A DNA stretch of 64,000 nucleotides, taken from NCBI GenBank assembly GCA_964519725.1, contig CAZFKS010000001.1:119270-183269 (forward strand), given 5' to 3'. Positions 1 to 64,000 of this stretch are shown in pieces. Numbering within the stretch: the first letter of the stretch is position 1; each line of letters opens with the position of its first letter. The notes beneath the pieces were generated by a model that had not been told where the DNA came from, ran no database searches, and saw nothing but the letters and a program-made list of their open reading frames with translations. A program made the translations under genes and the position numbers. The stretch is from an uncultured Gammaproteobacteria bacterium (GTDB taxonomy: Bacteria > Patescibacteriota > Patescibacteriia > Magasanikbacterales > UBA922).

Positions 1-485
1 TACATATCTTTCATGACAAATTCCCGACCGCGCATAATGCCACTTTTGGCCCGAAGTTCATTGCGTAATTTGGTTTGGAATTGATACACACTGGCTGGTA
101 AGTCGCGGTAACTATTTACAAACTGCTGCATCATTTCCAAAATCGCTTCTTCATGACTCCAGCCAAAACCCACTTCAGTTTCGTCTTTTAACTTTGATTT
201 AAACCACACATCCACCACTTCATCGTCCCAGCGACCAGTCCCCTCCCACGTATCTTTGCGCTGTAAACTACTCATGATAATTTCTTGCCCTTGAATGGCA
301 TTCATTTCTTCGCGCACAATCCGTTTAATATTTTCCAGCACCCGGAGACCAAGCGTGGTGTACGCATAAACACCAGCCATAACTTTATACACAAAACCAG
401 CCTGAATCAGGAGCTGAGCATTTTTGGCGGCTTCGTCAGCTGGAACGGTTTTGCGAGTTTTAGTAAATAATTCAGATTGACGCAT
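1..485 (-). CDS. proS: prolyl-tRNA synthetase, N-terminal part (runs off window start)
   Basis: Minus-strand translation from ATG at 483-485 gives MRQSELFTKTRKTVPADEAAKNAQLLIQAGFV...FQTKLRNELRAKSGIMRGREFVMKD. This matches the ProRS N-terminus and class II motif 1. No stop before position 1. Confidence 0.7.
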   Translation of the reverse strand, partial: MRQSELFTKTRKTVPADEAAKNAQLLIQAGFVYKVMAGVYAYTTLGLRVLENIKRIVREEMNAIQGQEIIMSSLQRKDTWEGTGRWDDEVVDVWFKSKLKDETEVGFGWSHEEAILEMMQQFVNSYRDLPASVYQFQTKLRNELRAKSGIMRGREFVMKDM

Positions 486-488
486 ACG

Positions 489-896
489 TTACAGAAAATT
501 AGAATGATTGACCTTGCTCTTTGGCGACAGTGACCAGAACAAAGAAATAACTAGGATAAATAAAGTGAGTAAGAGTGAACCAGTCCAAACTGTCAGCCAC
601 TGTTGGCCAAGGAGAAATAAAGTCAGAGTCAAAAATCCAGCCACAATAAACGCTTCGCGGAAACTTTTGGAAACATAAGCAAAGAGCGGCAGGTCATTAT
701 TCCAGCGGCGCTGATAAATATAAAATAGTAATAATGAACCAGTACCACCAAGGGCCAAAAATAAACTAAAGTAAAAAAACGCAAACCCCCAGGCCCGGCC
801 AGTAGTTGGGTCAATATTAATAAGAGTCAAGCCCCAAGAGAGCCAACAAAGCATGGCCGAAAGAGCCATGGTAATAAGGTATTGCTTAATGGTCAT
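489..896 (-). CDS. hypothetical integral membrane protein (about 4 TM helices)
   Basis: 135-aa ORF with four long hydrophobic stretches. No recognisable motif. Confidence 0.4.
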   Translation of the reverse strand: MTIKQYLITMALSAMLCWLSWGLTLINIDPTTGRAWGFAFFYFSLFLALGGTGSLLLFYIYQRRWNNDLPLFAYVSKSFREAFIVAGFLTLTLFLLGQQWLTVWTGSLLLTLFILVISLFWSLSPKSKVNHSNFL

Positions 897-941
897 ACCT
901 GAGTATTGTACTCGCCTGAGGGGCGGTTGGCAAGAGGGTTT

Positions 942-1238
942 TTAGGCTAAATAGCGGATCCGATCCACTTCATTTTTGCCTAATTTTTCATTAATTTTAG
1001 CCACAATTGTGGTTTGATTGACCCGAATTTCCTGCGCCATGGCCGAACTAGCACAACTAACAGTCAAGGTCCGATTTTTCAAAAATAAAGGTTTGGCCTG
1101 AATACTAAGATCGCCAAACAATTCTTTAAACACCTGTTCAGACACTTCCACTACCCCAGCTGATTGCACTTGTTGGCTAAGCGGAGAATTTTTGCCCATT
1201 TTTTCTTTTAACGCGTCTCCGAGTGGAGTAAAAGTCAT
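942..1238 (-). CDS. DUF721/DciA-like protein
   Basis: 98 aa. PLGDAL...LKNRTLTVSCASSAMAQEIRVNQTTIVAKINEKLG...IRYL fits the DUF721 (DciA) family pattern. Confidence 0.55.
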   Translation of the reverse strand: MTFTPLGDALKEKMGKNSPLSQQVQSAGVVEVSEQVFKELFGDLSIQAKPLFLKNRTLTVSCASSAMAQEIRVNQTTIVAKINEKLGKNEVDRIRYLA

Positions 1239-1303
1239 AAAAGTTCATTACTTACAAAGTAGCACTTTTAAAAAAAGAGTGCAACTAAAATATACCAAGT
1301 TAG

Positions 1304-4264
1304 CTAAATTCTAAACTCACAAATAGAGCGGAAGTCACAGTGACTGCAGGCAAATTGATTTGGGGTGGCCGCAAAATCGCGCGCATAAATACGGTCAATC
1401 GTGTCCGAAATTTTTCCGCGTAGTTTATCAAGATCAGCCGGATCACCAATAAAACTGGCCTCAGAACCATTGCCTAGGTAGTAAAAAGTCAGCTTGCCAG
1501 TTGGACCAACGTGTCTAAATTCTGGCAAAGCTTCGGCTGCAATTTGGTAGATGAGGAGCTGCTCTTTATCTTCACTGGTTAGCTTTTCTTTTGGTTGTCC
1601 GGTTTTGTAGTCAATAATGTGGAGCGAGCCATCAGGGAGCTGATCCACCCGGTCCATCCGGCCGCGCACAGTGTAATTACCAATCTTAATTTTAAATGGC
1701 ATTTCGAGGCCGACTGGCTGGGTCCAGCGCCCGTCTTGGGCAGCGTAAAATTTTTTCAAAATGTCTTTCCCCTGCTCAAAAAATTTCGTTTGCTGTTGCT
1801 TGCTTTCATACCAATCAGGAATCCAGTGGTTTTGGTACATTTGCAAAAGTTCATCGAGAGTTGGAACTTTTAATTCACTGGTTGGATTTTCGGTTGGGGC
1901 TGGCACATCAAATAATGAGACTTGCGCCGCGCTATTTAATTCTTTCACACGCTGGTAAAAATCCTGCAAAGTCAGGTGAATACTTTGCCCAAAACTAAGA
2001 CTGGCTGAACTTTTGGTTGGCAATTTTAAAATGTGCGCCAGTTTATATTGATAAGGGCAAGTTTCGTACGATTTGATTTGCGAAAAGGAAAATATTGGCG
2101 GAACCTCATACACTGGCGGCGCTGTGTCTCTACCCTCGTTAGATTTAGGGGCATTCTTCCCCACTCCATCAATTATGGCGCGGACAGTGTTATTTTCTGG
2201 AGCCACCAGGCCAGCCTCAACAATAAAACGCGACACTTTTTTACTCCGCACCCCACCATAATTTTGCGCACTCAAAATAAACAAACGTTCTTTGGCGCGT
2301 GTGGCCGCCACGTAAAACAAGCGCCGTTCTTCTTGGTAATGCACATCACCAGTTGGCACAGATTCGTGAATTAATTCTGGCGGCACTTCAATTCCCTCAC
2401 CACGCCGACGCGTTGGAAAGCGCTCTTCAACTACATTTACCAAAAACACATATTTAAATTCCAAACCTTTAGAACTATGCACTGTCAAAATATTGACGCT
2501 GTCTGGCGTGTCTTCCACTGGATTCACTGCCCCGTCATCACCCGCTTCTTGCACGGCCCGAATATATTCAATGAGGTGGGCCACGTGCGCATCAGTGGTG
2601 TTGTCTTCAAAAGCCGCAATTTGATCAAAAAATTGTTTTAAATGGTGAATTTGACGAATAATGGTGCGGTCGCCAGCCAATTCACCTTTGGTTAAATATT
2701 CCAAATACCCACTGCTTTCTAAAAACGAATACAGGAGCGCGGTTGGTTTGGCGGTTTTGCTTTCATTGCAAGCCGCCTCAATTAAACTATGAAGTTTGGC
2801 TAGATGTCCGCGTCCGGTTTCAGTAATATTTTGGCACTCTGGGGCGCGGTGCAAAGCTTCAAAATAACTCCAAGATTTTTTGCGCGCTTCACTTATGAGC
2901 GCCTGAATATCTGTGGCGAGTAAATTAAAAATTGGTAAATGCAACAATCGGAAAATTGATAAATCATCGCGCGTTTGGTGCGCCGCGGTTAAGAGGGCCA
3001 GTGCATCCAGCACAATTGGTTGACGATACAAACCAGCCGCGGATAAAAATTCATACGGAATGCGCGCTGATTCTAGGGCCCGAATAAATGGCTCAGCGTG
3101 ATTATTCGCTCGGACCAAAATTGCAAAATCATCCCACGACGCGGTTTGATCACTTTGTTTTTGGGTGGTTAATAATTCTAGTAATCGGTGGACTTCGTCA
3201 TCGCCAGTGGCGACTTGTTCGTAACACACCGGAATTTGACCAGCTGGCATTTTTTCCCACTCGCGCGCCGCGATTAATTTTTTATTAATTTGCAAAACTG
3301 ACTCCAAGCGTTCTGGATTATTATTTTGAATCACAGTGTAGGCGGTGTCTAAAATTTCTTGGCGTGAGCGAAAATTTTCCGTGAGTACAATGTTGGTAAC
3401 ATTTTTAAAATCATCTTTGAAGCGCAAAATGTTCGAGACTGATGCACCGCGGAAAGCGTAAATCGATTGGTCATCATCCCCCACTACGGTCAGCTGTCCG
3501 CCGGCGGAAATTAATTGCACCAAAACATATTGGGCCCAATTTACGTCCTGAAACTCATCGACCAAAACAAATTTGTAGCGCTTGTTTAGGCGCTCTTTGA
3601 TGCGCGGCCGGTCTTGCAAAAGTTTGACACTGTAATACATCAAGTCACCAAAATCCAGACCACCAGCATCCAGCACTAATTTATTGTAGGCATAGTAGGC
3701 ATTGGCTAGTTCGGTGAGCCGCGATTTTTCGTCTACATTATCGTCGCCACTATCATGCGCGGTATTTTCGGCCAATTCCAAATATTTTTCTGGGGCAATT
3801 AATTCGTCTTTGCACTTGGAGAAATGTGCAAGCAAATCATGAATATATTTGCCTGGGTTCCCAAGTGGGCGGTAATAATCAAGCCCAAGGTCAAAAATAT
3901 TTTTGCGGACTAGTAACCAACTTTCAGTTTCAGTTAAAATTTTAAAATTGCGCGACAAACCAATTTCTGTGCCACACTCGCGCAGTAGTCGCTCAGCAAA
4001 GGCGTGAAAAGTAGAAACCGCCAAATCTAAATAACCAGAATTTAAACGCTCGTCCACGCGCGCAACCAGTTCGTCGGCCGCTTTGTCAGTAAAAGTTAAG
4101 GCCAAAATTTCTTCTGGTTTGGCCAGACCTTGTTCAATTAGGTAAGCAATTTTCTCGGTCAAGACCGTAGTCTTCCCTGTCCCAGCCCCAGCTACAATCA
4201 AAAGCGGACCAGTTACATGTTCCACGGCCGCGCGCTGGGTTTTGGTTAGATTAGCCATAGTCAC
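1304..4264 (-). CDS. UvrD/PcrA-family helicase fused to a C-terminal PD-(D/E)XK (Cas4/AddB-like, Cys-cluster) nuclease; AddA-like helicase-nuclease
   Basis: Walker A AGAGTGKT near the N-terminus, UvrD helicase motifs (VDEFQD, TVHSSKGLEF). C-terminal part has CPYQYK...CSHCDFRSIC cysteines typical of Fe-S RecB-family nucleases. Confidence 0.85.
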   Translation of the reverse strand: MTMANLTKTQRAAVEHVTGPLLIVAGAGTGKTTVLTEKIAYLIEQGLAKPEEILALTFTDKAADELVARVDERLNSGYLDLAVSTFHAFAERLLRECGTEIGLSRNFKILTETESWLLVRKNIFDLGLDYYRPLGNPGKYIHDLLAHFSKCKDELIAPEKYLELAENTAHDSGDDNVDEKSRLTELANAYYAYNKLVLDAGGLDFGDLMYYSVKLLQDRPRIKERLNKRYKFVLVDEFQDVNWAQYVLVQLISAGGQLTVVGDDDQSIYAFRGASVSNILRFKDDFKNVTNIVLTENFRSRQEILDTAYTVIQNNNPERLESVLQINKKLIAAREWEKMPAGQIPVCYEQVATGDDEVHRLLELLTTQKQSDQTASWDDFAILVRANNHAEPFIRALESARIPYEFLSAAGLYRQPIVLDALALLTAAHQTRDDLSIFRLLHLPIFNLLATDIQALISEARKKSWSYFEALHRAPECQNITETGRGHLAKLHSLIEAACNESKTAKPTALLYSFLESSGYLEYLTKGELAGDRTIIRQIHHLKQFFDQIAAFEDNTTDAHVAHLIEYIRAVQEAGDDGAVNPVEDTPDSVNILTVHSSKGLEFKYVFLVNVVEERFPTRRRGEGIEVPPELIHESVPTGDVHYQEERRLFYVAATRAKERLFILSAQNYGGVRSKKVSRFIVEAGLVAPENNTVRAIIDGVGKNAPKSNEGRDTAPPVYEVPPIFSFSQIKSYETCPYQYKLAHILKLPTKSSASLSFGQSIHLTLQDFYQRVKELNSAAQVSLFDVPAPTENPTSELKVPTLDELLQMYQNHWIPDWYESKQQQTKFFEQGKDILKKFYAAQDGRWTQPVGLEMPFKIKIGNYTVRGRMDRVDQLPDGSLHIIDYKTGQPKEKLTSEDKEQLLIYQIAAEALPEFRHVGPTGKLTFYYLGNGSEASFIGDPADLDKLRGKISDTIDRIYARDFAATPNQFACSHCDFRSICEFRI

Positions 4265-4287
4265 CTTAGAATACCAATAAATTTTAA

Positions 4288-4318
4288 ATAAAAAAAGACC
4301 CGCTCTTGCGAGCGAGTC
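4288..4318 (-). terminator. Rho-independent terminator downstream of the RRM gene
   Basis: 9-bp stem with one mismatch (gacccgctc/gagcgagtc), loop ttgc. On the minus strand it is followed by a 7-T run. Confidence 0.5.
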
Positions 4319-4339
4319 CTTTGAATTCCAAACTAGAAA

Positions 4340-4618
4340 CTAGTTGCGGAAATCACGGCGAGGTGGGCGGTCTTCCTTTGGGCGAGCCATGCTCACGCGA
4401 AGTGGGCGACCGTCGAGGTCCTTACCGTCGAGCATATCAATGGCTTTCTGAGCTTCTTCTTCAGTAGACATGTCTACGAAAGCGAAACCACGAGAACGAC
4501 CAGTGAATTTGTCCATAACAATCTTAGCTGAAACTACAGTACCGGCAGCAGCAAAAGCAGCTGAAAGACTTTCGTCAGTTGATTGGTATGAGACGTTGCC
4601 GACATATAAAGTCTGCAT
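4340..4618 (-). CDS. RRM-type RNA-binding protein
   Basis: RNP2 LYVGNV and RNP1 RGFAFVDM motifs. 92 aa with a Gly/Arg/Pro-rich tail. Confidence 0.85.
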   Translation of the reverse strand: MQTLYVGNVSYQSTDESLSAAFAAAGTVVSAKIVMDKFTGRSRGFAFVDMSTEEEAQKAIDMLDGKDLDGRPLRVSMARPKEDRPPRRDFRN

Positions 4619-4702
4619 AACGTGTACCTTATAACAAATAACTTATACCCGCCCCGACCTGTGAAAATTTACCGTGTAACCGGGAAATGGACGATTAGAC
4701 AG

Positions 4703-4731
4703 AGTATAACACAGCTGACGGGTTTTGTCAA
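4703..4731 (-). promoter_or_regulatory. sigma70-like promoter (TTGACA-17-TATACT) for the RRM gene, leaving an about 90-nt 5' UTR
   Basis: Minus strand reads ttgaca aaacccgtcagctgtgt tatact. Exact -35 hexamer, 17-nt spacer. Confidence 0.4.
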
Positions 4732-4762
4732 CCGCGCATGGATTCGGAAGAAATGGCTAAAA

Positions 4763-5236
4763 TTAGCCCATTTTACTGATTGTGTGAGTCAGAATTTTAC
4801 CCTCATCACCCAAAGTAAACTCGGCGTCAATTTTTTCCCCAGCTAAAACGCGCGGCAGCCAGATTGCATCATCGCGCCACATATTTTCGTAAGGGATTTC
4901 AGTGACCTTATACCAGACAGGCTGCATTTCACTGGTTTCAACCGGTGTACCTGTCCATTCTTCAGCAAAATAAGTAAACACCTGCTGATTCCAGTCTGGG
5001 TCAGGCGTGTAATTAATAGTTATCACCCCAACTTTGGTCAGGGTTAACACTTTAACCCCAATTTCCTCTTCTGCCTCACGAATGGCCGCCGCCTCTGGGG
5101 TCTCGCCAGGCTCGATTTTACCACCAACACCATTCCATTTCCCCATTCCAAAACTACGTTTCTTCATTCCCAAACATAATTCAGTGACACGGCCGTTGTC
5201 TTTTTTTACTAGAAATAACAGGGTGACTTGTTTCAT
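4763..5236 (-). CDS. NUDIX hydrolase (MutT-like)
   Basis: Nudix box GGKIEPGETPEAAAIREAEEEIGV. Confidence 0.85.
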   Translation of the reverse strand: MKQVTLLFLVKKDNGRVTELCLGMKKRSFGMGKWNGVGGKIEPGETPEAAAIREAEEEIGVKVLTLTKVGVITINYTPDPDWNQQVFTYFAEEWTGTPVETSEMQPVWYKVTEIPYENMWRDDAIWLPRVLAGEKIDAEFTLGDEGKILTHTISKMG

Positions 5237-5481
5237 ACAGTACCTTGAATTAAAGCTAATTTTTCAACTCGTGACAATTTTTTAATTTTTGCTTCAGCTT
5301 TTTGCGCCGTAGAACGCGTCCGATATTTTTTAAAATATTTTAATTCTACTGGCCGCCGCGAGCGGGTGTATTTGGCGCCACGATTACTCGAATTATGTTC
5401 CGCAATTCGGCGCTCAACATTAGTTGCAATCCCAGTGTAAAGAGTATTGTCTGCACACCGAGTGATGTACACAAAGTACAT
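5233..5481 (-). CDS. GIY-YIG nuclease-domain protein (UPF0213-like)
   Basis: MYFVYITRCADNTLYTGIATNVERRIAEHN is a classic GIY-YIG N-terminus. 82 aa. 4-bp overlap with the NUDIX gene. Confidence 0.8.
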   Translation of the reverse strand: MYFVYITRCADNTLYTGIATNVERRIAEHNSSNRGAKYTRSRRPVELKYFKKYRTRSTAQKAEAKIKKLSRVEKLALIQGTV

Positions 5482-5484
5482 ATT

Positions 5485-5973
5485 TTAGTTTAAACGAACA
5501 ATGCTAAAGTTAAGGTAGGTTGCGAAACAAACCCACAATAAATATGGGACAAGTAGATACGCCGCTTTACGCGATACACCCCAAAATAAAACAATATTCA
5601 AGGCAATCGCGAGCATTAGCATAATAATTTCGAGTAGTGCTAGCTCTGGACTGCGTAGGCCAAAGAAAATAACTGACCACAAACTATTTAAAACTAATTG
5701 GGCAGCGAACGCAATTAGAGCAAGACGCTTAGTCCGGCGTGACCAGGGCAAAATTGTCCACTGTTTCCAGACCAAATATAAACTAACCCCCATGAGCAGA
5801 TACAAAATTGTCCAGGTCGGTCCAAATAATCCTTCTGGCGGGACCAGAATTCCGGTATTCAAAGTGCGGTACCAGGTTGATAGTGAATCAGTTACAAAAA
5901 CTGCACCGAGCAGGCCAGCCAGTTGCGGGAGGGCAAGAGAAATCAAAAGTTTGGCAGGGTTCGTGAGTTTCAT
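5485..5973 (-). CDS. tspO: TspO/MBR family membrane protein
   Basis: 162 aa, 5 TM helices, Trp-rich (WYRTL, PPEGLFGPTWTILYLLMG, LWVCF) as in TspO. Confidence 0.7.
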   Translation of the reverse strand: MKLTNPAKLLISLALPQLAGLLGAVFVTDSLSTWYRTLNTGILVPPEGLFGPTWTILYLLMGVSLYLVWKQWTILPWSRRTKRLALIAFAAQLVLNSLWSVIFFGLRSPELALLEIIMLMLAIALNIVLFWGVSRKAAYLLVPYLLWVCFATYLNFSIVRLN

Positions 5974-6025
5974 AAGTATAGATTTAGGTGTAGTATATCA
6001 CTTACCTGACCAATTAACACTTACA

Positions 6026-6319
6026 ATGATACTCAATATGACTGACCCAAATTTAGCCGAAGCCTTAACCCAAAACCCCCTTTTGATTGATGTGCGTACC
6101 ACTGAAGAATTTGCCGAGGGTTCTGTGCCGGGCGCGATTAATATTCCATCACATTTAATTCCCTTGCGTTTGGCCGAAATTCCCAAAGACCGGCCAGTGG
6201 TAGTATTTTGCCAAAGCGGCAGTCGCAGCGGCCTGACCAAACAATTTTTACTCCGAGAAGGCCACACCAATTGCGTGAATGGCGGGGCAATGGCCAATGT
6301 TTTAAACGAACTCCAATAA
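6026..6319 (+). CDS. single-domain rhodanese (sulfurtransferase)
   Basis: LIDVRTTEEFAEGSVPGAINIP...VVVFCQSGSRS active-site loop. Start taken at internal ATG 6026 (MILNMTDPN); the upstream part of the table ORF overlaps tspO antisense. Confidence 0.85.
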   Translation: MILNMTDPNLAEALTQNPLLIDVRTTEEFAEGSVPGAINIPSHLIPLRLAEIPKDRPVVVFCQSGSRSGLTKQFLLREGHTNCVNGGAMANVLNELQ

Positions 6320-6586
6320 AACTTTGATTGTTTCGCCCTCAAAAATATCTTCGGCTTTACGCACGCCGGCTTTAACAGGTAACAAATATGCCCCTTCTTT
6401 GCTTGGGAAAATTGAGGTTTCCCAGGTGGTTTTGCCAATCGTGGCTTTGACGCGCACCGATCCCCAACCTTTTTTGGGGCGCGGCATGGCTTTAATTTTG
6501 GTCGTGGTTTTCTCATCAATGGTTACAAAATACCAAGCTCCGCTTTCGGCGGGGTATTTCCACAGTTTAGTGTTTAAAGTAAACAT
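6302..6586 (-). CDS. DUF1905 domain protein
   Basis: GSVRVKATIGKTTWETSIFPSKEGAYLLPVKAGVRKAEDIFEGETIKVLLE matches the DUF1905 pattern. 2-nt gap to the upstream DUF2075 gene. Confidence 0.55.
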   Translation of the reverse strand: MFTLNTKLWKYPAESGAWYFVTIDEKTTTKIKAMPRPKKGWGSVRVKATIGKTTWETSIFPSKEGAYLLPVKAGVRKAEDIFEGETIKVLLEFV

Positions 6587-6588
6587 AC

Positions 6589-8430
6589 TTAACCCACATG
6601 GTCTTTAAAATATTTTTCCGCTTCTTTATCCATAAAGTATACATAACAGCCTTTCATTCCGCGGGTCATGAGGGTGCGATAGGTATTTTTAATAATGGCA
6701 TTGGCTTTTTTAGTAGCTGCATCAGGGTCGATCTTGTGCAAAGTTTTAAAACCTTTAAGTGAGGTGTCAGTTTTGGCGCGGCCCTCTGGTACGCCAATTA
6801 CTTGGCCATTTCTCACAATTAAATCAGGACCAACAATTACGCCAATGTAATCAATTTCCAGGCCTTGGGCTGAATGAATGCAACCAACATCCTCCACTGA
6901 GGTTGGTGAAATAATCCAGGTATTGCGTTCACTATTTAAATTCCAGCGCATAGTAAAATTATGTTCTCGAATTTTAATATCCAGCAAATCTGGATTTTTC
7001 TCACTAATCCAATCCCAACACCGACCCGCTACAATCCGCGCTTTATTTCGTTCTTTATTTTTCTCGCGAATCAACTCTTGTAATTCTTGTGGTGAGTCAA
7101 CCACGCGAAAATCAAAGTCACCCGTTAATTGTGTGCCAGTATTTTTAATTTGCAAAGTATTGTCGAGCCAATCCAAAAAATTATCTGAGCCACCACACCG
7201 AAATTGAGAATTTAATTCTAAATAATGAATCCGCGCGCCGGCATTGGCCGCGCAGTGTTCAATTTCCACTTGACTACCAAAGTCATTCCAGGTCACTTTT
7301 TGGTCTTCATCTAAGAAAAATATAGAGCATTTGGCAGCCTGAATAATTTCGCGTACCTGATTACCGCCTTTTTTGCCATACATGCCAGTGCGTTCGTTCA
7401 GGCGGTGGGCTTCGTCTACAATCAAGGCTTCAAAAGTATTTGGCGCGATATTTTGGTAAGCACCAGAACCAGAAAAGAGTGCGCAAAATTCTTTAAAAGT
7501 CATTTTGTCCTTGAGCATGTGCTCATATACGGCGCGCGGCGCCGCGTTTTTGGTTACATATTGCGCGGCTTTCTGGGTACGGATTAGATTGATAAGTAAA
7601 TTAATCGCGACCACTGACTTCCCTGTCCCAGGCCCACCTTTAACAATTACCACCTGTTTATCTTTTGGTTTATTTACTAATTCCAAAATCGTTTCAAAAA
7701 CCACTTTTTGGTCATCAATCATGGTAAATTCTTCTTCGTTGTAAAGCGCGGCGGGCATTTGTTCGGCCACGCTGTGTGAGGGCTTAATCGCGCTTTGTTC
7801 AATTTTTTCTAAAATATCAGCAGCGCCAAATTGTAAGCGCTCGGCAATAAATTTTCTAAAAATATTTTCTTCACCTTTAAAAAATAAAGGTGCTTGATCC
7901 ACATATTCTTTATAAAAAATATTATCAATCACGCCATCCCGTTCATAATTGTGCAAATACACGCACGGCGTGACCACAATATTTTCCTGATGAATAACTT
8001 CAGTAAATCCGCGCAGTAAATTAGCATATACCAAAGCCTGATATGACGGATGAGCCACTTCCCTCTCAGTCGCACCCACAAAAGCTTTAATAACTCCGTC
8101 TTTTATAGTCATTTCAGCCGAGGTCCATTGCTTAAGCTCAATAATAACCACTTGATCTTTTTTCTCTTTATTTAGACCATACAAAATCACATCAATGCGT
8201 TTTCCTGTTGGCCGAACTTGATACTCAATCCCAATTTCCATATCACCCGGAATTTCTGGGGTATTCAAAACCTTACCCAGTGCTCCGAGCGATTGCTTCC
8301 ACGACTCCACTTCCCGTGCTCCACCGCCTCGGCCGAAATTCGCTTTCACCTTAGCCAAAACAATCGCCTCAATACGATTATTTTGTAGGTTCTCTAGAAA
8401 TTTAGTTTTGGTAGTGAGGTGGGAGATCAT
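6589..8430 (-). CDS. DUF2075-family (Schlafen-like) ATPase with an N-terminal nuclease-like domain
   Basis: Walker A VKGGPGTGKSV, Walker B LIVDEAHRL. N-terminal IDVILYG...VVIIELKQW resembles a restriction-endonuclease-like core. Last large gene of the hsd operon. Confidence 0.65.
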   Translation of the reverse strand: MISHLTTKTKFLENLQNNRIEAIVLAKVKANFGRGGGAREVESWKQSLGALGKVLNTPEIPGDMEIGIEYQVRPTGKRIDVILYGLNKEKKDQVVIIELKQWTSAEMTIKDGVIKAFVGATEREVAHPSYQALVYANLLRGFTEVIHQENIVVTPCVYLHNYERDGVIDNIFYKEYVDQAPLFFKGEENIFRKFIAERLQFGAADILEKIEQSAIKPSHSVAEQMPAALYNEEEFTMIDDQKVVFETILELVNKPKDKQVVIVKGGPGTGKSVVAINLLINLIRTQKAAQYVTKNAAPRAVYEHMLKDKMTFKEFCALFSGSGAYQNIAPNTFEALIVDEAHRLNERTGMYGKKGGNQVREIIQAAKCSIFFLDEDQKVTWNDFGSQVEIEHCAANAGARIHYLELNSQFRCGGSDNFLDWLDNTLQIKNTGTQLTGDFDFRVVDSPQELQELIREKNKERNKARIVAGRCWDWISEKNPDLLDIKIREHNFTMRWNLNSERNTWIISPTSVEDVGCIHSAQGLEIDYIGVIVGPDLIVRNGQVIGVPEGRAKTDTSLKGFKTLHKIDPDAATKKANAIIKNTYRTLMTRGMKGCYVYFMDKEAEKYFKDHVG

Positions 8431-8438
8431 TTTAAAAT

Positions 8439-8990
8439 TTACCTTGAAATAGTATCAAAATTTTGCAATTCTTTTCTTATATCAGCATACTTAGGCATGG
8501 CTCTAGCAACCAATTCCCAAAATTTCTTAGAATGATTTAATTCTTTTAAATGACATAGCTCATGCACGACAATATAATCCACCAAATAATCTGGCAAAAA
8601 CAAAATTTTATAATTAAAATTAAGATTCTTTTGTCCGGAACAACTCCCCCATTTAGTACTCTGTTGCTTAATACTAATGCGGTTATAAGAAAAATTATAC
8701 AATTCATTATAATGTACAACTCTTTCCTTAATTAATTTCCTAGCACGTTTAGCACAGGCATGATAATTTGTTTGTGGAAAATCCCTAGAGATTTCCTTCT
8801 TTTCTTTTTTTTGGAAAAACAAAATTTTAGACTTGATCCATTCGGCTTTTTCAGTGATGTATTTTTCCACCCCAGACAAATCAAATCCTTTTGGTACAAC
8901 CACTGAAACTCGAGCATCACAATTCACAACGATTCTTAGTCGCCGTGCTCGTTCACTTTCTTTAACCGAGTAAGCAATGCCGTGAGACAT
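8439..8990 (-). CDS. DUF45/YgjP (COG1451, WLM/M48-like) zinc metallohydrolase
   Basis: HExxH motif VVHELCHLKELNH. This family is a well-known neighbour of type I hsdR genes. Confidence 0.75.
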   Translation of the reverse strand: MSHGIAYSVKESERARRLRIVVNCDARVSVVVPKGFDLSGVEKYITEKAEWIKSKILFFQKKEKKEISRDFPQTNYHACAKRARKLIKERVVHYNELYNFSYNRISIKQQSTKWGSCSGQKNLNFNYKILFLPDYLVDYIVVHELCHLKELNHSKKFWELVARAMPKYADIRKELQNFDTISR

Positions 8991-8991
8991 G

Positions 8992-11931
8992 TTAAAACTT
9001 TTTAATGATTACATCGACTAAGCGATTGAGTAATTGATTTCGTTCAATGTCTTTGGTTAGGTTACCAAAATCTTTCCAAATTAATTCCTGCAAGGTTTGC
9101 TTGGTATTTTTAACAAACACATCTCGTTTTGATGACTCTTGCCAACCAGCATCAAGATCAGCTTCAACTCGAATCCGAACTTCTTTTACAAATTTTTGAA
9201 TCTCCTCGCCCTTTGTATCTTTTACAAACTCCTGTGAGATAACATACAGAGCATATTCTTTTAGATCAAGGCCTAATTCCTTAGCCTCTTCAGCTTTGGT
9301 TTTAATATCACTCATCAATTCCTCATAGCGACGAATTCTTTCGGCCAAATCAATCTGGTTTTGTTCAAATTGACGACGAATTGAAGTGAGACGCTCACTA
9401 AATTTAACAAACACGGGATTTTCATCCAAATTGATTGAAATTTCTTGTTTAAGCATCTTCTCCAAATTGAGCGCTTTTTCTTCTTCATCCATTCCCTTAA
9501 GTCGTTCAAGTGTATACAAATCATTCACACGCAACTCACGGAAATTTTTAGTAATTCCCTCGTAATCAATGATATTACTTTTTTGAATCAGAGCGCGAAC
9601 TTTTTCGCCATACTCTTCAAGAAGATACTTATCATCTTCACTCCGAAATTCCTTCAAAAAGGCCAAATAAAAACCGGTCACCCATTCAAATGGTCTAATT
9701 GATGGTTTCAAAAATGGATCCGGAGACAGAAACTCAAACAAACTCTTTAATTTTAAGTATTTCTCCACAAAGTATTTTTGCTTGTCCTGATTGTCAATAA
9801 AAATTTTCAAACAACGGCGTAAATTATCCATTGATGGGTCCTCAATATTTACACCAGTAAATATTTTCATGACATCATTCAACACATCGGTAAACAGATC
9901 TTTGATTCTGGCAATATCAATCATGGCTGAATCAATTATCTCTTCGTCAAAATCGAGCGCATCGTACAAATTTCGGGTAATTCCGTAATAATCAATAATC
10001 TTCCCGGCTTCTTTGTTTTTATATACCCGGTTAGTACGGGCAATGGCTTGCAAAAGATTATGGTCACGTAAAGGTTTATCCAAATACATGACTTGTTCAA
10101 TTGGTGCATCAAAACCAGTGAGCAACATGTCGCAAACCAATAAGAATTTAAGCGGTGACTTTGGGTCTTTGAATTGCTCAATAATCTGTTCACGTTCCCG
10201 TTTACTGGTGTTATAGACTTTCAAATCATCGGCATCACTATTTGGATCTCCAGGTGAATACACCACTGCCGACCATTCAGCTGGAACTAATTTATCCAGC
10301 AGTGTTTTATAAGCAGCCACGGCTTCACGATCATAGGCCACAATCTGAGCCTTAAAGCCGTTTGGTTCCACATACAGCTTGTAATGTTCCACAATATCTC
10401 GCGCCACTGCTTCCATCCGCTTGGGTAATTTTACCAAAGCTGCTTTTTTACCATATTTCTTTACCAATTCAGTTTTTTGTTTATCCGATAAATCACCAGC
10501 AATCTCTTCAAACTGTTCATCCAACTTAGTTTCATCAATCGAAAATTTAGACAGCCGCGCTTCATAGGTCATGGGAATAGTCGCGCCATCTTCAATTGCC
10601 TGTTGAATTGAATAGTAGTCTAAATAACGTTGACCTTCCCCTTCATAATTGCGGAAGGTATTGGTGTGCGCTTTATCCACAGGCGTACCAGTAAAGCCAA
10701 AGAAAAAGGCTTTCTTGAACGCATTACGCATGTTAATCCCCGATACCCCCTCGTCGCCTCGGTGTGCCTCATCGGACAGAACAATCACATTTTCATCTAA
10801 ATTTTCTACTTTGTCACCCAATTCAGAAAACTTTTGAATAGTGGTAATAAAAATCCCTTTTTCTGGTGACTGAATTTTTTCTTCTAAATCCTTGCGAGAA
10901 GTCACGCGGATAATATTCTTTCCACCGGCATTGATGAAGGTTTCAAAAATTTGGTCATCCAAATCTACCCGGTCAACCAAAATAAATACCTTAGGATTGG
11001 CTAATTCTTTATTAAAGCGCAATTTCCAGGCCGTAAAGTACATGGTCAAGGTCTTTCCTGACCCTTGGGTATGCCAAATTAAACCTTGGTGTTTTTCTTT
11101 TTTAACTACCCGGTCAACGATCTTATTAGTGGCCCGCATTTGCTGGTAACGGGCAATTTTCTTTACCACTCGCTCTTTTTCTTTTTCAAACAGAATAAAG
11201 TTTTGAATAATATCCAAGAAGTTATTCTTTGAAAGTAAAGAAATAAGGGTAACATCTAAACTAGCATCGTCTACATAATGACCTTTCCCTATCATAGACT
11301 TGGCTAGGTCATCATCACGCCACTGTAAAAAGTACTGCTTTGGTGCACCAGTCGCTCCGTAGACAGTTTTAAGGCCATCAGTGGCAATATTAAAGCAGTT
11401 AGGGATAAATAATTTACGAGCCACTTTTTCGTAACGCTTAATCTGATCAATCCCATTCTCAAAACTAACACCTTCCGAAGCAGTCGGACTTTTAGCTTCA
11501 ATATCTACTAATGGAATACCATTTAAAAAAATCAAAATATCCGGCCGAATATTTTCCGTATCACCTTCAAAATAAAATTGGTTAGTAACCACAAACTGAT
11601 TATTTTCAGGATTATCAAAATCAACTAATTTGTAATCTTGAAAATCACCAGTACTTGGATTTCGCAAATTAATCCCTTCACGCAAAGCTTTTAAAAATTC
11701 CTCATTAGAGTCAATCTTTTTAACCTCGCGAATAACATTACTAACCTCACTCACAGTTACCCCTGGATTAAGCCCCGCAATCGCCCGCTCCAAAAACGGA
11801 ACAATAATATACTCAACCTCAAGGTCGCGTAACTTAGCAAATTCCTCTGGCTTAATATACTCAAAACCAAGCTTATCCTTAATAAACTTAATAATGTAAT
11901 TTTCAATTGTGACTTGTTCGTTGAATTTCAT
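8992..11931 (-). CDS. hsdR: type I restriction enzyme R subunit
   Basis: 979 aa. N-terminal nuclease core (RPDILIF...DIEAKSP), helicase motif I HTQGSGKTLTM, DEAH box SDEAHR, motif VI QAIARTNR. Confidence 0.9.
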   Translation of the reverse strand: MKFNEQVTIENYIIKFIKDKLGFEYIKPEEFAKLRDLEVEYIIVPFLERAIAGLNPGVTVSEVSNVIREVKKIDSNEEFLKALREGINLRNPSTGDFQDYKLVDFDNPENNQFVVTNQFYFEGDTENIRPDILIFLNGIPLVDIEAKSPTASEGVSFENGIDQIKRYEKVARKLFIPNCFNIATDGLKTVYGATGAPKQYFLQWRDDDLAKSMIGKGHYVDDASLDVTLISLLSKNNFLDIIQNFILFEKEKERVVKKIARYQQMRATNKIVDRVVKKEKHQGLIWHTQGSGKTLTMYFTAWKLRFNKELANPKVFILVDRVDLDDQIFETFINAGGKNIIRVTSRKDLEEKIQSPEKGIFITTIQKFSELGDKVENLDENVIVLSDEAHRGDEGVSGINMRNAFKKAFFFGFTGTPVDKAHTNTFRNYEGEGQRYLDYYSIQQAIEDGATIPMTYEARLSKFSIDETKLDEQFEEIAGDLSDKQKTELVKKYGKKAALVKLPKRMEAVARDIVEHYKLYVEPNGFKAQIVAYDREAVAAYKTLLDKLVPAEWSAVVYSPGDPNSDADDLKVYNTSKREREQIIEQFKDPKSPLKFLLVCDMLLTGFDAPIEQVMYLDKPLRDHNLLQAIARTNRVYKNKEAGKIIDYYGITRNLYDALDFDEEIIDSAMIDIARIKDLFTDVLNDVMKIFTGVNIEDPSMDNLRRCLKIFIDNQDKQKYFVEKYLKLKSLFEFLSPDPFLKPSIRPFEWVTGFYLAFLKEFRSEDDKYLLEEYGEKVRALIQKSNIIDYEGITKNFRELRVNDLYTLERLKGMDEEEKALNLEKMLKQEISINLDENPVFVKFSERLTSIRRQFEQNQIDLAERIRRYEELMSDIKTKAEEAKELGLDLKEYALYVISQEFVKDTKGEEIQKFVKEVRIRVEADLDAGWQESSKRDVFVKNTKQTLQELIWKDFGNLTKDIERNQLLNRLVDVIIKKF

Positions 11932-11938
11932 ATATTTA

Positions 11939-12991
11939 TTAAAATGAAATTTCGCTTAGATTAATTTCTTCAATGGGCTTAATTTTTTCCTCGAGATTCT
12001 TAATTTCTAATTCGACATCAGTCTCCTCCCCTTCTTTTTGAATCGTTGCTCTGATAATTGCCCAAGTTTCAGGGTCAAAAAGTTCAGGTTTTGGTAATAA
12101 ATGCTCTCTATAAAAAGAGTTTGTATCTTGATCGTTAATTACCCAACGTACTTGGCTGTTTTCTAACAATGCATTTGCAAGTCCTTTAATTTGGGAGTCA
12201 TTAAAACTACTATACTTTGAAAGCTTACTCACTAAATCATGCGTAGTTAAAAAATTTGGACTATTGATCAATCCTTGCACTAAACTATCTTTTTCTTGCT
12301 CAACTCTCAGCTGAATTTTAATATCATGCTCAGAAAAAAATCTAGTGAGACTTTTATAAAAAAATATTTCATTCTCTGGATGAACTTTTTTCCACTCTTC
12401 CACTAAATAATCCTTAGCAAGATTTTCATCAATGGGATGCGAGTAATCTCCGTCCTTACTCAAAAGGATAAATTCTCCTTCTCCTTCGACTTCAGCCAAC
12501 AGTGCTTCCCAATTAATCTCATCACCGTAACTCCTATCCTTTTTACCTGGTGGTCGCCCCAGCCGATGTCTTTTTATAGATTGAGGTAAATATGCATCTG
12601 ATTCAATAATTTTACTCTCAGAAATAAGATCTTGAATTACCTTATCTGCCTTTAAAGTATGTTTTTGGATATCATTCCACAACTTTTTACTCAATTGTGC
12701 TTTTAGCTTGTCTAGAATATTTTGAGCACGCTTTATGTCAGTATATTCGTCATAGTGTTTACAGAATGGAGGCATTGTTAAAGTTGGTTTTGATTTAGCA
12801 AATTCCCCATAAGCCACTTTAAGTCTTACTTCACGATTTCGTTTAACCTCATCACAGACTTGGGAGGTAAGGAAAAGCTTAATTTCTCCAGACTTAATAA
12901 AATCAACTAATTTTGCAAGTTGAGTCAAATCTTCATCGTGAAAATCGTAAAAGTTGAGAAAAATATTTGAATCTATAAATAGTAATTTCAT
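11939..12991 (-). CDS. hypothetical protein with N-terminal PIN-like predicted nuclease fold, embedded between hsdS and hsdR
   Basis: LLFIDSNIF (acidic residue on beta-1), QVCDEV helix, LLSKDGD are spaced as the conserved PIN acidic positions. C-terminal about 170 aa unassigned. 4-bp overlap with hsdS. Confidence 0.35.
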   Translation of the reverse strand: MKLLFIDSNIFLNFYDFHDEDLTQLAKLVDFIKSGEIKLFLTSQVCDEVKRNREVRLKVAYGEFAKSKPTLTMPPFCKHYDEYTDIKRAQNILDKLKAQLSKKLWNDIQKHTLKADKVIQDLISESKIIESDAYLPQSIKRHRLGRPPGKKDRSYGDEINWEALLAEVEGEGEFILLSKDGDYSHPIDENLAKDYLVEEWKKVHPENEIFFYKSLTRFFSEHDIKIQLRVEQEKDSLVQGLINSPNFLTTHDLVSKLSKYSSFNDSQIKGLANALLENSQVRWVINDQDTNSFYREHLLPKPELFDPETWAIIRATIQKEGEETDVELEIKNLEEKIKPIEEINLSEISF

Positions 12992-14226
12992 ACTTGTTTT
13001 TTTCCACTCAGCAAATCTTGCATCAAGCCATTTTTGAGTAAAGTAAGTTTTGTTTTTAATTTTTTATTTACCGAAATTTTTTCATCAACAGCGGAAATAA
13101 TTTCTGCAATTTTTTCCTGCTCTTTCTTTTGTGGCAGGACAATTAAAAGTGGATTAAGTTTTTCCAAATTAATATTTTTTTGAGCGGATTGGGTAGAAAT
13201 ACTGTTAAGATACTCTTTTTGAGTTCTTAAATAATATTCCAAAAAAATCGGATTAATTTTTTCTTTACAAGAAATGCCCACCAAGCTATCAGGAAAGCAC
13301 GAATCAAACTCTAATATTCCAGTATCGCCAATGTTCGCGGCAATTGTAATAACGATAGTGCCTTTTTTAAACAATTTACTCACAGATAGACCTTTTTCGT
13401 TAAGTGTTTGGGTGTACTTTTTTATTCTTCCGTCTGAGCTGATAACATCACCAGTCTGTATAAATGGAATTTCCCCTCCATAAAATTCTGGTGCATTTCT
13501 CGGTCTATGAGAAAACTTACCCCGCTCCACAAGTGCAACGTCAGAAAGTCTTACGATATTCCACTCTTCCGGAATTTGTCCGATTTCTGTTTCCTTAAAT
13601 TTAGTATGCCCAATCCCATTTGTAAAAAGCTGCATCATTAGCCCGTGCTTGAGTTTTTCCGCAGATTTAATCACTTCATGCGTTTTAGTAATATCTTCAT
13701 CCACCGTCCTCAAAATCCCAGCAATCTTTTGTTGTTCTTTGATTGGGGGTAGTAAAACTTCTATACTTTCAACTTGGCTGGAGCTTATATTTTTTTGAGC
13801 CGCACCAATAAAATACTTCTCAAGTTTTGATATAAAATCTTTGTACAAAAATACTTGAAATGTAAAATCAGGATCTAAATCCTTATCTTTAAAGACAACA
13901 CGTCCTACGCGTTGATTTAAAATTGCTGGAAGATATTTCTTGTCAATTCGCGCTACTTTACCAAGTTCGCCAGTCATGCCCATCAAGATATCATTTTCTC
14001 TTAAGTGTACAGATTCATTGTTAGCATACCCATCTTCAGATATATACACAAAATCATTAGCCACAAAGTCTCCTTTGCCAACATTACCAATACGCACAAG
14101 CGGAATACCATCATTTACATAATTTGACGCGTTAAACGCATTGCCTCCTTGAAGCTTTATATGCCTTCCAATCGGAAGTAATTCCCACCCCTTAGGGATA
14201 TTTTGCTGTATCATGTTGGTTTTCAT
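12988..14226 (-). CDS. hsdS: type I restriction-modification specificity subunit (two target-recognition domains)
   Basis: 412 aa. Repeated TRD plus conserved spacer helices (LLPPIKEQQKIAGIL... and VLPQKKEQEKIAEII...) typical of HsdS. Confidence 0.85.
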   Translation of the reverse strand: MKTNMIQQNIPKGWELLPIGRHIKLQGGNAFNASNYVNDGIPLVRIGNVGKGDFVANDFVYISEDGYANNESVHLRENDILMGMTGELGKVARIDKKYLPAILNQRVGRVVFKDKDLDPDFTFQVFLYKDFISKLEKYFIGAAQKNISSSQVESIEVLLPPIKEQQKIAGILRTVDEDITKTHEVIKSAEKLKHGLMMQLFTNGIGHTKFKETEIGQIPEEWNIVRLSDVALVERGKFSHRPRNAPEFYGGEIPFIQTGDVISSDGRIKKYTQTLNEKGLSVSKLFKKGTIVITIAANIGDTGILEFDSCFPDSLVGISCKEKINPIFLEYYLRTQKEYLNSISTQSAQKNINLEKLNPLLIVLPQKKEQEKIAEIISAVDEKISVNKKLKTKLTLLKNGLMQDLLSGKKQV

Positions 14227-15128
14227 ACTATGTTATTTGAAACCCATTTAATTGAACCAGCAATAGAAGCGTTCAAAACTTGTAGACAAATTTTTGCAGT
14301 ATGAATATCTGGTGAAAATTTTGAAATACTTTGTTCGTAAGGATGGATATAATTGCGAAAATCTCGCAGAGCGTGTCCAAATTTCTTTACATCCAATCCA
14401 ATCACGCCGAGTTCGTGAGCCACGTCAATAAGACCAGCAAGCTTCCAATCAGGTAACGGTAAAACTTTTCCAGTTTTGTCTTTCGGACTTGCATTAGCTG
14501 ATTGAAATTTTTGAGGATGTTTTACTGCGATACCAAATAAAATTCCTTCCAGCGTACTGCCAGCCATAATAACAGAAGATAAAGGCGACTTGTATTGTAG
14601 ACATTGGCGAGATTCTAGAATACGCTCTTTTAATATACTCTCTATTGCCGCATCAAGACCGAGCTTGGAAATGTCATTTTCATCAAAATCTTTTTTTAAA
14701 AACTCTTCTTCAGAATCAATTGATGTATTTTTTGTATCTATTATTGGGCCGACAGACTCCTTTAAATACTTTAGAATAGGGTCACGGCCTTGAAAAGCAA
14801 CACTCATGTTCTCCATAGACAAAATATCGTTCATCGCTTTTGCAGCCATCTCCAATTTAGCTCTATCTGCCTTGTACTCCCTTATATCAACAAGCCTCAA
14901 AATCACTTTTTCAAGGTCATTCAATGTTAATTGTTTGAGCAGTTCAAGTACCCACCATTTTCGAGTACTACCATCATGGGTCACATTTATATTTATATTT
15001 TGAAAAAAACGAGTTAAATAACCTGAAGATCTATATTCCGGGTACTTTTGCGCCACATCTCCACAAATAAAATCAGCAAGGGCATCAAGTGTCGCGGGAT
15101 CTAATTTATTTTTTAAAAATACCGCCAT
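14223..15128 (-). CDS. hypothetical protein, HEPN-like (Rx6H motif) Abi/DUF4145-type candidate embedded between hsdM and hsdS
   Basis: C-terminal HALRDFRNYIHPYEQ contains an R-x6-H motif in a helical context. The position equals that of known HEPN/Abi insertions in type I R-M operons. Otherwise no strong motif. Confidence 0.3.
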   Translation of the reverse strand: MAVFLKNKLDPATLDALADFICGDVAQKYPEYRSSGYLTRFFQNININVTHDGSTRKWWVLELLKQLTLNDLEKVILRLVDIREYKADRAKLEMAAKAMNDILSMENMSVAFQGRDPILKYLKESVGPIIDTKNTSIDSEEEFLKKDFDENDISKLGLDAAIESILKERILESRQCLQYKSPLSSVIMAGSTLEGILFGIAVKHPQKFQSANASPKDKTGKVLPLPDWKLAGLIDVAHELGVIGLDVKKFGHALRDFRNYIHPYEQSISKFSPDIHTAKICLQVLNASIAGSIKWVSNNIV

Positions 15129-15129
15129 A

Positions 15130-16821
15130 CTAATATTTCAATTCCTTGAGATATTCGTCCACCTTTTTATCAATAATATCCCGCTCTTTTTCAATTTCCT
15201 TTACCTGAGCCCACACGGTTTTTACATCAATGTTTTCTTCTTCATCAGCATTTTCCACATAGCGACGAACATTGAGGTTGTATTCGTTTTCTGCTAATTC
15301 TTTGGTGTCAATAACGCGGGCGTATTTTTCGATATCACGGTAATTTTCAAAGGCGGAGACAATTTTTTCAATATCAACCTTACGCAAACGGTTTTGATTT
15401 TTTCCTTCTTCGTAATCTTGTTCGGCGTCAACAATGAGGATTTTATTTTTGTGATCGACTGGCTTATTTTTGTTAAAAATTACAATTGCAGCCGGAATAC
15501 CTGTTCCGTAAAAAAGTTTAGCTGGGAGTGCGATGATGGCTTCAATTAAGTCATTTTTAATGAGTTGTTCACGAATACGGCCTTCGGCCCCGCCACGAAA
15601 AAGCACGCCATGAGGAAGTACAATGCCAGCGCGACCATTTTCATTCATTGATTTAACTAAATGCATGACAAAGGCATAGTCCGCATTTTTGGCTGGCGGC
15701 ATTTCATATCCAGCGGCTCGTTTATAACTATCTGATTTAAATTTTTCGTAAGCGTAGTCCTTAATCGAGTACGGTGGATTACTAATGCAGATGTCGAATG
15801 TTTTGAGTGTACCATCTGGGTTGAGGAACTTCGGGTCAGCCAGTGTGTCCCCGCGTTGAATGTCCGCACTATCCAGTCCATGCAAGAACATGTTGATTTT
15901 GGCAATGGCGTAGGTGCCAATATTAATTTCTTGTCCGTAGAGGTAAAGTGAACGGGCCTTTTTTTCACCAGCTTCATTCTTTAAATGGTGATATGCTTCC
16001 AACAAAAAACCACCTGAACCAGCGGCCATGTCGTAAATATGGTCTTTCTCATGTGGCTTTAAAATATTAATAATTACACGTTCAACTTCGCGCGGTGTGT
16101 AGAAACTACCACCTTTTTTACCACCATCAGCAGCAAATTGTTGGATGAGGTATTCATAAGCATCACCTAAAAGGTCGGTACTAATGTAGTTGTCGCCAAA
16201 ATTATGCTTGGAAAAATGATTGATTAGTTTTTGCAAAATTTCATTGGGAAATTTGTCTTTATTGGCAAAATCCAGATCGTCAAAAATACGGTCCAGTTTT
16301 GGACTATTGGCAGTAGTGAGGTCATCAAAAATAGTATTGAGTTTTTGGCCAATACCTTCGGCTTGCTGTTGAATGACTTCCCAACGACAATGACTCGGGA
16401 CTTGAAAACGATGGTTATAATCAGCCCGAGCCACTTCTTCATCATGATATTCTTCTAGGACTTTTTTATATTCTTCGTCCCACACATCACTAATGCGCTT
16501 GTAAAAAAGAAGACCGAAAATATATTTTTTGTAATCAGCACTATCAATGCGGTCGCGCAAAATATCCGCACTGCTCCACAAAAATTGCTTGAGTTGAGTG
16601 AGGTTCATTTTTCCCTCGTCGTTGGTCAGCGAGCTGCCCAAGTCTTTGACAATACTTTTGTCATTGGCGATTCGTTCAATATCCTCGGGCTTATATTTAC
16701 GGTCTTTGCGAGGACCAACCCGTAAAGGGGTTATGAGCCCTTTTTTCTCCCAGTTGCGGAGAGTGTCTTGATGAATGCCAAAAATGGTTGAGACTTCGCT
16801 AATACTGAGTAGATTGGCCAT
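15130..16821 (-). CDS. hsdM: type I restriction-modification N6-adenine DNA methyltransferase M subunit with N-terminal MerR-type HTH extension
   Basis: NPPY motif ISNPPYS, SAM motif DMAAGSGGFL, HsdM N-domain (LWSSADILR). First about 50 aa LSISEVSTIFGIHQDTLRNWEKKGLITP is an HTH_17/MerR-like helix-turn-helix. Confidence 0.9.
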   Translation of the reverse strand: MANLLSISEVSTIFGIHQDTLRNWEKKGLITPLRVGPRKDRKYKPEDIERIANDKSIVKDLGSSLTNDEGKMNLTQLKQFLWSSADILRDRIDSADYKKYIFGLLFYKRISDVWDEEYKKVLEEYHDEEVARADYNHRFQVPSHCRWEVIQQQAEGIGQKLNTIFDDLTTANSPKLDRIFDDLDFANKDKFPNEILQKLINHFSKHNFGDNYISTDLLGDAYEYLIQQFAADGGKKGGSFYTPREVERVIINILKPHEKDHIYDMAAGSGGFLLEAYHHLKNEAGEKKARSLYLYGQEINIGTYAIAKINMFLHGLDSADIQRGDTLADPKFLNPDGTLKTFDICISNPPYSIKDYAYEKFKSDSYKRAAGYEMPPAKNADYAFVMHLVKSMNENGRAGIVLPHGVLFRGGAEGRIREQLIKNDLIEAIIALPAKLFYGTGIPAAIVIFNKNKPVDHKNKILIVDAEQDYEEGKNQNRLRKVDIEKIVSAFENYRDIEKYARVIDTKELAENEYNLNVRRYVENADEEENIDVKTVWAQVKEIEKERDIIDKKVDEYLKELKY

Positions 16822-16936
16822 AATTTTGTAGGTTTATGGCCCTAGGATAACACGATATTATAAAAGAATCAAGTTTGTATAAATTTTCATAGGATTTCAT
16901 AGGTTATTGCTACCCCTATCCAAACCATATATAATA

Positions 16937-16966
16937 AAAAACCGTCTTTTAAGCGGTTTTTTGGGA
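16937..16966. terminator. bidirectional-looking hairpin terminator between the DUF1295 gene and the hsd operon promoter region
   Basis: aaaaaaccg-tcttttaag-cggtttttt. 5-bp GC-containing stem flanked by an A-run and a T-run. Confidence 0.4.
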
Positions 16967-17183
16967 TAATTTGCGGTTGTACTCTTTTACCATTTTTCTT
17001 TGGTCCCTGTTGGCCCTACGGGCCGCTTCCTCAAATAATTTAATCTTCTCCAATTCCGAGGCAGTTCTAAAAAACTCCCCAGCCGAGGAATACTGTTGAG
17101 TAGATTTTTTATGATTAAAATTTTGTATATTAGTTGCTTTTATTCACTGTAATAACAACTATTAAGTTGCACTTTTGGGAAAT

Positions 17184-17951
17184 CTATTTCTTTGGCCACC
17201 ACGGCACAAACTTACTCACCCTCTTGGCATACGCCTGGTACGCCGGGTCGGCCGCATATTTCTTTTCGAGCATGGGCACCCCAGAGACAAACAAAATTAA
17301 GCCAGTAATCGTTAGCGGCCCAACTATTCCGTACCAGCCGCCTGGCCCACCAAGACTAATCAGCCAAATCCCCCACCACATGGTCACTTCGCCAAAATAA
17401 TTAGGGTGGCGGGTATAGGCCCACAGCCCTTGATCCATCACTTTGCCTTTATTGGCCGGATTAGCCAAAAAATCTTTCAGTTCTTTGTCGCCGCGCGCTT
17501 CAAAATAAAAACCTAGTAACCACACGAGCAATCCCACGGCATCCAGCCACCCAAGCGCCGGCTGCCCTGCCCTACTTGCCACCACCGTAATGGGCGCAAT
17601 TACCAACAACAATAAAAATCCTTGCAAAATATATACTTGCGCATACGACCGCAGATAAAACCATTTGCCCCACTCATCACGCCACTGTTTGTAGCGAAAA
17701 TCTTCAGTCTTGCCTTTATTGCGACGATAAATATGATAAGACAATCTCGTGCCCCACACCAACACCAGTGCGGCCAGCAATATTTCGCGCGCGTTTGTCC
17801 CCGCCTGCACCACATAATACGCACACAGCGCAATATACCCCAAACCCCAAGCAATATCGGCCACATCATTGCGTTTTTTGACCAGTGAAATAAAAAACCA
17901 GGCTGAGCAGTATATAAAGATAAGCAGACCGCTGGCAATAAATATATTCAT
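17184..17951 (-). CDS. DUF1295 / 3-oxo-5-alpha-steroid 4-dehydrogenase-like (isoprenylcysteine methyltransferase fold) membrane protein
   Basis: 255 aa polytopic. C-terminal signature [17 protein letters not shown]. Confidence 0.8.
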
Positions 17952-18041
17952 AAATTAATCATTTTATTATAATATATCATACCTAGACGCCTTTCCCAAT
18001 CTTTGTTACACTAATTAAACCTTACTTAATAATCTACGTAT

Positions 18042-18569
18042 ATGCGCCTCTCGATTGTTTTGGCCGCTGCCCTCCTCTTGGTTGGAGCTGGTTGCGATGA
18101 TGTATCTAAATTAGACCCAGAAACTGGTGAAACTAAACCAGAAGTGTCAGAAAACACCACCGTGAATACCCCTGAAATTAAAACTGACGACAGTAATAAA
18201 CGCGAAGATGACACACGTAAAGATGACCGTGAAGAAAGTGACGATGGTGATGAAAATACTACTGCGACCCAACCAACCGTCAAACCAACTGAAACCAAAC
18301 CAGTCGTTACTGCACCAACCGAAACCACTGGTCCAAAAACATATACCATGGCCGAAGTCCAAGCGGCCGCCGCGGCTGGCAAATGTTTAACAGTCATTAA
18401 TGGCGGTGTGTACGACCTCACTAATTTTACTAACAAACACCCAGGTGGTGCCGCTGCCATTAAAAGTCTTTGCGGCATCAATGGCACCGCTAAATTCCAA
18501 GCCATGCATGGTGGCGATCCAAAACCAGAAAAAGTATTAGCTGGTTTTTACCAAGGCGCCCTGAAATAA
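18042..18569 (+). CDS. secreted protein (signal peptide with Cys, possible lipoprotein) carrying an acidic low-complexity linker and a C-terminal cytochrome b5-like heme-binding domain
   Basis: N-terminus MRLSIVLAAALLLVGAGC. D/E/T/P-rich linker. C-terminus YTMAEVQ...NKHPGGAAAI...FQAMHGG has the HPGG motif and a second His as in cytochrome b5. Confidence 0.65.
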   Translation: MRLSIVLAAALLLVGAGCDDVSKLDPETGETKPEVSENTTVNTPEIKTDDSNKREDDTRKDDREESDDGDENTTATQPTVKPTETKPVVTAPTETTGPKTYTMAEVQAAAAAGKCLTVINGGVYDLTNFTNKHPGGAAAIKSLCGINGTAKFQAMHGGDPKPEKVLAGFYQGALK

Positions 18570-18574
18570 TAATT

Positions 18575-19909
18575 TCAGACTCTTCCCTGCAACCAATGCG
18601 AAACCCGCGCATCCATTTTAATATGTCCGGGGACTAAACGGCGTTTTAAAGTGAGCCCCGCGAGTGAGGTACAGCGCGATAGCGCCACATATAATTGACC
18701 AGGCGCAAACGTACCACGTCCAATATCCAAAATCACTTTGTCAAAAGTTTTTCCCTGCGCTTTGTGAATGGTCACGGCCCAGGCCAACTTCAGCGGGTAC
18801 TGGGTGAATGAGCCGATCGTTTCGGTATCAATTGCACCGCGACCGGGGTCAAAGCGGAACTCAAACATGTCCCAGGTGTGCGGAAAAATATCCACGGTTT
18901 CGCCAGTTTGTAGTTCTACCCAAATTGGCGCGGGGTGACCAGCCTCAACCACACCAATATCCACTACTGTTCCAACCGTACCATTAACCCAACGACCACC
19001 GCGATCATTGTTCATAAGCATGACTTGGGCCCCGATTTTTAGGGCCAAGAATTCTTCGGTCGGACACGCTTTGGTATCAAACTTACCTTCAGTTTCACCT
19101 TCAAATAAAAATTCTTTTCCTTGTAGTGCCTTTAAATGGGACTCATTTATTTCACTAGCCATGGCATTGGTAGTGACTAAATGAATCGCTTTGGCCGTTG
19201 GGTCACCTAACCAATCCGGGTCATACTGTTTATTAAGCCGCACCCAGTGTTCTGGTTTCGTGGTGTTTTCGCGTACCGCGTTTAAAAGGCCAATAAATTC
19301 CGCATCATTTTGGCGATAAATTTTTTCTAATTCAATTACTTGAAAGCGAAATTGTTCACCTAAATTAAATAATTGCGCGGGCGGTGAAATTACGTGCGCT
19401 GAGAAAAAATATGGCGTCGTGTAATGTTCAGCAAAAATTGCCAAGTCACTACTTGGCACAATTGGCGGCAATTGGTACAGGTCACCAATAAAAATCATTT
19501 GCACCCCACCAAATGGCTGGTATTTATCTGGCCCAAACCGACGCAAAAAAGTGTCCACACAATCAAGTAGGTCAGCCCGCACCATGGAAATTTCATCAAT
19601 CACCAAAGTTTCCAATTTTTTATACAAATCCAAATCTTCTGGTGGTTTAAGTTTGCGCACTTTACTAACCGTAATATCTGGTTTAAAACCAAAAAATGAG
19701 TGGATAGTTTGTCCACCAACATTTACCGCGGCCACGCCAGTGGGGGCTAAAATGGCCTTTTTCTTTTTGGTGTTTTCGCGCCAATGCGTGAGCAAGGTTG
19801 ATTTTCCAGTGCCTGCCCGCCCAGTTAAAAAAACACTTTGGCTCGTGTTTTCAATTAAGTCTAGTGCGGCAGTAAACCCGGGGTTTAAATCAAGATTTAT
19901 TTTGGCCAT
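18575..19909 (-). CDS. Pif1/RecD-family (AAA_30) helicase
   Basis: Walker A TGRAGTGKST, Walker B LVIDEISM, motif VI-like TIHKAQGKTFDKV. 444 aa. Confidence 0.75.
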   Translation of the reverse strand: MAKINLDLNPGFTAALDLIENTSQSVFLTGRAGTGKSTLLTHWRENTKKKKAILAPTGVAAVNVGGQTIHSFFGFKPDITVSKVRKLKPPEDLDLYKKLETLVIDEISMVRADLLDCVDTFLRRFGPDKYQPFGGVQMIFIGDLYQLPPIVPSSDLAIFAEHYTTPYFFSAHVISPPAQLFNLGEQFRFQVIELEKIYRQNDAEFIGLLNAVRENTTKPEHWVRLNKQYDPDWLGDPTAKAIHLVTTNAMASEINESHLKALQGKEFLFEGETEGKFDTKACPTEEFLALKIGAQVMLMNNDRGGRWVNGTVGTVVDIGVVEAGHPAPIWVELQTGETVDIFPHTWDMFEFRFDPGRGAIDTETIGSFTQYPLKLAWAVTIHKAQGKTFDKVILDIGRGTFAPGQLYVALSRCTSLAGLTLKRRLVPGHIKMDARVSHWLQGRV

Positions 19910-19911
19910 AT

Positions 19912-21060
19912 TTATTTTAATTTTTGCAGGGCCGCATCAACAAATCCAAACCCAAGGGTATTAAGCGCCACTTCATTGGTTTCAATCATAATAATATCTT
20001 TGCTGAAAAAATCTCGCTCCCAATCAATCTGTTCACGAGCGTTTGGTTCAATTGGGCCAGGATAATGTCGTTTTGACTCAAAATAATAATACACATTTAA
20101 ATCCTGATACAGTTTCACAGAATTTTGCACTTCAGAAATAGTCCAAACAAAACTATCACCAATGGCGGCCACAGTTGGTCTAAACGCATCTTTGGGGCCA
20201 GTGGTTTTAAGCAGTGGGTGTGGGGTTGCGCCATTAGTCACTGTGTTATCCCACAAATTCATGAGGTCAGCGAGGTCACGATCAGTTCCAATTGGTTCAT
20301 TATCCACGACAGGTGGATCACACACCAAGTGCACCAGTGGTTTTTGTAGTTTTTGTTCCATGGCCTGCATGATTTTTTCTTGCACAATGCACGCAGCGTA
20401 ATAATTCCAGTGCGTGCCACCATGCGCAAACAGTAAATTTGGATTAGTTTTCTTTTCGGTCAGTAAAATTTCCGTACCGTCAATAACCGTAATTCCAGCC
20501 TGTTTTAACAAGGGTTTAATGCGTTCATAATCCGTCGCTGGTGTGCCTGGTTGTTTAACTGCAAACTGCCCAGGCAAATATTCTGGGTACACACTCGCCT
20601 TACTTGGAGCTAGCACAACAATAAGTGGGACACCGCGCGCCGCGAGCTTGGTTTGCAAAGCCACCAGGTCAGTCACTTCATTTTTGAGTAAGGCATAGGG
20701 CGCGGCGTTGCGACCATGATAATGATTAATATACCCTTTTTCATAGAGCATATTATTTTGACCATACACAATTTTAACATTGCCCCCAGCAGAAATTTCG
20801 CGGAACAAATTGAAATTAAGTTGGTTCACGGTTTTAATAAGTGCCCCACGAAAACCTAGGTGCTGATTCCACCACTGTTCTAATTGGGTCTGAAACTCCC
20901 CTGTTTTCCAGGTGTTGAGAGAAAATTTTGGCCGTGAAATTTCCACCACTGTGCCGGCTAATTTTTCTTCTGGCGCAAATTTAAACAATAGTTGTGCGGA
21001 CGGTAGGACGCAAGCCAGGAAGAAAATTAAGAGAAAAATAACATTAAACGCGCGTTTCAT
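19912..21060 (-). CDS. AlgX/AlgJ/DltD-like (SGNH-type) partner of the MBOAT O-acyltransferase
   Basis: N-terminal TM anchor then a 350-aa extracytoplasmic domain. Immediately downstream (2-nt gap) of the MBOAT gene, as in alginate/teichoic-acid O-acylation pairs. Confidence 0.5.
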   Translation of the reverse strand: MKRAFNVIFLLIFFLACVLPSAQLLFKFAPEEKLAGTVVEISRPKFSLNTWKTGEFQTQLEQWWNQHLGFRGALIKTVNQLNFNLFREISAGGNVKIVYGQNNMLYEKGYINHYHGRNAAPYALLKNEVTDLVALQTKLAARGVPLIVVLAPSKASVYPEYLPGQFAVKQPGTPATDYERIKPLLKQAGITVIDGTEILLTEKKTNPNLLFAHGGTHWNYYAACIVQEKIMQAMEQKLQKPLVHLVCDPPVVDNEPIGTDRDLADLMNLWDNTVTNGATPHPLLKTTGPKDAFRPTVAAIGDSFVWTISEVQNSVKLYQDLNVYYYFESKRHYPGPIEPNAREQIDWERDFFSKDIIMIETNEVALNTLGFGFVDAALQKLK

Positions 21061-21061
21061 A

Positions 21062-22498
21062 CTAGAACCGGAAGTAAATAAACGGATTAAACTCAGCGTT
21101 TACTAAATATAAAATCGCGAGCCCCGCAATAATCAGGGCACAGACTGAACTCACAAAAATCGTACCAGTTTTATGGAGTCGCGCTTCGCCCGAACACATC
21201 AGTTCGTCCCAGGCAGAAAAAGCCGGTAAAAAACTGAGCACCAAAGCCACAATTAACGTAATGTATGTACGTGCATTAATCACATCAGCAAAAAAGAGCG
21301 CGCCAGGTACAGGTGTATGCGCGTGCCCAAACATGACACCAATAAATTGCACGGCGCCAGTAATTGTTTCACTCCGGAAAAACACCCAACCAATTTGCAC
21401 CAGTAAAAAGGTCGCTAGGATATTAATAAATTTTGGTACACGCTTGGTAAGTTTAGCCAGGCCCGCTTTATCAAGCACAATAAATAAACCGTGATACAAA
21501 CCCCAGACCAAAAAAGTCCAGTTAGCGCCGTGCCAAATTCCAGACAAGGCAAAAACAATGACCAAATTTAAGTACGCACGCCAGGCGGCCACCCGATTGC
21601 CCCCGAGCGGAATGTACACGTATTCGCGCATAAAGCGCGACAGTGAAATGTGCCAACGCCGCCAAAAATCCGTAAAATTCTGGGCAATATACGGGTGGTC
21701 AAAATTTTCCATCCACTTAAACCCAAGCATCCGGCCAAGGCCAATGGCCATATCAGAATAACCAGAAAAATCAAAAAATAATTGGAGGGTGTAACACAAA
21801 ATTCCCAGCCAGGCAAAACTTGGTTGCAAGGCATAATTTGGTAAGCCAAAAATACTGTCAGCCACCACCCCAAGTGGATTGGCGAGCAAAACTTTTTTAC
21901 CCAGACCAAAACAAAAGCGCCGCAACCCATACCCAATTTCTGTGAGTGATAGCCGCCGGGTGTGGAGCTGATCAGCCACATCATGGTACCGGATAATTGG
22001 CCCGGCAATTAATTGCGGGAAAATTAAAATGTATAGCAAAAATTCACCCAGATTTTTGGCTGGTTTGGCAGTACCGCGGTACACATCAACCGTGTAACTA
22101 ATTTTATGAAAGGTAAAAAAGGAAATTCCAATTGGCAAAACGACTTTGGTCCAGGCTAGCGCCGCAATTCCAAAATACTGCAGACCAGCGTTAAATTGCT
22201 CAACAAAAAAATTCGCGTATTTGAAATACCCGAGCAAAACTAAATTTAAAACCAGAGACGCAATTAAGAGCCCCTTACGCTTTGAATGATTTTTTGCCTG
22301 ATCAATCCCCTGACTTAAGACAAAATCTAAAACACAACTAACCAAAAGTACCGCCGCAAAAGTCGGCGCACCCCAGCAGTAAAACAAAAGGCTCCCAGCC
22401 AAGGCCACCGCATTCCGAAACCGAGCCGGGGTCAGATAATAGATGACAAAAAAAGCCGGGAAAAACCCAAATAAAAACAGAAGTGAACTAAATACCAT
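21062..22498 (-). CDS. MBOAT-family membrane-bound O-acyltransferase (AlgI/DltB-like)
   Basis: 478 aa polytopic. N-terminus FFPAFFVIYY...LLFYCWGAP and a conserved His region (WHISLSRFMREYVYIPLGGNR) typical of MBOAT. Confidence 0.85.
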   Translation of the reverse strand: MVFSSLLFLFGFFPAFFVIYYLTPARFRNAVALAGSLLFYCWGAPTFAAVLLVSCVLDFVLSQGIDQAKNHSKRKGLLIASLVLNLVLLGYFKYANFFVEQFNAGLQYFGIAALAWTKVVLPIGISFFTFHKISYTVDVYRGTAKPAKNLGEFLLYILIFPQLIAGPIIRYHDVADQLHTRRLSLTEIGYGLRRFCFGLGKKVLLANPLGVVADSIFGLPNYALQPSFAWLGILCYTLQLFFDFSGYSDMAIGLGRMLGFKWMENFDHPYIAQNFTDFWRRWHISLSRFMREYVYIPLGGNRVAAWRAYLNLVIVFALSGIWHGANWTFLVWGLYHGLFIVLDKAGLAKLTKRVPKFINILATFLLVQIGWVFFRSETITGAVQFIGVMFGHAHTPVPGALFFADVINARTYITLIVALVLSFLPAFSAWDELMCSGEARLHKTGTIFVSSVCALIIAGLAILYLVNAEFNPFIYFRF

Positions 22499-22521
22499 AG
22501 GTGGTATTTAGTATACCAAAT

Positions 22522-24312
22522 TTAGCCTTTCCGACCAGCGCGCACGCGGTCAGATTCTTTGAGGTATTGTTTACGGAGACGGACGCTTTCTGGAGTAATT
22601 TCCAAGTATTCATCCTCGGCCATAATTTCAAGGCCGCGTTCCAAAGTCAGATCAAGTGGTGGGATCAGGAGAAGAGCGTCATCAGTACCAGAAGCGCGCA
22701 TGTTGGTGAGTTGTTTACCCTTAATTGGGTTAACCACCATGTCTTGGCCTTTACTAACATTACCAATGACCATACCTTCGTACACTTCAGTATTCGCCCC
22801 AATGTACAAAGTACCACGGTCTTGGAGGTTAAAGAGTGAGTAACCAAGCGCTTTACCAGTTTCCATTGAAACCATTGAGCCAACATCACGTTTTTCAATC
22901 TCACCAGCAAATGGACGGAAATCAAGCACGCGTGAGCACAAAATCCCTTCACCGCGAGTGTCCATCACAAATTGGCCGCGGTAACCCAGTAAACCACGAG
23001 TTGGGATTTCAAAAATCATCCGAGTTTGACCATCAGCTTGGCGCATGTCTACCATGCGGCCTTTGCGTTTACCTAATTTTTCAATCACGGTTCCAGCAAA
23101 TTCATCAGGCACATCAACGGTGGCTTCTTCGTATGGTTCAGATTTTACCCCATCAATGTCTTTGATAATTACTTGTGGTTGTGAAACTTGAATTTCAAAA
23201 CCTTCGCGGCGCATGTTTTCGAGTAAAATCGCAACGTGGAGTTCGCCGCGACCAAAAACTTTATAGTGATCAGACTCAGAAAAATCAATTTTTAAACCCA
23301 CGTTAACTTCCAGTTCTTTTTCCAAACGTTCGCGGATCTGACTGTTAGTTACAAACTTACCTTCTTGACCAGCAAATGGTGAAGAGTTCACCAAAAAGTT
23401 CAAAGAAATAGTTGGTTCATCAACCCGGATGGCTGGGAGTGGTTCTTGGTCAGCGTTATTACAAATAGTTTCCCCAATATCAATGTCAGCGACCCCAGCA
23501 ATCATGGCAATATCACCGGCACTGGCCTCGGTATCTTCGATCCGTTCCATGCCTTTGAAAGTAAAAATTTTGGTAATTGAACCAGGACGAGTTTCACCAG
23601 TTGGTTTTTTAACAATTACTTTGTCACCAACTCTAATGGTCCCTTCGTACACCCGACCAACTGCTAAGCGGCCAACATAATTGTCATAACCCAAATTAAA
23701 CGGCTGCATTCGGAATGGTGCTGTCACATTGTTTGGTGCTGGTGGAACCAGTTTCAAAACCGTATCAAGAAGTGGAGTCAGGTCTTTAGCTTCGTCTTCC
23801 ATTTTAAGTTTAGCCACACCTTGACGCCCAATTGCGTACACAGTAGTGAAATCAAGCTGGGCATCATTGGCGCCGAGATCCATGAAGAGTTCTAACACTT
23901 GATCATGAGCGCGAACAACGTCAGCGGCCGGCTTATCGATTTTATTCAAAACCACAATTGGCTTAAGGCCAAGTTCAAGAGATTTTTTCAAAACAAATTT
24001 GGTTTGTGGCATTGGACCTTCCTGGGCATCCACAATCAAAAGCACTGAGTCAATTGACCGAAGCACGCGCTCAACTTCAGAACCAAAATCCGCGTGACCT
24101 GGGGTGTCCACAATGTTAATTTTTGTGTCTTTATAATAGACACTAGCATTTTTCGAGTAAATCGTAATACCACGCTCCCGTTCCAGGGCGTTTGAGTCCA
24201 TTGAGGCTTGAGACTCTTCTGACACCATCCCGGTTTGGCGCATAATCGCGTCAGTCAGGGTGGTTTTACCATGGTCTACGTGGGCAATAATCGCAATATT
24301 TCGGATTTCCAT
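22522..24312 (-). CDS. typA: translational GTPase TypA/BipA
   Basis: [29 protein letters not shown]-motifs. 596 aa with EF-G-like domains. Confidence 0.9.
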
Positions 24313-24377
24313 AGGAAGATAAGAATGCGCGGATTATACGCATTTTTAGCCATTTTGTCAATGGTTTGATCTACCTC

Positions 24378-24680
24378 CTAGGAATGGACCCGCATGTGCT
24401 CCTTAACCAGGCTCATTTCCCGTTGAAATTCCTCTTTGGTGACCATAGTATTGGCCATTTCCCCAACCGCCTCAAAGAGGTCAGAGACATTGGTTTTGAT
24501 CTCGGACATTTCCTGTTTTAACGCCCGGATGTCCCTTCTAAATTCTTTACTCTCTTGCTTTAGGCCGGTAGTTTCCCCTTTCACCCCAGCCATATCTTGC
24601 TTTAAAATTGAGATGTCCTTTTTCATCTCCAAAAAATCACTTTGCATTTGAATTAAAATTTGCAAAATTTGTGCCTCCAT
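24378..24680 (-). CDS. hypothetical coiled-coil protein with internal heptad-like repeats
   Basis: 100 aa. Repeated LKQDM/LKQEM segments. No enzymatic motif. Confidence 0.35.
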   Translation of the reverse strand: MEAQILQILIQMQSDFLEMKKDISILKQDMAGVKGETTGLKQESKEFRRDIRALKQEMSEIKTNVSDLFEAVGEMANTMVTKEEFQREMSLVKEHMRVHS

Positions 24681-24806
24681 ATTTTTTATTTAAAAATAAT
24701 TGCGCCCTATATTTAAATTACAAGAAAATAATTGTTCAGTCAAAGTTGGCTAAACAAAGATGAAAAAACCACTTATCCAGGGGTCGTGTGTAAAAACTGT
24801 GGAAAT

Positions 24807-25463
24807 TTAAACTGTGAATGGTACGTTATTTTCTACTGCAACCAACCGTATTCCATCAGGTGAAAGTAGCGCGTCAGCATTTTTGTAATACGAACCAGGA
24901 AATTTCAACATCCTATCGTGGACTGGAAAATATTGACTTGGTTTTACAGCCTTGGCAAAGTCTACTGTCTCAGCCAATTTTGCCCACGGCGCGCAAATTG
25001 GCAGGGCCAAAATTTCAATTGGTCTGTTGGGCAGCGCAAAAGAATCACCAGGGTAATACAATTTATCCGCAAAAATAAAACCCGTGTTTGGAATATCACT
25101 TTTAGCATAACCCGGATAAATGGGCGCGTGTTTTTCTCCAACGGCTTCCACTGAAATATCTTTAACCTGAATTATTCCACTCGAAAATTCCGTCCAATTA
25201 ATCTTATTTTCAGTCAGCCCTTTCCCCACTCCTGAATTAGTGTAAATTTTCATCGTCGGATTATTTTGCACGAGGCCTTTAATTTTTTCTAGGTCAGTGT
25301 GGTCTTGATGTTCATGCGACAAAAACAGAGCATCAATATTTTTGAGCTCTGAAAGATCTTCTGACCAACTGCCTGGGTCAACTAATAATCTCACACCCTG
25401 CTTTTCTATCAAAAGACAAGAGTGACCTAATTTTGTGATTTGCATATCTATTATATATACCAC
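24807..25463 (-). CDS. MBL-fold metallo-hydrolase
   Basis: HxHxDH motif LFLSHEHQDHTD plus downstream His/Asp residues. Confidence 0.8.
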   Translation of the reverse strand: MVYIIDMQITKLGHSCLLIEKQGVRLLVDPGSWSEDLSELKNIDALFLSHEHQDHTDLEKIKGLVQNNPTMKIYTNSGVGKGLTENKINWTEFSSGIIQVKDISVEAVGEKHAPIYPGYAKSDIPNTGFIFADKLYYPGDSFALPNRPIEILALPICAPWAKLAETVDFAKAVKPSQYFPVHDRMLKFPGSYYKNADALLSPDGIRLVAVENNVPFTV

Positions 25464-25508
25464 TCTTTAAACTAAGTGGCAATGTGTGTATAAACCTCAA
25501 AATAGCCC

Positions 25509-25536
25509 TTGCATTATCAATTTCAAGTCTTATAAT
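25509..25536 (+). promoter_or_regulatory. sigma70-like promoter (TTGCAT-16-TATAAT) for the SET-domain gene
   Basis: ttgcat tatcaatttcaagtct tataat, 14 nt upstream of ATG 25551. Confidence 0.45.
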
Positions 25537-25550
25537 AATGTCGTCTGCGT

Positions 25551-26099
25551 ATGAATTACCACCCGTCAATTCAATTAAAGGAGACTGTTTTTGGAAAAAG
25601 CATTTTCACCAGTTCTGACCTACGTCCTGGGACTTTTTTGATTGAAATGACTGGTCAAACTTTTCGCCTAGAAGATATTCCCCCTCTTAGCGAACGCCAG
25701 ATTATGGATCACTATATTCAGTGTTCAGATGATCTCTTTCTTGGCCCCTCTGGTTTATTTGACGATTATTTTAACCACTCTTGCGACCCAAACGCTGGTC
25801 TTTTTTTTAATAATGGCCGAATTTTGGTTAAAACCATAAAACGTGTGCCAGCTAATACAGAAATTTGTTTTGATTACTCCACCGTCATGACCATTGACCC
25901 TCTTGTCATGCAGTGCTCATGTCGATCAAAACTTTGCCGAGGTGAGGTTTTACATTTTCGCACCTTACCAGAACGAACCCGCAATCGCTATATCGCACTT
26001 GGTATTGTGCCGCAATTTTCCATTGCGTCATGTGCTGTTTCAAATAAAAAAGTCAGCCAAAAAATATCACTTTTTCAGCCGACTTTAGTGACTGCCTAG
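25551..26099 (+). CDS. SET-domain protein (putative protein-lysine methyltransferase) with post-SET Cys cluster
   Basis: NHSCDPN and ICFDY SET signature motifs. Post-SET C-x-C-x4-C (CSCRSKLC). Confidence 0.8.
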   Translation: MNYHPSIQLKETVFGKSIFTSSDLRPGTFLIEMTGQTFRLEDIPPLSERQIMDHYIQCSDDLFLGPSGLFDDYFNHSCDPNAGLFFNNGRILVKTIKRVPANTEICFDYSTVMTIDPLVMQCSCRSKLCRGEVLHFRTLPERTRNRYIALGIVPQFSIASCAVSNKKVSQKISLFQPTLVTA

Positions 26100-26100
26100 T

Positions 26101-27852
26101 TTAGATTTTTTCAGAAATAAAACCACCAACTTGTAATTCCCACAATTTGCGGTACAGGCCGCCGTTTTTGGTAATTAATTCTGCGTGCGAGCCAGTTTCT
26201 TGTACCTCACCATTATCCACGACAATAATGCGATCCATACGCATAATGGTTGACAGGCGGTGGGCAATCACAACAACAGTTTTACCGGCCATTAATTTAT
26301 CCAGGGCATCTTGAATCATGCGTTCAGATTCTGAGTCGAGACTTGAGGTTGCTTCATCGAGTAGTAAAATTGGCGCGTTGCGCAAAATCGCGCGCGCAAT
26401 GGCCACGCGTTGGCGCTCACCACCAGACAATTTTACCCCGCGCTCGCCCACCAAAGTATTGTACTTGTCAGGCAAAGATTCAATAAATTCATGACAATGG
26501 GCACGCTTGGCCGCTTCAACCACCTCGGCTTCAGTGGCCTCTGGTCGCGCGTAGCGAATATTATCGAGGAGTGACCGGTGAAATAAGACTGGATCTTGCG
26601 GCACATAACTCATTGTTTGCCACAAACTTTCTTGCGTAATTGTTTTAATGTCTTGGCCACCAATTTTTACCGCCCCTGACAGCGTGTCATATTGGCGCAT
26701 AATTAATTTGAGGAGGGTCGATTTTCCAGCGCCACTTGGACCAACTAGAGCCACACGCTCCCCGGCTTTAATTTCCAAACTTAGACCATGAATAAGTGGT
26801 TTTACTTTGTCATAACCAAAGCGCACATTTTCCCACTCAATCGTGGCCGGCGCAGTTTGCCAGTCTTTGGCATTTTTCGCATCCTGAATTGCGTGCGGAG
26901 TTTCGAGAATCTCGGTCATTTCATTGGCATAGGCCATGTCCGTGTACGTGTCACGAATCAACCGACCCAGGTCCCAAATGCGGAGGAATAAAGTCAGCAA
27001 ATACGCCTGGATCAACGCAAAGTCACCCAGAGTGATTAAACCTTTTTTCCATAACACCAAAGCCGCACCCATTAATCCAATTTCGAGCGCGTGCATTAAA
27101 ATTGCTTGACCAGCATCAAACCAACCATCTAGATTATAGGCTCGCCATTGGGCCTTACTTACCTCTTCATTACCGTTGGCATAATCAGCCACTTCCCGAC
27201 CATAACCATTGAAAAATTTAAGGGCTGATTGGTTGGTAATAGTGTCAGCTAAACGCGCTGTTTGTTTGGATTCTTTTTCACTACGGTCTAAATCAAGTGG
27301 CATTTTCTTGCGAATCAACCAATAATTTAAAGTACCAAAAATCACAAACCACACTGACATGATCAGTGGTAAATACCAACTGCGAGTAGCTAAGATTACC
27401 AAGATAAAAACAATCGTAATTAAAATTTGCGAAAAATTCCAAATTACACGGTCAGAAATATTAGCAAAAGCACCCACATAACGATTCACCCGCTTAACCA
27501 GTGCCCCCACAAAATTACTATTGAAAAAATTTACTGAGTGTTTATGCAAATACTGAAAACAAAAATTATCAATATCGGCTAATAATTTTGGCTGAAGCTT
27601 AATCCAAATAAAGGCCGCTGTGCGCCACAATACCCAGTCGAGTAAATAAAAGAGGCCAGTCAGGGCTAAAATCTGAAACAAAGCCCGCATCTCGAGACCA
27701 GTATTCAGGCCATCAAATAAACGCTTGTAGTAGAGGGGTGGTACTAAGTTTACAAAATTAGCCACCACCGCGGTTACAATCACAACAAAAACCAGCTTCC
27801 GCTTTTTGGCAAAGCACCAGTAAGTTTTGAGGGTAGTTTTTGTGTAATTCAT
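26101..27852 (-). CDS. ABC transporter, fused permease/ATP-binding (MsbA-like exporter, no peptidase domain)
   Basis: Six N-terminal TM helices. Walker A GPSGAGKST, signature LSGGERQRVAIARA, Walker B LLLDEATS. Confidence 0.9.
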   Translation of the reverse strand: MNYTKTTLKTYWCFAKKRKLVFVVIVTAVVANFVNLVPPLYYKRLFDGLNTGLEMRALFQILALTGLFYLLDWVLWRTAAFIWIKLQPKLLADIDNFCFQYLHKHSVNFFNSNFVGALVKRVNRYVGAFANISDRVIWNFSQILITIVFILVILATRSWYLPLIMSVWFVIFGTLNYWLIRKKMPLDLDRSEKESKQTARLADTITNQSALKFFNGYGREVADYANGNEEVSKAQWRAYNLDGWFDAGQAILMHALEIGLMGAALVLWKKGLITLGDFALIQAYLLTLFLRIWDLGRLIRDTYTDMAYANEMTEILETPHAIQDAKNAKDWQTAPATIEWENVRFGYDKVKPLIHGLSLEIKAGERVALVGPSGAGKSTLLKLIMRQYDTLSGAVKIGGQDIKTITQESLWQTMSYVPQDPVLFHRSLLDNIRYARPEATEAEVVEAAKRAHCHEFIESLPDKYNTLVGERGVKLSGGERQRVAIARAILRNAPILLLDEATSSLDSESERMIQDALDKLMAGKTVVVIAHRLSTIMRMDRIIVVDNGEVQETGSHAELITKNGGLYRKLWELQVGGFISEKI

Positions 27853-27865
27853 ATTTTAGATAAAA

Positions 27866-27888
27866 AAACCGCAGGTTGACTGCGGTTT
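27866..27888 (-). terminator. Rho-independent terminator between the Cys-rich micro-ORF and the ABC transporter gene
   Basis: Perfect 9-bp stem aaaccgcag/ctgcggttt with loop gttga. A 7-T run follows on the minus strand. Confidence 0.5.
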
Positions 27889-27893
27889 AAGGT

Positions 27894-28016
27894 TTATTCA
27901 TCGTCTGAGCCAAAGCCATCGTAGCTCATTTTGCAGCCACAACAGGACTCACAGGTGTTGCAGTCAGGGCACACCATGTCTTCGATCACTGATTTTGTGC
28001 AATTATCGCAGTTCAT
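27894..28016 (-). CDS. 40-aa Cys-rich micro-protein (8 Cys; mini zinc-ribbon/metal-binding-like), not in the ORF table (<60 aa)
   Basis: Minus-strand ATG 28014-28016 to TAA 27894-27896 gives MNCDNCTKSVIEDMVCPDCNTCESCCGCKMSYDGFGSDDE. It has its own consensus promoter and a terminator on each side. Confidence 0.45.
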   Translation of the reverse strand: MNCDNCTKSVIEDMVCPDCNTCESCCGCKMSYDGFGSDDE

Positions 28017-28028
28017 AAGGGTTTATTT

Positions 28029-28057
28029 AGTGCGCGGATTATACCAGCCAAACCCCA
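28029..28057 (-). promoter_or_regulatory. perfect consensus sigma70 promoter TTGACA-17-TATAAT driving the Cys-rich micro-ORF
   Basis: Minus strand reads ttgaca ttttggggtttggctgg tataat, with the ATG 13 nt downstream. Confidence 0.5.
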
Positions 28058-28084
28058 AAATGTCAATAAGCCTTCGGGGCAATA

Positions 28085-28116
28085 ATAAAAAACTCGGTCT
28101 ATAGCCGAGTTTTTTA
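28085..28116 (-). terminator. Rho-independent terminator ending the ATP synthase operon (after atpC)
   Basis: aaaaaactcgg-tctatag-ccgagtttttt. GC stem flanked by A and T runs. Confidence 0.55.
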
Positions 28117-28119
28117 TTA

Positions 28120-28551
28120 TTAATTTTGAATTTTGCCAATATCGCGGTACTTTTTACCAACCCTGAGACGTGCCAATTCTTTTTCCATTTTGGCAATAAT
28201 CAGGGCGTATTCCTCTTCTTCCAAGGTTTGTTTTTGACTCATGAGTTCCACGGCGCGGGCGCGGGCCGCTTCGGCGCGAGCGACATCAATGTGTTCAGCC
28301 CGTTCAGCAGTTTCAGCGAGCACATACACCACACTGTTTGGGCGAATTTCCACTACCCCGCCAGACACAGCCAGGTCAGTTTCTACTCCGCCTTTTTTTA
28401 CCCGAAGTTCACCAGCTTCAACCAGTGAAACCAATGGTACATGGTGTGGCAACACAGTGATTTCACCGGTAGTAGTAGGAATACTAACCGAGTCAGCCGT
28501 ACTATCGTAGGCAACTCCGTCAGGGGTAACAATTTTTACAGTTAATTCCAT
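28120..28551 (-). CDS. atpC: F0F1 ATP synthase subunit epsilon
   Basis: 143 aa. Position after atpD. N-terminal beta-sandwich plus C-terminal helices (LEEEEYALIIAKMEKELARL). Confidence 0.85.
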   Translation of the reverse strand: MELTVKIVTPDGVAYDSTADSVSIPTTTGEITVLPHHVPLVSLVEAGELRVKKGGVETDLAVSGGVVEIRPNSVVYVLAETAERAEHIDVARAEAARARAVELMSQKQTLEEEEYALIIAKMEKELARLRVGKKYRDIGKIQN

Positions 28552-28560
28552 AGAGGAATA

Positions 28561-29955
<1,395 letters not shown>

Positions 29956-29966
29956 TTAATTACAAA

Positions 29967-30878
29967 TTATTCCAGAGCCATCGCACCACCAGCAATTTCC
30001 GCAATTTCTTGCGTGATTGCAGCTTGACGAGCTTTGTTAAATTCTAAGGTTAATATCTTAATCATGTCACCGGCAGCAGAACTGGCATTTTTCATCGCCA
30101 CCATCCGCGCACTATGTTCACTGGCAGCCGATTCCAAAATGGCTTGGAATACTTGCACTTCAACGAGTCGTGGCAAAATACTTTCCGTCACTGCTTCAGG
30201 ACCTGGTTCAAATTCATATTCTGTTCGCAAATCAACCACTGGTGTAGGGCCATCATACACATCCCCAAGTAAAGCCTCCACATCCTCGGTGGTTACTGGG
30301 AGTAATTGACGAATACGTACTTCTTGGCGCAAACTAGAAACAAAGTCAGTGTAAATTACAAACACTTTGTCATATTTTTTTTCCAAAAATCCCGTGCGGG
30401 CCAGACCAGTAATTGGTGAAATATCAGCAAAACTTGGTTGCACTGGTAATTCGTCAAAAGCCGCAATTAAATTGTAACCATGTTTTTTAACAAACGCGGC
30501 ACTCTTGCGACCAACCCCAATCACATCGACATTTGTTTTGGCCACACCAATTTTTTCAGCAAGGAGTTTGTGAGCTTTTTTGAAAACATTAGAGTTAAAA
30601 CTGCCGCAAAGGCCCCGGTTTGAACTAATCAAAACCACCAGAACATTCTCCACCTTGCGCACTTCAGTGAGCGGAGTTTCTACATTTTCCATTTTGCTTA
30701 AGCGAAGCAAAAGATCGCGTGCCAAAGTCGCGTAAAGGCGGGTAGCAAGCGTGGCTTGCACGGCTTTACGCATTTTGGCAGCCGAGACCATTTCCATGGC
30801 CTTGGTCATTTTTTTGGTATTCTTGACCGACTTGATCCGCTGCTTAATTGCTTTGGTATTAATGGCCATATTAGGCAA
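29967..30878 (-). CDS. atpG: F0F1 ATP synthase subunit gamma
   Basis: 303 aa. N-terminal [25 protein letters not shown] and C-terminal [18 protein letters not shown] are gamma-subunit signatures. Confidence 0.9.
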
Positions 30879-32361
30879 AAAATTCGGTGGCGGCTTCTTT
30901 TAACGCATTCTCAGTTTCGCCGCTCCAATCACCACCAGCAATTTTATCCATTAATTGGATTTTACTGTTGTTTAGGAAAGCAACAAAAGCGTTTTGTTTA
31001 GTTTGGATTTCTTCCATAACAACTTTATCAAAGAAACCATTGTTGGCCGCGTAAATAACGGCAACTTGTTCGGCCACACTCATTGGCGCGTACTGTGGTT
31101 GTTTCAAAAGTTCAGTCACACGGCGACCACGTTCAATTTGTTTTTTAGTTTCTGGATCAAGGTCACTTGAGAATTGTGAGAAGGCTTCTAATTCACGGAA
31201 TTGAGCGAGTGCGAGTTTGAGTGAACCAGCCACTTTTTTCATTGGTTTAATTTGGGCTGAACCACCAACCCGTGACACTGACAAACCAACGTTTAAAGCA
31301 GGACGAATACCACGGAAGAATAAATCAGTTTCAAGGAAAATTTGACCGTCAGTAATTGAGATCACATTAGTTGGAATGTAAGCCGAAATATCACCAGCTT
31401 GAGTTTCAATAATTGGCAGCGCAGTAATTGAACCACCACCATTTTCTTTGTTCAAATTGCAAGCGCGTTCGAGTAAACGGGAGTGGAGATAAAACACGTC
31501 CCCTGGGTAAGCTTCACGTCCTGGTGGGCGGCGTAACAAGAGTGACATTTCGCGGTAAGCCCAAGCTTGCTTGGTCAAATCATCGTACACAATCAAAACA
31601 TCTTTGCCTTTGTCAGCAAAATATTCAGCCATGGTTACACCAGAGTATGGGGCCAAGTATGAAAGCGGAGCTGGTTCAGACGCGCCGGCCACAACCACAA
31701 TGGTGTAGTCCATGGCACCAGCTTCTTTTAATTTATTTACAACCCGAGCGACTTTTGATTCTTTTTGACCAACTGCCACATACACACAAACCACATTCTG
31801 GCCTTTTTGGTTAATGATCGCATCAATTGCCACTGCGGTTTTACCCGTTTGGCGGTCACCAATAATAAGCTCACGTTGCCCACGACCAACTGGAATGAGT
31901 GCATCAATCGCTTTAATACCAGTTTGCATTGGCCGGTTAACCGGTTCACGAGTCATTACGCCCGGTGCCACGCGTTCAATTGGGTAAAATTTATCAGCTT
32001 TAATCGCCGCACCACCATCAACCGGTTCACCCAGTGGATTTACCACGCGACCAATCAGTCCATCAGCTACTGGCACAGACATAATGCGGCCAGTACGCTT
32101 AACAGTATCCCCTTCTTTAATTTGTTTAAAATCACCCAGAATAATTGCACCAACAGTTTCTTCTTCAAGGTTAAGGGCTACCCCCATGGTGCCATTACCA
32201 AAATCAAGCATTTCTTGGGCCTGACATTTTGATAAGCCAGTCATGCGGGCAATACCATCACCAACTTCAATAACCGTGCCGATTTCTTGTACTTCAGCGG
32301 TTGGAGCAAATTGATCTAAATTTTTCTTCAGCGAGTTTAGTACAGTATCAGTGTAAGACAT
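30871..32361 (-). CDS. atpA: F0F1 ATP synthase subunit alpha
   Basis: [14 protein letters not shown]-loop, [46 protein letters not shown]. Confidence 0.95.
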
Positions 32362-32362
32362 A

Positions 32363-32776
32363 TTATTTAGCTAAGGATTTTTCTAATTGTTGTAATTGAC
32401 CTTTGAGTGACGCATCGTATTCATGCGAACTGGTTTTAATTTTCAGTCCGCCGAGTAAGTCTGGATTAGTGGTCACTTTGATTTGTGCTCTGCTTCCCAG
32501 AATTTTTTCTACTGCTTGCTGCACAATTTTTTCTGGTAATTCGCGCGCTGTCGTTACTTCAGCGGTTATAATTCCCTCTTGTCGGTTGGCGTATTCTTCA
32601 AATTCTTTCATGATCGCTGGCAATTTTTTGAGCGCGTGCTTGTCTTCTAAAAATCGGAGAAATTCTCTGGTCACCGCGTTCACATCTTTTGCTTCGCGCG
32701 TTAGATTGTATAGTATTTTGGCGTAGTGCCGCGGTAAAAGTTTTGGCATATTATTCCATTGACTTAACCGTATCAC
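32363..32776 (-). CDS. atpH: F0F1 ATP synthase subunit delta (OSCP)
   Basis: 137 aa helical protein between atpF and atpA. Short version of delta. Confidence 0.7.
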
Positions 32777-33335
32777 TAATTAATTTTTGGTCAGATTTAT
32801 CATCCATTTTGGTACGCAAAATTTTCTCAGTCGCACCAGTGACTAGGCCAGCGAGCTCAGCGCGCACTTCAGCCATCATGGTTTCACGTTCAGTAGCCAA
32901 TTGTTTTTTCCCAGCCAAAACTAAACTTTCAATTTCAGCTTTAGTTGTTTCTTTCATTTTATTTTTGTACTCCTCAGCATCAGCTTTGGCTGTGGCTAAA
33001 ACTTCGTTCGCGTCAGCCTTCGCTTTAGCAATCGCTGCATCGTATTCTTCTTTACTTTTGGTTACTTGTGACGCAATGATTTCGGCACGATCAAGTGATT
33101 CATCGATAATCTTTTTGCGTTCATCCATTTTTTTAGTGAGTGGTTTCAAAATTAAAAACCACACAATCGCGGCCACGAGTGCAAAGTTAAATAATTGCCA
33201 GCCAAACATTGAAGCATTTAAACCGAGCGATGCAATTACACTTTCATCAGCTGGCGCAGCTTCGTGACCAGTTGTTTCGTGACCAACATTTTCTTGGGCC
33301 ACTGTTGTTTCCATGATTTCGTGACTTTCAATCAT
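32751..33335 (-). CDS. atpF: F0F1 ATP synthase subunit b
   Basis: N-terminal TM helix then long charged coiled coil (ILKPLTKKMDERKKIIDESLDRAE...). Operon position. Confidence 0.75.
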   Translation of the reverse strand: MIESHEIMETTVAQENVGHETTGHEAAPADESVIASLGLNASMFGWQLFNFALVAAIVWFLILKPLTKKMDERKKIIDESLDRAEIIASQVTKSKEEYDAAIAKAKADANEVLATAKADAEEYKNKMKETTKAEIESLVLAGKKQLATERETMMAEVRAELAGLVTGATEKILRTKMDDKSDQKLISDTVKSME

Positions 33336-33391
33336 ATATTCATTAAATAAATCAATGAATGATCTGAACGATGGTTCAGATCATGATCAAT

Positions 33392-33616
33392 TTACTTGAG
33401 AGTAAATACTACTACGAGTGAGTAGATCGCAATCGCTTCAGCGAAAGCAGCGCCAAGAAGCATTGGCACGAAAACTTTTCCGCCGGCTTCTGGGTTGCGG
33501 CCAATGGCTTCCATGGCCTTTGAAACAATTTTACCAATGGCAAAAGCTGGAGCTACGCCACCAAGGGCCATAGTTGCCGCTTTCATCATGATCACGACTG
33601 ATTCATGTTCCATCAT
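33392..33616 (-). CDS. atpE: F0F1 ATP synthase subunit c
   Basis: 74-aa two-helix hairpin, GRNPEAGG loop, essential carboxylate in helix 2 (FAEAIAIY). Confidence 0.85.
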   Translation of the reverse strand: MMEHESVVIMMKAATMALGGVAPAFAIGKIVSKAMEAIGRNPEAGGKVFVPMLLGAAFAEAIAIYSLVVVFTLK

Positions 33617-33752
33617 ATAGATGTGTTTAGTGTTTGGGTCGAGGGATCTTTTGGGGAAAAGTTTTTAACCTCGCCTTCACACGTGAATTAAAGTCCAGAA
33701 TTATTTTCTGGTTAACCCTGCCTTTTGCAAAGCAAGGATTACCAACCAATAA

Positions 33753-34535
33753 TTAGTGTTCAGCTCCGTGCGGCGCTTCACTGGCCAAAGTTAAATATAC
33801 CAAGGTTAACATTGCAAAAACTGAAGCTTGAATTAATCCAACCAAAAGTTCCAGCATCATAAACGGAGTTGGTACGAGCGCAATTGCCAGCGCGCTAATC
33901 ACTGAAATTAAAACTTCACCCGCAAAAATATTTCCAAACAACCGTAATGAAAGGGACAGCATTTTAGCAAATTCACTAATGATTTCTAGTAAACCAACCG
34001 CAAATTCCACAACGGCGCTAAAGATTCCGATCGGCCCTTTTTTTACACTCATTACCAATTGTTTAAGCTGCACAAATTTTCCGAGGTGTGTAAACACACC
34101 AATTGCTGCAAAGGCATAAAGGTGTGAGGCAAACACCGCGACTATGGCCATGGCCGCAGTTAAATTTAAATCAGTATTAGCTGGACGAAGCAGCATGCTG
34201 TGACCAACTGTAATACTTCCTGTTCCTGGTAAAAGTCCAAGCCAGTTAGACAACAAAATAAAAAAGAAGATAGAACCTACCAGCGGAAAAAAGCGCCGCG
34301 TTTTTGTTCTATCTCCAGTCACTTGGTCAAAATAACCAAATAAAATTTCAATAATGTGCTCAAAGCCGTTTTGGAATTTACCTGGCCGCAGTTTGGCACT
34401 GCGTGAAACCACCATTCCAATAATCAGGAAAATAATAATTGCCAGCCAACTGTTAATCATGGTGTTGGTCACAGTAACTGGACCAAGGTGGAACAGGGCT
34501 TCAGGTGCAAGAGTCGGAATGTGAATTTCAGCCAT
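33753..34535 (-). CDS. atpB: F0F1 ATP synthase subunit a
   Basis: LSLSLRLFGNIFAGEVL with the conserved Arg. 260 aa polytopic. Confidence 0.9.
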   Translation of the reverse strand: MAEIHIPTLAPEALFHLGPVTVTNTMINSWLAIIIFLIIGMVVSRSAKLRPGKFQNGFEHIIEILFGYFDQVTGDRTKTRRFFPLVGSIFFFILLSNWLGLLPGTGSITVGHSMLLRPANTDLNLTAAMAIVAVFASHLYAFAAIGVFTHLGKFVQLKQLVMSVKKGPIGIFSAVVEFAVGLLEIISEFAKMLSLSLRLFGNIFAGEVLISVISALAIALVPTPFMMLELLVGLIQASVFAMLTLVYLTLASEAPHGAEH

Positions 34536-34536
34536 A

Positions 34537-34863
34537 TTAATTGTGATCTTTATTCTTTTCGTTTCTTTTTTCGGTGTCAGCCAAAGTATTTAACTCGGAA
34601 AATTCTTTTCCGTATTGTTTGGCTTTTTTGTAGATCATTTTTCCAGAGACCAGGGCCGCTAGAATGAATGATCCAATCGTGAACTTGTAGCCTGTGCCAT
34701 ATTTTCCGTCGAGCCATTGACCTAGAATGACGAAAGCGACCACCGGAACCGCAATGGCGGCCCCAAAGTCCCCCACGACCCGCATGGCCATCATGGCGTA
34801 CTTCCGGTCAGTTTCTGAGGAAAATAGAGGCATAGCTTTTAAAGTGACGCCGATATGATACAA
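34537..34863 (-). CDS. AtpZ/AtpI-like small membrane protein preceding atpB
   Basis: 108 aa, two TM helices. Position first in the atp operon, 1-nt gap to atpB. Confidence 0.45.
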   Translation of the reverse strand: MYHIGVTLKAMPLFSSETDRKYAMMAMRVVGDFGAAIAVPVVAFVILGQWLDGKYGTGYKFTIGSFILAALVSGKMIYKKAKQYGKEFSELNTLADTEKRNEKNKDHN

Positions 34864-34883
34864 GAAAATAAAGCTTCCGTCAA
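34855..34883 (-). promoter_or_regulatory. sigma70-like promoter (TTGACG-17-TATCAT) of the ATP synthase operon
   Basis: Minus strand reads ttgacg gaagctttattttcttg tatcat, just upstream of the atpZ-like start. Confidence 0.4.
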
Positions 34884-34960
34884 TCTTTTTTTGTATAAGT
34901 CCCCAAAAGCTCAGTAAATCGCTTCAAAAGGCTCTATTGAGCCAAAATACTGAACTTTTG

Positions 34961-35473
34961 CTAAAAACTCAAAAGCACGGCGCCAAAGAAATAACCCACC
35001 AGCAAAGTAGTAATTGCCCAGGTAAACGCACTCAAAATATTCCACCAAAAAAAATCTTTATATTTCATTTTGGTTAGTCCCGCGATAAACGGGACAATGG
35101 AACGTAAGGGGCCAATAAAACGGGCCAGGAAAACACTTTTAGTACCATGTGCTGCAAAAAATTTTTCACCCTTTTGCAAATGACTAGGTTTAAAAAATTT
35201 ATTGGTTGGTTTGAATAAACCAGTTGAACGTGTGCCAAAATAAAAACTCAAATTATCACCAATAATTGCACCAAGAGTTACAAACCAAATCAAATCTACC
35301 AAATCAAAAGTGCGTTCAGCAGCCAAAAATCCCGCTAACAAAACTAAAGGTGTGCCTGGTACGACGAGCCCAAGCAAACTAGCTGACTCAAACGCAAAAA
35401 TACAAACCATAACCCAGTAACCCCAAAAACCAAGGTTCTGCAAATCAGGTAAAATAGTTTGTAAATAATCCAT
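34961..35473 (-). CDS. DedA/SNARE-associated (TVP38/TMEM64) family membrane protein
   Basis: 170 aa. FESASLLGLVVPG and GPLRSIVPFIAG motifs of the DedA family. 1-nt gap after the P-type ATPase gene. Confidence 0.8.
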   Translation of the reverse strand: MDYLQTILPDLQNLGFWGYWVMVCIFAFESASLLGLVVPGTPLVLLAGFLAAERTFDLVDLIWFVTLGAIIGDNLSFYFGTRSTGLFKPTNKFFKPSHLQKGEKFFAAHGTKSVFLARFIGPLRSIVPFIAGLTKMKYKDFFWWNILSAFTWAITTLLVGYFFGAVLLSF

Positions 35474-35474
35474 A

Positions 35475-38048
35475 TTATTTAGTGTGAGTAGCTAATTCGC
35501 TTTTATTACTAAACCAGTAATAACCACGTTTCACAATTTCCGTAATGAAAAAGTATAGGACCGCGATTACCAGAACAGCAATATAATCTTGTTTTGTCGG
35601 TAAAGTAAATTTGAAAATTTCACGCATGGTTGGAATAAGAGGTAAGGCCAAAGTTACGATCATGGCTGTAATAGTTAGCCAAATAATAGTAAGTGATGGA
35701 CGTTTGGCCTGCCAGCTCCAACCGCGCGCGCGAATTGAGAATAAAAATAATAATTCAGTCACAATACTACCCATGAACCAATTGGTTTGTAGACCCATTG
35801 GCCCTTGACCTTTGAAATAGGCAAAGTAAATAAAATCAAACAGTGAACTAACTAAACCAAGGGTGGTGGCAATGAGCGCAATTTCTTTGATGTCATATTG
35901 TTTTGGTTTTTTAATCGCAGCACCATCCACCCGATCAGTCGCAATCGCAATCATTGGAAAATCAGAGAGTAAATTAAGCAACAAAATTTGAAGCGGCAAC
36001 ATTGGTAAAAAATCAATCAAAAGTGAGGCCACTGCAACGGCGTAAAAATTTCCCAGGTTTGAAGCCAGCGTAGATTTAATGTACGTCAGGGTATTTACAA
36101 ACACTACGCGGCCCTCACGAATACCATCAATGATCACATTTAAACTTTTTTGTAAAAGCACCACGTCCGCAGCTTCACGCGCGACGTCCGAAGCTTCAGC
36201 CACAACGAGTCCAACTTGCGCAATTTTGAGTGCTGGCGCATCATTAATCCCCTCACCCAAAAATCCGACTTGGTGTTTAGTTTGGAGCAGTTGGATGATC
36301 CGATATTTTTCACTTGGATTGACACGCGCAAATACAGCAGTGTTTTCAGCGGCGCGGAGTTGATCAGATTCTGGTAATTTGAGTAAATCCGCGGCTGTTA
36401 AAACCTGATTACTTTCAGTCACCAAACCAACTTCACGGCCAATCGCTTCAGCTACTTCGGCGCCATCACCAGTAATAATTTTAACCGCTACGCCTAGGGC
36501 CTTAGCTTCTGCAATTGCCGCTTTACTAGTTGGTTTTAGTGGATCAACAAATGAAATTAAACCAATTCCTTCAACCCCGTCTTCGGCTTTCACTAAATCC
36601 GCACTATCAGTTTTCTTGGCTTTTTTGGCTGCCACCATAATTACGCGCCGGCCTTTTTTCCCTTCCGCTTCTAGCCAAGCGAGCGCGGTTTTGTCCGTAG
36701 TTTTAATGTCTGATAAAGCCGCCACTTCAGCAAAGGCACCGCGCACAATTAATTTAGTTTGTGTACTCGTGGCACACAAAACTACATTGCGACGCCGGGC
36801 TGGATCAAAGGGTAAATCCGCCAGCATGGAACAAGCACTTAATTTTTGTTTGTCAGTTTTAGATAATTCTTTAGCCAGTGCAATATCAAACGAGTTGTTC
36901 GCTTCTTTGCCAGTTTCGTGCAAAAATGGCGCTGCTTCAGCGGCCGTTAAAATTACCTCGGCTTTTTTGTACGCACCAAATGGCAGAACTTCAGCCACGG
37001 TCAATTCATTTTGCGTAATCGTTCCAGTTTTATCTGAACACAAAATTTCAATCCCACCCAAATCTTCAATGGCTGACAAACGTTTCACGACCACTTTTTT
37101 CTTGGCTAAATGCAAAGCTCCGCGGGACAAAGAAAAAGTTGTCACCACTGGCAAAGCTTCGGGAATCACACTAATCGCGAGCGCAATTGAGAAAATAATT
37201 AGTTCAATTAAATCACTGCGGCTAGCCGATTTAATGGTCACATTGGCAATAAAAACTAATAGCAAGGTGCCAAAAATTAAACGCAAAATAAAGGTACTTA
37301 GACTTTTAATGCCTTTTTCAAAACCACTTTCGCGCACCGTGTCAGCGGCTAAGTGCGCAATACTACCCATCACTGAATTAGCACCAGTCGCTACCACTAC
37401 CGCCGTCGCCTTGCCTTCGACAATGGTTGTACCAGAAAAAACCACATTTGTGCCATCGTACACATCAGTTGGTTTTTTGACTGACTCAATTGTTTTGTTC
37501 ACTGGTACTGATTCACCAGTTAACACAGTTTCATTAACGGTTAAACCCGCAGTAGAAATTACGCGCGCGTCTGCTGGAACAATATCACCAGTTTGTAAAA
37601 TTAAAATATCACCCGGTACTAAATCAGTGCTTGGTACCAAGGTTTCTTTGCCTGCCCGAATGGTGCGCGCTTTAGCCACTACCAGTGAACTCAAAGTGGC
37701 GAGCATTTTTTCTGACCGAAATTCTTGAATAAACCCAAGAACAACATTAATTACAATAAACAAAACAATCATGCACGCATCGATCTTTTCCCCAAACATT
37801 AGTGACAGCGGGACTGTAGCGAGCAAAATATAAATAAACGGCGACGCAAATTGCCGCCAAAGCACATGGTACCAGCGTACTTTTTGTTTTCCTAATTCAT
37901 TTAAACCAAATTTGGTTTGACGCGTTTTAATTTCAGTTTCAGACAAACCAGTTTCAGTGACATTTAAATTATGCAAAACTTCTTCCGCACTCACATGACT
38001 ATATTCCAACCACTTCGCCGTGGTGTTTGGCAAAGTATTTTTTTTCAT
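35475..38048 (-). CDS. cation-transporting P-type ATPase (P2-type, Ca2+/Mg2+-like)
   Basis: Phosphorylation site CSDKTGTITQN, PEALP (PEGL-type) motif, hinge GDGINDAPALK, 10 TM helices, N-terminal cation-ATPase domain. Confidence 0.9.
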   Translation of the reverse strand: MKKNTLPNTTAKWLEYSHVSAEEVLHNLNVTETGLSETEIKTRQTKFGLNELGKQKVRWYHVLWRQFASPFIYILLATVPLSLMFGEKIDACMIVLFIVINVVLGFIQEFRSEKMLATLSSLVVAKARTIRAGKETLVPSTDLVPGDILILQTGDIVPADARVISTAGLTVNETVLTGESVPVNKTIESVKKPTDVYDGTNVVFSGTTIVEGKATAVVVATGANSVMGSIAHLAADTVRESGFEKGIKSLSTFILRLIFGTLLLVFIANVTIKSASRSDLIELIIFSIALAISVIPEALPVVTTFSLSRGALHLAKKKVVVKRLSAIEDLGGIEILCSDKTGTITQNELTVAEVLPFGAYKKAEVILTAAEAAPFLHETGKEANNSFDIALAKELSKTDKQKLSACSMLADLPFDPARRRNVVLCATSTQTKLIVRGAFAEVAALSDIKTTDKTALAWLEAEGKKGRRVIMVAAKKAKKTDSADLVKAEDGVEGIGLISFVDPLKPTSKAAIAEAKALGVAVKIITGDGAEVAEAIGREVGLVTESNQVLTAADLLKLPESDQLRAAENTAVFARVNPSEKYRIIQLLQTKHQVGFLGEGINDAPALKIAQVGLVVAEASDVAREAADVVLLQKSLNVIIDGIREGRVVFVNTLTYIKSTLASNLGNFYAVAVASLLIDFLPMLPLQILLLNLLSDFPMIAIATDRVDGAAIKKPKQYDIKEIALIATTLGLVSSLFDFIYFAYFKGQGPMGLQTNWFMGSIVTELLFLFSIRARGWSWQAKRPSLTIIWLTITAMIVTLALPLIPTMREIFKFTLPTKQDYIAVLVIAVLYFFITEIVKRGYYWFSNKSELATHTK

Positions 38049-38049
38049 A

Positions 38050-38799
38050 CTAAACTAATTTGGCCAACAGAAAAATTAACGTTGACCAGGCCAAGAACGC
38101 ACTCAGTGGCACGCGGTCTAATTTTTCTTGACGTTTTACAAGAGCACATAAAATGGAATACAAGGCAGCGCCAACATAAGCCACGGCTGTGCCAAGCACA
38201 ATTGCATTCCAGCCAATTAAAGCGCCACTGAGCGCTCCAACCCACATATCTTCAGAACTCACCCAGCGCCCGCGCGAGAGTACATATTGCCACAAGAAAA
38301 AACCAGCCGCCACCAGTGCACCAGTGCCACTAGCCGAAAAATTTGGCAACCAACTAGTCTGCAGACTTAGTAATCCAACTAAAACCAAACCAGTAGCCCA
38401 AATCAAGGGTACTGGAATTTCTTGCCAAAAAAAATCGTTCATGACAATGGTGACTAGGCACGCACTAACTACAAAAAATCCAAGCAGTGACCACCAATTC
38501 AATTGCGGCTGGTGGTAAAAAACTCCGGCCCAAATTGAGCCAATTAACACTTCAGCCAGCAGCGAATAGTAAGGTGCATCATGGCCACACTTTTGACATT
38601 TACCGCGTACGATAAAAAACCCTAACACTGGAATCAGGGCCACGGCTGACAGTTGTTTACCACAGTGGTCACACACTGAACGTTGACCAAGTGATTTATT
38701 TTTGTTTGCCTTACTCTGACGCCACGCAAAACACAACAACAGGGACGCTGCAATTGCACCAAAAGCAAATAAAGCCGCACTAATTAAACCGAGCGGCAT
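38050..38799 (-). CDS. pilD: type IV prepilin leader peptidase (A24 family) with N-terminal tetra-Cys domain
   Basis: CDHCGKQL...CQKCGH zinc-binding N-domain followed by polytopic membrane domain. Adjacent to the pilin gene. Confidence 0.75.
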   Translation of the reverse strand: MPLGLISAALFAFGAIAASLLLCFAWRQSKANKNKSLGQRSVCDHCGKQLSAVALIPVLGFFIVRGKCQKCGHDAPYYSLLAEVLIGSIWAGVFYHQPQLNWWSLLGFFVVSACLVTIVMNDFFWQEIPVPLIWATGLVLVGLLSLQTSWLPNFSASGTGALVAAGFFLWQYVLSRGRWVSSEDMWVGALSGALIGWNAIVLGTAVAYVGAALYSILCALVKRQEKLDRVPLSAFLAWSTLIFLLAKLV

Positions 38800-38806
38800 A
38801 AAAAAT

Positions 38807-39247
38807 TTATTGACCGTTTTTAATTACAAATGGATCAACGGCAATTGGTCCGGCTGCGAGTGTATCAGTACCAGCTTCTAAAGTTGCTAAAATTTTGAAT
38901 GTTTTTCCGTCGGTTGAAACATACACATAAGTGCCAGAGCCTGGATCATGTGGAATTACAGGCATGAGCGGTTCTGTACAACCCAGCGGGCCAAAACCAG
39001 TCGCGTTCAAACACACCGCATTACCAACTCCCAGCGGAACACCACCGGGCTGCGTGGTTGGGTAGCTATTGCGCTTGTTGAAATAACTTTCGAGTGCAAA
39101 CCGAACCTGAGTCATGTCTGACAAACGAATCGCATCATTAGCTTTTTTACGCGCTGAGCCAAGCGCAATCACCGCCAGGGTGGACAGTAATGCGATCACA
39201 GCAATAACAACGAGTAATTCAATCAGGGTAAAGCCTTTGCGATTCAT
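38807..39247 (-). CDS. type IV pilin / pseudopilin (prepilin-type N-terminal methylation domain)
   Basis: MNRKGFTLIELLVVIAVIALL class III signal peptide with Glu+5. Confidence 0.85.
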   Translation of the reverse strand: MNRKGFTLIELLVVIAVIALLSTLAVIALGSARKKANDAIRLSDMTQVRFALESYFNKRNSYPTTQPGGVPLGVGNAVCLNATGFGPLGCTEPLMPVIPHDPGSGTYVYVSTDGKTFKILATLEAGTDTLAAGPIAVDPFVIKNGQ

Positions 39248-39255
39248 AAAAATAA

Positions 39256-39651
39256 TTAATGTTTCAAAACTTTTTTAACTTCAGCCACAGTAGCTGAAGG
39301 TCGACAGTGGGCTTTAATTAAGTACGAAGCAGCCCCAAGTTCAAGCCCCTTTTCTACATCTTCTTTTTGCCCCAAATTAGTTAGTAAAATCACGGGAATG
39401 TGCGCAGTACTTTTATCTTTTTTTAATTCTTGCAACACTGCAAAACCATCCAGGTGCGGGAGCAAAATATCGAGCAAAATAATATCTGGTTTTTTCTTGC
39501 GCGCAGCCTCGAGACCGTCTTCACCATTTTCAGCCACTGAAACTTTAAAATCTTCTTGTTCAAATTTCGTGCGGTAGATTGACGCTAAAAAAGTGTCGTC
39601 TTCTACTAGCAAAAGGTGGGTGCTACTCGCCATATAGATACAGTATACCAA
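39256..39651 (-). CDS. single-domain response regulator (CheY/PilH-like receiver)
   Basis: LLVEDD, phospho-acceptor Asp in DIILLDILLP, conserved Thr (LLTNL) and Lys. 131 aa. Confidence 0.85.
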   Translation of the reverse strand: MVYCIYMASSTHLLLVEDDTFLASIYRTKFEQEDFKVSVAENGEDGLEAARKKKPDIILLDILLPHLDGFAVLQELKKDKSTAHIPVILLTNLGQKEDVEKGLELGAASYLIKAHCRPSATVAEVKKVLKH

Positions 39652-39672
39652 AGTGGGAAAATTTAGCTACAG

Positions 39673-40791
39673 TTAAAAATTTCTCAGGGCCAGGCCAATG
39701 GAAACCGCCATCCGGGGCGCCAGGTCATGGAGGAGAGGTTTGAGGCCATCCTGGTACAAAACCCGGGCCCACGGGTCACCAACAAACACCCGGACTGGAA
39801 ATTGGGTTTTTAAGTATTCAACCACTGGCGGAAATTGAGCCGCCCCACCAGTTAAAATAATTTTTTCTGGTTTGCGATTTTCATTGCCAGTCTGGCTCAG
39901 GTACAAATCAAAGTGGTACTGAATTTCTTTGGCCAGTGGTTCCAGGAATCTAATAAATGGTTCAGACGTAACTAACGCACTTGAAATATTGGAGACATCG
40001 TGCTTGAGTAATTGGGCCTGTTTCAAATTAACCCCAAGTCTCTCGGCAATCACCGAATCTAAAATTGAACCACCCAATTGCAAACTCCGCTGAGTCATTG
40101 GCAAGCCTTTATCAATGAGGGAAAAATTGGTGCGTTCAGCGCCAATGTCAACCACCATGGTCAAGGCCTCATCTTTACCAACCAGTGACCGGGCCAAAGC
40201 AAAGGCTTCAGTTTCTAATTCTTGTAAACTTAAACCAGCTTGTTGAAAAATACGGGTGTAAAACATGACCATGTTTTTTGGCGCGGCTGTGACCAGTAAA
40301 CGGATATAATGTTTTTTTAATTCTTCACTAAGCGGCACTGGCTGATACACAATTTGCATGTCATCCAAAGATTGAGGCAAAACTTTAGCTACCTCAGCGC
40401 GGACCAACTTATCAATTTCTTTTTCTGGAACTTGAGGCAAATTAATAATGGTGTGAAAAACATGAGACACCGGCAAACTAGAGGCAGCGCGCTGGCCCAC
40501 AACCTTAGCTTTTTTAATTAAATCCTTAAGAAGCAAACCGTAGTGATCAGCCCGTTCCGCACTAAATTCATCGGCTTCGGATAGAACTGATTTTTTGGAC
40601 ATGGTTTTTCCAGTTGGACTGAGGGGCGCGGTTTCAGTTGCTGTCGCGTGAATCGCAATTTTTTCTTCAGCAATGCCATAAGTCCACAGCTGTGGGCGCG
40701 CTTTGGTTCGACGAAGTTCAACTAATTTAATTCCCTCTGCGCCAATATCAACGCCAATGTATGATTCAATTTTATTTCCAAATAGTCCCAT
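39673..40791 (-). CDS. pilM: type IV pilus assembly protein PilM (actin-like ATPase fold)
   Basis: GVDIGAEGIKLVEL N-terminal phosphate-1 motif, internal VVDIGAERTNFSLI. 372 aa. Pilus gene context. Confidence 0.7.
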   Translation of the reverse strand: MGLFGNKIESYIGVDIGAEGIKLVELRRTKARPQLWTYGIAEEKIAIHATATETAPLSPTGKTMSKKSVLSEADEFSAERADHYGLLLKDLIKKAKVVGQRAASSLPVSHVFHTIINLPQVPEKEIDKLVRAEVAKVLPQSLDDMQIVYQPVPLSEELKKHYIRLLVTAAPKNMVMFYTRIFQQAGLSLQELETEAFALARSLVGKDEALTMVVDIGAERTNFSLIDKGLPMTQRSLQLGGSILDSVIAERLGVNLKQAQLLKHDVSNISSALVTSEPFIRFLEPLAKEIQYHFDLYLSQTGNENRKPEKIILTGGAAQFPPVVEYLKTQFPVRVFVGDPWARVLYQDGLKPLLHDLAPRMAVSIGLALRNF

Positions 40792-40821
40792 AACAATGAT
40801 TTGGCTAAGTATACCACAAAC

Positions 40822-42033
40822 TTACTCGCGACGGCGAAATAGTAACCACAAAAAGAGGACAAGTATAATTCCTCCTCCAGCTAAAACTGGAATTTTGTGG
40901 GCCAGGAAAAAATTTTGTGCTTGGAGTGAAAAACTTTCAGCGGGGATCAGCGGGGCTTTATCTTTTCCATCTGGTGTGCCATCTAAGTCAGTGTCTTCGG
41001 CTAGCGGATCAGTCCCCTTCACGGTTTCATCATGGTCAGAAATACCATCGTTGTCTGTGTCTGGAGTGCGTGGACTGGTACCAATTTTTTGTTCTTCAGT
41101 ATCAGGTAAATGATCATTATCATCGTCCAGATCAGCGTTATCCCCAGTTCCATCTTTGTCTGAGTCTTTATTTTCCTTTGGATCAAGCGGTAATTCATCC
41201 GCCCCATCATTCACACCATCGCCATCAGTATCAGCTTTGAGCGGATCAGTACCCTTGGCTTTTTCCGCCTCATCAGTCACACCATCATTATCATCATCAG
41301 GGTCAGTGTTGTCCCCAATTTTATCACCATCAATATCTTTTTGTTCTTTGGGATCAATTGGAAATAAATCATCTTTATCATTTACCCCATCACCGTCAGT
41401 GTCAGTCGCCATTGGGTTGGTTTTATTGTCTAATTCAGTGTTATCTGGAATGCCATCACCATCGGTGTCAGCTTTTTTTGGGTCAGTACCTAATTCTTTT
41501 TCGCGGTCATCAGTTAGACCGTCATTATCATCATCAGGGTCAGTGTTGTCACCAATTTTGTCATGGTCAGAATCAGCTTCAATGGTAAATTTTGATGGAG
41601 TTTGGGAAGATTGAATTTGATTGTCAGGTAGCACTTGTTTGTCGCCATTCGCTTGCAAACCAACCACACTAGTTAACCGCGCTGTCAAAGATAATTCACC
41701 CGCGGGCAAGGTATATTCGGCGGCCACTTGTTTAGCTTGCTCAAATAAAATTTTTTCAAATGGCACCTCAGCAATGACCTGATCATTATTATAAAACACC
41801 ACCTTCCCCGACACTGACGCAAAATCATTATTTACAATTACCGTGTAGAGTTTTACCACTTCTCCTTCCACCGCATTAGTTTTTGACAACCGTACAATTT
41901 GGTTAACAGCAAAATCAAACGCTGCCCAAGTTGTGACTGGGGCAAAAAATAATACTAAAGTACTCAATCCGACCAAATACTTAAGGCGTTTCATACTGGA
42001 GCTGACTAGGCGAAAGTGAAAATAGTATATCAC
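40822..42033 (-). CDS. secreted Ca-binding repeat protein (about 9 thrombospondin type-3-like DxDxDG repeats) with C-terminal hydrophobic anchor and RRRE tail
   Basis: Signal peptide. N-terminal about 150-aa beta-rich domain. Repeats DTDGDGV(N/P)D, DIDGDKIGDNTDPDDDNDG. C-terminus LAGGGIILVLFLWLLFRRRE. Confidence 0.7.
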   Translation of the reverse strand: MIYYFHFRLVSSSMKRLKYLVGLSTLVLFFAPVTTWAAFDFAVNQIVRLSKTNAVEGEVVKLYTVIVNNDFASVSGKVVFYNNDQVIAEVPFEKILFEQAKQVAAEYTLPAGELSLTARLTSVVGLQANGDKQVLPDNQIQSSQTPSKFTIEADSDHDKIGDNTDPDDDNDGLTDDREKELGTDPKKADTDGDGIPDNTELDNKTNPMATDTDGDGVNDKDDLFPIDPKEQKDIDGDKIGDNTDPDDDNDGVTDEAEKAKGTDPLKADTDGDGVNDGADELPLDPKENKDSDKDGTGDNADLDDDNDHLPDTEEQKIGTSPRTPDTDNDGISDHDETVKGTDPLAEDTDLDGTPDGKDKAPLIPAESFSLQAQNFFLAHKIPVLAGGGIILVLFLWLLFRRRE

Positions 42034-42925
42034 CTTGCTGGTCAGTCCGTAAAACCTGACAATTATGGCGTTCGAGGCGTTTTAAAACCCGCGGCGCGGG
42101 GTGACCATAGGCATTATCTTTGCCCACTGAAATTAAACAATATTTAGGCGCGACCGCATTTAAAAATAAATCACTCGACGAGGTTAAACTACCATGATGC
42201 CCAACTTTGAGCAGCTCAGCCTCCAGTCCACCACCCAGTTTACTGACTAAATAATTTTCCAGCGGCGCCTCAGTATCGCCAGTCAGCAAAATATCATTGG
42301 TTCCAGCTGAAAGTTTCACGACCATGGATGTGTCATTGCTTTCCACCACATTGGTTTTAGGAATGCGCGGGTCGCGGGCCACATCATGGTCAGGGTACAA
42401 AATCGTGGTAGTCACGCCTGCAATTACAAAATTTTGGGCAGTGGTAATTTTTTCCACAACCGAACCACTGGCTTCAGCCTCATGCACCTTGTTCATAAAT
42501 GAAGTCCAGAGTGGCCCACTATTTTTTTCATAGCCAGTAAGGAAAATTTTTTTGACTGTGTAACGAGAAAGCACATCAATACACCCAGCGTAGTGATCAG
42601 AGTCAGGGTGAGTGACAATTAAATAGTCGAGAGTGCGGTCATTCCAGTGCCGCACCCGTGACAAAGCTGACAACACCACCGCGTCACGCGCACAATCAAC
42701 GAGTAGCTCTTCGCCATTTGGAAAAACTACCAAGGTCGCATCACCTTGGCCAACATCCAAAAAATACACTTGAGCTGGTTTGTCTTGAGTACTAGTATCC
42801 CCCACCTTAATATCCTCTATTTTAGGCCGGGCAAATGTAACCGTAATTATTTTTTTGGATTCCAAAAACCTGACTATTCCGATTAGCAATAACAAAACTA
42901 GCAAAATACTAAGTAGCTTTTTCAT
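41981..42925 (-). CDS. standalone MBL-fold hydrolase of the ComEC C-terminal (Lactamase_B) type, signal-anchored
   Basis: VYFLDVGQGDATLVVFPNGEELLVDCARD and LIVTHPDSDHYAG, HHGS motifs as in ComEC/Rec2 C-terminal domains. Confidence 0.75.
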   Translation of the reverse strand: MKKLLSILLVLLLLIGIVRFLESKKIITVTFARPKIEDIKVGDTSTQDKPAQVYFLDVGQGDATLVVFPNGEELLVDCARDAVVLSALSRVRHWNDRTLDYLIVTHPDSDHYAGCIDVLSRYTVKKIFLTGYEKNSGPLWTSFMNKVHEAEASGSVVEKITTAQNFVIAGVTTTILYPDHDVARDPRIPKTNVVESNDTSMVVKLSAGTNDILLTGDTEAPLENYLVSKLGGGLEAELLKVGHHGSLTSSSDLFLNAVAPKYCLISVGKDNAYGHPAPRVLKRLERHNCQVLRTDQQGDILFSLSPSQLQYETP

Positions 42926-42931
42926 ACCTCC

Positions 42932-43546
42932 TTATTTAGTGGCGCAAATAATTTGGTTTACCCAAACGCCATTTTCTGAAATTATTTTTTCTTCAACTCC
43001 AAACGCCAGGTCTTCGAGCAGCTCTTTGATTGCTTCTTTCCGGTGATAAAATGACTCAACCACAATTGGTCCAACCTTAGTTTCCACCACTGGCGGGTCA
43101 GTTTGGTTAATATTAGTTACTAAAAATTTTCCCCCATCTTTGAGCACCCGATACACTTCATCAAAAAAGCGGCGCGGATTTTTTAGGTGAACAATCAAAA
43201 ATGCAGCGGTAATAATATCAAAAGAGTTATCGGGAAATGGCAAGGCTTCAGCCTCACCAACCACAGTTTTGATATGTTTATTTTTTCGGTTTAAAACCTT
43301 TAACATTTCCTCTGACACATCCAGGGCCGTTACTTCTGCTCCAACTTGGACTAATAAAATGGATAACCGGCCAGTTCCCGCCCCAACATCAAGCACACTT
43401 TTGCCTTTTAAATCACCCAGAATTGGTAAAACTGCGTTTTTTTCAAAACTATTTAAGTACGGTATTTTTTTATCATAAGCACTACTGGCTAAATCATAAC
43501 CAGTCACTGAGTCAAGCACTTTGACTTTACTTTTTCCCATACACAA
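42932..43546 (-). CDS. class I SAM-dependent methyltransferase
   Basis: Motif I VLDVGAGTGRLS, motif post-I LDVSEEM. 204 aa. Confidence 0.8.
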   Translation of the reverse strand: MCMGKSKVKVLDSVTGYDLASSAYDKKIPYLNSFEKNAVLPILGDLKGKSVLDVGAGTGRLSILLVQVGAEVTALDVSEEMLKVLNRKNKHIKTVVGEAEALPFPDNSFDIITAAFLIVHLKNPRRFFDEVYRVLKDGGKFLVTNINQTDPPVVETKVGPIVVESFYHRKEAIKELLEDLAFGVEEKIISENGVWVNQIICATK

Positions 43547-44120
43547 TCAGTGGGATCACGGCACTAATAACGGCAAAATATAACATTGCCTTGATCGTAG
43601 CCGACAGAGTTGAGAAATTACTACTACTTCCAGTTAGTTCAATATTTTTACCACTCACCGCGGCTGTTAAAATATTTTTCACAATCTCACGGTCAGTTTC
43701 GGTCAGAACAGAAATTACGAGGGGCACTTTTTTACCGGAATTTAAAGTGACCAGAGCCAGTAAACGCGGTACTCTCACTGTCACCCCATTTTGGGCCACA
43801 GTTCGGAGACTATTGGTAATCTCATAACTCTTAATTTCTTTAAGTGGGATTTTAGTCGACCAAACAATTTGATGTTGGACAATTTCAGCATTATTAACAC
43901 TAACCACTCCGTGAGCACGGACTCGACCCACAATTAAACCAGTTACCACCACGAGCAAGAACCACAGGGCCAATTTACTCATTTGAGAACTAGGATTTTT
44001 TAAAAATTCAATCAGCCAACTACCGCCCAGTAAGAATACTGCGAAAGTAAATAGCAAAGCAACGCTAATCACCAAAATATTATGGTACTCACTGCGAGTG
44101 TCAAAGATGAGGCCGGGCAT
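43527..44120 (-). CDS. hypothetical membrane protein (two N-terminal TM helices; possible bacterial PH/DUF304-like domain)
   Basis: 197 aa. 20-nt overlaps with both neighbours. No catalytic motif. Confidence 0.35.
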   Translation of the reverse strand: MPGLIFDTRSEYHNILVISVALLFTFAVFLLGGSWLIEFLKNPSSQMSKLALWFLLVVVTGLIVGRVRAHGVVSVNNAEIVQHQIVWSTKIPLKEIKSYEITNSLRTVAQNGVTVRVPRLLALVTLNSGKKVPLVISVLTETDREIVKNILTAAVSGKNIELTGSSSNFSTLSATIKAMLYFAVISAVIPLIVYGKK

Positions 44121-45603
44121 AGGCTTTTTTAAAAATGAGGTAGAGTAAAATTAAGTAGCTCGTGATTAATAGGGGCAAGGAAAATGAAACTGCGGGCGCG
44201 GCCCAACTAATTCCCCCAAACCATGAAACTACGCTAATAACATACCACATTCCCGCCCACCCAATCCAGGCCAGGGCCTGACCCACGTAAATATGGATTA
44301 AACTGCCAAGGAGGGCAGCAAAACCAGTGGCCATTAAAATTGGGATCACCCACAACACCGCAATGTTCACAAAAATAGTGAGTAGGGCAAGCCGACCAAA
44401 CTGAAATAAAATTAAGGGCAAAGTTGCAATCGTCGCAGCTGTGGTTGAAATAGTATTTTCCCTGAGACCAAATTTTTCTGGAAGCCAATTTAAGTAAGTT
44501 TCCAAAATTGGATTTAAATATACCAAACCCAAAGTGGCCAAAAATGAAAGTTGGAATCCAGCATCATACAGTAGCACCAATGGATTTTGTACTGTCATAA
44601 TCACAGCCGTGAGGAGTAACACCGGTCCAATTCGACTGACGCGCCCAACTTGTTTGGCCAAAAGCACAATAAAGCCCATAATTCCCGCCCGCATCACAGA
44701 AGCAGATGCGCCGGTAAAAATCACAAACACAAAAATATACAAACCAACCACATAAAAAGCGTGCCGCCGATTAATGCGGCAGTAATAACAGATTGATAAG
44801 AGTAAAGTCGCAATCACGGAAATATTAAATCCTGATACGGCCACAATGTGCGCGACTCCGGTTTTACTGAACAAATCATTGAGTGGCCCCAGTCCACCGC
44901 GATATCCGTAAAGTAATCCAGCCATAAAACTGGCATAGGGTTCTGGCCAGAGTGCTTCTAAGCGCAGCGCTAATTGATTTTTAAAAGCTAAAATATAGCT
45001 CATGACTGGGTTAGCTCCTCCACTGCCAATTTTAGTGAGGATTGGTTTTTGGCAGAGTGCAAAAATGTCTTGCCTGGCCAAAGCCAAGTCATACCGAAAC
45101 ACTTTTCCATTCACTTCATCAACAATTGGTTCTGGTTTTTTAATAGTGCAAGTAACCTTAAGAACATCGCCGTAATTAAACCGTGGATACCGATCAAAAA
45201 CCGCTAAAATATTACCCTCAATTTCACCTGGCCCAGCCCGGGCCTCGACGCTACTTGCGTCTAGCACATATCGCACTGAATCCAAGCGCACATCAGGTTC
45301 AGCGTTTACGGTTCCAATCAATTGAATATTTTGGTTATTAAACGCCTCAATTCTTCCAGTCTCACTAACTGGAAAGACTAATCCATAGCGATAAATTCCT
45401 AAACCAAAACTAGTAACGATTAATACTATGAATTTAATTTCTAGTTTTTTAATAAAAAATAAAATTAAAACAGACACCAAAACGGCAGATAAAATCCAAT
45501 TGGTTTTTCGAATGTCACTAATTGAGGCAACTATAGTGCCAATCAAAAAACTAAAAGAATAGATTGCAAAACGCCAGCTTTTTGAGGTTATTTTGTTTAT
45601 CAT
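44101..45603 (-). CDS. comEC: ComEC/Rec2 membrane channel part (DUF4131 + Competence domain), lacking the MBL domain
   Basis: 500 aa polytopic. Competence-domain motif KTGVAHIVAVSGFNISVIA. Confidence 0.8.
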   Translation of the reverse strand: MINKITSKSWRFAIYSFSFLIGTIVASISDIRKTNWILSAVLVSVLILFFIKKLEIKFIVLIVTSFGLGIYRYGLVFPVSETGRIEAFNNQNIQLIGTVNAEPDVRLDSVRYVLDASSVEARAGPGEIEGNILAVFDRYPRFNYGDVLKVTCTIKKPEPIVDEVNGKVFRYDLALARQDIFALCQKPILTKIGSGGANPVMSYILAFKNQLALRLEALWPEPYASFMAGLLYGYRGGLGPLNDLFSKTGVAHIVAVSGFNISVIATLLLSICYYCRINRRHAFYVVGLYIFVFVIFTGASASVMRAGIMGFIVLLAKQVGRVSRIGPVLLLTAVIMTVQNPLVLLYDAGFQLSFLATLGLVYLNPILETYLNWLPEKFGLRENTISTTAATIATLPLILFQFGRLALLTIFVNIAVLWVIPILMATGFAALLGSLIHIYVGQALAWIGWAGMWYVISVVSWFGGISWAAPAVSFSLPLLITSYLILLYLIFKKAYARPHL

Positions 45604-45620
45604 ATCTTGGCTGTAATATA

Positions 45621-45648
45621 TTGACTTTTATCTGGAATCTGCTATACT
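45621..45648 (+). promoter_or_regulatory. sigma70-like promoter with extended -10 (TTGACT-16-TGcTATACT) on the plus strand with no plus-strand gene downstream
   Basis: ttgact tttatctggaatctgc tatact. Predicted TSS about 45654. Confidence 0.4.
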
Positions 45649-45653
45649 GAATA

Positions 45654-45720
45654 ATGAAGTTCATCCTTCTGCCTGTGGCAGTCGAGATTCCTCACCCTCC
45701 GGTGAGGTTATTTTTTTATT
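45654..45720 (+). ncRNA. candidate about 65-nt sRNA (or leaderless 22-codon micro-ORF MKFILLPVAVEIPHPPVRLFFY) ending in an intrinsic terminator, convergent with the MazF-like gene
   Basis: Promoter at 45621-45648. Internal hairpin ctgcc-tgt-ggcag. Terminal hairpin cctcacc-ctcc-ggtgagg followed by ttatttttttatt. Confidence 0.3.
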
Positions 45721-46106
45721 AGAGTACACAGTAATTGCTTTAAATTTTCAGTCGTCTCTCTGCTAACAAATGAGAGTTTTCTTTTTAATCTTTTTCCATC
45801 AAGATACCGCGCTTGTGCTAGACAAGCGTACTGAACTCGCCCTCTGTCATCATGAAACCGTGCGTAATAATCTCCGAACTTCTCAGACGTAGTTAATGGG
45901 ATCACTAAGCAAGCGTCACCGTACACTTTTTGGATAATCAAAATCGGACGAAGAAATTCAGAACCCTTACCATCTAACTCAGTCGCTACATTTAAACCTA
46001 AATGTGCCCACCAAATTTGTCCAATTTTAAATTTTGGACAACCTTCGAAAGAGTTTACGGTTTTCTTTTTTTCATTCCATTCATTGAAATTTTTATAATT
46101 TTCCAT
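45708..46106 (-). CDS. MazF/PemK-like (Kid-fold) putative toxin, no adjacent antitoxin gene
   Basis: From internal ATG (MENYK...). FKIGQIWWAHLGLNVATELDGKGSEFLRPILIIQKVYGDACLVIPLTTS matches the MazF/PemK core (G.I...G.E..g.RP.lii....v.PlTt). The table ORF start upstream is a TTG overlapping leuS. Confidence 0.45.
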   Translation of the reverse strand: MENYKNFNEWNEKKKTVNSFEGCPKFKIGQIWWAHLGLNVATELDGKGSEFLRPILIIQKVYGDACLVIPLTTSEKFGDYYARFHDDRGRVQYACLAQARYLDGKRLKRKLSFVSRETTENLKQLLCTLIKK

Positions 46107-46176
46107 AGCAAAAAACACAGATCTAATCTGTATTTTCTTCCCTCCTTTAGAGAAGAAATATAGTAATTTTATTGTA

Positions 46177-46214
46177 AAACAAAACACTGCTCGATTCAAG
46201 CAGTGTTTTTTATT
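46177..46214. terminator. strong bidirectional hairpin terminator between leuS and the MazF-like gene
   Basis: Perfect 11-bp stem aaaacactgct/agcagtgtttt with 7-nt loop, flanked by an A-run and a T-run. Confidence 0.55.
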
Positions 46215-46248
46215 TTGTGTGTAAAAACTGTGCGCAAGCTGTGAACAA

Positions 46249-49245
46249 TCACACAACAATTGAAATCAAACGGCCTGGAACATAAATAAATTTCTTTGGT
46301 TCTTTACCTTCCAACCATTTTTGCACACCTTCATTTTCTAAAGCTAATTTTTTAATATCAGCTTCGGCAATGTCTGGTGATACTGTTAATTCAGCGCGAA
46401 CTTTACCATTAATTTGAATGGCGATTATCACTTCACTATCTTTGGCGAGTTCAGCATCATAAACCGGCCAAGTCGATTTAGAAACAGAATTTCCATCACC
46501 AAATTGGGCCCATAATTCTTCACCAATGTGCGGGGCAAACACTGACAACAATTTAATTAAAATTTGGTAATCAGTTTTTGCAATTTTTTCCTCAACACTC
46601 ATCGCGTTCGCCAGTTCCATTAATTTCGCCACCGAGGTATTGAAGCTCATGTTCTGAATATCATCAGTGACTTTTTTGATTGTTTGGTGAAGCTGAGTAA
46701 CCACTTTTTTATTGGTCGCCGCACTATCACTCACCTTTTCCTGTAAATTCCAAACCTTATCCAGGAACCGACGCACACCAACTAATCCATTGGTATCCCA
46801 TTCCACAGCTTGGTCAAATGGACCCATAAACATAATATAAGTGCGAAGCGCGTCTGCACCGTACAGTTCAACCATTTCATCTGGGTTCACCACGTTTCCC
46901 TTTGACTTACTCATCTTTTCACCGCCCTTGGCCAAAATCATGCCGTGACTGGTGCGTTTTTTGTATGGTTCGAGAGTTGGGACCACGCCAATGTCATACA
47001 AGAATTGATTCCAAAAACGGGAATACAACAAGTGTAAAACCGTGTGCTCCATTCCCCCATTGTACCAATCCACTTGATTCCAATAGCGTAAATTTGGATT
47101 AATCTTTTCAACCCACTCAGACAAGAAAGCAATTTTTTCTTGATTACTTTGGCCGTCTGACTCGTTTTTCTCAGTGTATTCGTAATGTGCCAAATTATAT
47201 TCTGGTGAAATAGTGCGGAAAGTAAAGCCCCACAAATTTCCCAAACACACTTCTGGTAAATCGCGAGCTTGCATTGGTTGTTTGGCACCTTGGTAAGTCA
47301 AACTATACATTTCGCCGTTCTCTTTCCAAACCGGAACAATTTCTACACGCACTCCATCTTTTTCGTACAGATCATTTTGGTTAAATGATTGAGTTAACCT
47401 ATAGCCTTGCTCCACCAAATAACTCGCAATCGCCGCCTTATCATCATTCCAAGCGACTAAACAAACCGTGCGCAATGGTGTCCACAAATTGCGGTTCAAG
47501 CCGTTCAAAAGTAAACGATTCCCAGTCCAAACTTTAATTCCCTTTTTCTCTAAATCTTGATATACCTGTTTAAAAGTAGCAAAATAAGCTTTATCTTTTT
47601 CGGTCGGTTCAATCGCTGGACGGAATTTAAAACCATCGGTACGGAATAAATCTTTCGCATTCTGCGGATCCATGTAGCGGAGGAAGTACCAACTTGACCC
47701 AGCCCAGTTAGGCATGGTGTCAGTTTCGCGGCGTGCCGGACCACCACACTTTGGACAAGTAGTTTTAACCCACTCAGTCATGGCCGCGATTGGCGACTCG
47801 CCAGTATCAGTTGGTAAATATTTTTCCACTTTTGGTAATTCGAGTGGTAATTCACTTTCTGGAAGTGGAATCCAACCATTACAATTTTCACAAAAAACCA
47901 AAGGAATCGGCTCACCCCAATACCGCTGACGCGAAAAGACCCAGTCACGGAGTTTGTACTGCACTTTGCGGTTACCAATTTTATTTTCTTCTAGCCAAGC
48001 AACCATTTTAGCTTTGGCCTCAACGGTTTCTAAGCCATTCAAAAAATCTGAATTAACAGCGAACCCAGCAGAAGTGAAGGCTTCAGTGGCAATATCACCA
48101 CCGGCAACCACTTCTACTTTTGGCAAATGATATTTACTCGCAAATTCAAAGTCGCGCTCATCATGCGCTGGTACCGCCATAATCGCGCCCGTACCATAAC
48201 CACCCAGGACATAATCAGCCACAAACATTGGAATTTGTTCGCCTGTAACCGGATTAATGGCTTTAACACCACGGAGTTCCACACCGGTCTTTTCTTTATC
48301 AAGCGCACTGCGCTCAATATCAGTTTTTTGTTTAGCAGCGTTAACATAAGCCAACACTTCGGCTTTGTTTTCCAAAACATCATGATTTTGATCAGTCGCC
48401 AAAGTCACCCACAAATGTTCAGGGGCAAGCACCAAATAGGTGGCACCAAACAGCGTGTCTGGACGCGTAGTAAATACAGTCAATTTTGCTTTTTCACCAT
48501 TTGGTCCACGACGATCATTATCAGCCGGATTTTTGGTAAAAAATAATTCAAAATTAATTTCTGCACCCTCACTCCGCCCAATCCAATTTTCCTGTTGAAT
48601 TTTGGCGCGAGAAATATAATCAACTTCATTTAAACCCGCGAGAAGTTTGTCAGCGTATTTGGTGATCGCGAGCATCCATTGTTCTTTATTCCGTTTTTCT
48701 ACTGGATTGCCACAACGCTCACAACAGCCATCAACCACTTCTTCATTAGCTAGACCAATTTTATCTTTTGGACACCAATTAATTGGCTGGTTGGCTTTGT
48801 AGGCCAAACCTTGTTTGTAAAGCTGCAAAAAAATCCACTGTGTCCATTTATAATATTCAGGTTCACTAGTAGTCACCGCGCGCGACCAATCAAAACCAAA
48901 CCCCAGCGCTTTTAATTGACGCGTAAAGTTCGCAATATTTTCAGCCGTAATTTCCGCTGGTGGCCGACCAGTTTTAATGGCAAAATTTTCAGTTGGCAGT
49001 CCAAACGAGTCAAACCCAATTGGATACAAAACATTTTTTCCTTCCATCCGTTTTTGGCGTGTAATTACATCCATGGCAGTGTAAGACCGCGGGTGTCCAA
49101 CGTGTAAACCAGCCCCACTTGGGTAAGGGAACTCAATCAGACCAAAAAATTTTTCTTTGGCCGGATCAGTTTCCACGCGAAAAGTCTGGTTATCTTCCCA
49201 GAATTTTTGCCACTTTGGTTCAATGGATTTTGGGTCGTACTTCAT
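46249..49245 (-). CDS. leuS: leucyl-tRNA synthetase (long form with extra insertion before the catalytic-core return)
   Basis: HIGH motif PYPSGAGLHVGHP, KMSKS motif KMSKSKGN, CP1 editing domain. 998 aa. Confidence 0.95.
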   Translation of the reverse strand: MKYDPKSIEPKWQKFWEDNQTFRVETDPAKEKFFGLIEFPYPSGAGLHVGHPRSYTAMDVITRQKRMEGKNVLYPIGFDSFGLPTENFAIKTGRPPAEITAENIANFTRQLKALGFGFDWSRAVTTSEPEYYKWTQWIFLQLYKQGLAYKANQPINWCPKDKIGLANEEVVDGCCERCGNPVEKRNKEQWMLAITKYADKLLAGLNEVDYISRAKIQQENWIGRSEGAEINFELFFTKNPADNDRRGPNGEKAKLTVFTTRPDTLFGATYLVLAPEHLWVTLATDQNHDVLENKAEVLAYVNAAKQKTDIERSALDKEKTGVELRGVKAINPVTGEQIPMFVADYVLGGYGTGAIMAVPAHDERDFEFASKYHLPKVEVVAGGDIATEAFTSAGFAVNSDFLNGLETVEAKAKMVAWLEENKIGNRKVQYKLRDWVFSRQRYWGEPIPLVFCENCNGWIPLPESELPLELPKVEKYLPTDTGESPIAAMTEWVKTTCPKCGGPARRETDTMPNWAGSSWYFLRYMDPQNAKDLFRTDGFKFRPAIEPTEKDKAYFATFKQVYQDLEKKGIKVWTGNRLLLNGLNRNLWTPLRTVCLVAWNDDKAAIASYLVEQGYRLTQSFNQNDLYEKDGVRVEIVPVWKENGEMYSLTYQGAKQPMQARDLPEVCLGNLWGFTFRTISPEYNLAHYEYTEKNESDGQSNQEKIAFLSEWVEKINPNLRYWNQVDWYNGGMEHTVLHLLYSRFWNQFLYDIGVVPTLEPYKKRTSHGMILAKGGEKMSKSKGNVVNPDEMVELYGADALRTYIMFMGPFDQAVEWDTNGLVGVRRFLDKVWNLQEKVSDSAATNKKVVTQLHQTIKKVTDDIQNMSFNTSVAKLMELANAMSVEEKIAKTDYQILIKLLSVFAPHIGEELWAQFGDGNSVSKSTWPVYDAELAKDSEVIIAIQINGKVRAELTVSPDIAEADIKKLALENEGVQKWLEGKEPKKFIYVPGRLISIVV

Positions 49246-49246
49246 A

Positions 49247-50005
49247 TTAATTTAAAAACGCCATTAATTGCTGATGAATTTTAGGAGTAGCAATCACAAT
49301 ATCTTCCATGCTTCTTTCCCATTCTTGACCAAAACTATTGGTTACCAGGGCGCCAGCTTCACGCGCTAGCAAAACTGGAGCTAAATAATCGTGAACTTTA
49401 CCAACATTGGTTATATAAAATTCCAAATTGCCACTTCCCACCAAAACTGCGGTATACATGCAGGCAAAATTACGAATTCTCGCTTCACTATCATACAATT
49501 TTTTCCAAAGCAATGAAATCTCTTCACCATTTTTAAATTTTGAGCTAGAACTAACTGAACCAACCGAGGCTTTTAGTTCTGCGTGATCAGAAATTTTAAG
49601 CGGAGAACCATTGCAAAATGCGCCTTTACCTTTTTCAGCCCAATAAAATGAATCATCTAGCGGAAAATACATCGCCGCGTAGATTGTTTCGCCATTTTTA
49701 TTAACGGCAATGAGTGAACCCCAAATTGGAATGTGATTAGCAAAATTCCAGGTCCCATCAATTGGATCAATTACCCACTCGTATTCTGCCCCTGGATTAA
49801 TATCATCAACCATTTCTTCACTGTGAATATGGTGGTCAGGAAAATTTTCGTGAATTTTGGCAACTAAAAATTCACTCACAGCTACATCTGCGCTGGTCAA
49901 AAGGTCCAAACGGTCAGTTTTATTCGAAACCGTGAAATTTTGGGTATAAAAATCCAGGGCAATTTTCCCCGCTTCACGACTGATCTGTTCAATAAATTCC
50001 TTCAT
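49247..50005 (-). CDS. inositol monophosphatase family protein
   Basis: WVIDPIDGTWNFANHIPIW and D-rich metal site. 252 aa. 1-nt gap to leuS. Confidence 0.85.
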   Translation of the reverse strand: MKEFIEQISREAGKIALDFYTQNFTVSNKTDRLDLLTSADVAVSEFLVAKIHENFPDHHIHSEEMVDDINPGAEYEWVIDPIDGTWNFANHIPIWGSLIAVNKNGETIYAAMYFPLDDSFYWAEKGKGAFCNGSPLKISDHAELKASVGSVSSSSKFKNGEEISLLWKKLYDSEARIRNFACMYTAVLVGSGNLEFYITNVGKVHDYLAPVLLAREAGALVTNSFGQEWERSMEDIVIATPKIHQQLMAFLN

Positions 50006-50075
50006 ATATAAAGCCCATCTTACGCTCTACCAAGCAAAAAAGCAAGCCTTGGCTTGCTTTTTAATGGCGCTCATT

Positions 50076-51332
50076 TTAGACCAATCCTCGGGCTTTCATG
50101 CCAGCGTCCACTCGGGTCAAAGCCGACACAAACGCGGCAGTCCGCATATCTACGTTATATTTTTCCTTGGCCGCCCAAACTTCGCCAAAGGCGGTGACCA
50201 TAATTTTGTTTAATTTTTGCATCACCTCTTCATCAGTCCAATAATAATTACTGGTGTTTTGCACTTGTTCAAAATAACTTACGGTCACGCCGCCGCTGTT
50301 GGCCAAAATATCTGGCACTACCACTACATTATTTTTGAACAAGATTTCATCCGCTTCTGGCGTGGTTGGACCGTTAGCTAATTCTACAATCATTTTCGCT
50401 TTAACCCGACCAGCATTTTCCGCAGTGATTTGATTTTCTAAAGCGGCTGGGACCAAAATGTCCACTTCCATTTCCAAAAGCTGTTCATTAGTAATTTCGT
50501 AAAAATTTAACGAATCCTCTGATGCATAGGTAAACAAGCTTCCTTTATTTTCCTTATGCTCACTCAAATACTTTGGATTAAGCGAACCGACTGTAGTTCG
50601 TACACCACCTTGTGAATCTGTCGCAGCCACAATTTTGAAGCCTGCGGCGTGTAAGAGTTCAGCCATATGAGCACCAGCATTACCATATCCTTGAATGGCG
50701 ACTGTGGTTTCACTAGGGGTAAGGCCCATTTTTTTAACTGCCTCAAGGAGCACAAACACACCACCTTGCGCAGTCGCTTTATCGCGTCCACGTGAACCAC
50801 CCAGCGCCAGTGGCTTACCAGTAATCATACCCGGCGCTTTTTCGCCCACTAATTTTTCGTATTCATCCAGCATCCAGCTCATAATCTGGCCATTAGTATA
50901 CACGTCTGGCGCTGGAACATCTTGCGTTGGACCAACATATTTGTACAAAGCGCGAATATACCCACGTGACAATCGTTCTAACTCCCCTTCTGACAATTCT
51001 TTTGGATTAACAATAATTCCACCCTTACCACCACCAAGTGGTAAACCAGCCACTGCACATTTCATAGTCATCCAAAATGACAGTGCTTTAACTTCGTCTT
51101 CAGTTACATTCCAGTGATAGCGAATTCCACCTTTAAATGGTCCCAGCGCATCATTATATTGACTGCGGTAACCAGTAAATACTTTAATTTCACCACTGTC
51201 CATTTTAACGGGAATCGATACGGTAAGGAGCCGTTTTGGCGCTGACAAAATGGCTTTGGTTTCAGTATTTAAATTCATGACTCCAGCCGCTTTTTCCAGC
51301 TGTGCCATGGCGTTTTGAAAAGGATTATTCAT
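50076..51332 (-). CDS. gdh: Glu/Leu/Phe/Val-family amino-acid dehydrogenase (glutamate dehydrogenase-like)
   Basis: Catalytic LPLGGGKGG, NAD(P) Rossmann GYGNAGAHMAELL. 418 aa. Confidence 0.9.
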   Translation of the reverse strand: MNNPFQNAMAQLEKAAGVMNLNTETKAILSAPKRLLTVSIPVKMDSGEIKVFTGYRSQYNDALGPFKGGIRYHWNVTEDEVKALSFWMTMKCAVAGLPLGGGKGGIIVNPKELSEGELERLSRGYIRALYKYVGPTQDVPAPDVYTNGQIMSWMLDEYEKLVGEKAPGMITGKPLALGGSRGRDKATAQGGVFVLLEAVKKMGLTPSETTVAIQGYGNAGAHMAELLHAAGFKIVAATDSQGGVRTTVGSLNPKYLSEHKENKGSLFTYASEDSLNFYEITNEQLLEMEVDILVPAALENQITAENAGRVKAKMIVELANGPTTPEADEILFKNNVVVVPDILANSGGVTVSYFEQVQNTSNYYWTDEEVMQKLNKIMVTAFGEVWAAKEKYNVDMRTAAFVSALTRVDAGMKARGLV

Positions 51333-51413
51333 ATGTTTTTAATATACAACAAGTGTACTCTCGCCAAAAAAATAGTCAAGGAAAAGTTTACGTGGTACGA
51401 TAAGCCCACCACT

Positions 51414-51644
51414 ATGATAAAAATCTATCGTTTTAAAGTTATTCCCCGTAGTCAAACCAATGAAATTTTGGGTAAACAAATTGACGGCACCATAAAAGTA
51501 AAACTAAAGGCACCGCCCGTGGACGGCGCAGCTAACGAGGCACTGATTGACTTGCTGTCAGAAGAGTGGGATATTCCTAAAAACAAAATAAAAATTAAAA
51601 GCGGCCATACTGGCCGCTTAAAAATAATTACCATTGAAGATTAG
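51414..51644 (+). CDS. DUF167 (YggU/UPF0235) family protein
   Basis: From internal ATG (MIKIYRF). KVKLKAPPVDGAANEALIDLLSEEWDIPKNKIKIKSGHTGRLKII matches the DUF167 pattern. 4-nt convergent overlap with trxA. Confidence 0.55.
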   Translation: MIKIYRFKVIPRSQTNEILGKQIDGTIKVKLKAPPVDGAANEALIDLLSEEWDIPKNKIKIKSGHTGRLKIITIED

Positions 51645-51964
51645 AGGTGTTTTTCTACACCAGCGCGCAATTTTTCTTTAGGCATGCCACCGACCATAGT
51701 TTCAACGGCTTGGCCATTTTTAAATACAATAAAGGTTGGAATACTCATTACGCGATAATTACCAGGGACAGTAGTATTTTCATCAACGTTCATTTTGACT
51801 ACTTTAATTTTACTCATGTCCCACTCGCCAACCAATTCTTCGAGCAGTGGATTCATCATTTGGCAAGGACCACACCATGGTGCCCAAAAATCTACCAAAA
51901 CTGGCACTGAAGAATTTAAAACTTCTGCTTGAAAATTTGCGTCAGTGACGATTTGTTCAGCCAT
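51641..51964 (-). CDS. trxA: thioredoxin
   Basis: WAPWCGPCQ active site. 107 aa. Confidence 0.9.
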   Translation of the reverse strand: MAEQIVTDANFQAEVLNSSVPVLVDFWAPWCGPCQMMNPLLEELVGEWDMSKIKVVKMNVDENTTVPGNYRVMSIPTFIVFKNGQAVETMVGGMPKEKLRAGVEKHL

Positions 51965-51978
51965 ATGATATAAAATTA

Positions 51979-54009
51979 TTATTTAACAAATTCAATTTTG
52001 CGAACCCGAATTTCTTCGTGGAAAATCTCCAATTTATCGCCCACTTCAATTTTTTCTTTAGTGCCAATTTGCACCCCGCACTCAGTACCCTCAAAAGCAT
52101 CCTTGACTTCTTGTTGACCAATTTTTACGGCCATGACTGTGCCAGTAGCAATGAGGAGTCCATCCCGTTTAATACGTACTGACTCACCTTTCAAAACTTT
52201 TCCGTTGGTAACTACACCACCAATAATGGTTGATTGTTTATCTTTGCGGAACAGCGCCAGCACGTTCATGTTACCCAACTCAGTAATAATATGTTCTTTG
52301 GTGAGCATTTTTTCGAGCTCCACTTTTACCCAATCAATTAAATCGTAAATCACTGAGTAATTAGTGAAGGTAATATTTTTATTGCGGAGCATTTGGTCAG
52401 CCAAAGGGGTTGGACGCACGTTAAAGCCAATTACTGTCGCACCACCAGTTTCTGCCTTACTAACATCATTTTCGGTAATGTTTCCCAGACCCTTACCGAT
52501 TACTTTTACCCCAACTTCTTCATGTTTAATTTTGGCCAGTGAAGCAATGATTGCTTCCAGTGAACCAAGTACGTCAGTTTTAATCACCAAATTCAAAGTC
52601 TTTTTCGCAGTTTCGTCCTCCATGGTTTGACCTTCAATCAGCGTGGTGCGTTCAGCTCCAGTTTGTTCAGAGCGTTTTTGCTTCACGTCAATTTCTGTGG
52701 CCGTATCAGCGCGGCTAACATCTAGAACATCACCGATTTCTGGTGCGACTTTAAAACCAATAATTTGCACTGGCATTGATGGCGAAGCTGCTTCAATTAA
52801 TTCGCCACGGTAATTTTTCATGGCGCGTACTTTACCGTAAATTTCATTATTTACCACGAGCTTGTCATTATTGTGCAAAGTTCCAGACTGCACCAAAACC
52901 GTTGCCACTGGCCCCATGCCTTTATTAACGTGTGATTCAATAATGGTCCCAACGGCTGGTAAATCTGGATCAGCTTTAATTTTATCCTCATTAACATCAG
53001 CGAGTAACAAAAGTACATCGAGTAATTTATCAATATTAACATTATTTTTGGCGGAAATTCCTACCACTGGCACATCGCCGCCCCATTCTTCTGGAATAAT
53101 TCCACGTTGTGACAAATCATTTTTTACGCGGTCTAAATCAGCGGCTTCTTTATCAATTTTGTTGATCGCGACCACAAATGGCAATTTAGCCGCGCGAATA
53201 ATATTAATCGCTTCTTCAGTTTGCGGTTTAACACTGTCATCAGCCGCCACCACCAAAATCGCCATGTCAGCGACTTTAGCACCACGACTGCGCATCATGG
53301 AAAAAGCTTCGTGACCCGGAGTATCAATGAAAGAAATAGCACGCTGCGCTTTAGTTTTTGGATCAGTCCAAACAGTTTGGTACGCGCCAATGTGCTGAGT
53401 AATTCCACCCGCTTCTTTGGCCACAACATTGGCCGAACGAATGGTGTCGAGCAATTTTGTTTTACCATGGTCAACGTGACCCATCACTACCACTACTGGC
53501 GGACGAGTAACACCTTCACCACGTGCCAAAGCTTCTTCCAAATTTTGCACGCGGCTCGCTTCTTTGGCCACATCGGCTTGACTAGCTTCACCACCTTCAC
53601 GAGTCACACCAAAACCAAGTTCTTCAGCAATAATTCCAGCCGTATCAAAGTCAATGTTCTGATTTTGGTTGGCCAAAATTCCATTTTTCATCAGTTCCAT
53701 GATCACCTGTGTGGTCGGCAATTTCATGCGTTCAGCAAAATCGCGCACGGTAATAAGTGCTGGCAAGGTAACAGTTTGACCAGATTCTTTACGGAGAGCA
53801 CGTTCTTTTTTCTTGGCTTCCTCTTGTTCCCGTGCTTTCTTTTCTTCTAAATCACGTCGAATAAAGCGCCACTTGCGGGTAATCTGTTCGGCCACCCGAT
53901 CATCAATTTTTACCGCCTTAGCACCCACGTCAAAACCATAGGCAGGTAAAACTTCCAATAAATCCTTGGTATTGATCCGGAGTTGGCGGGCTAGTTCAGA
54001 GACATTCAT
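51979..54009 (-). CDS. infB: translation initiation factor IF-2
   Basis: GHVDHGKTKLLD, DTPGHEAF, NKIDK G-domain. Conserved C-terminal domains. 676 aa. Confidence 0.95.
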   Translation of the reverse strand: MNVSELARQLRINTKDLLEVLPAYGFDVGAKAVKIDDRVAEQITRKWRFIRRDLEEKKAREQEEAKKKERALRKESGQTVTLPALITVRDFAERMKLPTTQVIMELMKNGILANQNQNIDFDTAGIIAEELGFGVTREGGEASQADVAKEASRVQNLEEALARGEGVTRPPVVVVMGHVDHGKTKLLDTIRSANVVAKEAGGITQHIGAYQTVWTDPKTKAQRAISFIDTPGHEAFSMMRSRGAKVADMAILVVAADDSVKPQTEEAINIIRAAKLPFVVAINKIDKEAADLDRVKNDLSQRGIIPEEWGGDVPVVGISAKNNVNIDKLLDVLLLLADVNEDKIKADPDLPAVGTIIESHVNKGMGPVATVLVQSGTLHNNDKLVVNNEIYGKVRAMKNYRGELIEAASPSMPVQIIGFKVAPEIGDVLDVSRADTATEIDVKQKRSEQTGAERTTLIEGQTMEDETAKKTLNLVIKTDVLGSLEAIIASLAKIKHEEVGVKVIGKGLGNITENDVSKAETGGATVIGFNVRPTPLADQMLRNKNITFTNYSVIYDLIDWVKVELEKMLTKEHIITELGNMNVLALFRKDKQSTIIGGVVTNGKVLKGESVRIKRDGLLIATGTVMAVKIGQQEVKDAFEGTECGVQIGTKEKIEVGDKLEIFHEEIRVRKIEFVK

Positions 54010-54095
54010 AGTGAGCGCACTATACGCGATTTAGAGTAATTAGTCAATTAAATCAGAAAAACCCCAAGCCAGGGGTTTTTCTAGAAAAAAGCTTT

Positions 54096-54626
54096 TTATT
54101 TAGCGAATTTCTCAGCGTAGAGCTGCTGAGAACGAGAAACAGCGGCTTTGGCGTCGGACACGCCTTTAAAACCACCCACAGTTACCACTTTCTCTTGAAT
54201 AACTTTGTAAGTTTCAAAAAAGTGTTTAATCACTTTTAGAGTGTGCGGATTAACGTCATCCAAGTCTTTAACCTCTTTCCAACGTGGGTCAGATACTGGC
54301 ACGGCAATAATTTTGTCATCAGCGTCACCACTATCAATCATATTCATAATGGCCACTGGACGGACATTAACCAAAATACCAACTGGTAGTGGCTCGGTTG
54401 TCAGTACAATCACATCGAGAGCATCACCATCATCCCACAAAGTTTGTGGCACAAATCCATAGTCAAATGGATAAGTTTGACCAGAATGCATGACGCGATC
54501 CAAGGCAATTAAACCAGTTTCTTTGTCAATTTCGTATTTATTTAAAGAATTGCGAGGAATTTCAATAATGGTATTTAATTCATCCGGGACATTTTTGCCC
54601 GCGGAAACATCGTGCCAAAGGTTCAT
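54096..54626 (-). CDS. ppa: inorganic pyrophosphatase (family I)
   Basis: NKYEIDKETG, DGDALDV, conserved Asp cluster. 176 aa. Confidence 0.9.
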   Translation of the reverse strand: MNLWHDVSAGKNVPDELNTIIEIPRNSLNKYEIDKETGLIALDRVMHSGQTYPFDYGFVPQTLWDDGDALDVIVLTTEPLPVGILVNVRPVAIMNMIDSGDADDKIIAVPVSDPRWKEVKDLDDVNPHTLKVIKHFFETYKVIQEKVVTVGGFKGVSDAKAAVSRSQQLYAEKFAK

Positions 54627-54776
54627 AAATAATAGTTATTAATGCCCTTAAACTATCAGGTTTAGTAGGAAAATGCAAGTACTATTCAATTTGACACCAA
54701 CCTCTTAATATGCTATTCTTCTGAATAAGAAAGACCTCGGCCGTGGCTTAAACCCCACACTTAGCGGAGGGCTTTT

Positions 54777-55190
54777 TTATTTTTCAGGAAAAATAGAAAC
54801 TAACCATTTTTCTCGATTTTTTAACTCTTCCTTGATTTGTACAAAGAAAACATCACCCTTCTTACTTTTACCAGTAAACCGATAGAGCGTTTCTGAAGTA
54901 TTGCTAGACTTTACCTGGATAACAGGCTTCACCATACTTTTTTCAATCAAATCAATACCGCAAGCGAAAAATCGCACCCGTCTAATCCGGTCACGCCAGT
55001 TTGGCTTACCAAATAAATGATTCCAAAATAAAGGTAGAAATATTTTTTCCTTATTAAAATATTGCGACCGCACATATGGTCGCCTTTTAGTTCGCTTTCT
55101 AATTATATTGTAGTGAGTTAAAGCCTGTTTGTGCACTTCTTTAAAAGAAGAACCGCCAAAAGGCTTTACCTTGGTGTAGTAAAAAGACAT
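54777..55190 (-). CDS. hypothetical highly basic protein
   Basis: 137 aa, Lys/Arg-rich (RKRTKRRPYVRSQYF). No recognisable motif. Confidence 0.3.
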   Translation of the reverse strand: MSFYYTKVKPFGGSSFKEVHKQALTHYNIIRKRTKRRPYVRSQYFNKEKIFLPLFWNHLFGKPNWRDRIRRVRFFACGIDLIEKSMVKPVIQVKSSNTSETLYRFTGKSKKGDVFFVQIKEELKNREKWLVSIFPEK

Positions 55191-55247
55191 ATCCCTCCCT
55201 GAAGAATTATCTTGATACCCTTATTTTACCGCAAAATCAACACAAAG

Positions 55248-56123
55248 TCAATCTTCTTTCTTTCCCAAAATCACATAACCCTGCGACTCAATCACACGGC
55301 CAAGAGTGTACATTTCCAGCAAACAATAAAATTCTGCTACTGCGAGTGAATATGGTTTGGTTTTCAATTTTAATTGGTATAACCAGCGATTTAAAGTGCG
55401 CAAAATTTTAAACCGCGGCGCAGTTTTTTGTAAAACTGGATAGAGCTCGTCCGGATGCACTAAAAATTTTGCCCAGACCGCCGAATACATTCTTTTCACT
55501 GTAAAACCCGCGCCCTCAAGTAGGGCTCGCAACTCTTTTTTGGAATACAAAGAAATGTGATACTCAGCGTGCGGATCCAAATTCACACCACGGCGCTGCA
55601 AATAATTACGGATAAATGCGTGCTTCCCCAATTTTGACTCACTAAACATGGCCAGTCTACCTCCTGGTTTTAGGACCCGATTTAATTCCTTGAGCCAGGC
55701 CGGAACATTGGCTACATGACCAAGCACATCAGAGGTATGAATCGCATCAAAATAATTATCTGGAAATGGTAAATGAATCCCATCGTAAAGCTCCACGTAC
55801 GCATCCACTCCATACTCTTTGAACCGTTCAGTCGCAATATCAACCTCAAGCTGAACCACGTCTAAACCTACGGCTTCCTGAATTTTTGGGAACAAACTTT
55901 TAAGCTCAATTAGTGCCGACCCAGTCCCAGCCCCAGCATCCAAAACCCTGGCCCCTTTGGGTAGGCTGCTTTTCATATATCGATACAGGGAAAACTTTTT
56001 TGGGTAAAAAAGCAGTTTAACCCAGGATTTTAGGCCGGGCCGGGTCACGGCTGGCCGGGCATCCCAGACCTCTGCCCCCTCACTATCCTTGATCCCCCAC
56101 CCCTTTGTTTGACTCATTTCCAT
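55248..56123 (-). CDS. class I SAM-dependent methyltransferase
   Basis: Motif I VLDAGAGTGSALIEL. 291 aa. Confidence 0.75.
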   Translation of the reverse strand: MEMSQTKGWGIKDSEGAEVWDARPAVTRPGLKSWVKLLFYPKKFSLYRYMKSSLPKGARVLDAGAGTGSALIELKSLFPKIQEAVGLDVVQLEVDIATERFKEYGVDAYVELYDGIHLPFPDNYFDAIHTSDVLGHVANVPAWLKELNRVLKPGGRLAMFSESKLGKHAFIRNYLQRRGVNLDPHAEYHISLYSKKELRALLEGAGFTVKRMYSAVWAKFLVHPDELYPVLQKTAPRFKILRTLNRWLYQLKLKTKPYSLAVAEFYCLLEMYTLGRVIESQGYVILGKKED

Positions 56124-56126
56124 AGA

Positions 56127-56155
56127 TTGACATTTTAAGACATTTCTAGTATACT
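56127..56155 (+). promoter_or_regulatory. sigma70-like promoter TTGACA-17-TATACT about 190 nt upstream of rny (long leader) and divergent from the methyltransferase gene
   Basis: ttgaca ttttaagacatttctag tatact. Confidence 0.4.
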
Positions 56156-56345
56156 CTAACTGTAAATATTTTAAATCATTGGCAGAACTTTCTGGTACTG
56201 ATAGCCAGCGAATTGATTGACTTTGGCTGAATCATGCGATTTTTCTTGACTTTCCGCAAATCGCTTAGAGCGTCTTTCACCTCTACTTAAGACCAAGAGA
56301 GCTTTTTCGCTTGTCTAGTGCCAGGACTGCCGTATTCCTGTTTTT

Positions 56346-57872
56346 ATGTCTATTGTATTAATCCTCAGTCTCCTCATTGGCGGGGCACTGGTGGGCGTCC
56401 TCATCGGTTATTTGGTGAGACAACAAATTGCCCAATCAAAAGCCAATTCAGCCGAAGTGCGGGCGGAAAAAATCTTAGCCGAAGCCAAAAATAAAGAACA
56501 AGAAGTTCTGCTTCAAGCCAAGGAAAAAGCCATCAAAGTCATTGATGATGCCAAAAAAGAAGAAGAAACCCGGCGTCAAGAACTCAAGCAAATTCAACAG
56601 CGTTTAGAACAACGCGAAACTTTGTTTGACCAAAAATTAATGGATTTTGAAGAAAACAAAATTAAACTCGAACAAAAAGTGGAAGAAGTTAAACAAGTTA
56701 AACAAAAAATTGAAGAGATCAAAGCTGAAGCCGTTAAAAAACTGGAAACTATTTCTGGTTATTCAAAAGACCAGGCTGTTGAAGAAATTTTTAAACGCGT
56801 GGAACAAGACAGTAAGGCTGACCTGTTTACCCGGATTGGTAAATTAGAAAAAGACAATGGTGAACAGTTTGAAAATGAAGCCAAACGCATTGTCATTGAC
56901 TCAATGCAGCGCTGTGCCGCTAACCACGCCAATGAAAATACCGGTACGATTGTTAACTTACCAAGTGATGAAATGAAGGGCCGGATTATTGGTAAAGATG
57001 GCCGCAATATTAAAACAATTGAAAAATTAACTGGCTGTGAGGTGTTAATTGATGATACCCCTGACATGCTCGTGGTATCTGGTTTTTCATTAATTCGCCG
57101 CCGCGTCGCGCAACTGGCCATTGAAAAATTAATTAAAGATGGCCGCATTCAACCAGCCAAAATTGAAGAGTATGTAGAAATGGCCAAAAAAGAATTGGCC
57201 GTGGACATTAAAAAAGCTGGTGATGAAGCCGTGTATGAAATGGGTATTACCGGCCTTGATCCAAAATTAATTTCAATTATTGGTCGCCTCAAATACCGCA
57301 CTTCATATGGTCAAAACGTTTTGAACCACTGTACTGAGGTTGGTTATTTGGCTGGCATGATTGCCGAAGAACTTGGCATGGATCGCGCCGCAGCCCGTAA
57401 AGCTGGTTTTTTTCATGACATTGGTAAATCAATTGACCACGAAACTCAGGGTGCCCACACTGAGTTAGGTTACAAAATCCTCAAAAAATTTGGTCTTGAT
57501 GAAGACACAGCCCAAGCCGCACTCACCCACCACGATACTAATCCCCCATTACTTTTGACTAAGATCGTAATGGCGGCTGATGCGATTTCTGCCTCACGCA
57601 TTGGTGCGCGCCGCGACACTCACGAAGAATACATTGCTCGTTTGGAAGAATTAGAAAAAGTAGCGAGTGATTTCCCAGGGATTGATAAAGTGTACGCCAT
57701 TCAAGCTGGCCGCGAAGTTCGTGTTTTTGTTCGCCCAGATGAAATTGATGATTACGGCGCTTATAACTTGGCCAAAGACATTGCTCGCAAAATTGAACAA
57801 GAACTTACTTACCCAGGTGAAATTAAGGTCAACGTGATCCGTGAAAACCGGGTCATTGAATACGCCAAATAA
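56346..57872 (+). CDS. rny: ribonuclease Y
   Basis: N-terminal TM helix, long coiled coil, KH domain GRIIGKDGRNIKTIE, HD domain HHDIGK. 508 aa. Confidence 0.9.
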   Translation: MSIVLILSLLIGGALVGVLIGYLVRQQIAQSKANSAEVRAEKILAEAKNKEQEVLLQAKEKAIKVIDDAKKEEETRRQELKQIQQRLEQRETLFDQKLMDFEENKIKLEQKVEEVKQVKQKIEEIKAEAVKKLETISGYSKDQAVEEIFKRVEQDSKADLFTRIGKLEKDNGEQFENEAKRIVIDSMQRCAANHANENTGTIVNLPSDEMKGRIIGKDGRNIKTIEKLTGCEVLIDDTPDMLVVSGFSLIRRRVAQLAIEKLIKDGRIQPAKIEEYVEMAKKELAVDIKKAGDEAVYEMGITGLDPKLISIIGRLKYRTSYGQNVLNHCTEVGYLAGMIAEELGMDRAAARKAGFFHDIGKSIDHETQGAHTELGYKILKKFGLDEDTAQAALTHHDTNPPLLLTKIVMAADAISASRIGARRDTHEEYIARLEELEKVASDFPGIDKVYAIQAGREVRVFVRPDEIDDYGAYNLAKDIARKIEQELTYPGEIKVNVIRENRVIEYAK

Positions 57873-57880
57873 AGGCTCTA

Positions 57881-57909
57881 TTGACACAAAATTAGCCTTG
57901 AGGTATACT
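57881..57909 (+). promoter_or_regulatory. sigma70-like promoter TTGACA-17-TATACT for the HU gene
   Basis: ttgaca caaaattagccttgagg tatact, 30 nt upstream of ATG 57940. Confidence 0.45.
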
Positions 57910-57939
57910 CCGGGATGTAAATCTTTTTTCTAAACTGTT

Positions 57940-58242
57940 ATGAATAAAGCCATGCTGGCCGAACAAATCGCTCACAAGGTCGGTGTTTCTAAAAAAGAAG
58001 CTGAGGCTATGCTTGAAGCTTTAGTTGACATCACCATCAGTGAACTTAAAGCTAATAATGAAGTGACCATTTCTGGTTTTGGTGCGTTCAGTGCTAAAAC
58101 TCGCGCTGGTCGTGTTGGTGTGAATCCACAGAACCCAACTGAAAAAATTCAAATTCCACCAGTGACTGTACCAAAATTCAAAGCTGGTAAAAGTTTGAAA
58201 GATGCACTCAAAAGTAAAAGTGAAGTAAAACCACAAGCTTAA
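57940..58242 (+). CDS. hup: DNA-binding protein HU
   Basis: Beta-arm RAGRVGVNPQNPTEKIQIPP and N-terminal helices typical of HU/IHF. 100 aa. Confidence 0.9.
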   Translation: MNKAMLAEQIAHKVGVSKKEAEAMLEALVDITISELKANNEVTISGFGAFSAKTRAGRVGVNPQNPTEKIQIPPVTVPKFKAGKSLKDALKSKSEVKPQA

Positions 58243-58256
58243 AAATTTCTTCAATA

Positions 58257-58287
58257 AAAAATCCGGCTTAATGCCGGATTTTTTGTG
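58257..58287. terminator. bidirectional hairpin terminator between hup (+) and the tRNA pair (-)
   Basis: aaaaaatccggc-ttaat-gccggatttttt. Perfect 6-bp GC stem with A-run and T-run flanks. Confidence 0.55.
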
Positions 58288-58360
58288 TCAGAGGGGAGAG
58301 TCGAACTCCCGACCTGAGGGTTATGAATCCTCCGCTCTTACCAGACTGAGCTACTCTGAC
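58286..58360 (-). tRNA. tRNA-Met (anticodon CAT; elongator type, could alternatively be lysidine-modified tRNA-Ile2)
   Basis: Reverse complement folds as cloverleaf: acceptor GTCAGAG/CTCTGAC, D-stem GCTC/GAGC, anticodon loop TTCATAA, T-arm GGGAG-TTCGACT-CTCCC. Lacks the initiator features (3 GC pairs in anticodon stem, 1:72 mismatch). Confidence 0.8.
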
Positions 58361-58375
58361 ATATGAGCAACCTCG

Positions 58376-58447
58376 TAGCGCCAAGGAGAATTGAACTCCT
58401 GTTTGGTGGATGAGAACCACCTGTCCTAGCCACTAGACGATGACGCC
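58376..58447 (-). tRNA. tRNA-Glu (anticodon CTC)
   Basis: Reverse complement: acceptor GGCGTCA/TGGCGCT (two GU pairs), D-stem GTCT/GGAC, anticodon stem GGTGG/CCACC with loop TTCTCAT, T-arm AGGAG-TTCAATT-CTCCT, 4-nt variable loop. Confidence 0.65.
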
Positions 58448-58509
58448 CTAGTAATGGACAAAATTATACGCAAAACCCAAGAAAAAGTCAATCCACCAGG
58501 CAAACAAGC

Positions 58510-60285
58510 TTAGCGCGCTGGTGGCACCTGGAAATATTCCAGGAGAAACTTGGACAAATCCCCAAAGACGGGCGCTGCGGTGCTTTCAGCATAGGCTGGT
58601 TCTGGTTTTTCGTATTTTACGATCATGACGTATTTAGGGTCTTGAGCTGGGGCAAAGCCAATAAATGAGTGGTTGTAAGTTTTAGTATATCCACCTGGCC
58701 CAGCGATTTCCGCTGTTCCTGATTTACCAGCCACTTGGTATCCAGTCACCCGCGCGCGACCGCTGTAACCTTTATCAACGGTGGCTACCAAAATATTTCC
58801 AATTTGACCCGCCGCTTTACGATTTAAAACCGTGCCAATTGGTTTTGGTTTAGTCACTTCAATATGACCGTCAGCAAATTGTTTTTCTTTGATAATGTAT
58901 GGTTTCATCAGAGTACCACCATTAGCAATTACCGAAAAAGCTGTGGCTGCTTGTAGTGGTGTCACTGTTAAACCCTGACCAAATGACGCTGTGGCTGTGT
59001 AACAATCTAATTTATTGCCCTTATTTTGGGTGAGCGAATCAATGGTTCCACTCACTTCAGTATCTAATTCAATTCCAGTTTCTACACCAAAACCAAACCG
59101 TTTAACATATTGTAAAAATTTTTGTTTACCTAAACTTTCCACTACGTGTACCATCCCAGTGTTAATTGAATTTTGAATCACCCCGGTCATGGTCTGATCA
59201 CCAAATGCTTTATTGCCCGCATTTTGAATTGGATGCTGACAAATTCCATCGCGGCGGCCAGTGTCAAAAAATGGTGTGTTTGGCGTGACTGCACCCTCGT
59301 TCAAAGCCGCGGCCATGGTAATTGGTTTAAAAATTGACCCTGGTTCGTACGGTGTAAAAATCGCGGAATTATTAAAAATATTGGCGTCAGTAACTTTGTT
59401 ATATTCATTTGGATTAAAATCTGGCAGTGAACACATGGCTAAAATGGCCCCCGATTTTGGTTCCATAATTACGAGCGACGCACTCGTGGCTTTATAATCA
59501 ATCATCCCCTGCCGCAAACGTTCACAAGCCTTAAATTGAATGGTCCGATCAATGGTCAAAACCAAATCTGCACCATCTTCAGCCGGTTTTAAAAGACCCT
59601 TATTTGACTCAATCCAACTACCACTAGCTGAACGCAGCCCCTCAATAAAACCACCTGATCCAGCCAAATTTTTCTGCCAGTAGCCTTCAATTCCGTATCG
59701 GCCCAGTGCATTACCTTTATCATCTTTTCCCACAAACCCAATCACCGTGGCCGCCAAATTTCCCTCAGGATAATTGCGGTGCGGCTCGCGCACAAAATAA
59801 ATGCCTGGCAAATCTAGGGCTTTAATGGTTTCCATTTTGCGCTGGTCTAAACGCTGTTCAATTGGTTCGTACGGATCAGTCCGTTTATTTAGTTGTTTGG
59901 TAATAGTTTCGCGGCGCTCAGGCGCAAAAGTAAATTGTTTATCGAGCCCATCCAAAACTTGGCGCGCCATTTCTTCAGTTTTAATTTCGCGTGTGTCAGC
60001 GTACAGGGTGTACACATCATCATTAAGAGCAATTGGATAGGGCGTACCAGTGCGTGCATCTGACAAAAAAATTTGACCGCGTTTTGGTAGCAAAGTTGAA
60101 CTTGATTCATGCGTATTAGCCGCCAGTGCCGTGTAAAAACCATGTTCCAAAACCATGAGAAAAAATAACCGCGCAATAATAATTCCAATTCCGCCAAACA
60201 AAAACCAAGTGGCCACTTTAATGCGCTCCACTGAAGCAAAATCAGCACGAGGATTAGATAAACGGTTAGAGTAATTCACAGGCAA
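58510..60285 (-). CDS. penicillin-binding protein 2 / FtsI-type transpeptidase
   Basis: N-terminal TM anchor. SxxK GSIFKP, SxN, KTG motif AGKSGTAE. 591 aa. Confidence 0.85.
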   Translation of the reverse strand: MPVNYSNRLSNPRADFASVERIKVATWFLFGGIGIIIARLFFLMVLEHGFYTALAANTHESSSTLLPKRGQIFLSDARTGTPYPIALNDDVYTLYADTREIKTEEMARQVLDGLDKQFTFAPERRETITKQLNKRTDPYEPIEQRLDQRKMETIKALDLPGIYFVREPHRNYPEGNLAATVIGFVGKDDKGNALGRYGIEGYWQKNLAGSGGFIEGLRSASGSWIESNKGLLKPAEDGADLVLTIDRTIQFKACERLRQGMIDYKATSASLVIMEPKSGAILAMCSLPDFNPNEYNKVTDANIFNNSAIFTPYEPGSIFKPITMAAALNEGAVTPNTPFFDTGRRDGICQHPIQNAGNKAFGDQTMTGVIQNSINTGMVHVVESLGKQKFLQYVKRFGFGVETGIELDTEVSGTIDSLTQNKGNKLDCYTATASFGQGLTVTPLQAATAFSVIANGGTLMKPYIIKEKQFADGHIEVTKPKPIGTVLNRKAAGQIGNILVATVDKGYSGRARVTGYQVAGKSGTAEIAGPGGYTKTYNHSFIGFAPAQDPKYVMIVKYEKPEPAYAESTAAPVFGDLSKFLLEYFQVPPAR

Positions 60286-60310
60286 TAGGAGCTATAGTAT
60301 ACCACAAAAC

Positions 60311-60339
60311 TTGACGTGGATTTTAGCCAAGAGTAATAT
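60311..60339 (+). promoter_or_regulatory. sigma70-like promoter TTGACG-17-TAATAT upstream of a GC-rich structured island
   Basis: ttgacg tggattttagccaagag taatat. Confidence 0.35.
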
Positions 60340-60381
60340 ATATTCCTGTTGTCACACCCCCTAAGGGGGACAGGAGGTCAC

Positions 60382-60480
60382 ATGTGGGGCACGCTTAGCG
60401 TTCGAGAGAAAGTACTCGTAGTCACGGTTTCGCTGTTGGTCTTCGGACCCATGGCGATCGGACTGTCGATCCTCGGATGA
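60382..60480 (+). CDS. 32-aa hydrophobic micro-ORF with a strong Shine-Dalgarno (AGGAGG), inside a GC-rich hairpin-dense island
   Basis: ATG 60382 to TGA 60478-60480 gives MWGTLSVREKVLVVTVSLLVFGPMAIGLSILG. SD aggagg 4 nt upstream, partly inside a stem (cctgt...acagg). Followed by a 41-nt hairpin (60486-60526). Confidence 0.3.
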   Translation: MWGTLSVREKVLVVTVSLLVFGPMAIGLSILG

Positions 60481-60536
60481 ACAACCGTCCGCTGGCCCAG
60501 GGATTTCCCTGCGGCCGTGCGGACGGACCAAACAAA

Positions 60537-60848
60537 CTAGAGCTCTTGCTTAAGTTTTTCCCATTGTTTCACAATCAAGGAAACAATCAGTGAGACCGTG
60601 CTGGTCGCCAGACCAATCTCACGAGCATATTCTTTGGTAAATTGTTCAACTTTTTTCGCAAAATCTGATTTTTTCATTTTTTTCCAAGCCTCAGATTTCA
60701 GTAAATCTTTTTTAACCCGTTCGTAAACTACTGCCGCGTGACCAATCGCTTCGTCACGAACAGCTTTACCTTGTTTAGTTAAATTTAACCAAGCCAATCC
60801 AGCGCCAAGCAGGCCACCAAATAATAGACCACGTTTGAAATTTCCCAT
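60537..60848 (-). CDS. YtxH-like (DUF948) small membrane-anchored protein
   Basis: N-terminal Gly-zipper helix LLFGGLLGAGLAWL followed by charged helical region. 103 aa. Confidence 0.5.
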   Translation of the reverse strand: MGNFKRGLLFGGLLGAGLAWLNLTKQGKAVRDEAIGHAAVVYERVKKDLLKSEAWKKMKKSDFAKKVEQFTKEYAREIGLATSTVSLIVSLIVKQWEKLKQEL

Positions 60849-60858
60849 ATGAGTAGAG

Positions 60859-62055
60859 TTAAGATTTAGTTCCAGCTACTCTATTATATAGCGCCTCGAG
60901 CTTTTGGACAATTAATTCCCAGGCATACTCAGTCTCAGCCACAGCGCGAGCCGTAGTTTTCCAAGCCGCCCGGTCAACGCCTGGGCTAAAATATTCCAGC
61001 AGGGTTTCAGCCAAGTTTTGCGGGTCATTTGACTTGACCACAGTACCAGCCTTGGCCGCCACCATACGCACCCCTGGGAGATCACTCGCAATGACTGGCA
61101 CACCACTGGCATAGGCCTCGAGGAGCACCATACCAAAGGCCTCACCCTGCGTTGTAGACGGTAAAACTAATAAATCAGCACTTTGGTAATAGCGAGGTAA
61201 GTCAGCGTGTTCAACGCGACCCACAAATTTTACCAGACTTTCAATTCCCAAAATTTTTGCGCGTTCTTCATACTTGGCGCGCAGTTCCCCGTCCCCCACC
61301 AAAATCGCTTGCACTGGCTGACCAGCGACTTTAGCAATCGCCAGTGCTTCTAGCAAAACTGGAATGCCTTTGAAAAAATGCGCCGCATCCATTCCGCCCA
61401 CAAACAAAACCGTTGGTAAATCAGCTTGGAGTCCAATTTCAATGGTCAGGGCCAAACTTGGTTCACCTGGTTTAAACCGATTAATATCCACCCCGAACGG
61501 CAGTTCAACCCAGCGCGCTGATTTTTGCAAAAAATGATTCCGAGCATCACTTACTTTTACATAATCAAACGAACTGGCAATAATTAAATCCGCGACATCC
61601 AAAATTTTCGGCAAATAATATTTAGCGTACAATTTAAAAATCAAACCCTGCCAACCAGGCGCGCGCGTATCCATGTGGTACGTGATCACCAGTGGTTTGG
61701 TGGGATTTTTTAATTTCCATTTCCGTACCAATCCGGCCGTACCAAAAAATGGATAGTGTAAGTGGACTAAATCAAACCCATCAAGCTCTTTGGCCAAGCC
61801 TGATAACCGCGCCGCATTACCATATGTTACTGATGGTTCGAGTCGGCGCGCAAAATCAATCTGTTTTTGCAATTGCGGTGCGTGCGTTTCTTCTGGCACT
61901 TCAGACGCTGATTTTAATTCTTTTTCCTCGTAATAATCAGGTGTAAACACCACCACTTCGTGACGTTTAGTCAGCTCAGCCGCAGTTTCAAACACCACCG
62001 TGCCCATACCACTGTAATAAGGCGGATACCGACAAACGATGTGCGCAATTTTCAT
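60859..62055 (-). CDS. glycosyltransferase family 4 (GT-B)
   Basis: C-terminal EAFGMVLLEAYASGVPVIASD (E-x7-E-like GT4 motif). 398 aa. Confidence 0.85.
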   Translation of the reverse strand: MKIAHIVCRYPPYYSGMGTVVFETAAELTKRHEVVVFTPDYYEEKELKSASEVPEETHAPQLQKQIDFARRLEPSVTYGNAARLSGLAKELDGFDLVHLHYPFFGTAGLVRKWKLKNPTKPLVITYHMDTRAPGWQGLIFKLYAKYYLPKILDVADLIIASSFDYVKVSDARNHFLQKSARWVELPFGVDINRFKPGEPSLALTIEIGLQADLPTVLFVGGMDAAHFFKGIPVLLEALAIAKVAGQPVQAILVGDGELRAKYEERAKILGIESLVKFVGRVEHADLPRYYQSADLLVLPSTTQGEAFGMVLLEAYASGVPVIASDLPGVRMVAAKAGTVVKSNDPQNLAETLLEYFSPGVDRAAWKTTARAVAETEYAWELIVQKLEALYNRVAGTKS

Positions 62056-62930
62056 ATCTTTGTAGTTTTAGAAACAATATAATACACGCCAATGAGCAGG
62101 AAAATTATACCAAAAAATTGCTGATTTGAGATAGTTTCTAAACCGAGCGCAGTTAAGGTCAAAATACTAAACAAAGGAAAGGTCAGCCCAATTGGCACAG
62201 CCTGGCTAATGTCGAGACGTTTAATTCCATTAAACCAAAGCAGCTTACTAATCGCGAGACACAGACCACCAGCCGCCAGCAAGGTTGGCCAATAATTACT
62301 GACTGTTTCCGAATAATTTGCGCCTGGTGAAAAAATTAAAGACAAGACAAATAAAATTGGAACACCGAGCATTAACCGGCTCACCAGCACAGTTTCTGGA
62401 CTTAATTCTTTGAGTAATCGTTTCGAAATAATATTGCCAAATGGATATGAGGCCGTACTAAAAATAATTACAATATCGCCCCAAGAAAAATTATTAAAAC
62501 CCTTGAATAAAACTAAAAATGAACCAAGTAAAACCGAGGTAGTGCCAATCACTTTAGCTGAAGTAATTTTTTCTCCATAAAATCTGGCGACTGGAACCGT
62601 AAACAACAATTCAGACAATAACAACACTGAGGCATTTACCCCCGAAGTGAGGCGTGCACCTAAATAAAACAAAGTCATTGGCACCACCACGATCAAAAAC
62701 GCCGCGAGCAGTTGATCTTTATACAAATGCGTTTTTTTAAAACCACTAAAATCACCGCGCCAAGCAAAAACAACGAGTGCCGTGAGCAGAGCCACGCTGT
62801 GAGTCAGGGTGGCAATCACTAATCCAGGCGCGGTTTGCGTTACCCGCTGGATTAAAATCGGATGAAAAGACCACAGCCAAGTACCAAGCAAAATTACACT
62901 AGTACCGATTTTAGTATTTCGGTCGAGCAT
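62052..62930 (-). CDS. EamA/DMT-family transporter (10 TM helices)
   Basis: 292 aa, two repeated 5-TM halves. 4-bp overlap with the GT4 gene. Confidence 0.6.
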   Translation of the reverse strand: MLDRNTKIGTSVILLGTWLWSFHPILIQRVTQTAPGLVIATLTHSVALLTALVVFAWRGDFSGFKKTHLYKDQLLAAFLIVVVPMTLFYLGARLTSGVNASVLLLSELLFTVPVARFYGEKITSAKVIGTTSVLLGSFLVLFKGFNNFSWGDIVIIFSTASYPFGNIISKRLLKELSPETVLVSRLMLGVPILFVLSLIFSPGANYSETVSNYWPTLLAAGGLCLAISKLLWFNGIKRLDISQAVPIGLTFPLFSILTLTALGLETISNQQFFGIIFLLIGVYYIVSKTTKI

Positions 62931-62932
62931 AA

Positions 62933-63274
62933 TTATTTTTTCTCTAGCGCTTTACTGCGCACCACTTTGGTGAGGTCGCGCTGCAGAGCTTCTAGTTTTA
63001 CGGTGAGGCGGAAAATGGTCAGGAGCAAAAAAGCGAGCGCTGAGTAAATAATTAAATCCACCCCGCGTCCAATTCCCAAAATATCAGCGGCAGTTTGGGC
63101 GCTATTTGGGTACCACGCAATTACGACCATACCCAACCAAATAAGTAGCCACCACAATGTGCTGCGAAGACTCAGGAGTTTTTGTTCGCGGCGTTGCCAC
63201 ACTAAAAACGCCCCAGAAAAAGCAATGATGGTAAAAACAATTTTGAAAAACACCATATTATAAAAATTTACCAA
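62933..63274 (-). CDS. DUF2304-like small membrane protein (glycosyltransferase-associated)
   Basis: 113 aa with 3 TM helices and a charged C-terminal helix. Sits directly after the GT2 gene, as DUF2304 proteins typically do. Confidence 0.45.
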   Translation of the reverse strand: MVNFYNMVFFKIVFTIIAFSGAFLVWQRREQKLLSLRSTLWWLLIWLGMVVIAWYPNSAQTAADILGIGRGVDLIIYSALAFLLLTIFRLTVKLEALQRDLTKVVRSKALEKK

Positions 63275-63914
63275 ACAGTAAATCGCGAATAATTTTTACA
63301 CCACCACCCATTCCCTGTCCATACTCATGGTAGGTCACGGTAATTGGTAATTCGCGGTAATTTAATTTATGACGCGCAATTAATTGGGGAATTTCTGTGG
63401 CATGAGCCATACGATCTTGGTTTAATTTTAAAACTGACAGGGCACGCGCATTAAAAATTCGGAAACCATTGTGTGCGTCAGATAACCGGGCGGCGCCAAA
63501 TATTTTTTCAATGAACCGTGCCAGTGGCAAAATAATTTTACGTTTAAACCATGGCACAGTGCCAGTTGTTCCCAAAAAACGCGAGCCTAAAATAATATCC
63601 GCACCAGTTGTTTGCAATAGTTCAATACCTTTCTCCACATCCGCCACACTAAATTGCCCATCAGCATCAAAGTGCACTACTACTTGCGCCCCTTGTTCAC
63701 GCGCGTACTCGTGCCCAGTTTCTAGAGCCGCACCCTGTCCCCGATTTAATTCATGGACCAAAACCGTGGCCCCAGCTGCCTTGGCCACAGCCGCTGTTTC
63801 ATCACTAGACCCGTCGTCAACCACAACTACCTCAGTGACCACTGACAAAAGCCCAGTAATTACTGAGCTGACGCGCGCGGCTTCATTATAGGCTGGGACA
63901 ATGGCCAGAATCAT
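63258..63914 (-). CDS. glycosyltransferase family 2 (DPM1/GtrB-like polyprenyl-phosphate glycosyltransferase)
   Basis: ILAIVPAYNEA, VVVVDDGSSDET, DAD (FDADGQ) motifs. 218 aa. Confidence 0.85.
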   Translation of the reverse strand: MILAIVPAYNEAARVSSVITGLLSVVTEVVVVDDGSSDETAAVAKAAGATVLVHELNRGQGAALETGHEYAREQGAQVVVHFDADGQFSVADVEKGIELLQTTGADIILGSRFLGTTGTVPWFKRKIILPLARFIEKIFGAARLSDAHNGFRIFNARALSVLKLNQDRMAHATEIPQLIARHKLNYRELPITVTYHEYGQGMGGGVKIIRDLLFGKFL

Positions 63915-63926
63915 ATCCCAGAGAGC

Positions 63927-64000
63927 TTACAATAAGGCTTCTTTGTTGGCAACCGTGTAGTCAATGGCCCGCTGCAGCCCATCTTCCAGGCGTACCAGCG
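63927..64000 (-). CDS. 3' end of an unassigned gene (C-terminus ...LVRLEDGLQRAIDYTVANKEALL), runs off window end
   Basis: Open minus-strand frame ending at TAA 63927-63929. Only 24 codons visible, so function not assignable. Confidence 0.3.
   Translation of the reverse strand, partial: LVRLEDGLQRAIDYTVANKEALL

What the first reader, a model, noticed from the sequence alone, without database searches (positions are those of the whole stretch)
14223..15128. HEPN-like (Rx6H) gene wedged between hsdM and hsdS
The 301-aa protein overlaps hsdS by 4 bp and follows hsdM by 1 nt. It has a C-terminal HALRDFRNYIHPYEQ segment (R-x6-H) in a predicted helical region. Such segments are the hallmark of HEPN RNases, which are known to be embedded in type I R-M operons as abortive-infection partners. 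The N-terminal two-thirds are unassigned.
Basis: inference. Interest (0 to 1): 0.5.

Follow-up and report, generated by a model that had tools for sequence, protein, structure and literature searches.

The report
HEPN RNase-type gene inside restriction operon
A 301-residue gene wedged between the methylase and specificity genes of a type I restriction operon encodes a two-domain protein, a conserved N-terminal module plus a C-terminal HEPN RNase-type domain, which most likely acts as a back-up suicide or growth-arrest defence; this is an uncharacterised member of an already recognised kind of system.

Summary
ORF 14223..15128 (-) lies 1 nt after hsdM and overlaps hsdS by 4 bp.

- **Catalytic signature:** R255-x6-H262 sits at the end of helix 3, as the HEPN literature describes. 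R255, R258, N259, H262 and the helix-2 acid E194 are invariant or nearly so in homologues down to 28% identity.
- **Motif alone is not evidence:** the bare motif occurs in 49% of shuffles. Conservation and fold carry the argument.
- **DUF4145 membership not shown:** the Pfam match is sub-threshold and hhalign probability is 3%.
- **N-terminal domain:** the "unassigned" part is a separate 125-residue domain with no library match. Elsewhere it is fused to TIR, kinase, AbiJ- and Ymh-type HEPN effectors, matching the partner list of "AbiJ-NTD1" (Anantharaman 2013).
- **Distribution:** at least 586 species genomes carry the family. R-M genes are the only recurrent neighbours (29 of 80 loci).

It is a new member of a known kind. 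No activity has been tested.

The parts
14223..15128 (-). Whole gene: 301-aa two-domain protein (N-terminal module, linker, HEPN domain)
   Evidence: ORF. 3,718 homologous clusters, nearly all about 300 aa. AF2 model with pLDDT 87.3.
14754..15128 (-). N-terminal domain, residues 1-125: six helices plus a beta-hairpin, with conserved polar core C22-G23-D24, Y32-R33, H51-D52-G53-x-x-R56, W59, N100
   Evidence: AF2 model of the domain alone, pLDDT 88.8 and pTM 0.81. A profile search finds 527 representatives. It is fused elsewhere to TIR, kinase, AbiJ/Ymh HEPN and a nuclease. The polar core is conserved regardless of effector. It has no Pfam, NCBIfam, PADLOC or PDB sequence match.
14667..14753 (-). 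Low-confidence acidic linker, residues 126-154, containing a short conserved helix (EEFLxKxF; F143 and L144 invariant)
   Evidence: pLDDT 46-63 over residues 121-150. Invariant F143 and L144, near-invariant F148. The same linker motif is kept in L092, where the N-terminal domain is different.
14223..14666 (-). HEPN domain, residues 155-301: helix 1 160-178, helix 2 182-203, conserved insert 204-244 (PKDKxGK, W228), helix 3 245-255, helix 4 275-299
14343..14366 (-). Predicted catalytic motif R255-D-F-R258-N259-Y-I-H262 (R-x6-H)
   Evidence: Read directly from the sequence. Invariant in A1. R258 and H262 are invariant and R255 and N259 at least 90% conserved in divergent set A4. The family signature is [LV]R-x-[FY]-R-N-x-[IV]-H-P. 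[quoted passage not shown]
14547..14549 (-). E194, the invariant acidic residue in helix 2 (GS-x-LEG)
   Evidence: Invariant in A1 and A4. It lies in helix 182-203. A conserved helix-2 acid is a described HEPN feature.
15130..16821 (-). hsdM (563 aa) with an N-terminal MerR-type HTH; its stop codon is 1 nt before the target's start codon
   Evidence: N6_Mtase 1e-107, HsdM_N 3e-26, MerR_1 1e-11.
12988..14226 (-). hsdS (412 aa); its start codon overlaps the target's stop codon by 4 bp
   Evidence: Methylase_S 3e-45, two stretches.
11939..12991 (-). Second embedded cargo gene: 350-aa PIN_12 protein, overlapping the end of hsdS by 4 bp
   Evidence: PIN_12 2e-21. PADLOC PDC-S34 1e-13 over residues 224-297.
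8992..11931 (-). hsdR (979 aa)
   Evidence: HSDR_N, SWI2_SNF2, ResIII, T1R_D3-like and T1RH-like_C.

Best explanation
The gene encodes a self-contained, single-polypeptide sensor-effector defence protein that travels inside restriction-modification operons.

Its C-terminal half is a HEPN-fold domain carrying the full catalytic signature of metal-independent HEPN endoribonucleases: R255, the polar residue D256, N259, H262, and the helix-2 acid E194.

Its N-terminal 125 residues form an independent, strongly conserved module. Across bacteria this module is swapped onto many different killing or arrest effectors: TIR, bSEFIR, Ser/Thr kinase, AbiJ-type HEPN, Ymh-type HEPN and a nuclease. It is therefore best read as the regulatory or sensing half.

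The proposed mechanism is as follows. In uninfected cells the N-terminal domain, possibly with the conserved linker helix, keeps the HEPN domain from forming a productive dimer or oligomer. An infection-associated signal received by the N-terminal domain releases it. The HEPN domains then assemble a composite active site and cleave cellular and/or invader RNA (tRNA, rRNA or mRNA). Translation stops and the infected cell arrests or dies, backing up the type I enzyme when restriction fails.

What is shown: the fold, the motif position, conservation, domain modularity, the R-M linkage, and tight translational coupling with hsdM and hsdS. What is inferred: RNase activity, autoinhibition, the trigger, and the abortive outcome.
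For: [quoted passage not shown] These are the three features PMC3710099 gives for catalytically competent HEPNs. They are conserved to 28% identity.
- **Closest profile.** Pfam DUF4145 is the only family hit, in 10 of 34 and 6 of 31 members, best E 1e-4. The hhalign register pairs E172/E194/R255/N259 with the conserved E/E/K-R/N of a real DUF4145 subfamily. DUF4145 HEPNs have been shown to be RNase or defence effectors in RAZR, where R146A and H154A abolish defence and ssRNA is cleaved, and in BxaP and Ishtar.
- **Modularity.** The N-terminal profile finds 527 representatives with at least a dozen unrelated C-terminal regions. These include TIR_2, CAP12-PCTIR TIR, Abi_C, Hypoth_Ymh, Pkinase and pP_pnuc_1. 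PADLOC recognises them as defence effectors: spbK, bSEFIR, PDC-S35, AbiJ, PD-Lambda-3_B, PD-T4-6/Stk2. Conversely, the same HEPN is found with a different N-terminal domain in L092.
- **Autonomy and R-M linkage.** No conserved partner exists other than R-M genes, all on the same strand: 29 of 80 loci, 20 of the 51 with full flanks, 16 directly adjacent. Other contexts are also defence-type: inside a type III mod/res pair, next to a CAP12 TIR gene, next to a ZnR-DUF4145 plus HNH pair, and on a mobile element.
- **Island.** The operon is a low-GC stretch, 0.34-0.40 against 0.43-0.47 in the flanks.
Against: - No experiment bears on activity, toxicity or defence for any member of this family.
- No curated HEPN profile reaches its threshold: DUF4145 scores 15.2 bits against 23.1, and hhalign probability is only 0.6-2.9%.
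- The R-to-H spacing (6) differs from RAZR-type DUF4145 (7). A second invariant arginine, R258 (R-x3-H), leaves it unclear which arginine is catalytic.
- The N-terminal domain is more conserved than the HEPN domain, and its polar core is invariant across phyla. That is unexpected for a sensor of fast-evolving phage proteins. It may instead bind a conserved host component or small molecule, or have an activity of its own.
- PADLOC has no model for the protein, and no homologue was found in 50,697 phage records.
- About 60% of loci show no R-M gene nearby, so the 'back-up to restriction' role cannot be general.
Confidence: 0.6

Rival explanations
1. PrrC-style guardian of the restriction enzyme. 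The protein is physically held inactive by the HsdM2S (or HsdR2M2S) complex encoded around it. It is unleashed when a phage anti-restriction protein (Ocr, ArdA or Stp-like) disables that complex, and it then cuts tRNA anticodon loops.
For: In the window the gene is translationally coupled to both hsdM (1-nt gap) and hsdS (4-bp overlap), which favours stoichiometric co-production. The M-X-S position is kept in related CPR loci at 85% and 66% identity (L015; P0013) and in L044. R-M genes are the only recurrent neighbours. PrrC and RloC are HEPN nucleases embedded in R-M operons (PMC3710099).
Against: The family also sits after hsdS, before hsdM, inside type III systems, next to TIR genes, or alone on mobile elements. 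An obligate partnership with one type of R-M complex is therefore unlikely. There is no ABC-ATPase domain like that of PrrC or RloC. The N-terminal domain is shared with TIR and kinase effectors that are not R-M linked.
Confidence: 0.2
2. A non-suicidal, target-selective HEPN nuclease, as proposed for Ishtar. It degrades a particular invader RNA, for example replication primers or early transcripts of plasmids or phages, and clears the element without killing the host.
For: The DUF4145-type HEPN protein Ishtar causes plasmid loss with little loss of viability. The family occurs on or near mobile elements with resolvase, relaxase and integrases.
Against: There is no evidence for selectivity. 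Most characterised single-gene HEPN defences, such as RAZR, RnlA/LsoA and AbiV-type proteins, act by abortive infection. The fusion partners of the N-terminal domain (TIR, kinase) are typical arrest or suicide effectors.
Confidence: 0.12
3. The HEPN domain is non-catalytic here. It serves as a ligand-binding or scaffolding domain that regulates the R-M enzyme, for example controlling restriction alleviation or methylase assembly.
Against: Non-catalytic HEPNs have lost the R-x-H motif. Here R, N, H and the helix-2 acid are invariant across phyla. The protein is frequently found without any R-M genes.
Confidence: 0.05

Closest known systems
'AbiJ-NTD1 + DUF4145-like HEPN' architecture catalogued computationally by Anantharaman, Makarova, Burroughs, Koonin and Aravind 2013 (PMC3710099)
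   Same: A mostly alpha-helical N-terminal domain of about 125-140 aa, followed by a DUF4145-like HEPN domain. The N-terminal domain is also fused to AbiJ and Ymh HEPNs, Ser/Thr kinases and (weakly here) nucleoside deoxyribosyltransferase. That is the partner list given for AbiJ-NTD1. The paper also notes the R-M operon association.
   Different: The identity of the N-terminal domain with AbiJ-NTD1 could not be tested, because the reference sequences (gi 134296193, gi 113972064) and the supplement are not available here. TIR fusions found here were not listed for NTD1. The family still has no Pfam, NCBIfam or PADLOC model and no experimental data.
RAZR (PD-T7-4): zinc-finger plus DUF4145 HEPN single-gene abortive-infection RNase (PMC13017515)
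   Different: The N-terminal domain is a Cys4 zinc ribbon rather than the helical module found here. The motif spacing is R-x7-H (R146/H154) against R-x6-H. RAZR is activated by assembling around phage portal or Gp77 rings, and no trigger is known here. The two HEPN profiles do not match significantly.
PrrC / RloC anticodon nucleases embedded in type I R-M loci
   Same: A HEPN nuclease gene inserted in a type I R-M operon as a second line of defence.
   Different: PrrC and RloC carry a large ABC-ATPase N-terminal domain. This protein has a 125-residue helical domain and no NTPase motifs. Its R-M linkage is facultative, at about 36% of loci.
BxaP (BREX-associated) and Ishtar1 (anti-plasmid): DUF4145 HEPN single-gene defences
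   Same: A DUF4145-type HEPN acting as effector in a compact single-gene defence that rides with other defence systems.
   Different: In both, the HEPN domain is N-terminal and the accessory domain C-terminal (HEAT-like in BxaP, beta-rich in Ishtar1). Their Pfam DUF4145 matches are strong (HHpred 98.5% for BxaP), whereas the match here is sub-threshold.

Membership tests
HEPN superfamily | Four-helix up-down bundle, usually with an insert between helices 2 and 3 | tested here: met
   [not shown]
HEPN superfamily | [quoted passage not shown] | tested here: met
   R255 is the last residue of helix 245-255, D256 follows it, and H262 lies in the loop. The criterion comes from PMC3710099. The residues are invariant or at least 90% conserved.
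HEPN superfamily | Conserved acidic residue in helix 2, close to the motif | tested here: met
   E194 is invariant in both alignments and lies in helix 182-203.
HEPN superfamily | Metal-independent endoribonuclease activity through a composite active site formed by a dimer | not testable with these tools
   This needs biochemistry or a multimer model. No such computation was available.
Pfam DUF4145 (PF13643) | Score at or above the curated gathering threshold (23.1 bits) | tested here: not met
   The score is 15.2 bits, E 0.023. Only 10 of 34 and 6 of 31 family members hit at all, best E 1.1e-4.
Pfam DUF4145 (PF13643) | Profile-profile similarity to real DUF4145 proteins | tested here: inconclusive
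   hhalign against a 14-member ZnR-DUF4145 subfamily gives probability 0.6% with A1, and 2.9% with E 0.016 using the more diverse A4. The register is plausible and pairs the conserved E, E, R/K and N. Only one narrow DUF4145 subfamily was available as a reference.
AbiJ-NTD1-containing proteins (Anantharaman 2013) | N-terminal, mostly helical domain of about 140 aa, fused to AbiJ, Ymh and DUF4145 HEPNs, Ser/Thr kinase and nucleoside deoxyribosyltransferase | tested here: met
   The domain has six helices and a hairpin in 125 aa. Fusions found: Abi_C (P0279), Hypoth_Ymh (P0264), Pkinase (P0216, P0273) and Nuc_deoxyrib_tr, weak (P0218).
AbiJ-NTD1-containing proteins (Anantharaman 2013) | Sequence similarity to the reference AbiJ-NTD1 (gi 134296193, residues 1-140) | not testable with these tools
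   The reference sequences and the supplementary alignment are not held. No Pfam model exists for NTD1. The domain is not AbiJ_NTD3, NTD4 or NTD5, since there were no hits and NTD4 occurs alongside it in P0147.
PrrC/RloC anticodon nucleases | N-terminal ABC-type ATPase domain regulating a C-terminal HEPN | tested here: not met
   There is no ATPase family hit. The N-terminal domain is a 125-residue helical bundle.
HEPN-MNT toxin-antitoxin pairs | Adjacent minimal nucleotidyltransferase (MNT) gene | tested here: not met
   The neighbours in the window are hsdM and hsdS. Clustering the neighbours of 80 loci found no recurrent partner other than R-M genes.
Death-fold (CARD/DD/PYD/DED) superfamily, for the N-terminal domain | Six-helix Greek-key bundle with significant structural similarity to death-fold domains | tested here: inconclusive
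   [not shown]

The most novel reading that the evidence does not exclude
The 125-residue N-terminal domain is a universal, effector-agnostic infection-sensing or adaptor module with an invariant polar pocket (C22-G23-D24, Y32-R33, H51-D52-G53, R56, W59, N100). It recognises one conserved signal, such as a small molecule, a nucleic-acid feature or a conserved host or phage component, and can switch on HEPN, TIR or kinase effectors interchangeably. It may be a distant death-fold-like six-helix adaptor, which would make its TIR and kinase fusions bacterial counterparts of the MyD88 (DD+TIR) and IRAK (DD+kinase) architectures.
Probability: 0.15. Interest if true: 0.7.

Novelty: new member of a known kind. 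Interest (0 to 1): 0.4.

Why it matters
HEPN RNase genes embedded in R-M operons have been a recognised theme since 2013, so the basic finding is not surprising. What has practical value is the following.

1. This family is large (3,718 clusters at 90% identity, at least 586 species across many phyla), yet no Pfam, NCBIfam or PADLOC model recognises it. RefSeq annotates it as 'hypothetical protein'.
2. It is a compact single-gene candidate defence that could be tested directly.
3. Its N-terminal domain is a conserved module shared with TIR, bSEFIR, kinase and other HEPN effectors, including relatives of validated systems (PD-T4-6, PD-Lambda-3, AbiJ). Working out what that domain senses would explain the activation of a whole set of otherwise unrelated defence proteins.

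Tried and rejected
- **Sequence search against PDB, single protein and profiles A1, A2 and A4.** Nothing meaningful came back. The hits were Ika8, a fibronectin-binding protein, FAM118B at E 0.07 and CSN1 at E 0.1, all judged to be chance.
- **NCBIfam and PADLOC on the protein.** No hits.
- **hhalign against a single DUF4145 sequence and against a narrow DUF4145 subfamily.** Not significant.
- **AFDB Foldseek.** The library is unavailable.
- **Supplement of the 2013 HEPN paper, to obtain the AbiJ-NTD1 alignment.** Not held as text.
- **PIN_12 as an obligate partner of the HEPN gene.** It is adjacent in a Paraburkholderia plasmid and lies one gene away in the window, but it is absent from the neighbours in 80 loci. 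Rejected as a general partner.
- **MNT antitoxin or any other conserved partner.** None found.
- **Phage-encoded homologues.** None found.
- **The bare R-x6-H motif as evidence.** Rejected, because 49% of shuffles contain one.
Full report
**1. Observation**

The window carries a tightly packed minus-strand operon:
- hsdM at 15130..16821. It has N6_Mtase 1e-107 and HsdM_N, plus an N-terminal MerR-type HTH.
- The 301-codon target ORF at 14223..15128.
- hsdS at 12988..14226 (Methylase_S 3e-45).
- A 350-aa PIN_12 gene at 11939..12991.
- hsdR at 8992..11931.
- A YgjP-like gene at 8439..8990.
- A Schlafen-group-3-type helicase gene at 6589..8430.

hsdM and the target are joined as TAG-T-ATG, and the target and hsdS overlap as ATGA. 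Nt 14343-14366 read on the minus strand encode RDFRNYIH, residues 255-262. The operon sits in a lower-GC stretch, 0.34-0.40 against 0.43-0.47 in the flanks.

The bare R-x(4-6)-H pattern is not informative on its own. It occurs in 49% of shuffles of this protein.

**2. The C-terminal half is a HEPN domain with an intact catalytic signature**

The protein has 3,718 homologous clusters, almost all about 300 aa. In 34 homologues at 46-85% identity, H252, R255, F257, R258, N259, I261, H262, P263 and Q266 are invariant.

In 31 representatives at 28-46% identity, only five positions are invariant: L103, G190, E194, R258 and H262. R255, N259, P263, R169, E172 and W228 are at least 90% conserved. The family signature is [LV]R-x-[FY]-R-N-x-[IV]-H-P.

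An AlphaFold2 model built on the alignment (pLDDT 87.3) shows three parts:
- an N-terminal domain, residues 1-125;
- a disordered acidic linker, about residues 126-154;
- a helical C-terminal domain, with helices at 160-178, 182-203, 245-255 and 275-299 and an insert at 204-244.

[quoted passage not shown] All three hold here. R255 ends helix 245-255, D256 follows it, H262 is in the loop, and E194 is invariant in helix 182-203.

**3. Which HEPN family?**

Pfam DUF4145 is the only family that matches at all, and it stays below threshold at 15.2 bits against a 23.1 cut-off. Only 10 of 34 and 6 of 31 members hit, best E 1.1e-4.

I built a real DUF4145 alignment from a zinc-ribbon-DUF4145 gene that happens to lie next to a homologue of the target in a WWE3 genome. 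hhalign against it is not significant, at probability 0.6% with the shallow alignment and 2.9% (E 0.016) with the diverse one. The second alignment does cover the right region, and it pairs E172, E194, R255 and N259 with that subfamily's conserved E, E, K/R and N.

The spacing here is R-x6-H. In the validated DUF4145 protein RAZR it is R146...H154, or R-x7-H. I therefore call the domain DUF4145-like and do not file it as a member of PF13643.

**4. The N-terminal 'unassigned' part is a separate, shuffled module**

A profile of residues 1-126 searched exhaustively against 1.84 billion representatives gave 527 hits at E up to 1e-3, with lengths from 63 to 597 aa. After removing the N-terminal domain, the remaining regions fall into at least a dozen unrelated classes.

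Pfam identifies these classes as TIR_2, CAP12/Pycsar TIR, Abi_C (the AbiJ HEPN), Hypoth_Ymh (the Ymh HEPN), protein kinase, a pPIWI-associated nuclease, AbiJ_NTD4 (sub-threshold) and, weakly, nucleoside deoxyribosyltransferase. PADLOC recognises the same regions as defence effectors: spbK, bSEFIR, PDC-S35, AbiJ, PD-Lambda-3_B/Aga_HEPN, and PD-T4-6/Stk2/mad6. Its models never extend into the N-terminal domain.

This partner list (AbiJ, Ymh and DUF4145 HEPNs, kinase, deoxyribosyltransferase) is the one published for 'AbiJ-NTD1', described as about 140 aa and mostly helical. The DUF4145 fusion is explicitly mentioned there. I could not compare sequences directly, so the identification rests on inference.

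The swap also runs the other way. In L092 the same linker and HEPN domain (56% identical) carry an unrelated N-terminal domain, again inside a type I operon.

The polar core of the N-terminal domain is C22-G23-D24, Y32-R33, H51-D52-G53-x-x-R56, W59 and N100. It is conserved equally in HEPN-fused and in TIR-, kinase- and other-fused proteins. These residues lie in the two long, confidently modelled loops between helices 1-2 and 2-3. This suggests a binding site intrinsic to the domain, which is an inference.

**5. Genomic context of the family**

A scan of one genome per species found at least 586 carriers. They span the CPR, Actinomycetota, Bacteroidota, Pseudomonadota, Planctomycetota, Chloroflexota, Omnitrophota, Aquificota and others. 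The closest is a Candidatus Adlerbacteria MAG at 85% identity with the same hsdM-X-hsdS layout.

Clustering all neighbouring ORFs in 80 loci shows that the only recurrent neighbours are R-M genes, nearly all on the same strand:
- HsdM-type methylase in 19 loci;
- HsdR/Res helicase in 12;
- HsdS in 9;
- N4/N6 methylase in 8;
- type III Mod in 6 and type III Res in 5.

In all, 29 of 80 loci carry an R-M gene within 4.5 kb. Among loci with full flanks the figure is 20 of 51, and in 16 loci the R-M gene is directly adjacent.

The gene's position relative to the R-M genes varies: M-X-S, S-X-R, before M, and before or after type III Mod. Other sampled contexts include the gap between type III mod and res with an AAA_13 gene downstream. 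It also lies directly after a CAP12/PCTIR TIR gene near an OLD-type nuclease, before a ZnR-DUF4145 plus HNH pair, in an unannotated three-gene cassette near a TIR gene, and alone on a mobile element.

There is no MNT or other candidate antitoxin gene. No homologue occurs in the phage collection. Plasmid-borne homologues are all annotated 'hypothetical protein'.

**6. Mechanism**

The best-supported reading is an autonomous single-polypeptide sensor-effector. The N-terminal module, perhaps with the conserved linker helix (F143 and L144 are invariant), restrains the HEPN domain. A signal releases it. The HEPN domains then assemble and cleave RNA without metal ions, arresting translation. This would back up restriction when the type I enzyme fails.

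The fold, motif, conservation, modularity and context are shown. Activity, autoinhibition, the trigger and the outcome are inferred by analogy with RAZR, PrrC/RloC, RnlA/LsoA and the model proposed for AbiJ-type proteins.

A PrrC-like dependence on the surrounding R-M complex is possible for this locus, given the translational coupling. The family's varied contexts argue against it as a general rule. An Ishtar-like non-suicidal role and a non-catalytic role are less likely.

**7. Novelty**

This is a new member of a known kind. The theme (HEPN genes in R-M operons) and even the architecture were catalogued computationally in 2013. Three DUF4145-type HEPN single-gene defences with other accessory domains have since been validated: RAZR, BxaP and Ishtar.

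This particular family remains without any profile model, name or experiment despite its size. The function of its widely shared N-terminal domain is unknown.

Noticed in passing
window 11939..12991 (-): A second RNase-type cargo gene sits in the same operon. It is a 350-aa PIN_12 protein (2e-21) between hsdS and hsdR, overlapping hsdS by 4 bp. Its C-terminal residues 224-297 match the PADLOC candidate system PDC-S34 (1e-13). On a Paraburkholderia fungorum plasmid (L096), a homologue of the target's HEPN half is directly followed by another, highly divergent, PIN_12 gene. PIN_12 was not found next to the family in 80 other loci.
   Followed up: partly
window 15130..16821 (-), residues 6-65 of HsdM: The type I methylase carries an N-terminal MerR-type helix-turn-helix (MerR_1 1e-11) ahead of HsdM_N. 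The same fusion is present in the related loci L013 and L095. It may be an autoregulatory DNA-binding domain.
   Followed up: no
window 6589..8990 (-): Directly downstream of hsdR on the same strand, with gaps of 1 and 8 nt, are a YgjP-like metallopeptidase gene (183 aa, 7e-45) and a 613-aa protein. The 613-aa protein has a Schlafen-group-3-type helicase domain (1e-96) and an unassigned 250-residue N-terminus. The defence island probably extends to about 6.6 kb.
   Followed up: partly
L092 6641..9098: In a Zixiibacteriota type I operon, the same linker and HEPN domain (56% identical) are fused to an unrelated N-terminal domain with no Pfam hit. A 535-aa DUF6119 gene (6e-150) follows, ahead of hsdR.
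   Followed up: partly
L008 7001..9194 (also L018): In candidate division WWE3, a homologue of the target is followed by a zinc-ribbon plus DUF4145 protein and an HNH gene. The DUF4145 protein has a RAZR-like architecture, with lysine in place of the motif arginine (VKDIGNLATH). A NYN-domain gene lies upstream. Two different HEPN proteins therefore sit side by side.
   Followed up: partly
L005 5108..12986: A homologue (P0083) is wedged between the type III mod and res genes and is followed by an 800-aa AAA_13 ATPase gene. The R-M cargo slot is therefore not specific to type I systems.
   Followed up: no
window 14667..14753 (-), residues 126-154: The otherwise disordered, variable linker contains a short conserved helix, EEFLxKxF, with F143 and L144 invariant. 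The helix is retained even when the N-terminal domain is replaced, as in L092. It is a candidate autoinhibitory or docking element.
   Followed up: no
[not shown]
   Followed up: partly

Follow-up and report, generated by a model that had tools for sequence, protein, structure and literature searches.

The 64,000-nucleotide stretch of DNA analysed here (the window) belongs to a Candidatus Magasanikbacteria genome (Candidate Phyla Radiation, CPR) and carries a gene for a small SET-domain protein, oriented against its neighbours. The question raised by this locus is whether the gene encodes a working methyltransferase, what such an enzyme would act on and how its expression is controlled. The gene is real and intact and has its own promoter. 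With a probability of roughly 0.55, we read its product as a SAM-dependent methyltransferase with the SET (class V) fold that is active and resides in the cytoplasm, likely directed at protein lysines, and its gene as transcribed alone. We infer enzymatic activity, lysine and protein as the substrate, and zinc binding from the motifs described below.

The coding sequence is located as follows.

25551..26099, plus strand: SET-domain methyltransferase coding sequence (182 amino acids plus stop, ATG start)

The N-terminus of the protein is conserved among its relatives in the alignment, so that the ATG at 25551 is the correct start codon. A preliminary description of the locus had named two observations that would undo its assignment, non-conservation of the catalytic Tyr and Asn residues and decay to a recent pseudogenised fragment. 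Instead, Asn75, His76 and Tyr109 are invariant, the open reading frame is intact, and dN/dS across relatives is 0.08-0.3, which points to purifying selection over the whole domain (0.08-0.13 between close pairs, with synonymous sites saturated relative to the window gene). A second sample yielded a SET sequence identical to that of the window. Recent horizontal acquisition was considered and set aside, as the GC content of the gene (40.6%, compared with 42% for the window) gives no compositional sign of it.

The assignment to the SET family, made in the preliminary description from the NHSCDPN and ICFDY motifs and a post-SET Cys triad, is borne out by a match to the Pfam SET profile (PF00856, 48.1 bits against a gathering score of 22.4, E = 1.7e-12), in which residues 15-110 cover profile positions 1-105 of 105. 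The motifs are as follows.

25593..25601, plus strand: SAM-binding motif I, G15-K16-S17 (family consensus G-x-G), aligned with GWG of ASH1L
25773..25793, plus strand: NHSCDPN motif, residues 75-81, with the cofactor-binding Asn-His, the pseudoknot and Cys78 as putative zinc ligand
25860..25877, plus strand: EICFDY motif, residues 104-109, with the catalytic Tyr109 and with Phe107 at the F/Y-switch position
25914..25937, plus strand: post-SET motif C122-S-C124-RSKL-C129 (CxCx4C), aligned with the post-SET of ASH1L and MLL1

In an alignment of 19 family sequences N75, H76, S77, C78, P80 and N81 are invariant, as are Y109 and the three cysteines C122, C124 and C129, while D108 is at least 90% conserved. 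NHSCDPN is identical to the corresponding motif of ASH1L, and EICFDY aligns with ELTYDY of the same enzyme. At the sequence level the post-SET arrangement of SET1/SET2 type, CxCx4C together with the Cys of NHxC, is complete, and C78, C122, C124 and C129 probably hold a structural zinc. Phe107 occupies what we take, from DIM-5 and MLL1, to be the F/Y-switch position.

Two residues depart from the canonical pattern. Ser17 stands where Gly is at least 90% conserved in the subfamily, a departure from G-x-G that the preliminary description did not mention; its presence in both samples shows that it is not a sequencing error, and it could weaken cofactor binding. Met33 occupies the position of the Tyr of the Y-x-G motif (IEMTGQ, compared with IEYLGE of ASH1L), where distant relatives have Phe. 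In histone methyltransferases this Tyr belongs to the lysine channel; with Met33 or Phe in its place the channel is not fully canonical, and the aromatic set that includes the Y-x-G Tyr is incomplete in the window protein, with F107 and Y109 present.

The structure model is confident (pLDDT 88, pTM 0.80) and shows the SET beta-fold with its pseudoknot, the closest folds being those of SET1, MLL, ASH1L and SETD2. A family-profile search of PDB sequences matched MLL1 at 2.7e-21 and the bacterial enzyme BurB at 9e-15. In the mechanism that we propose, residues ~7-112 would form the SET core, in which a pseudoknot joining NHSCDPN and EICFDY would create both the site for the cofactor and a methyl-transfer channel at which Tyr109 is placed; the zinc probably held by Cys78 and Cys122/Cys124/Cys129 would close this channel. 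The most likely chemistry is methylation of lysine epsilon-amino groups, with a single protein or a small number of proteins of the bacterium itself, probably basic ones, as targets, and Phe107 suggests that more than one methyl group may be added. Basic substrates would suit the mildly acidic catalytic core, whose pI is 6.4 (5.2-5.6 in relatives).

The core is followed by two further segments.

25938..26045, plus strand: family-specific helical C-terminal extension, residues 130-165 (RGEV..F..LP....YI.LGIVP.F)
26046..26096, plus strand: disordered basic C-terminal tail, residues 166-182, NKKVSQKISLFQPTLVTA (pLDDT 56-63)

The extension is modelled at pLDDT 91-96 with helices at 141-150, 155-159 and 163-168, and would pack behind the core, leaving the short basic tail disordered. 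Its residues R130, L139 and Y147 are at least 90% conserved. Profile matches to eukaryotic SET structures stop at about 131-138, and that to BurB reaches profile position 145. The closest relatives (L088, L089) do not preserve the basic tail, and more distant relatives share a conserved FFPxxQSQTVNA tail. Readings of the tail as a beta-clamp-binding, secretion or pseudo-substrate motif, prompted by QKISLF and by the FFPxxQSQTVNA of relatives, were rejected for the window protein on this lack of conservation within its own clade and on the overlap of the tail with a transcription terminator of the neighbouring gene.

25,551 to 26,099 is the only plus-strand gene in a minus-strand run of ~56 kb, as had been noted beforehand; the run covers about 1-56.1 kb, and the small genes found in the gaps examined (encoding an RRM protein and ATP synthase subunit c) also lie on the minus strand. 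The monocistronic arrangement was likewise confirmed: the next gene, encoding an ABC exporter, is convergent, and its stop codon lies 1 nt from that of the SET gene.

26039..26086, minus strand: intrinsic terminator of the convergent ABC-exporter gene, with a 16-bp hairpin (26086..26049) and a U-run, inside the last SET codons

This terminator folds at -17.9 kcal/mol (z = -5.1, with none of 200 shuffles as good), and the plus-strand version of the hairpin is much weaker (-8.9 kcal/mol). The codons of the basic tail coincide with the hairpin. The six neighbouring genes scanned encode an MBL-fold hydrolase, a coiled-coil protein, TypA, the ABC exporter, and the epsilon and beta subunits of ATP synthase, and nothing in this neighbourhood points to a substrate. 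Matches of the neighbouring 100-aa protein to YabA, ZapB and DivIC are below threshold and reflect a generic coiled coil. A functional link to ABC exporters was also discarded, as identity between the exporter of the window and the ABC pair of the other loci amounts to just 24-28% and one homologous locus (L090) lacks ABC genes; none of 80 loci with ABC homologues carries a SET gene. More distant relatives occur in 'type B' loci, which combine the conserved tail with a gene for a class-I methyltransferase 3-7 nt downstream of the SET gene; this candidate partner has no orthologue in the window, and the conserved tail is absent there as well. For the SET protein, PADLOC returned no defence-system match and PHROGs no phage-family match. 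HU is indeed encoded in the window (57940-58242, plus strand), as previously described, but as a pointer to function it finds no support, lying 32 kb away and unlinked; HU is found in nearly all bacteria.

Upstream of the gene lie a promoter and a DnaA-box-like site.

25485..25493, minus strand: DnaA-box-like 9-mer TTATACACA (plus strand TGTGTATAA), 15 nt upstream of the -35 hexamer
25509..25514, plus strand: -35 hexamer TTGCAT (3/6 matches to TTGACA)
25531..25536, plus strand: -10 hexamer TATAAT (perfect consensus), 16 nt after the -35 and 14 nt before the ATG

A generic promoter scan did not list this promoter because its -35 hexamer matches TTGACA at only 3/6 positions. The promoter is supported by its conservation in nine distinct homologous loci, which retain it together with the box despite differing upstream genes. 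Across these loci the TTG of the -35 is invariant (TTGATT, TTGCAT or TTGCAA in homologues), the -10 is TATAAT or TATACT in all nine, and the -10 lies 10-17 nt from the ATG, with no Shine-Dalgarno sequence. Such an absence is normal in this genome, in which only 5 of 58 genes have a Shine-Dalgarno-like motif. The 'own consensus promoter' (TTGCAT-16-TATAAT) proposed in the preliminary description thus stands as an own promoter, while 'consensus' applies to the -10 hexamer only. The gene would be transcribed alone and head-on to replication from this sigma-70-type promoter with its perfect -10; transcription probably starts at about 25543, giving an mRNA with a leader of ~7 nt and no Shine-Dalgarno sequence.

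The DnaA-box consensus is TTWTNCACA. The window 9-mer TTATACACA fits this pattern but carries one mismatch as a DnaA-box match, and in isolation it does not stand out from chance (the window has 22 one-mismatch boxes, compared with 19 expected). Its context is conserved, the 9-mer lying 14-15 nt upstream of the -35 in 9/9 distinct promoter-bearing loci. In seven of the nine distinct homologous loci the equivalent 9-mer is the perfect box TGTGGATAA, and in L089 it is TGTGGAAAA; among the loci having an exact TTATCCACA, it occurs once per locus. A composite pattern of box, -35 and -10 has one match in the window compared with 0.09 expected and is present in every one of the 14 promoter-bearing loci fetched for the SET subfamily; in 1.26 Mb of other loci it has a single match, which falls within a coding region. 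These composite-pattern and exact-box counts indicate that the module of box and promoter is specific to the SET gene. A nearby oriC does not account for the box, as GC skew is uniform over the window and one-mismatch boxes are at chance. The conserved site lies close upstream of the -35, which suggests a role for DnaA, or for some other factor that recognises TGTGGATAA, in modulating expression of the SET gene, and binding of DnaA itself is what we infer from the resemblance to the consensus. It is a long shot that the gene belongs to a DnaA regulon of Magasanikbacteria that would tie methylation of an abundant DNA- or ribosome-associated protein to the state of replication initiation. The conserved DnaA-box-like site upstream of the promoter is the sole unusual feature of the SET gene.

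By sequence, the window protein is one of the compact prokaryotic SET proteins (annotated only as 'SET domain-containing protein'), a family whose members share its full-length architecture (150-200 aa, with the C-terminal extension) at 30-57% identity. Their hosts include Desulfobacterales, Spirochaetes, Sphingomonas, Bdellovibrionales, Leptospirales, Methanosarcinales, DPANN archaea and other CPR lineages. The family comprises 641 clusters (50% identity) at E <= 1e-30, with at least 588 matches in species-representative genomes across many free-living phyla, CPR and DPANN, and has relatives in huge phages. A scan of species-representative genomes with the single protein gave no match, while the scan with the family alignment did. 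The close SET subfamily was found only in Logan, ENA and NCBI sources, and a subfamily-pattern scan of JGI metagenomes returned no relative. The earlier statement that bacterial SET proteins are uncommon and usually effectors or nucleoid-protein modifiers does not hold for this large family and reflects the few cases that have been characterised. The span of the family over many phyla, DPANN archaea and huge phages marks the window protein as an ordinary member of a widespread prokaryotic family, not an exotic acquisition. What sets the Magasanikbacteria subclade apart from other compact SET relatives is its own module of promoter and box. The sources searched hold no experimental annotation for the close relatives, and a full-text literature search returned no paper discussing SET proteins in CPR.

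Compared with the eukaryotic SET1/MLL and SET2/ASH1L/NSD/SETD2 enzymes, the window protein lacks a pre-SET/AWS region, a reader domain and a partner-binding region, its SET-I is short, Met33 replaces the Y-x-G Tyr, and sequence identity is only 17-25%. It has in addition, after the post-SET, the conserved helical extension of ~35 residues, unmatched by eukaryotic structures. By description it resembles two small stand-alone prokaryotic SET enzymes that reportedly methylate DNA-binding proteins of their own cells, Goe1-SET of Methanosarcina mazei, which acts on MC1-alpha, and cpnSET of Chlamydia pneumoniae, which acts on Hc1 (PMC3980110). A Methanosarcinales genome (L011) encodes a 170-aa member of the family that is 37% identical to the window protein. 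To our knowledge, MC1 and Hc1 are absent from CPR bacteria, and in contrast to these two systems HU, which is unlinked to the SET gene, was the sole nucleoid protein seen in the window.

Three other readings of the protein have to be weighed against an endogenous protein-lysine methyltransferase. The compact SET fold might enclose a metabolite instead of a protein lysine, as in BurB/MSMT (PDB 9l4t, ~20% identical to the window protein), a compact bacterial SET enzyme of solved structure that S-methylates free methionine (PMC12542666). BurB is similar in size to the window protein, likewise has no pre-SET or reader domains, and matches the family profile further into the extension than eukaryotic SET domains do, while Met33 or Phe in place of the channel Tyr of histone methyltransferases also counts for such a role. 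However, lysine methyltransferases outscore BurB in every comparison. BurB is encoded in a DMSP/malleicyprol cluster with BurI, BurD and BurE (PMC12542666), whereas none of these three has a match among the six neighbouring genes scanned at the SET locus. This reading is unlikely on these grounds, and the background argues against it too, CPR metabolism being very reduced and DMSP synthesis not expected there. A very unlikely reading is that the substitution of Gly17 by Ser impairs catalysis and that the protein has been retained for some function other than catalysis, binding for instance. The replaced Gly is more than 90% conserved in the family and the Ser was seen in two samples, but Gly to Ser is a mild change, all other catalytic and zinc-binding residues are intact, and purifying selection extends across the whole SET domain.

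CPR bacteria are largely episymbionts, and such a cell might export the SET enzyme, into its host or to the surface, where it would methylate host proteins. Most of the bacterial SET proteins so far characterised are effectors, host histones being the substrates of NUE from Chlamydia and of RomA/LegAS4 from Legionella (PMC3980110). The adjoining ABC exporters in the window and in several homologous loci, the disordered FFPxxQSQTVNA tail common to more distant relatives, and the occurrence of SET relatives in huge phages, whose targets are necessarily bacterial cells, could be read in the same direction. The ABC adjacency is, however, not orthologous, as described above, and the tail is unconserved in the window's own clade and encoded there by the neighbour's terminator hairpin. 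NUE, RomA/LegAS4, BtSET (Burkholderia) and BaSET (Bacillus anthracis) are products of pathogens that infect eukaryotes, and they are equipped with ankyrin repeats or with signals for secretion or nuclear localisation (PMC3980110), whereas the window protein, from a Magasanikbacteria CPR host, is a single SET domain with no extra module and none of these features seen. Its conserved N-terminus (MNYHPSIQLKET...), judged by eye, resembles neither a membrane anchor nor a signal peptide. The scan of neighbouring genes revealed no component of a secretion system, and Pfam, PADLOC and PHROGs gave no match indicating a secretion or defence context. The wider SET family is also common in free-living bacteria. 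We find nothing that supports an effector role, and export to a host appears improbable.

On present evidence the locus yields a solid annotation and no surprise. It provides a clean example from the Candidate Phyla Radiation of a SET enzyme, a class otherwise best known from eukaryotic histone methyltransferases and the effectors of a few pathogens, and it places the protein in a large, largely uncharacterised family with a compact SET domain, post-SET and helical extension that spans many bacterial and archaeal phyla and huge phages. The conserved module of box and promoter offers a concrete, testable handle on regulation of the SET gene, and a DnaA-linked SET methylation, if true, would give a minimal CPR cell a bacterial analogue of the replication-coupled methylation of chromatin. 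The target of the enzyme, if found, would reveal the role of an ancient minimal SET module in cells without histones.

The open reading frame proposed in the preliminary description is real, running from 25551 to 26099 on the plus strand and encoding 182 residues with a full-length SET domain (Pfam: E = 1.7e-12; 48.1 bits vs a gathering score of 22.4); NCBIfam contains no model matching the protein.

Sequence elements of the SET gene and its translation product
25485-25493, DnaA-box-like 9-mer TGTGTATAA in the window
25509-25514, plus strand, -35 element TTGCAT
25531-25536, plus strand, -10 element TATAAT, after a 16-nt spacer
Residues 75-81, NHSCDPN in the SET protein
Residues 104-109, EICFDY in the SET protein
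C122-x-C124-x4-C129 in the SET protein

Residues G15, Q57, N75, H76, S77, C78, P80, N81, Y109, C122, C124 and C129 are invariant among 19 aligned relatives. A sequence search of solved structures retrieves the SET/post-SET domains of ASH1L, NSD2, SETD2 and MLL (E about 1e-7), in which GKS lies opposite GWG, NHSCDPN opposite an identical motif, ICFDY opposite LTYDY, and the three Cys opposite the post-SET motif. From the 19-relative alignment, AlphaFold gives a confident model (mean pLDDT 88, pTM 0.80) that is poorly defined only in the last ~20 residues; its Foldseek matches in the PDB are MLL1, ASH1L, SETD2 and NSD2 (E about 1e-9). C-terminal to the post-SET motif is a conserved helical extension of ~35 residues (RGEV..F..LP....YI.LGIVP.F; pLDDT 91-96), which is not covered by the eukaryotic SET structures. 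Sequence, profile and structure all match best to protein-lysine methyltransferases that carry a post-SET zinc site, and Phe107 sits at the position that in DIM-5 and MLL1 determines how many methyl groups are transferred. The Tyr of the histone methyltransferase Y-x-G motif aligns with Met33 in comparisons with solved structures. With a pI of 6.4 the core is slightly acidic; the disordered tail is basic.

In SAM-binding motif I, the second Gly, present in >90% of relatives, is replaced by Ser17, a substitution that leaves a small chance that the enzyme is impaired. The intact motifs, predicted fold and signs of selection argue for a probable active SAM-dependent methyltransferase. Relative to its homologs, the gene has 0.06-0.34 non-synonymous differences per site with synonymous sites saturated, and dN/dS is 0.08 and 0.13 for the two closest pairs. 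An independent sequencing run contains a 1892-nt contig identical to the window, and the start codon is confirmed by conservation of the N-terminus among relatives. Given this independent recovery of the sequence, the selection and the conserved start, the gene is neither a pseudogene nor deprived of its catalytic Tyr and Asn, the two outcomes that the preliminary description had named against its own proposal: the residues are invariant, the N-terminus is kept and dN/dS is low. The GC content of the gene is 40.6%, vs 42% for the window.

The consensus promoter described earlier exists as written and its -10 element is perfect, but the -35 element matches TTGACA at only 3/6 positions, which is why a generic promoter scan missed it. 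Upstream regions were compared in loci of relatives 50-69% identical, plus the homologous locus L008. A module comprising a DnaA-box-like 9-mer, a -35 starting TTG, a 16-nt spacer, TATAAT or TATACT, and the ATG 10-17 nt further on is present directly 5' of the SET gene in nine distinct loci. Located 14-15 nt upstream of the -35, the 9-mer is TGTGTATAA in the window and TGTGGAAAA in L089, and the other seven loci have TGTGGATAA. On the opposite strand TGTGGATAA reads as the canonical DnaA box, TTATCCACA, and all nine versions fit the relaxed consensus TTWTNCACA; they are candidate DnaA-binding sites. Upstream of the module, the window has an MBL hydrolase gene, L088 and L089 a gene for a coiled-coil protein, L090 one for a 162-aa protein, and L002, L003, L008 and L093 one for DUF2238; because the upstream gene varies between loci, the module travels with the SET gene. 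The relative in L098 lacks the module, and its SET gene starts 21 nt after the upstream gene.

The exact box is found nowhere else in each homologous locus carrying one. The composite pattern (box, -35 and -10) occurs once in the 64-kb window (0.09 expected), in 14/14 fetched SET-subfamily loci bearing the promoter, and elsewhere once in 163 other loci (1.26 Mb), inside a murD-like coding region. One-mismatch boxes number 22 in the window vs 19 expected, which places the window box alone at chance level; the case for the putative element is its positional conservation, not the window match alone. This candidate DnaA-box-like element is the one feature that could raise the interest of the SET gene.

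Downstream, 1 nt separates the SET stop codon (26097-26099) from that of a convergent ABC exporter gene (26101-26103). A minus-strand 16-bp hairpin followed by a U-run (26086..26049) falls within the last SET codons, with a folding energy of -17.9 kcal/mol (z = -5.1; no shuffle equally stable), and is likely the terminator of the ABC gene. The stretch 26039-26103 both codes for the SET protein (last about 17 codons) and forms the RNA structure of the likely ABC terminator. In the window protein the C-terminal tail lacks conservation even in comparison with its closest relatives, because the hairpin is encoded there; more distant relatives have a conserved tail, FFPxxQSQTVNA. Folding of a plus-strand hairpin at 26149-26162, a possible SET terminator, is not significant.

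As the preliminary description stated, SET is the sole plus-strand gene of a minus-strand run; among non-overlapping genes this run extends from the window start to about 56.1 kb, and the small genes inspected in its gaps, for an RRM protein and for ATP synthase subunit c, are likewise on the minus strand. On the plus strand GC skew is negative throughout, making the minus strand the leading strand, and the SET gene is therefore head-on to replication; GC skew reveals no origin or terminus within the 64-kb window. The HU gene is present as reported, at 57940-58242, 32 kb from the SET gene.

The window encodes RNase Y, ComEC, a PcrA-type helicase, a long LeuRS and F-type ATP synthase. The RNase Y shares 85% identity with its counterpart in Candidatus Magasanikbacteria bacterium RIFCSPHIGHO2_01_FULL_41_23, with named relatives nearly all Magasanikbacteria, and a SET cluster 69% identical to the window protein is also annotated Magasanikbacteria, which places the window in a CPR (Patescibacteria) genome. 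A Shine-Dalgarno-like motif precedes only 5/58 window genes, and in several genes no more than about 20 nt separate a -10 element from the start codon, so the missing ribosome-binding site and short leader of the SET gene are normal here. Extended -10-like TGGTATAnT sequences lie within about 10-20 nt of the start codons of several genes (for example 25446-25470 (-), 21062..22498, 39673..40791 and 58510..60285), which suggests that leaderless or very short-leader mRNAs are widespread in this genome. The leucyl-tRNA synthetase (46249-49245, minus strand) is unusually long (998 aa), and its match to the bacterial LeuS model is split into two distant parts, indicating a large insertion. A Type I restriction-modification system (HsdR 8992-11931, HsdM 15130-16821, with genes between) lies in a low-GC block (8001-16821; 36-37% vs 42% for the window), suggesting a horizontally acquired island.

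An MsbA-like ABC exporter gene converges on the SET gene in the window and in the loci of its closest relatives (L088 and L089). In a more distant clade, 3-7 nt separate the SET gene from a downstream gene for a 252-aa class-I methyltransferase; genes for a 118-aa protein and an RNase-H-fold exonuclease come after it, and an ABC pair and DUF2238 are often upstream of SET. A functional link to the exporter was dropped, since the window ABC protein is only 24-28% identical to those of the distant clade, as was a link to the methyltransferase, which has no orthologue in the window; consequently no functional inference is drawn from neighbours. In this 50-57%-identical clade (L002 6001-8340; also L003, L008, L090, L093, L096 and L098), the 252-aa protein is UbiE/Methyltransf_11-like, and the 118-aa coiled-coil and 194-aa RNase-H-fold 3'-5' exonuclease genes come next wherever the DNA reaches far enough and is not interrupted by another gene; L090 has an extra 155-aa opposite-strand gene, and the L098 contig ends too soon to show them. 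The SET proteins of this clade share a conserved, disordered C-terminal tail, [KR]-rich...FFPxxQSQTVNA. A 100-114-aa coiled-coil protein with weak sub-threshold coiled-coil matches only (YabA, ZapB, DivIC) is encoded on the SET side of TypA (window 24378-24680 (-), L088 338-667, L089 363-707), directly divergent from SET in L088 and L089 and separated from it in the window by the MBL-fold hydrolase gene.

Searching 1.84 billion cluster representatives with the family profile gave 8359 clusters at E <= 1e-10 and 641 at E <= 1e-30, the best matches being mostly 150-220 aa and aligned over the full profile including the extension. Some family proteins contain up to eight tandem copies of the SET unit; the search is topped by giants with 5-8 SET/post-SET/extension units (P0029, 1449 aa; P0030, 1479; P0031, 1415; P0034, 960). 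Species-representative genomes contain at least 588 confirmed relatives, the matches listed including Spirochaetota, Desulfobacterales, Sphingomonas, Bdellovibrionales, Leptospirales and Gemmatimonadota, archaeal Methanosarcinales, Nitrosopumilaceae and Aenigmatarchaeota, and CPR Uhrbacteria, Parcubacteria, Saccharibacteria and Moraniibacteria; Micrarchaeota and Nanoarchaeota are among the named metagenomic relatives. IMG/VR holds 60 relatives, the best on 180-520 kb contigs. Very large viral contigs (L180-L190, 90-480 kb), presumably of huge phages, encode full-length relatives with 28-39% identity, extension included, and the P0015 relative (L006 3090-3563) is among phage-like genes (dUTPase, RNase T and numerous small uncharacterised ones).

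Within its lineage the SET gene is patchy. The JGI collection contains no close relative, the gene is present in 0/80 loci with homologues of the neighbouring ABC exporter, and locus L101 retains AtpD-AtpC-...-ABC followed by PcrA instead of SET. In other CPR lineages (Parcubacteria, Saccharibacteria and Moraniibacteria), a gene for a 7TM-type sensor histidine kinase comes after the SET gene.

Loci with SET and histidine-kinase genes
L018 4312-7245
L019 4286-7301
L022 4322-7346
L077 4962-7127
L083 2794-5018

In L018, L019 and L022 a 195-aa multi-pass membrane protein (motif PNRWSWLIWS; no Pfam match) precedes SET. In Sphingomonas a membrane protein is fused N-terminally to the SET domain (356-384 aa; L024 4458-5528, L030 4344-5486, L038 4335-5489), and the fusion genes adjoin histidine-kinase and GGDEF/EAL-type genes. 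These arrangements point to a membrane-anchored, signalling-linked SET subfamily.

The window protein is a member of the SET superfamily, within a widespread, essentially uncharacterised compact prokaryotic family combining SET, post-SET and helical extension; it is not demonstrably an orthologue of BurB, the compact bacterial enzyme methylating free methionine. A full-text literature search found no paper on SET proteins in Patescibacteria, and one paper mentioning both SET domains and CPR, only in passing.

The episymbiotic lifestyle of CPR bacteria and existing precedents might favor export of the protein as an effector, but this is not supported by signal, gene context or family distribution: by eye, the N-terminus resembles neither a membrane segment nor a signal peptide, the neighbouring genes scanned include no secretion system, and the protein does not belong to the group of secreted SET effectors. 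Most probably it is an intracellular lysine methyltransferase with a small number of endogenous and probably basic protein targets, or just a single one, comparable to Goe1-SET, which is reported to act on MC1-alpha, and to cpnSET, which is reported to act on Hc1 (PMC3980110).

What the first reader, a model, noticed from the sequence alone, without database searches (positions are those of the whole stretch)
27853..28119. Orphan, strongly promoted 40-aa Cys-rich micro-protein between the ATP synthase operon and an ABC exporter
A 41-codon minus-strand ORF encodes MNCDNCTKSVIEDMVCPDCNTCESCCGCKMSYDGFGSDDE. It has 8 Cys in 40 aa, a CxxC-x9-CPxC zinc-ribbon-like core, an extra CESCCGC cluster and an acidic tail. 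It is below the 60-aa cutoff of the ORF track. It sits on a perfect consensus TTGACA-17-TATAAT promoter. It is insulated by intrinsic terminators on both sides: the atpC terminator upstream and a perfect 9-bp hairpin plus T-run downstream. This makes it an independent, probably highly expressed unit. The next gene on the same strand is an MsbA-type ABC exporter, which allows a peptide-plus-exporter reading (secreted Cys-rich peptide or RiPP-like precursor). An alternative reading is a cytoplasmic metal-binding micro-protein. It has no SD, like most genes here.
Basis: seen in the sequence. Interest (0 to 1): 0.72.

Follow-up and report, generated by a model that had tools for sequence, protein, structure and literature searches.

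The report
Conserved eight-cysteine micro-protein gene
The 40-codon reading frame is a real, conserved gene of Candidatus Magasanikbacteria for a tiny acidic protein with eight fixed cysteines that most likely binds metal ions; it belongs to a family that protein catalogues almost entirely miss, and there is no good evidence that it is an exported or modified peptide.

Summary
Window 28016..27894 (-) encodes MNCDNCTKSVIEDMVCPDCNTCESCCGCKMSYDGFGSDDE. It lies behind a 12/12 TTGACA-17-TGgTATAAT promoter, one of only two in the 64 kb, and between two intrinsic terminators.

It is not an orphan. The genome is a Candidatus Magasanikbacteria (CPR) genome. Thirteen other species or contigs carry a 27-43 aa homologue on the same strand, mostly downstream of the atp operon.
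- M1, C3, C6, C16, C19, C22, C25 and C26 are invariant; C28 is present in 13 of 14.
- Every Cys column mixes TGT and TGC about 50:50.
- dN/dS is 0.06 for the closest pair.
- The promoter and terminator are conserved, with compensatory stem changes.
- There is no conserved RNA fold and no Rfam, Pfam or NCBIfam match.

Searches of 5.8 and 1.8 billion proteins returned only four 'hypothetical' members.

Best reading: a standalone, probably strongly expressed, cytoplasmic, acidic Cys8 metal-thiolate micro-protein. It combines a zinc-ribbon-like N-terminus with a CxxCxxCxxCCxC cluster. The metal and the role are unproven.

The peptide-plus-exporter idea is weak:
- 13 loci have the ABC gene without the peptide.
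- 5 of the 12 family loci anchored on atpC, plus L202, have the peptide without the ABC gene.
- There is no leader, no maturase and no C39 domain.

The parts
28081..28121 (-). atpC intrinsic terminator (perfect 17-nt inverted repeat: CTCGG/CCGAG core, A6/T6 extension). It insulates the micro-gene from the atp operon.
   Evidence: The equivalent hairpin in L002 and L003 has a different stem sequence (GCCTCCAC..GGGGGC) at the same place.
28038..28066 (-). Sigma-70-type promoter TTGACA-17-TATAAT with an extended -10 TG (28046-28045).
   Evidence: the only 12/12 match in 25.5-34 kb; one of two 12/12 matches in 64 kb; scores at least 10/12 in 10 of 13 homologous loci and 12/12 in L004, L008 and L014.
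28017..28037 (-). Discriminator CCGCGCA plus a short AT-rich 5' UTR (CTAAATAAACCCTT) without SD. The transcription start is inferred near 28031.
   Evidence: Sequence read. The identical discriminator CCGCGCA follows the typA promoter. CACTAAATAA is conserved in L002 and L003. The start position is inferred, not measured.
27894..28016 (-). Micro-protein gene: 40 codons plus TAA, MNCDNCTKSVIEDMVCPDCNTCESCCGCKMSYDGFGSDDE. It has a Cys8 framework and a net acidic charge (9 D+E against 2 K+R).
   Evidence: Searches give the ORF. Searches give the homologues. Searches show purifying selection and mixed TGT/TGC at every Cys column.
27859..27888 (-). Intrinsic terminator of the micro-gene: 9-bp stem AAACCGCAG/CTGCGGTTT, loop TCAAC, T-run. 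It starts 5 nt after the stop codon.
   Evidence: In L002 and L003 the stem is CCGTCC/GGACGG in place of CCGCAG/CTGCGG. A terminator follows the stop codon in 12 of 13 loci.
26101..27852 (-). ABCB-type half-transporter (ABC_membrane + ABC_tran, 583 aa). It is a neighbour and possibly read-through co-transcribed, but it is not shown to be a functional partner.
   Evidence: domains, no C39 peptidase; no NCBIfam family reaches its cut-off; the closest solved half-transporter is NaAtm1 at 315 bits. The ATG at 27852 lies 13 nt after the hairpin, and no promoter was found.

Best explanation
The locus is an independently transcribed, monocistronic gene for a 40-aa, strongly acidic, cytoplasmic micro-protein.

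Its eight invariant cysteines form a compact metal-thiolate centre. The N-terminal pair of knuckles (C3-x2-C6 ... C16-P-x-C19) has zinc-ribbon geometry. It runs directly into a C19-x2-C22-x2-C25-C26-x-C28 cluster. The peptide is therefore expected to hold about two soft metal ions, Zn(II) being the default guess.

The metals could sit in two Cys4 sites, possibly cross-braced, or in a bridged metallothionein-like cluster.

The consensus promoter, the absence of any operator-like palindrome and the tight terminator suggest constitutive, high expression. The likeliest role is a metal buffer or sink, or a small metal-stabilised protein-binding module.

Shown:
- It is a coding gene under purifying selection.
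- The Cys framework is invariant.
- The promoter and terminator architecture is conserved.
- The family is confined to Magasanikbacteria-like CPR genomes among the loci examined.

Inferred:
- Translation and abundance.
- Metal binding, metal identity and stoichiometry.
- Cytoplasmic location.
- Physiological role.
For: Coding and selection:
- tblastn and a motif scan find 12 homologues among 80 atpC-anchored species-level loci, all on the atpC strand, all starting M-x-C (MA-x-C in L014 and P0003), 27-43 aa. A further member is P0003/L202.
- Invariant M1, C3, C6, C16, C19, C22, C25 and C26; C28 in 12 of 13.
- L002 against L003 gives dN/dS 0.06. Window against L002 gives pS 0.98 and pN 0.11. Differences by codon position are 6/3/22.
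- Each Cys column uses TGT and TGC about equally across 14 members.

Expression unit:
- The promoter scores at least 10/12 in 10 of 13 loci, and a terminator follows the stop in 12 of 13. Stem changes are compensatory.
- The only inverted repeats in the interval are the two terminators, so no operator is visible.

Metal-site character:
- Zn_ribbon_3 (PF13248) matches 2 of 13 members, best E 4.8e-4.
- The best PDB profile hits are two-zinc ZZ fingers of CBP/p300 (E 0.025), which align C3/C6, C16/C19 and C25/C28 with their three CxxC pairs. Weaker hits are bL32, TFIIE and rubredoxin knuckles.
- Cys density is 8 in 26 residues; all members are acidic, with D+E 4-16 and K+R 0-3.
- In other Magasanikbacteria the same genomic slot holds other Cys8-type acidic micro-ORFs, for example MGCECDIEPCVACGVCEECGCDCGE. 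They share the C-x2-C-x2-C-x2-C-(x)-C-x-C core. Cys count kept while spacing drifts is the pattern expected of metallothionein-like proteins.
Against: - There is no experimental evidence of translation or metal binding.
- The window peptide itself matches no Pfam or NCBIfam model even at E<=10.
- The AlphaFold2 model has mean pLDDT 53 and is uninformative.
- Motif-based zinc predictions for micro-proteins are unreliable. In Haloferax volcanii only 9 of 14 purified C(P)XCG micro-proteins held zinc, and AlphaFold2 could not tell which (PMC11241148).
- Four Cys within seven residues (C22-C28) is tight for an independent Zn(Cys)4 site.
- The CxxCxxCxxC run could instead ligate an Fe-S cluster.
- An unregulated consensus promoter is unusual for a detoxifying metallothionein, which is normally metal-induced.
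Confidence: 0.6

Rival explanations
1. Miniature redox protein. The cysteines ligate iron, either a rubredoxin- or desulforedoxin-like Fe(Cys)4 centre or a [4Fe-4S]/[3Fe-4S] cluster on the CxxCxxCxxC run. The peptide would then act as a very small electron carrier or oxidative-stress protein in an anaerobic CPR bacterium.
For: - The C-P-x-C knuckle and the strong acidity are rubredoxin-like.
- Marginal PDB profile hits to rubredoxin (E 0.7), NdhI (E 0.67) and HdrA (E 8.9) cover residues 9-30.
- Adjacent Cys ligands to one iron exist in desulforedoxin (my own knowledge).
- The gene lies next to energy-conversion operons: atp in most loci, and NuoCD-like plus antiporter genes in L202 and L203.
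Against: - No hit to any Fer4 or rubredoxin Pfam model at E<=10.
- The spacing is CX2CX2CX2C, not the canonical CX2CX2CX3CP. That spacing was seen once among tabulated ferredoxin subtypes (PMC8928951).
- The knuckles are 9 residues apart, against roughly 29 in rubredoxin.
- No redox partner gene is consistently adjacent.
Confidence: 0.15
2. Exported Cys-rich peptide. It is made in excess from the strong promoter. The downstream ABCB-type exporter, expressed at a lower level by terminator read-through, would secrete it as a metal chelator, signal or toxin, with or without bound metal.
For: - Whenever both genes are in a locus, the peptide gene is immediately upstream of the ABC gene (8 of 8). 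This includes L006 and L025, where another gene separates it from atpC.
- In the window, L002 and L004 the ABC ATG follows the terminator T-run with no consensus promoter. This resembles structural-gene/leaky-terminator/transporter operons.
- The closest solved half-transporter is the heavy-metal and thiol-conjugate exporter NaAtm1, at 315 bits against 275 for Sav1866.
Against: - 13 of the 20 loci with the ABC orthologue have no Cys-ORF. In L023, L037 and L075 the atpC-ABC gap is only 18-113 nt.
- Five of the 12 family loci anchored on atpC, L202, and all 7 variant loci lack an ABC gene within about 5 kb. There the next gene is a UvrD-like helicase or something else.
- There is no leader or double-glycine motif, and the first invariant Cys is residue 3.
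- The exporter has no C39 peptidase domain and reaches no specific NCBIfam cut-off.
- No maturase is nearby.
- L008 and L025 have their own promoter before the ABC gene.
- Strong acidity and CxxC/CPxC knuckles are atypical of secreted bacteriocins.
Confidence: 0.12
3. Cis-regulatory leader peptide. Translation of the Cys-rich ORF senses cysteine or Cys-tRNA supply and controls read-through of the terminator into the ABC gene by attenuation.
For: - 8 Cys codons in 40.
- The terminator starts 5 nt after the stop codon and ends 13 nt before the ABC start.
- No separate ABC promoter was found in the window.
Against: - The exact Cys spacing, not merely Cys richness, is invariant.
- The distance from stop codon to terminator varies from 0 to 29 nt.
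- The same unit, including its terminator, precedes helicase genes that have their own promoters (L014, L202).
- There is no conserved alternative antiterminator pairing. The consensus RNA structure energy is -0.98 kcal/mol.
- A 6-nt complementarity between codons 2-4 and the terminator arm, read in the window sequence, has no counterpart in the L002 sequence.
Confidence: 0.04
4. Non-coding small RNA. The promoter and terminator pair brackets an sRNA, and the ORF is incidental.
For: - A compact transcript of about 170 nt with a strong promoter and terminator.
- The MFE z-score is -3.4 with the terminator and -2.3 without it.
Against: - Substitutions show three-base periodicity, and dN/dS is 0.06.
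- Cys codons are synonymously scrambled.
- No Rfam match reaches a gathering score.
- There is essentially no conserved secondary structure across 12 homologues.
Confidence: 0.02

Closest known systems
C(P)XCG zinc-finger micro-proteins of Haloferax volcanii (e.g. HVO_2753, HVO_0758)
   Same: - Standalone proteins under 70 aa built almost only of CxxC/CPxC knuckles, some with four such motifs.
- Often acidic.
- The function is usually regulatory or stress-related and hard to predict.
- Metal occupancy has to be measured (PMC11241148).
   Different: - Archaeal, with no detectable sequence relationship.
- They use separated C(P)XCG pairs. This family instead fuses the second knuckle to a contiguous CxxCxxCC-x-C run, giving 8 Cys in 26 residues.
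Bacterial metallothioneins (SmtA/BmtA family PF02069; MymT; metagenome-mined MT-like peptides)
   Same: - Small, Cys-dense (20-30%) proteins.
- Cys number is conserved while spacing drifts among relatives.
- Prokaryotic examples are badly under-annotated. A 2022 UniProt retrieval found only six prokaryotic MT entries, yet mined candidates conferred metal resistance (PMC11705764).
   Different: - No match to PF02069 or any MT model at E<=10.
- No His ligands.
- The family has a strict, invariant framework with zinc-ribbon-type knuckles.
- The promoter is consensus and apparently unregulated, rather than controlled by an SmtB/ArsR-type operator.
ZZ-type zinc finger (CBP/p300; PDB 1TOT, 2N1A, 6DS6)
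   Same: It is the best, though marginal, profile match in the PDB (E 0.025). Three successive Cys pairs align, which suggests a cross-braced two-zinc arrangement.
   Different: - A eukaryotic domain of about 50 residues.
- Its fourth ligand pair, per my own recollection of the ZZ fold, lies downstream and is His/Cys. Here the remaining ligands (C22, C26) are interleaved.
- The E-value is not significant for a Cys-biased query, so this is not a member.
Short zinc ribbons (Pfam Zn_ribbon_3 PF13248 / zinc_ribbon_2-type) and bacterial zinc-ribbon micro-proteins such as anti-TRAP (recalled from memory)
   Same: - C-x2-C, then 7-10 residues, then C-(P)-x-C at the N-terminus.
- 2 of 13 members hit PF13248.
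- Anti-TRAP shows that a roughly 50-aa zinc-ribbon protein can act purely as a protein-binding regulator.
   Different: - Four extra invariant Cys follow immediately after the ribbon.
- The window peptide itself gives no HMM hit.
- No partner is known.
Desulforedoxin / rubredoxin
   Same: - Very small acidic proteins with an Fe(Cys)4 site.
- CPxC knuckles.
- Desulforedoxin uses two adjacent Cys as ligands (my own knowledge).
   Different: - Different spacing, eight Cys rather than four, and no HMM similarity.

Membership tests
Zinc ribbon (Pfam Zn_ribbon_3 PF13248 and similar) | Two CxxC/CPxC knuckles separated by a short beta-hairpin of about 7-12 residues | tested here: met
   C3-x2-C6-x7..9-C16-x2-C19 is invariant in 14 members.
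Zinc ribbon (Pfam Zn_ribbon_3 PF13248 and similar) | Significant match to the family HMM | tested here: inconclusive
   The window peptide has 0 hits at E<=10. 2 of 13 homologues hit PF13248, best E 4.8e-4.
Zinc ribbon (Pfam Zn_ribbon_3 PF13248 and similar) | One Zn(II) bound tetrahedrally by the four Cys | not testable with these tools
   This needs ICP-MS, ESI-MS or NMR. The AlphaFold2 model has pLDDT 53.
Bacterial metallothionein SmtA/BmtA (PF02069) | HMM match and a Cys9His2-type ligand set | tested here: not met
   No Pfam or NCBIfam hit at E<=10. There is no His in the core.
Metallothionein in the operational sense | Low mass, high Cys content (about 15-30%) and metal-thiolate clusters | tested here: inconclusive
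   The Cys content criterion is met: 8 of 40 (20%) to 8 of 27 (30%). Cluster formation cannot be tested here.
RiPP precursor with dedicated exporter | N-terminal leader (or conserved follower) recognised by a maturase, followed by a core peptide | tested here: not met
   The invariant Cys framework starts at residue 3. The C-terminal tail varies from 0 to 17 aa and is absent in L006 and L022.
RiPP precursor with dedicated exporter | Adjacent maturase gene (radical SAM, LanM/LanBC, YcaO and others) | tested here: not met
   The neighbours are atpC, an ABC half-transporter, a SET-domain protein, an MBL-fold protein and typA. In relatives they are a helicase, SulP-like or NuoCD-like genes.
RiPP precursor with dedicated exporter | Exporter with a C39 peptidase domain, or consistent co-occurrence with the precursor | tested here: not met
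   The exporter has only ABC_membrane+ABC_tran. 13 loci have ABC without the peptide, and 5 of the 12 atpC-anchored family loci plus L202 have the peptide without ABC.
Leader-peptide transcription attenuator | Alternative terminator/antiterminator structures coupled to ribosome position, conserved with the regulated gene | tested here: not met
   The stop-to-terminator distance is 0-29 nt and the downstream genes differ. The consensus structure energy is -0.98 kcal/mol.
4Fe-4S ferredoxin (Fer4) | CX2CX2CX3CP motif and HMM match | tested here: not met
   The spacing is CX2CX2CX2CC. There is no Fer4 hit. Only marginal PDB hits to NdhI and HdrA, E 0.67-8.9.
ZZ-type zinc finger | Cross-braced two-zinc fold with C-x2-C ... 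C-x2-C ... C-x2-C ... H/C-x-H/C, and a significant HMM match | tested here: inconclusive
   E 0.025 against CBP ZZ, with three Cys pairs aligned. The fourth pair is not in the ZZ position. No Pfam ZZ hit.
Known small RNA (Rfam) | Match at or above a family's gathering score, or a conserved structure with covariation | tested here: not met
   The best Rfam hits are terminator look-alikes below their gathering scores. No conserved fold.

The most novel reading that the evidence does not exclude
The peptide is a ribosomally encoded, unmodified thiolate chelator that works with the adjacent Atm1-like ABCB half-transporter. The abundant peptide would capture soft metals, or an Fe-S or persulfide species, in the cytoplasm. 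The exporter, made in small amounts by terminator read-through, would expel the loaded peptide. That would be a bacterial, gene-encoded analogue of the phytochelatin/HMT1 or glutathione/Atm1 systems, in a lineage that probably lacks glutathione. Alternatively, it could be the smallest natural Fe-S or rubredoxin-like redox protein, with members as short as 27 aa.
Probability: 0.1. Interest if true: 0.75.

Novelty: new variant of a known kind. Interest (0 to 1): 0.45.

Why it matters
CPR/Patescibacteria have tiny genomes in which a large share of genes have no assigned function, and genes under 50 codons are mostly not called at all.

This is a micro-gene with one of the two best promoters in 64 kb. 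It has a perfectly conserved Cys8 framework across genomes whose atpC is only about 50% identical. Yet catalogues of billions of proteins hold only four 'hypothetical' entries for it.

If it is a metal buffer or a small redox or regulatory module, it would be one of the few candidate metal-handling proteins in this lineage. It would also be a compact natural scaffold of 27-40 aa for metal-thiolate chemistry.

The result also shows that short-ORF families can be validated from synteny-anchored genomic DNA even when protein databases are blind to them.

Tried and rejected
1. Peptide alone against the 5.8-billion protein index: no candidates.
3. My single metagenome scan used a Cys-codon-only pattern (TGY...). 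TGC/TGT microsatellites and poly-Cys repeats swamped it, and no family member was recovered. This was a design error: non-Cys positions such as ATG, CCN or GAR should have been included. As a result there is no sample of genomic contexts unbiased by the atpC anchor.
4. AlphaFold2 on the 5-sequence alignment gave mean pLDDT 53, so I ran no fold search.
5. An HMM search of 1.84 billion representatives found only the family's own three clusters, plus two unrelated multi-zinc-ribbon proteins.
6. A broader alignment (A4) added nothing in the third homologue search.
7. Rfam gave only sub-threshold terminator look-alikes: Trp_leader 32 bits against a gathering score of 41, rimP, ohsC and isrK.
8. Pfam on the variant micro-ORFs gave nothing.
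9. Literature searches for Patescibacteria with metallothionein, small proteins or zinc found no description of this family.
10. I considered and rejected three other ideas:
   - A ribosomal protein: the peptide is acidic.
   - A type I toxin: there is no hydrophobic segment.
   - An antisense ORF at 27931..28104 (+): the codon-position pattern fits the minus-strand frame.
Full report
**1. What is in the sequence**

- The minus strand of window 28016..27894 carries an ATG-initiated ORF of 40 codons plus TAA. It encodes MNCDNCTKSVIEDMVCPDCNTCESCCGCKMSYDGFGSDDE.
- Only two in-frame codons lie between the upstream stop and the ATG.
- The ORF lies in the 267-nt interval between atpC (28551..28120; PF02823 and PF00401) and a 583-aa ABC_membrane+ABC_tran half-transporter (27852..26101).
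- Upstream is TTGACA-17-TATAAT (28066..28038) with a TG two bases before the -10. It is the only 12/12 site in 25.5-34 kb. It is one of two in the whole window; the other precedes typA at 24361 and is followed by the same discriminator, CCGCGCA.
- The only inverted repeats in the interval are the atpC terminator (28081-28097/28105-28121) and a perfect 9-bp hairpin with a T-run (27888..27866) that starts 5 nt after the stop codon.
- SD-like motifs are nearly absent from this genome, with 2 of 36 long ORFs carrying one. The missing SD is therefore normal here.

**2. Source organism and relatives**

- The atpC protein occurs identically on one short Logan contig, where the small ORF was not called as a gene.
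- A scan of species-representative genomes with atpC returned 80 loci. Those with a meaningful taxon name are mostly Candidatus Magasanikbacteria or other Patescibacteria, and the best two have 90-91% atpC identity. The window is therefore from a CPR bacterium.

**3. The ORF is a conserved protein-coding gene**

- tblastn of the peptide against these loci, plus a motif scan, found 12 homologues. They are in L002, L003, L004, L006, L008, L009, L012, L014, L021, L022, L025 and L059.
- All are on the atpC strand, all start M-x-C (MA-x-C in L014), and all are 27-43 aa.
- A profile search of 5.8 billion proteins returned only four entries. All are 'hypothetical' or unnamed, and one of them (P0003) is new.
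- An HMM search of 1.84 billion representatives returned only the family's own clusters.
- The alignment shows invariant M1, C3, C6, C16, C19, C22, C25 and C26, with C28 in 12 of 13. There is a frequent E/D-D pair before C16, a frequent P17 and a variable acidic tail.
- L002 against L003 gives dN/dS 0.06. Window against L002 gives pS 0.98 and pN 0.11. Differences fall 6/3/22 on codon positions 1/2/3.
- Every Cys column uses TGT and TGC in roughly equal numbers across 14 members.
- A consensus RNA fold over 12 homologous ORFs has an energy of -0.98 kcal/mol and shows no meaningful covariation.
- No Rfam family reaches its gathering score.
- The sRNA rival is effectively refuted.

**4. The expression unit is conserved**

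- The promoter scores at least 10/12 in 10 of 13 loci, and 12/12 in the window, L004, L008 and L014.
- The 5' UTR is short and AT-rich.
- An intrinsic terminator follows the stop codon in 12 of 13 loci.
- Between the window and L002/L003, both terminators keep their place but change stem sequence in a compensatory way.
- No operator-like palindrome overlaps the promoter.
- This supports an independent, probably constitutive and strongly transcribed monocistronic gene. That is an inference from sequence only.

**5. Genomic context and the exporter hypothesis**

- The ancestral order appears to be atp operon, then the micro-gene, then (ABC exporter), then further genes including a UvrD-like helicase and typA.
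- Whenever the peptide and the ABC orthologue share a locus, they are adjacent (8 of 8). This includes L006 and L025, where another gene has been inserted between atpC and the peptide.
- The ABC orthologue lies downstream of atpC in 20 of 80 loci, and 13 of these have no Cys-rich ORF. In L037, L075 and L023 the atpC-ABC gaps are only 18-113 nt.
- Conversely, L003, L012, L014, L021 and L059 have the peptide but no ABC gene within about 5 kb. L202 and L203 show none within their roughly 5-kb contigs. There the peptide lies between NuoCD-like plus antiporter genes and the helicase.
- The exporter has no C39 peptidase domain and reaches no NCBIfam cut-off.
- Its closest solved half-transporter is the heavy-metal exporter NaAtm1, at 315 bits.
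- The peptide has no leader, and no maturase is nearby.
- The one point in favour of coupling concerns the window, L002 and L004. There the ABC ATG follows the terminator T-run directly with no consensus promoter, so read-through from the peptide promoter may drive it. L008 and L025, in contrast, have their own TGnTATAAT/TATACT promoter before the ABC gene.
- I therefore rate the exported-peptide reading at about 0.12 and the leader-peptide attenuator at about 0.04. For the attenuator, the stop-to-terminator distance varies from 0 to 29 nt, the downstream genes differ, and there is no antiterminator.

**6. What the protein most likely is**

- The first four Cys have classical short zinc-ribbon spacing. 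Two homologues match Pfam Zn_ribbon_3 at E 4.8e-4, although the window peptide matches nothing at E<=10.
- A profile search of the PDB gives only marginal hits. The best are the two-zinc ZZ fingers of CBP/p300 (E 0.025), which align C3/C6, C16/C19 and C25/C28 with three CxxC pairs. Knuckles of bL32, TFIIE and rubredoxin follow, and then the Fe-S motifs of NdhI and HdrA.
- Eight Cys lie within 26 residues, and within 24 in the 27-aa members. Net charge is strongly negative in every member.
- In other Magasanikbacteria the same slot, with its own promoter, holds other Cys-rich acidic micro-ORFs:
  - 25-aa MGCECDIxPCVxCGxCxxCGCxCxE in L007, L010 and L043;
  - longer CC/CxC-rich forms in L033, L045 and L056;
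  - a 47-aa CxC-rich form in L042.
- Apart from L042, which was not aligned, these share the core C-x2-C-x2-C-x2-C-(x)-C-x-C.
- Cys number is retained while spacing drifts. That is metallothionein-like behaviour, although no known MT model matches.
- My best explanation, at about 0.6, is a cytoplasmic Cys8 metal-thiolate micro-protein. It would bind about two soft metal ions, with Zn as the default, and serve as a metal buffer or as a metal-stabilised binding module.
- An iron or Fe-S redox version is the main rival, at about 0.15.
- Caveats:
  - AlphaFold2 was uninformative, with pLDDT 53.
  - In Haloferax only 9 of 14 purified C(P)XCG micro-proteins held zinc (PMC11241148).

**7. Novelty and verdict**

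- The kind of thing is known: small Cys-rich metal-binding or zinc-finger micro-proteins.
- This family has no curated model and essentially no database presence, and I found no literature describing it.
- I class it as a new variant of a known kind and score interest at 0.45. It is a solid, conserved, probably abundant micro-protein of a poorly understood lineage, but it has no demonstrated function and nothing mechanistically unprecedented so far.

**8. Limits**

- All homologues except P0003 were found through atpC-anchored loci. Their distribution and synteny are therefore biased toward that neighbourhood.
- My one metagenome scan was wasted on a low-complexity pattern.

Noticed in passing
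window 24333-24361 (-): This is the second and only other 12/12 TTGACA-17-TATAAT promoter in the window. It lies in front of typA/bipA (22522..24312). It is followed by exactly the same G+C-rich discriminator, CCGCGCA, as the micro-protein promoter, and by a roughly 20-nt SD-less leader.
   Followed up: partly
L007:5517-5594, L010:7198-7275, L043:5452-5529 (+): A second conserved micro-ORF type of 25 aa, MGCECDIxPCVxCGxCxxCGCxCxE, also has 8 Cys. It lies downstream of atpC in other Magasanikbacteria, behind TTGCAT-17-TATACT promoters. It shares the C-x2-C-x2-C-x2-C-x-C-x-C core with the window family.
   Followed up: partly
L033:7381-7509, L045:698-826, L056:5511-5660, L042:5973-6116 (+): These are further Cys-rich acidic micro-ORFs of 42-49 aa in the same slot. 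They carry CC, CxC and CGC runs; L042 looks metallothionein-like with 13 Cys. None matches any Pfam model.
   Followed up: partly
L046:4725-4904 (-), L068:9526-9675 (-): Conserved 49-59 aa Cys/His-rich ORFs (MTHYxCxGECxGxSETPVSCGxESCSLHNHPLxECNC...) occur in Peribacteria and Peregrinibacteria loci near atpC. The L046 member has no Pfam match at E<=10; L068 was not scanned.
   Followed up: partly
window, whole: The genome is essentially SD-less. Only 2 of 36 ORFs of at least 200 aa have GGAG, GAGG or AGGA at -20..-4, and the upstream regions are AT-rich.
   Followed up: partly
window 27852-27866; L002:5678-5733: The ABC exporter start codon lies 13 nt after the micro-gene terminator hairpin and no consensus promoter was found. 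Its expression may therefore depend on terminator read-through. L008 and L025 have their own extended -10 promoters instead, and in L025 the -10 sits 6 nt before the ATG, which suggests a leaderless mRNA.
   Followed up: partly
L202:1-3877, L203:85-3749: In the contigs carrying P0003, the micro-gene follows Proton_antipo_M and a fused Complex1_30kDa+49kDa (NuoCD-like or group-4 hydrogenase-like) gene rather than atpC.
   Followed up: no
window 25551-26099 (+): A SET-domain protein (PF00856, E 1.7e-12) is encoded convergently with the ABC exporter in this CPR genome, with a terminator-like hairpin (minus strand) at 26049-26086 near their 3' ends.
   Followed up: no
window 8001-16000: G+C drops to 0.34-0.38, against about 0.42-0.45 elsewhere, and GC skew is stronger and more negative. 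This may be an acquired island.
   Followed up: no
window ~58491 (-): An 11/12 promoter (TTGACT-17-TATAAT) is followed by sequence that looks like a tRNA 5' end (GGGCGTCATCGTCTAGTGGCTAGGACAGG). I did not check it with a tRNA scan.
   Followed up: no
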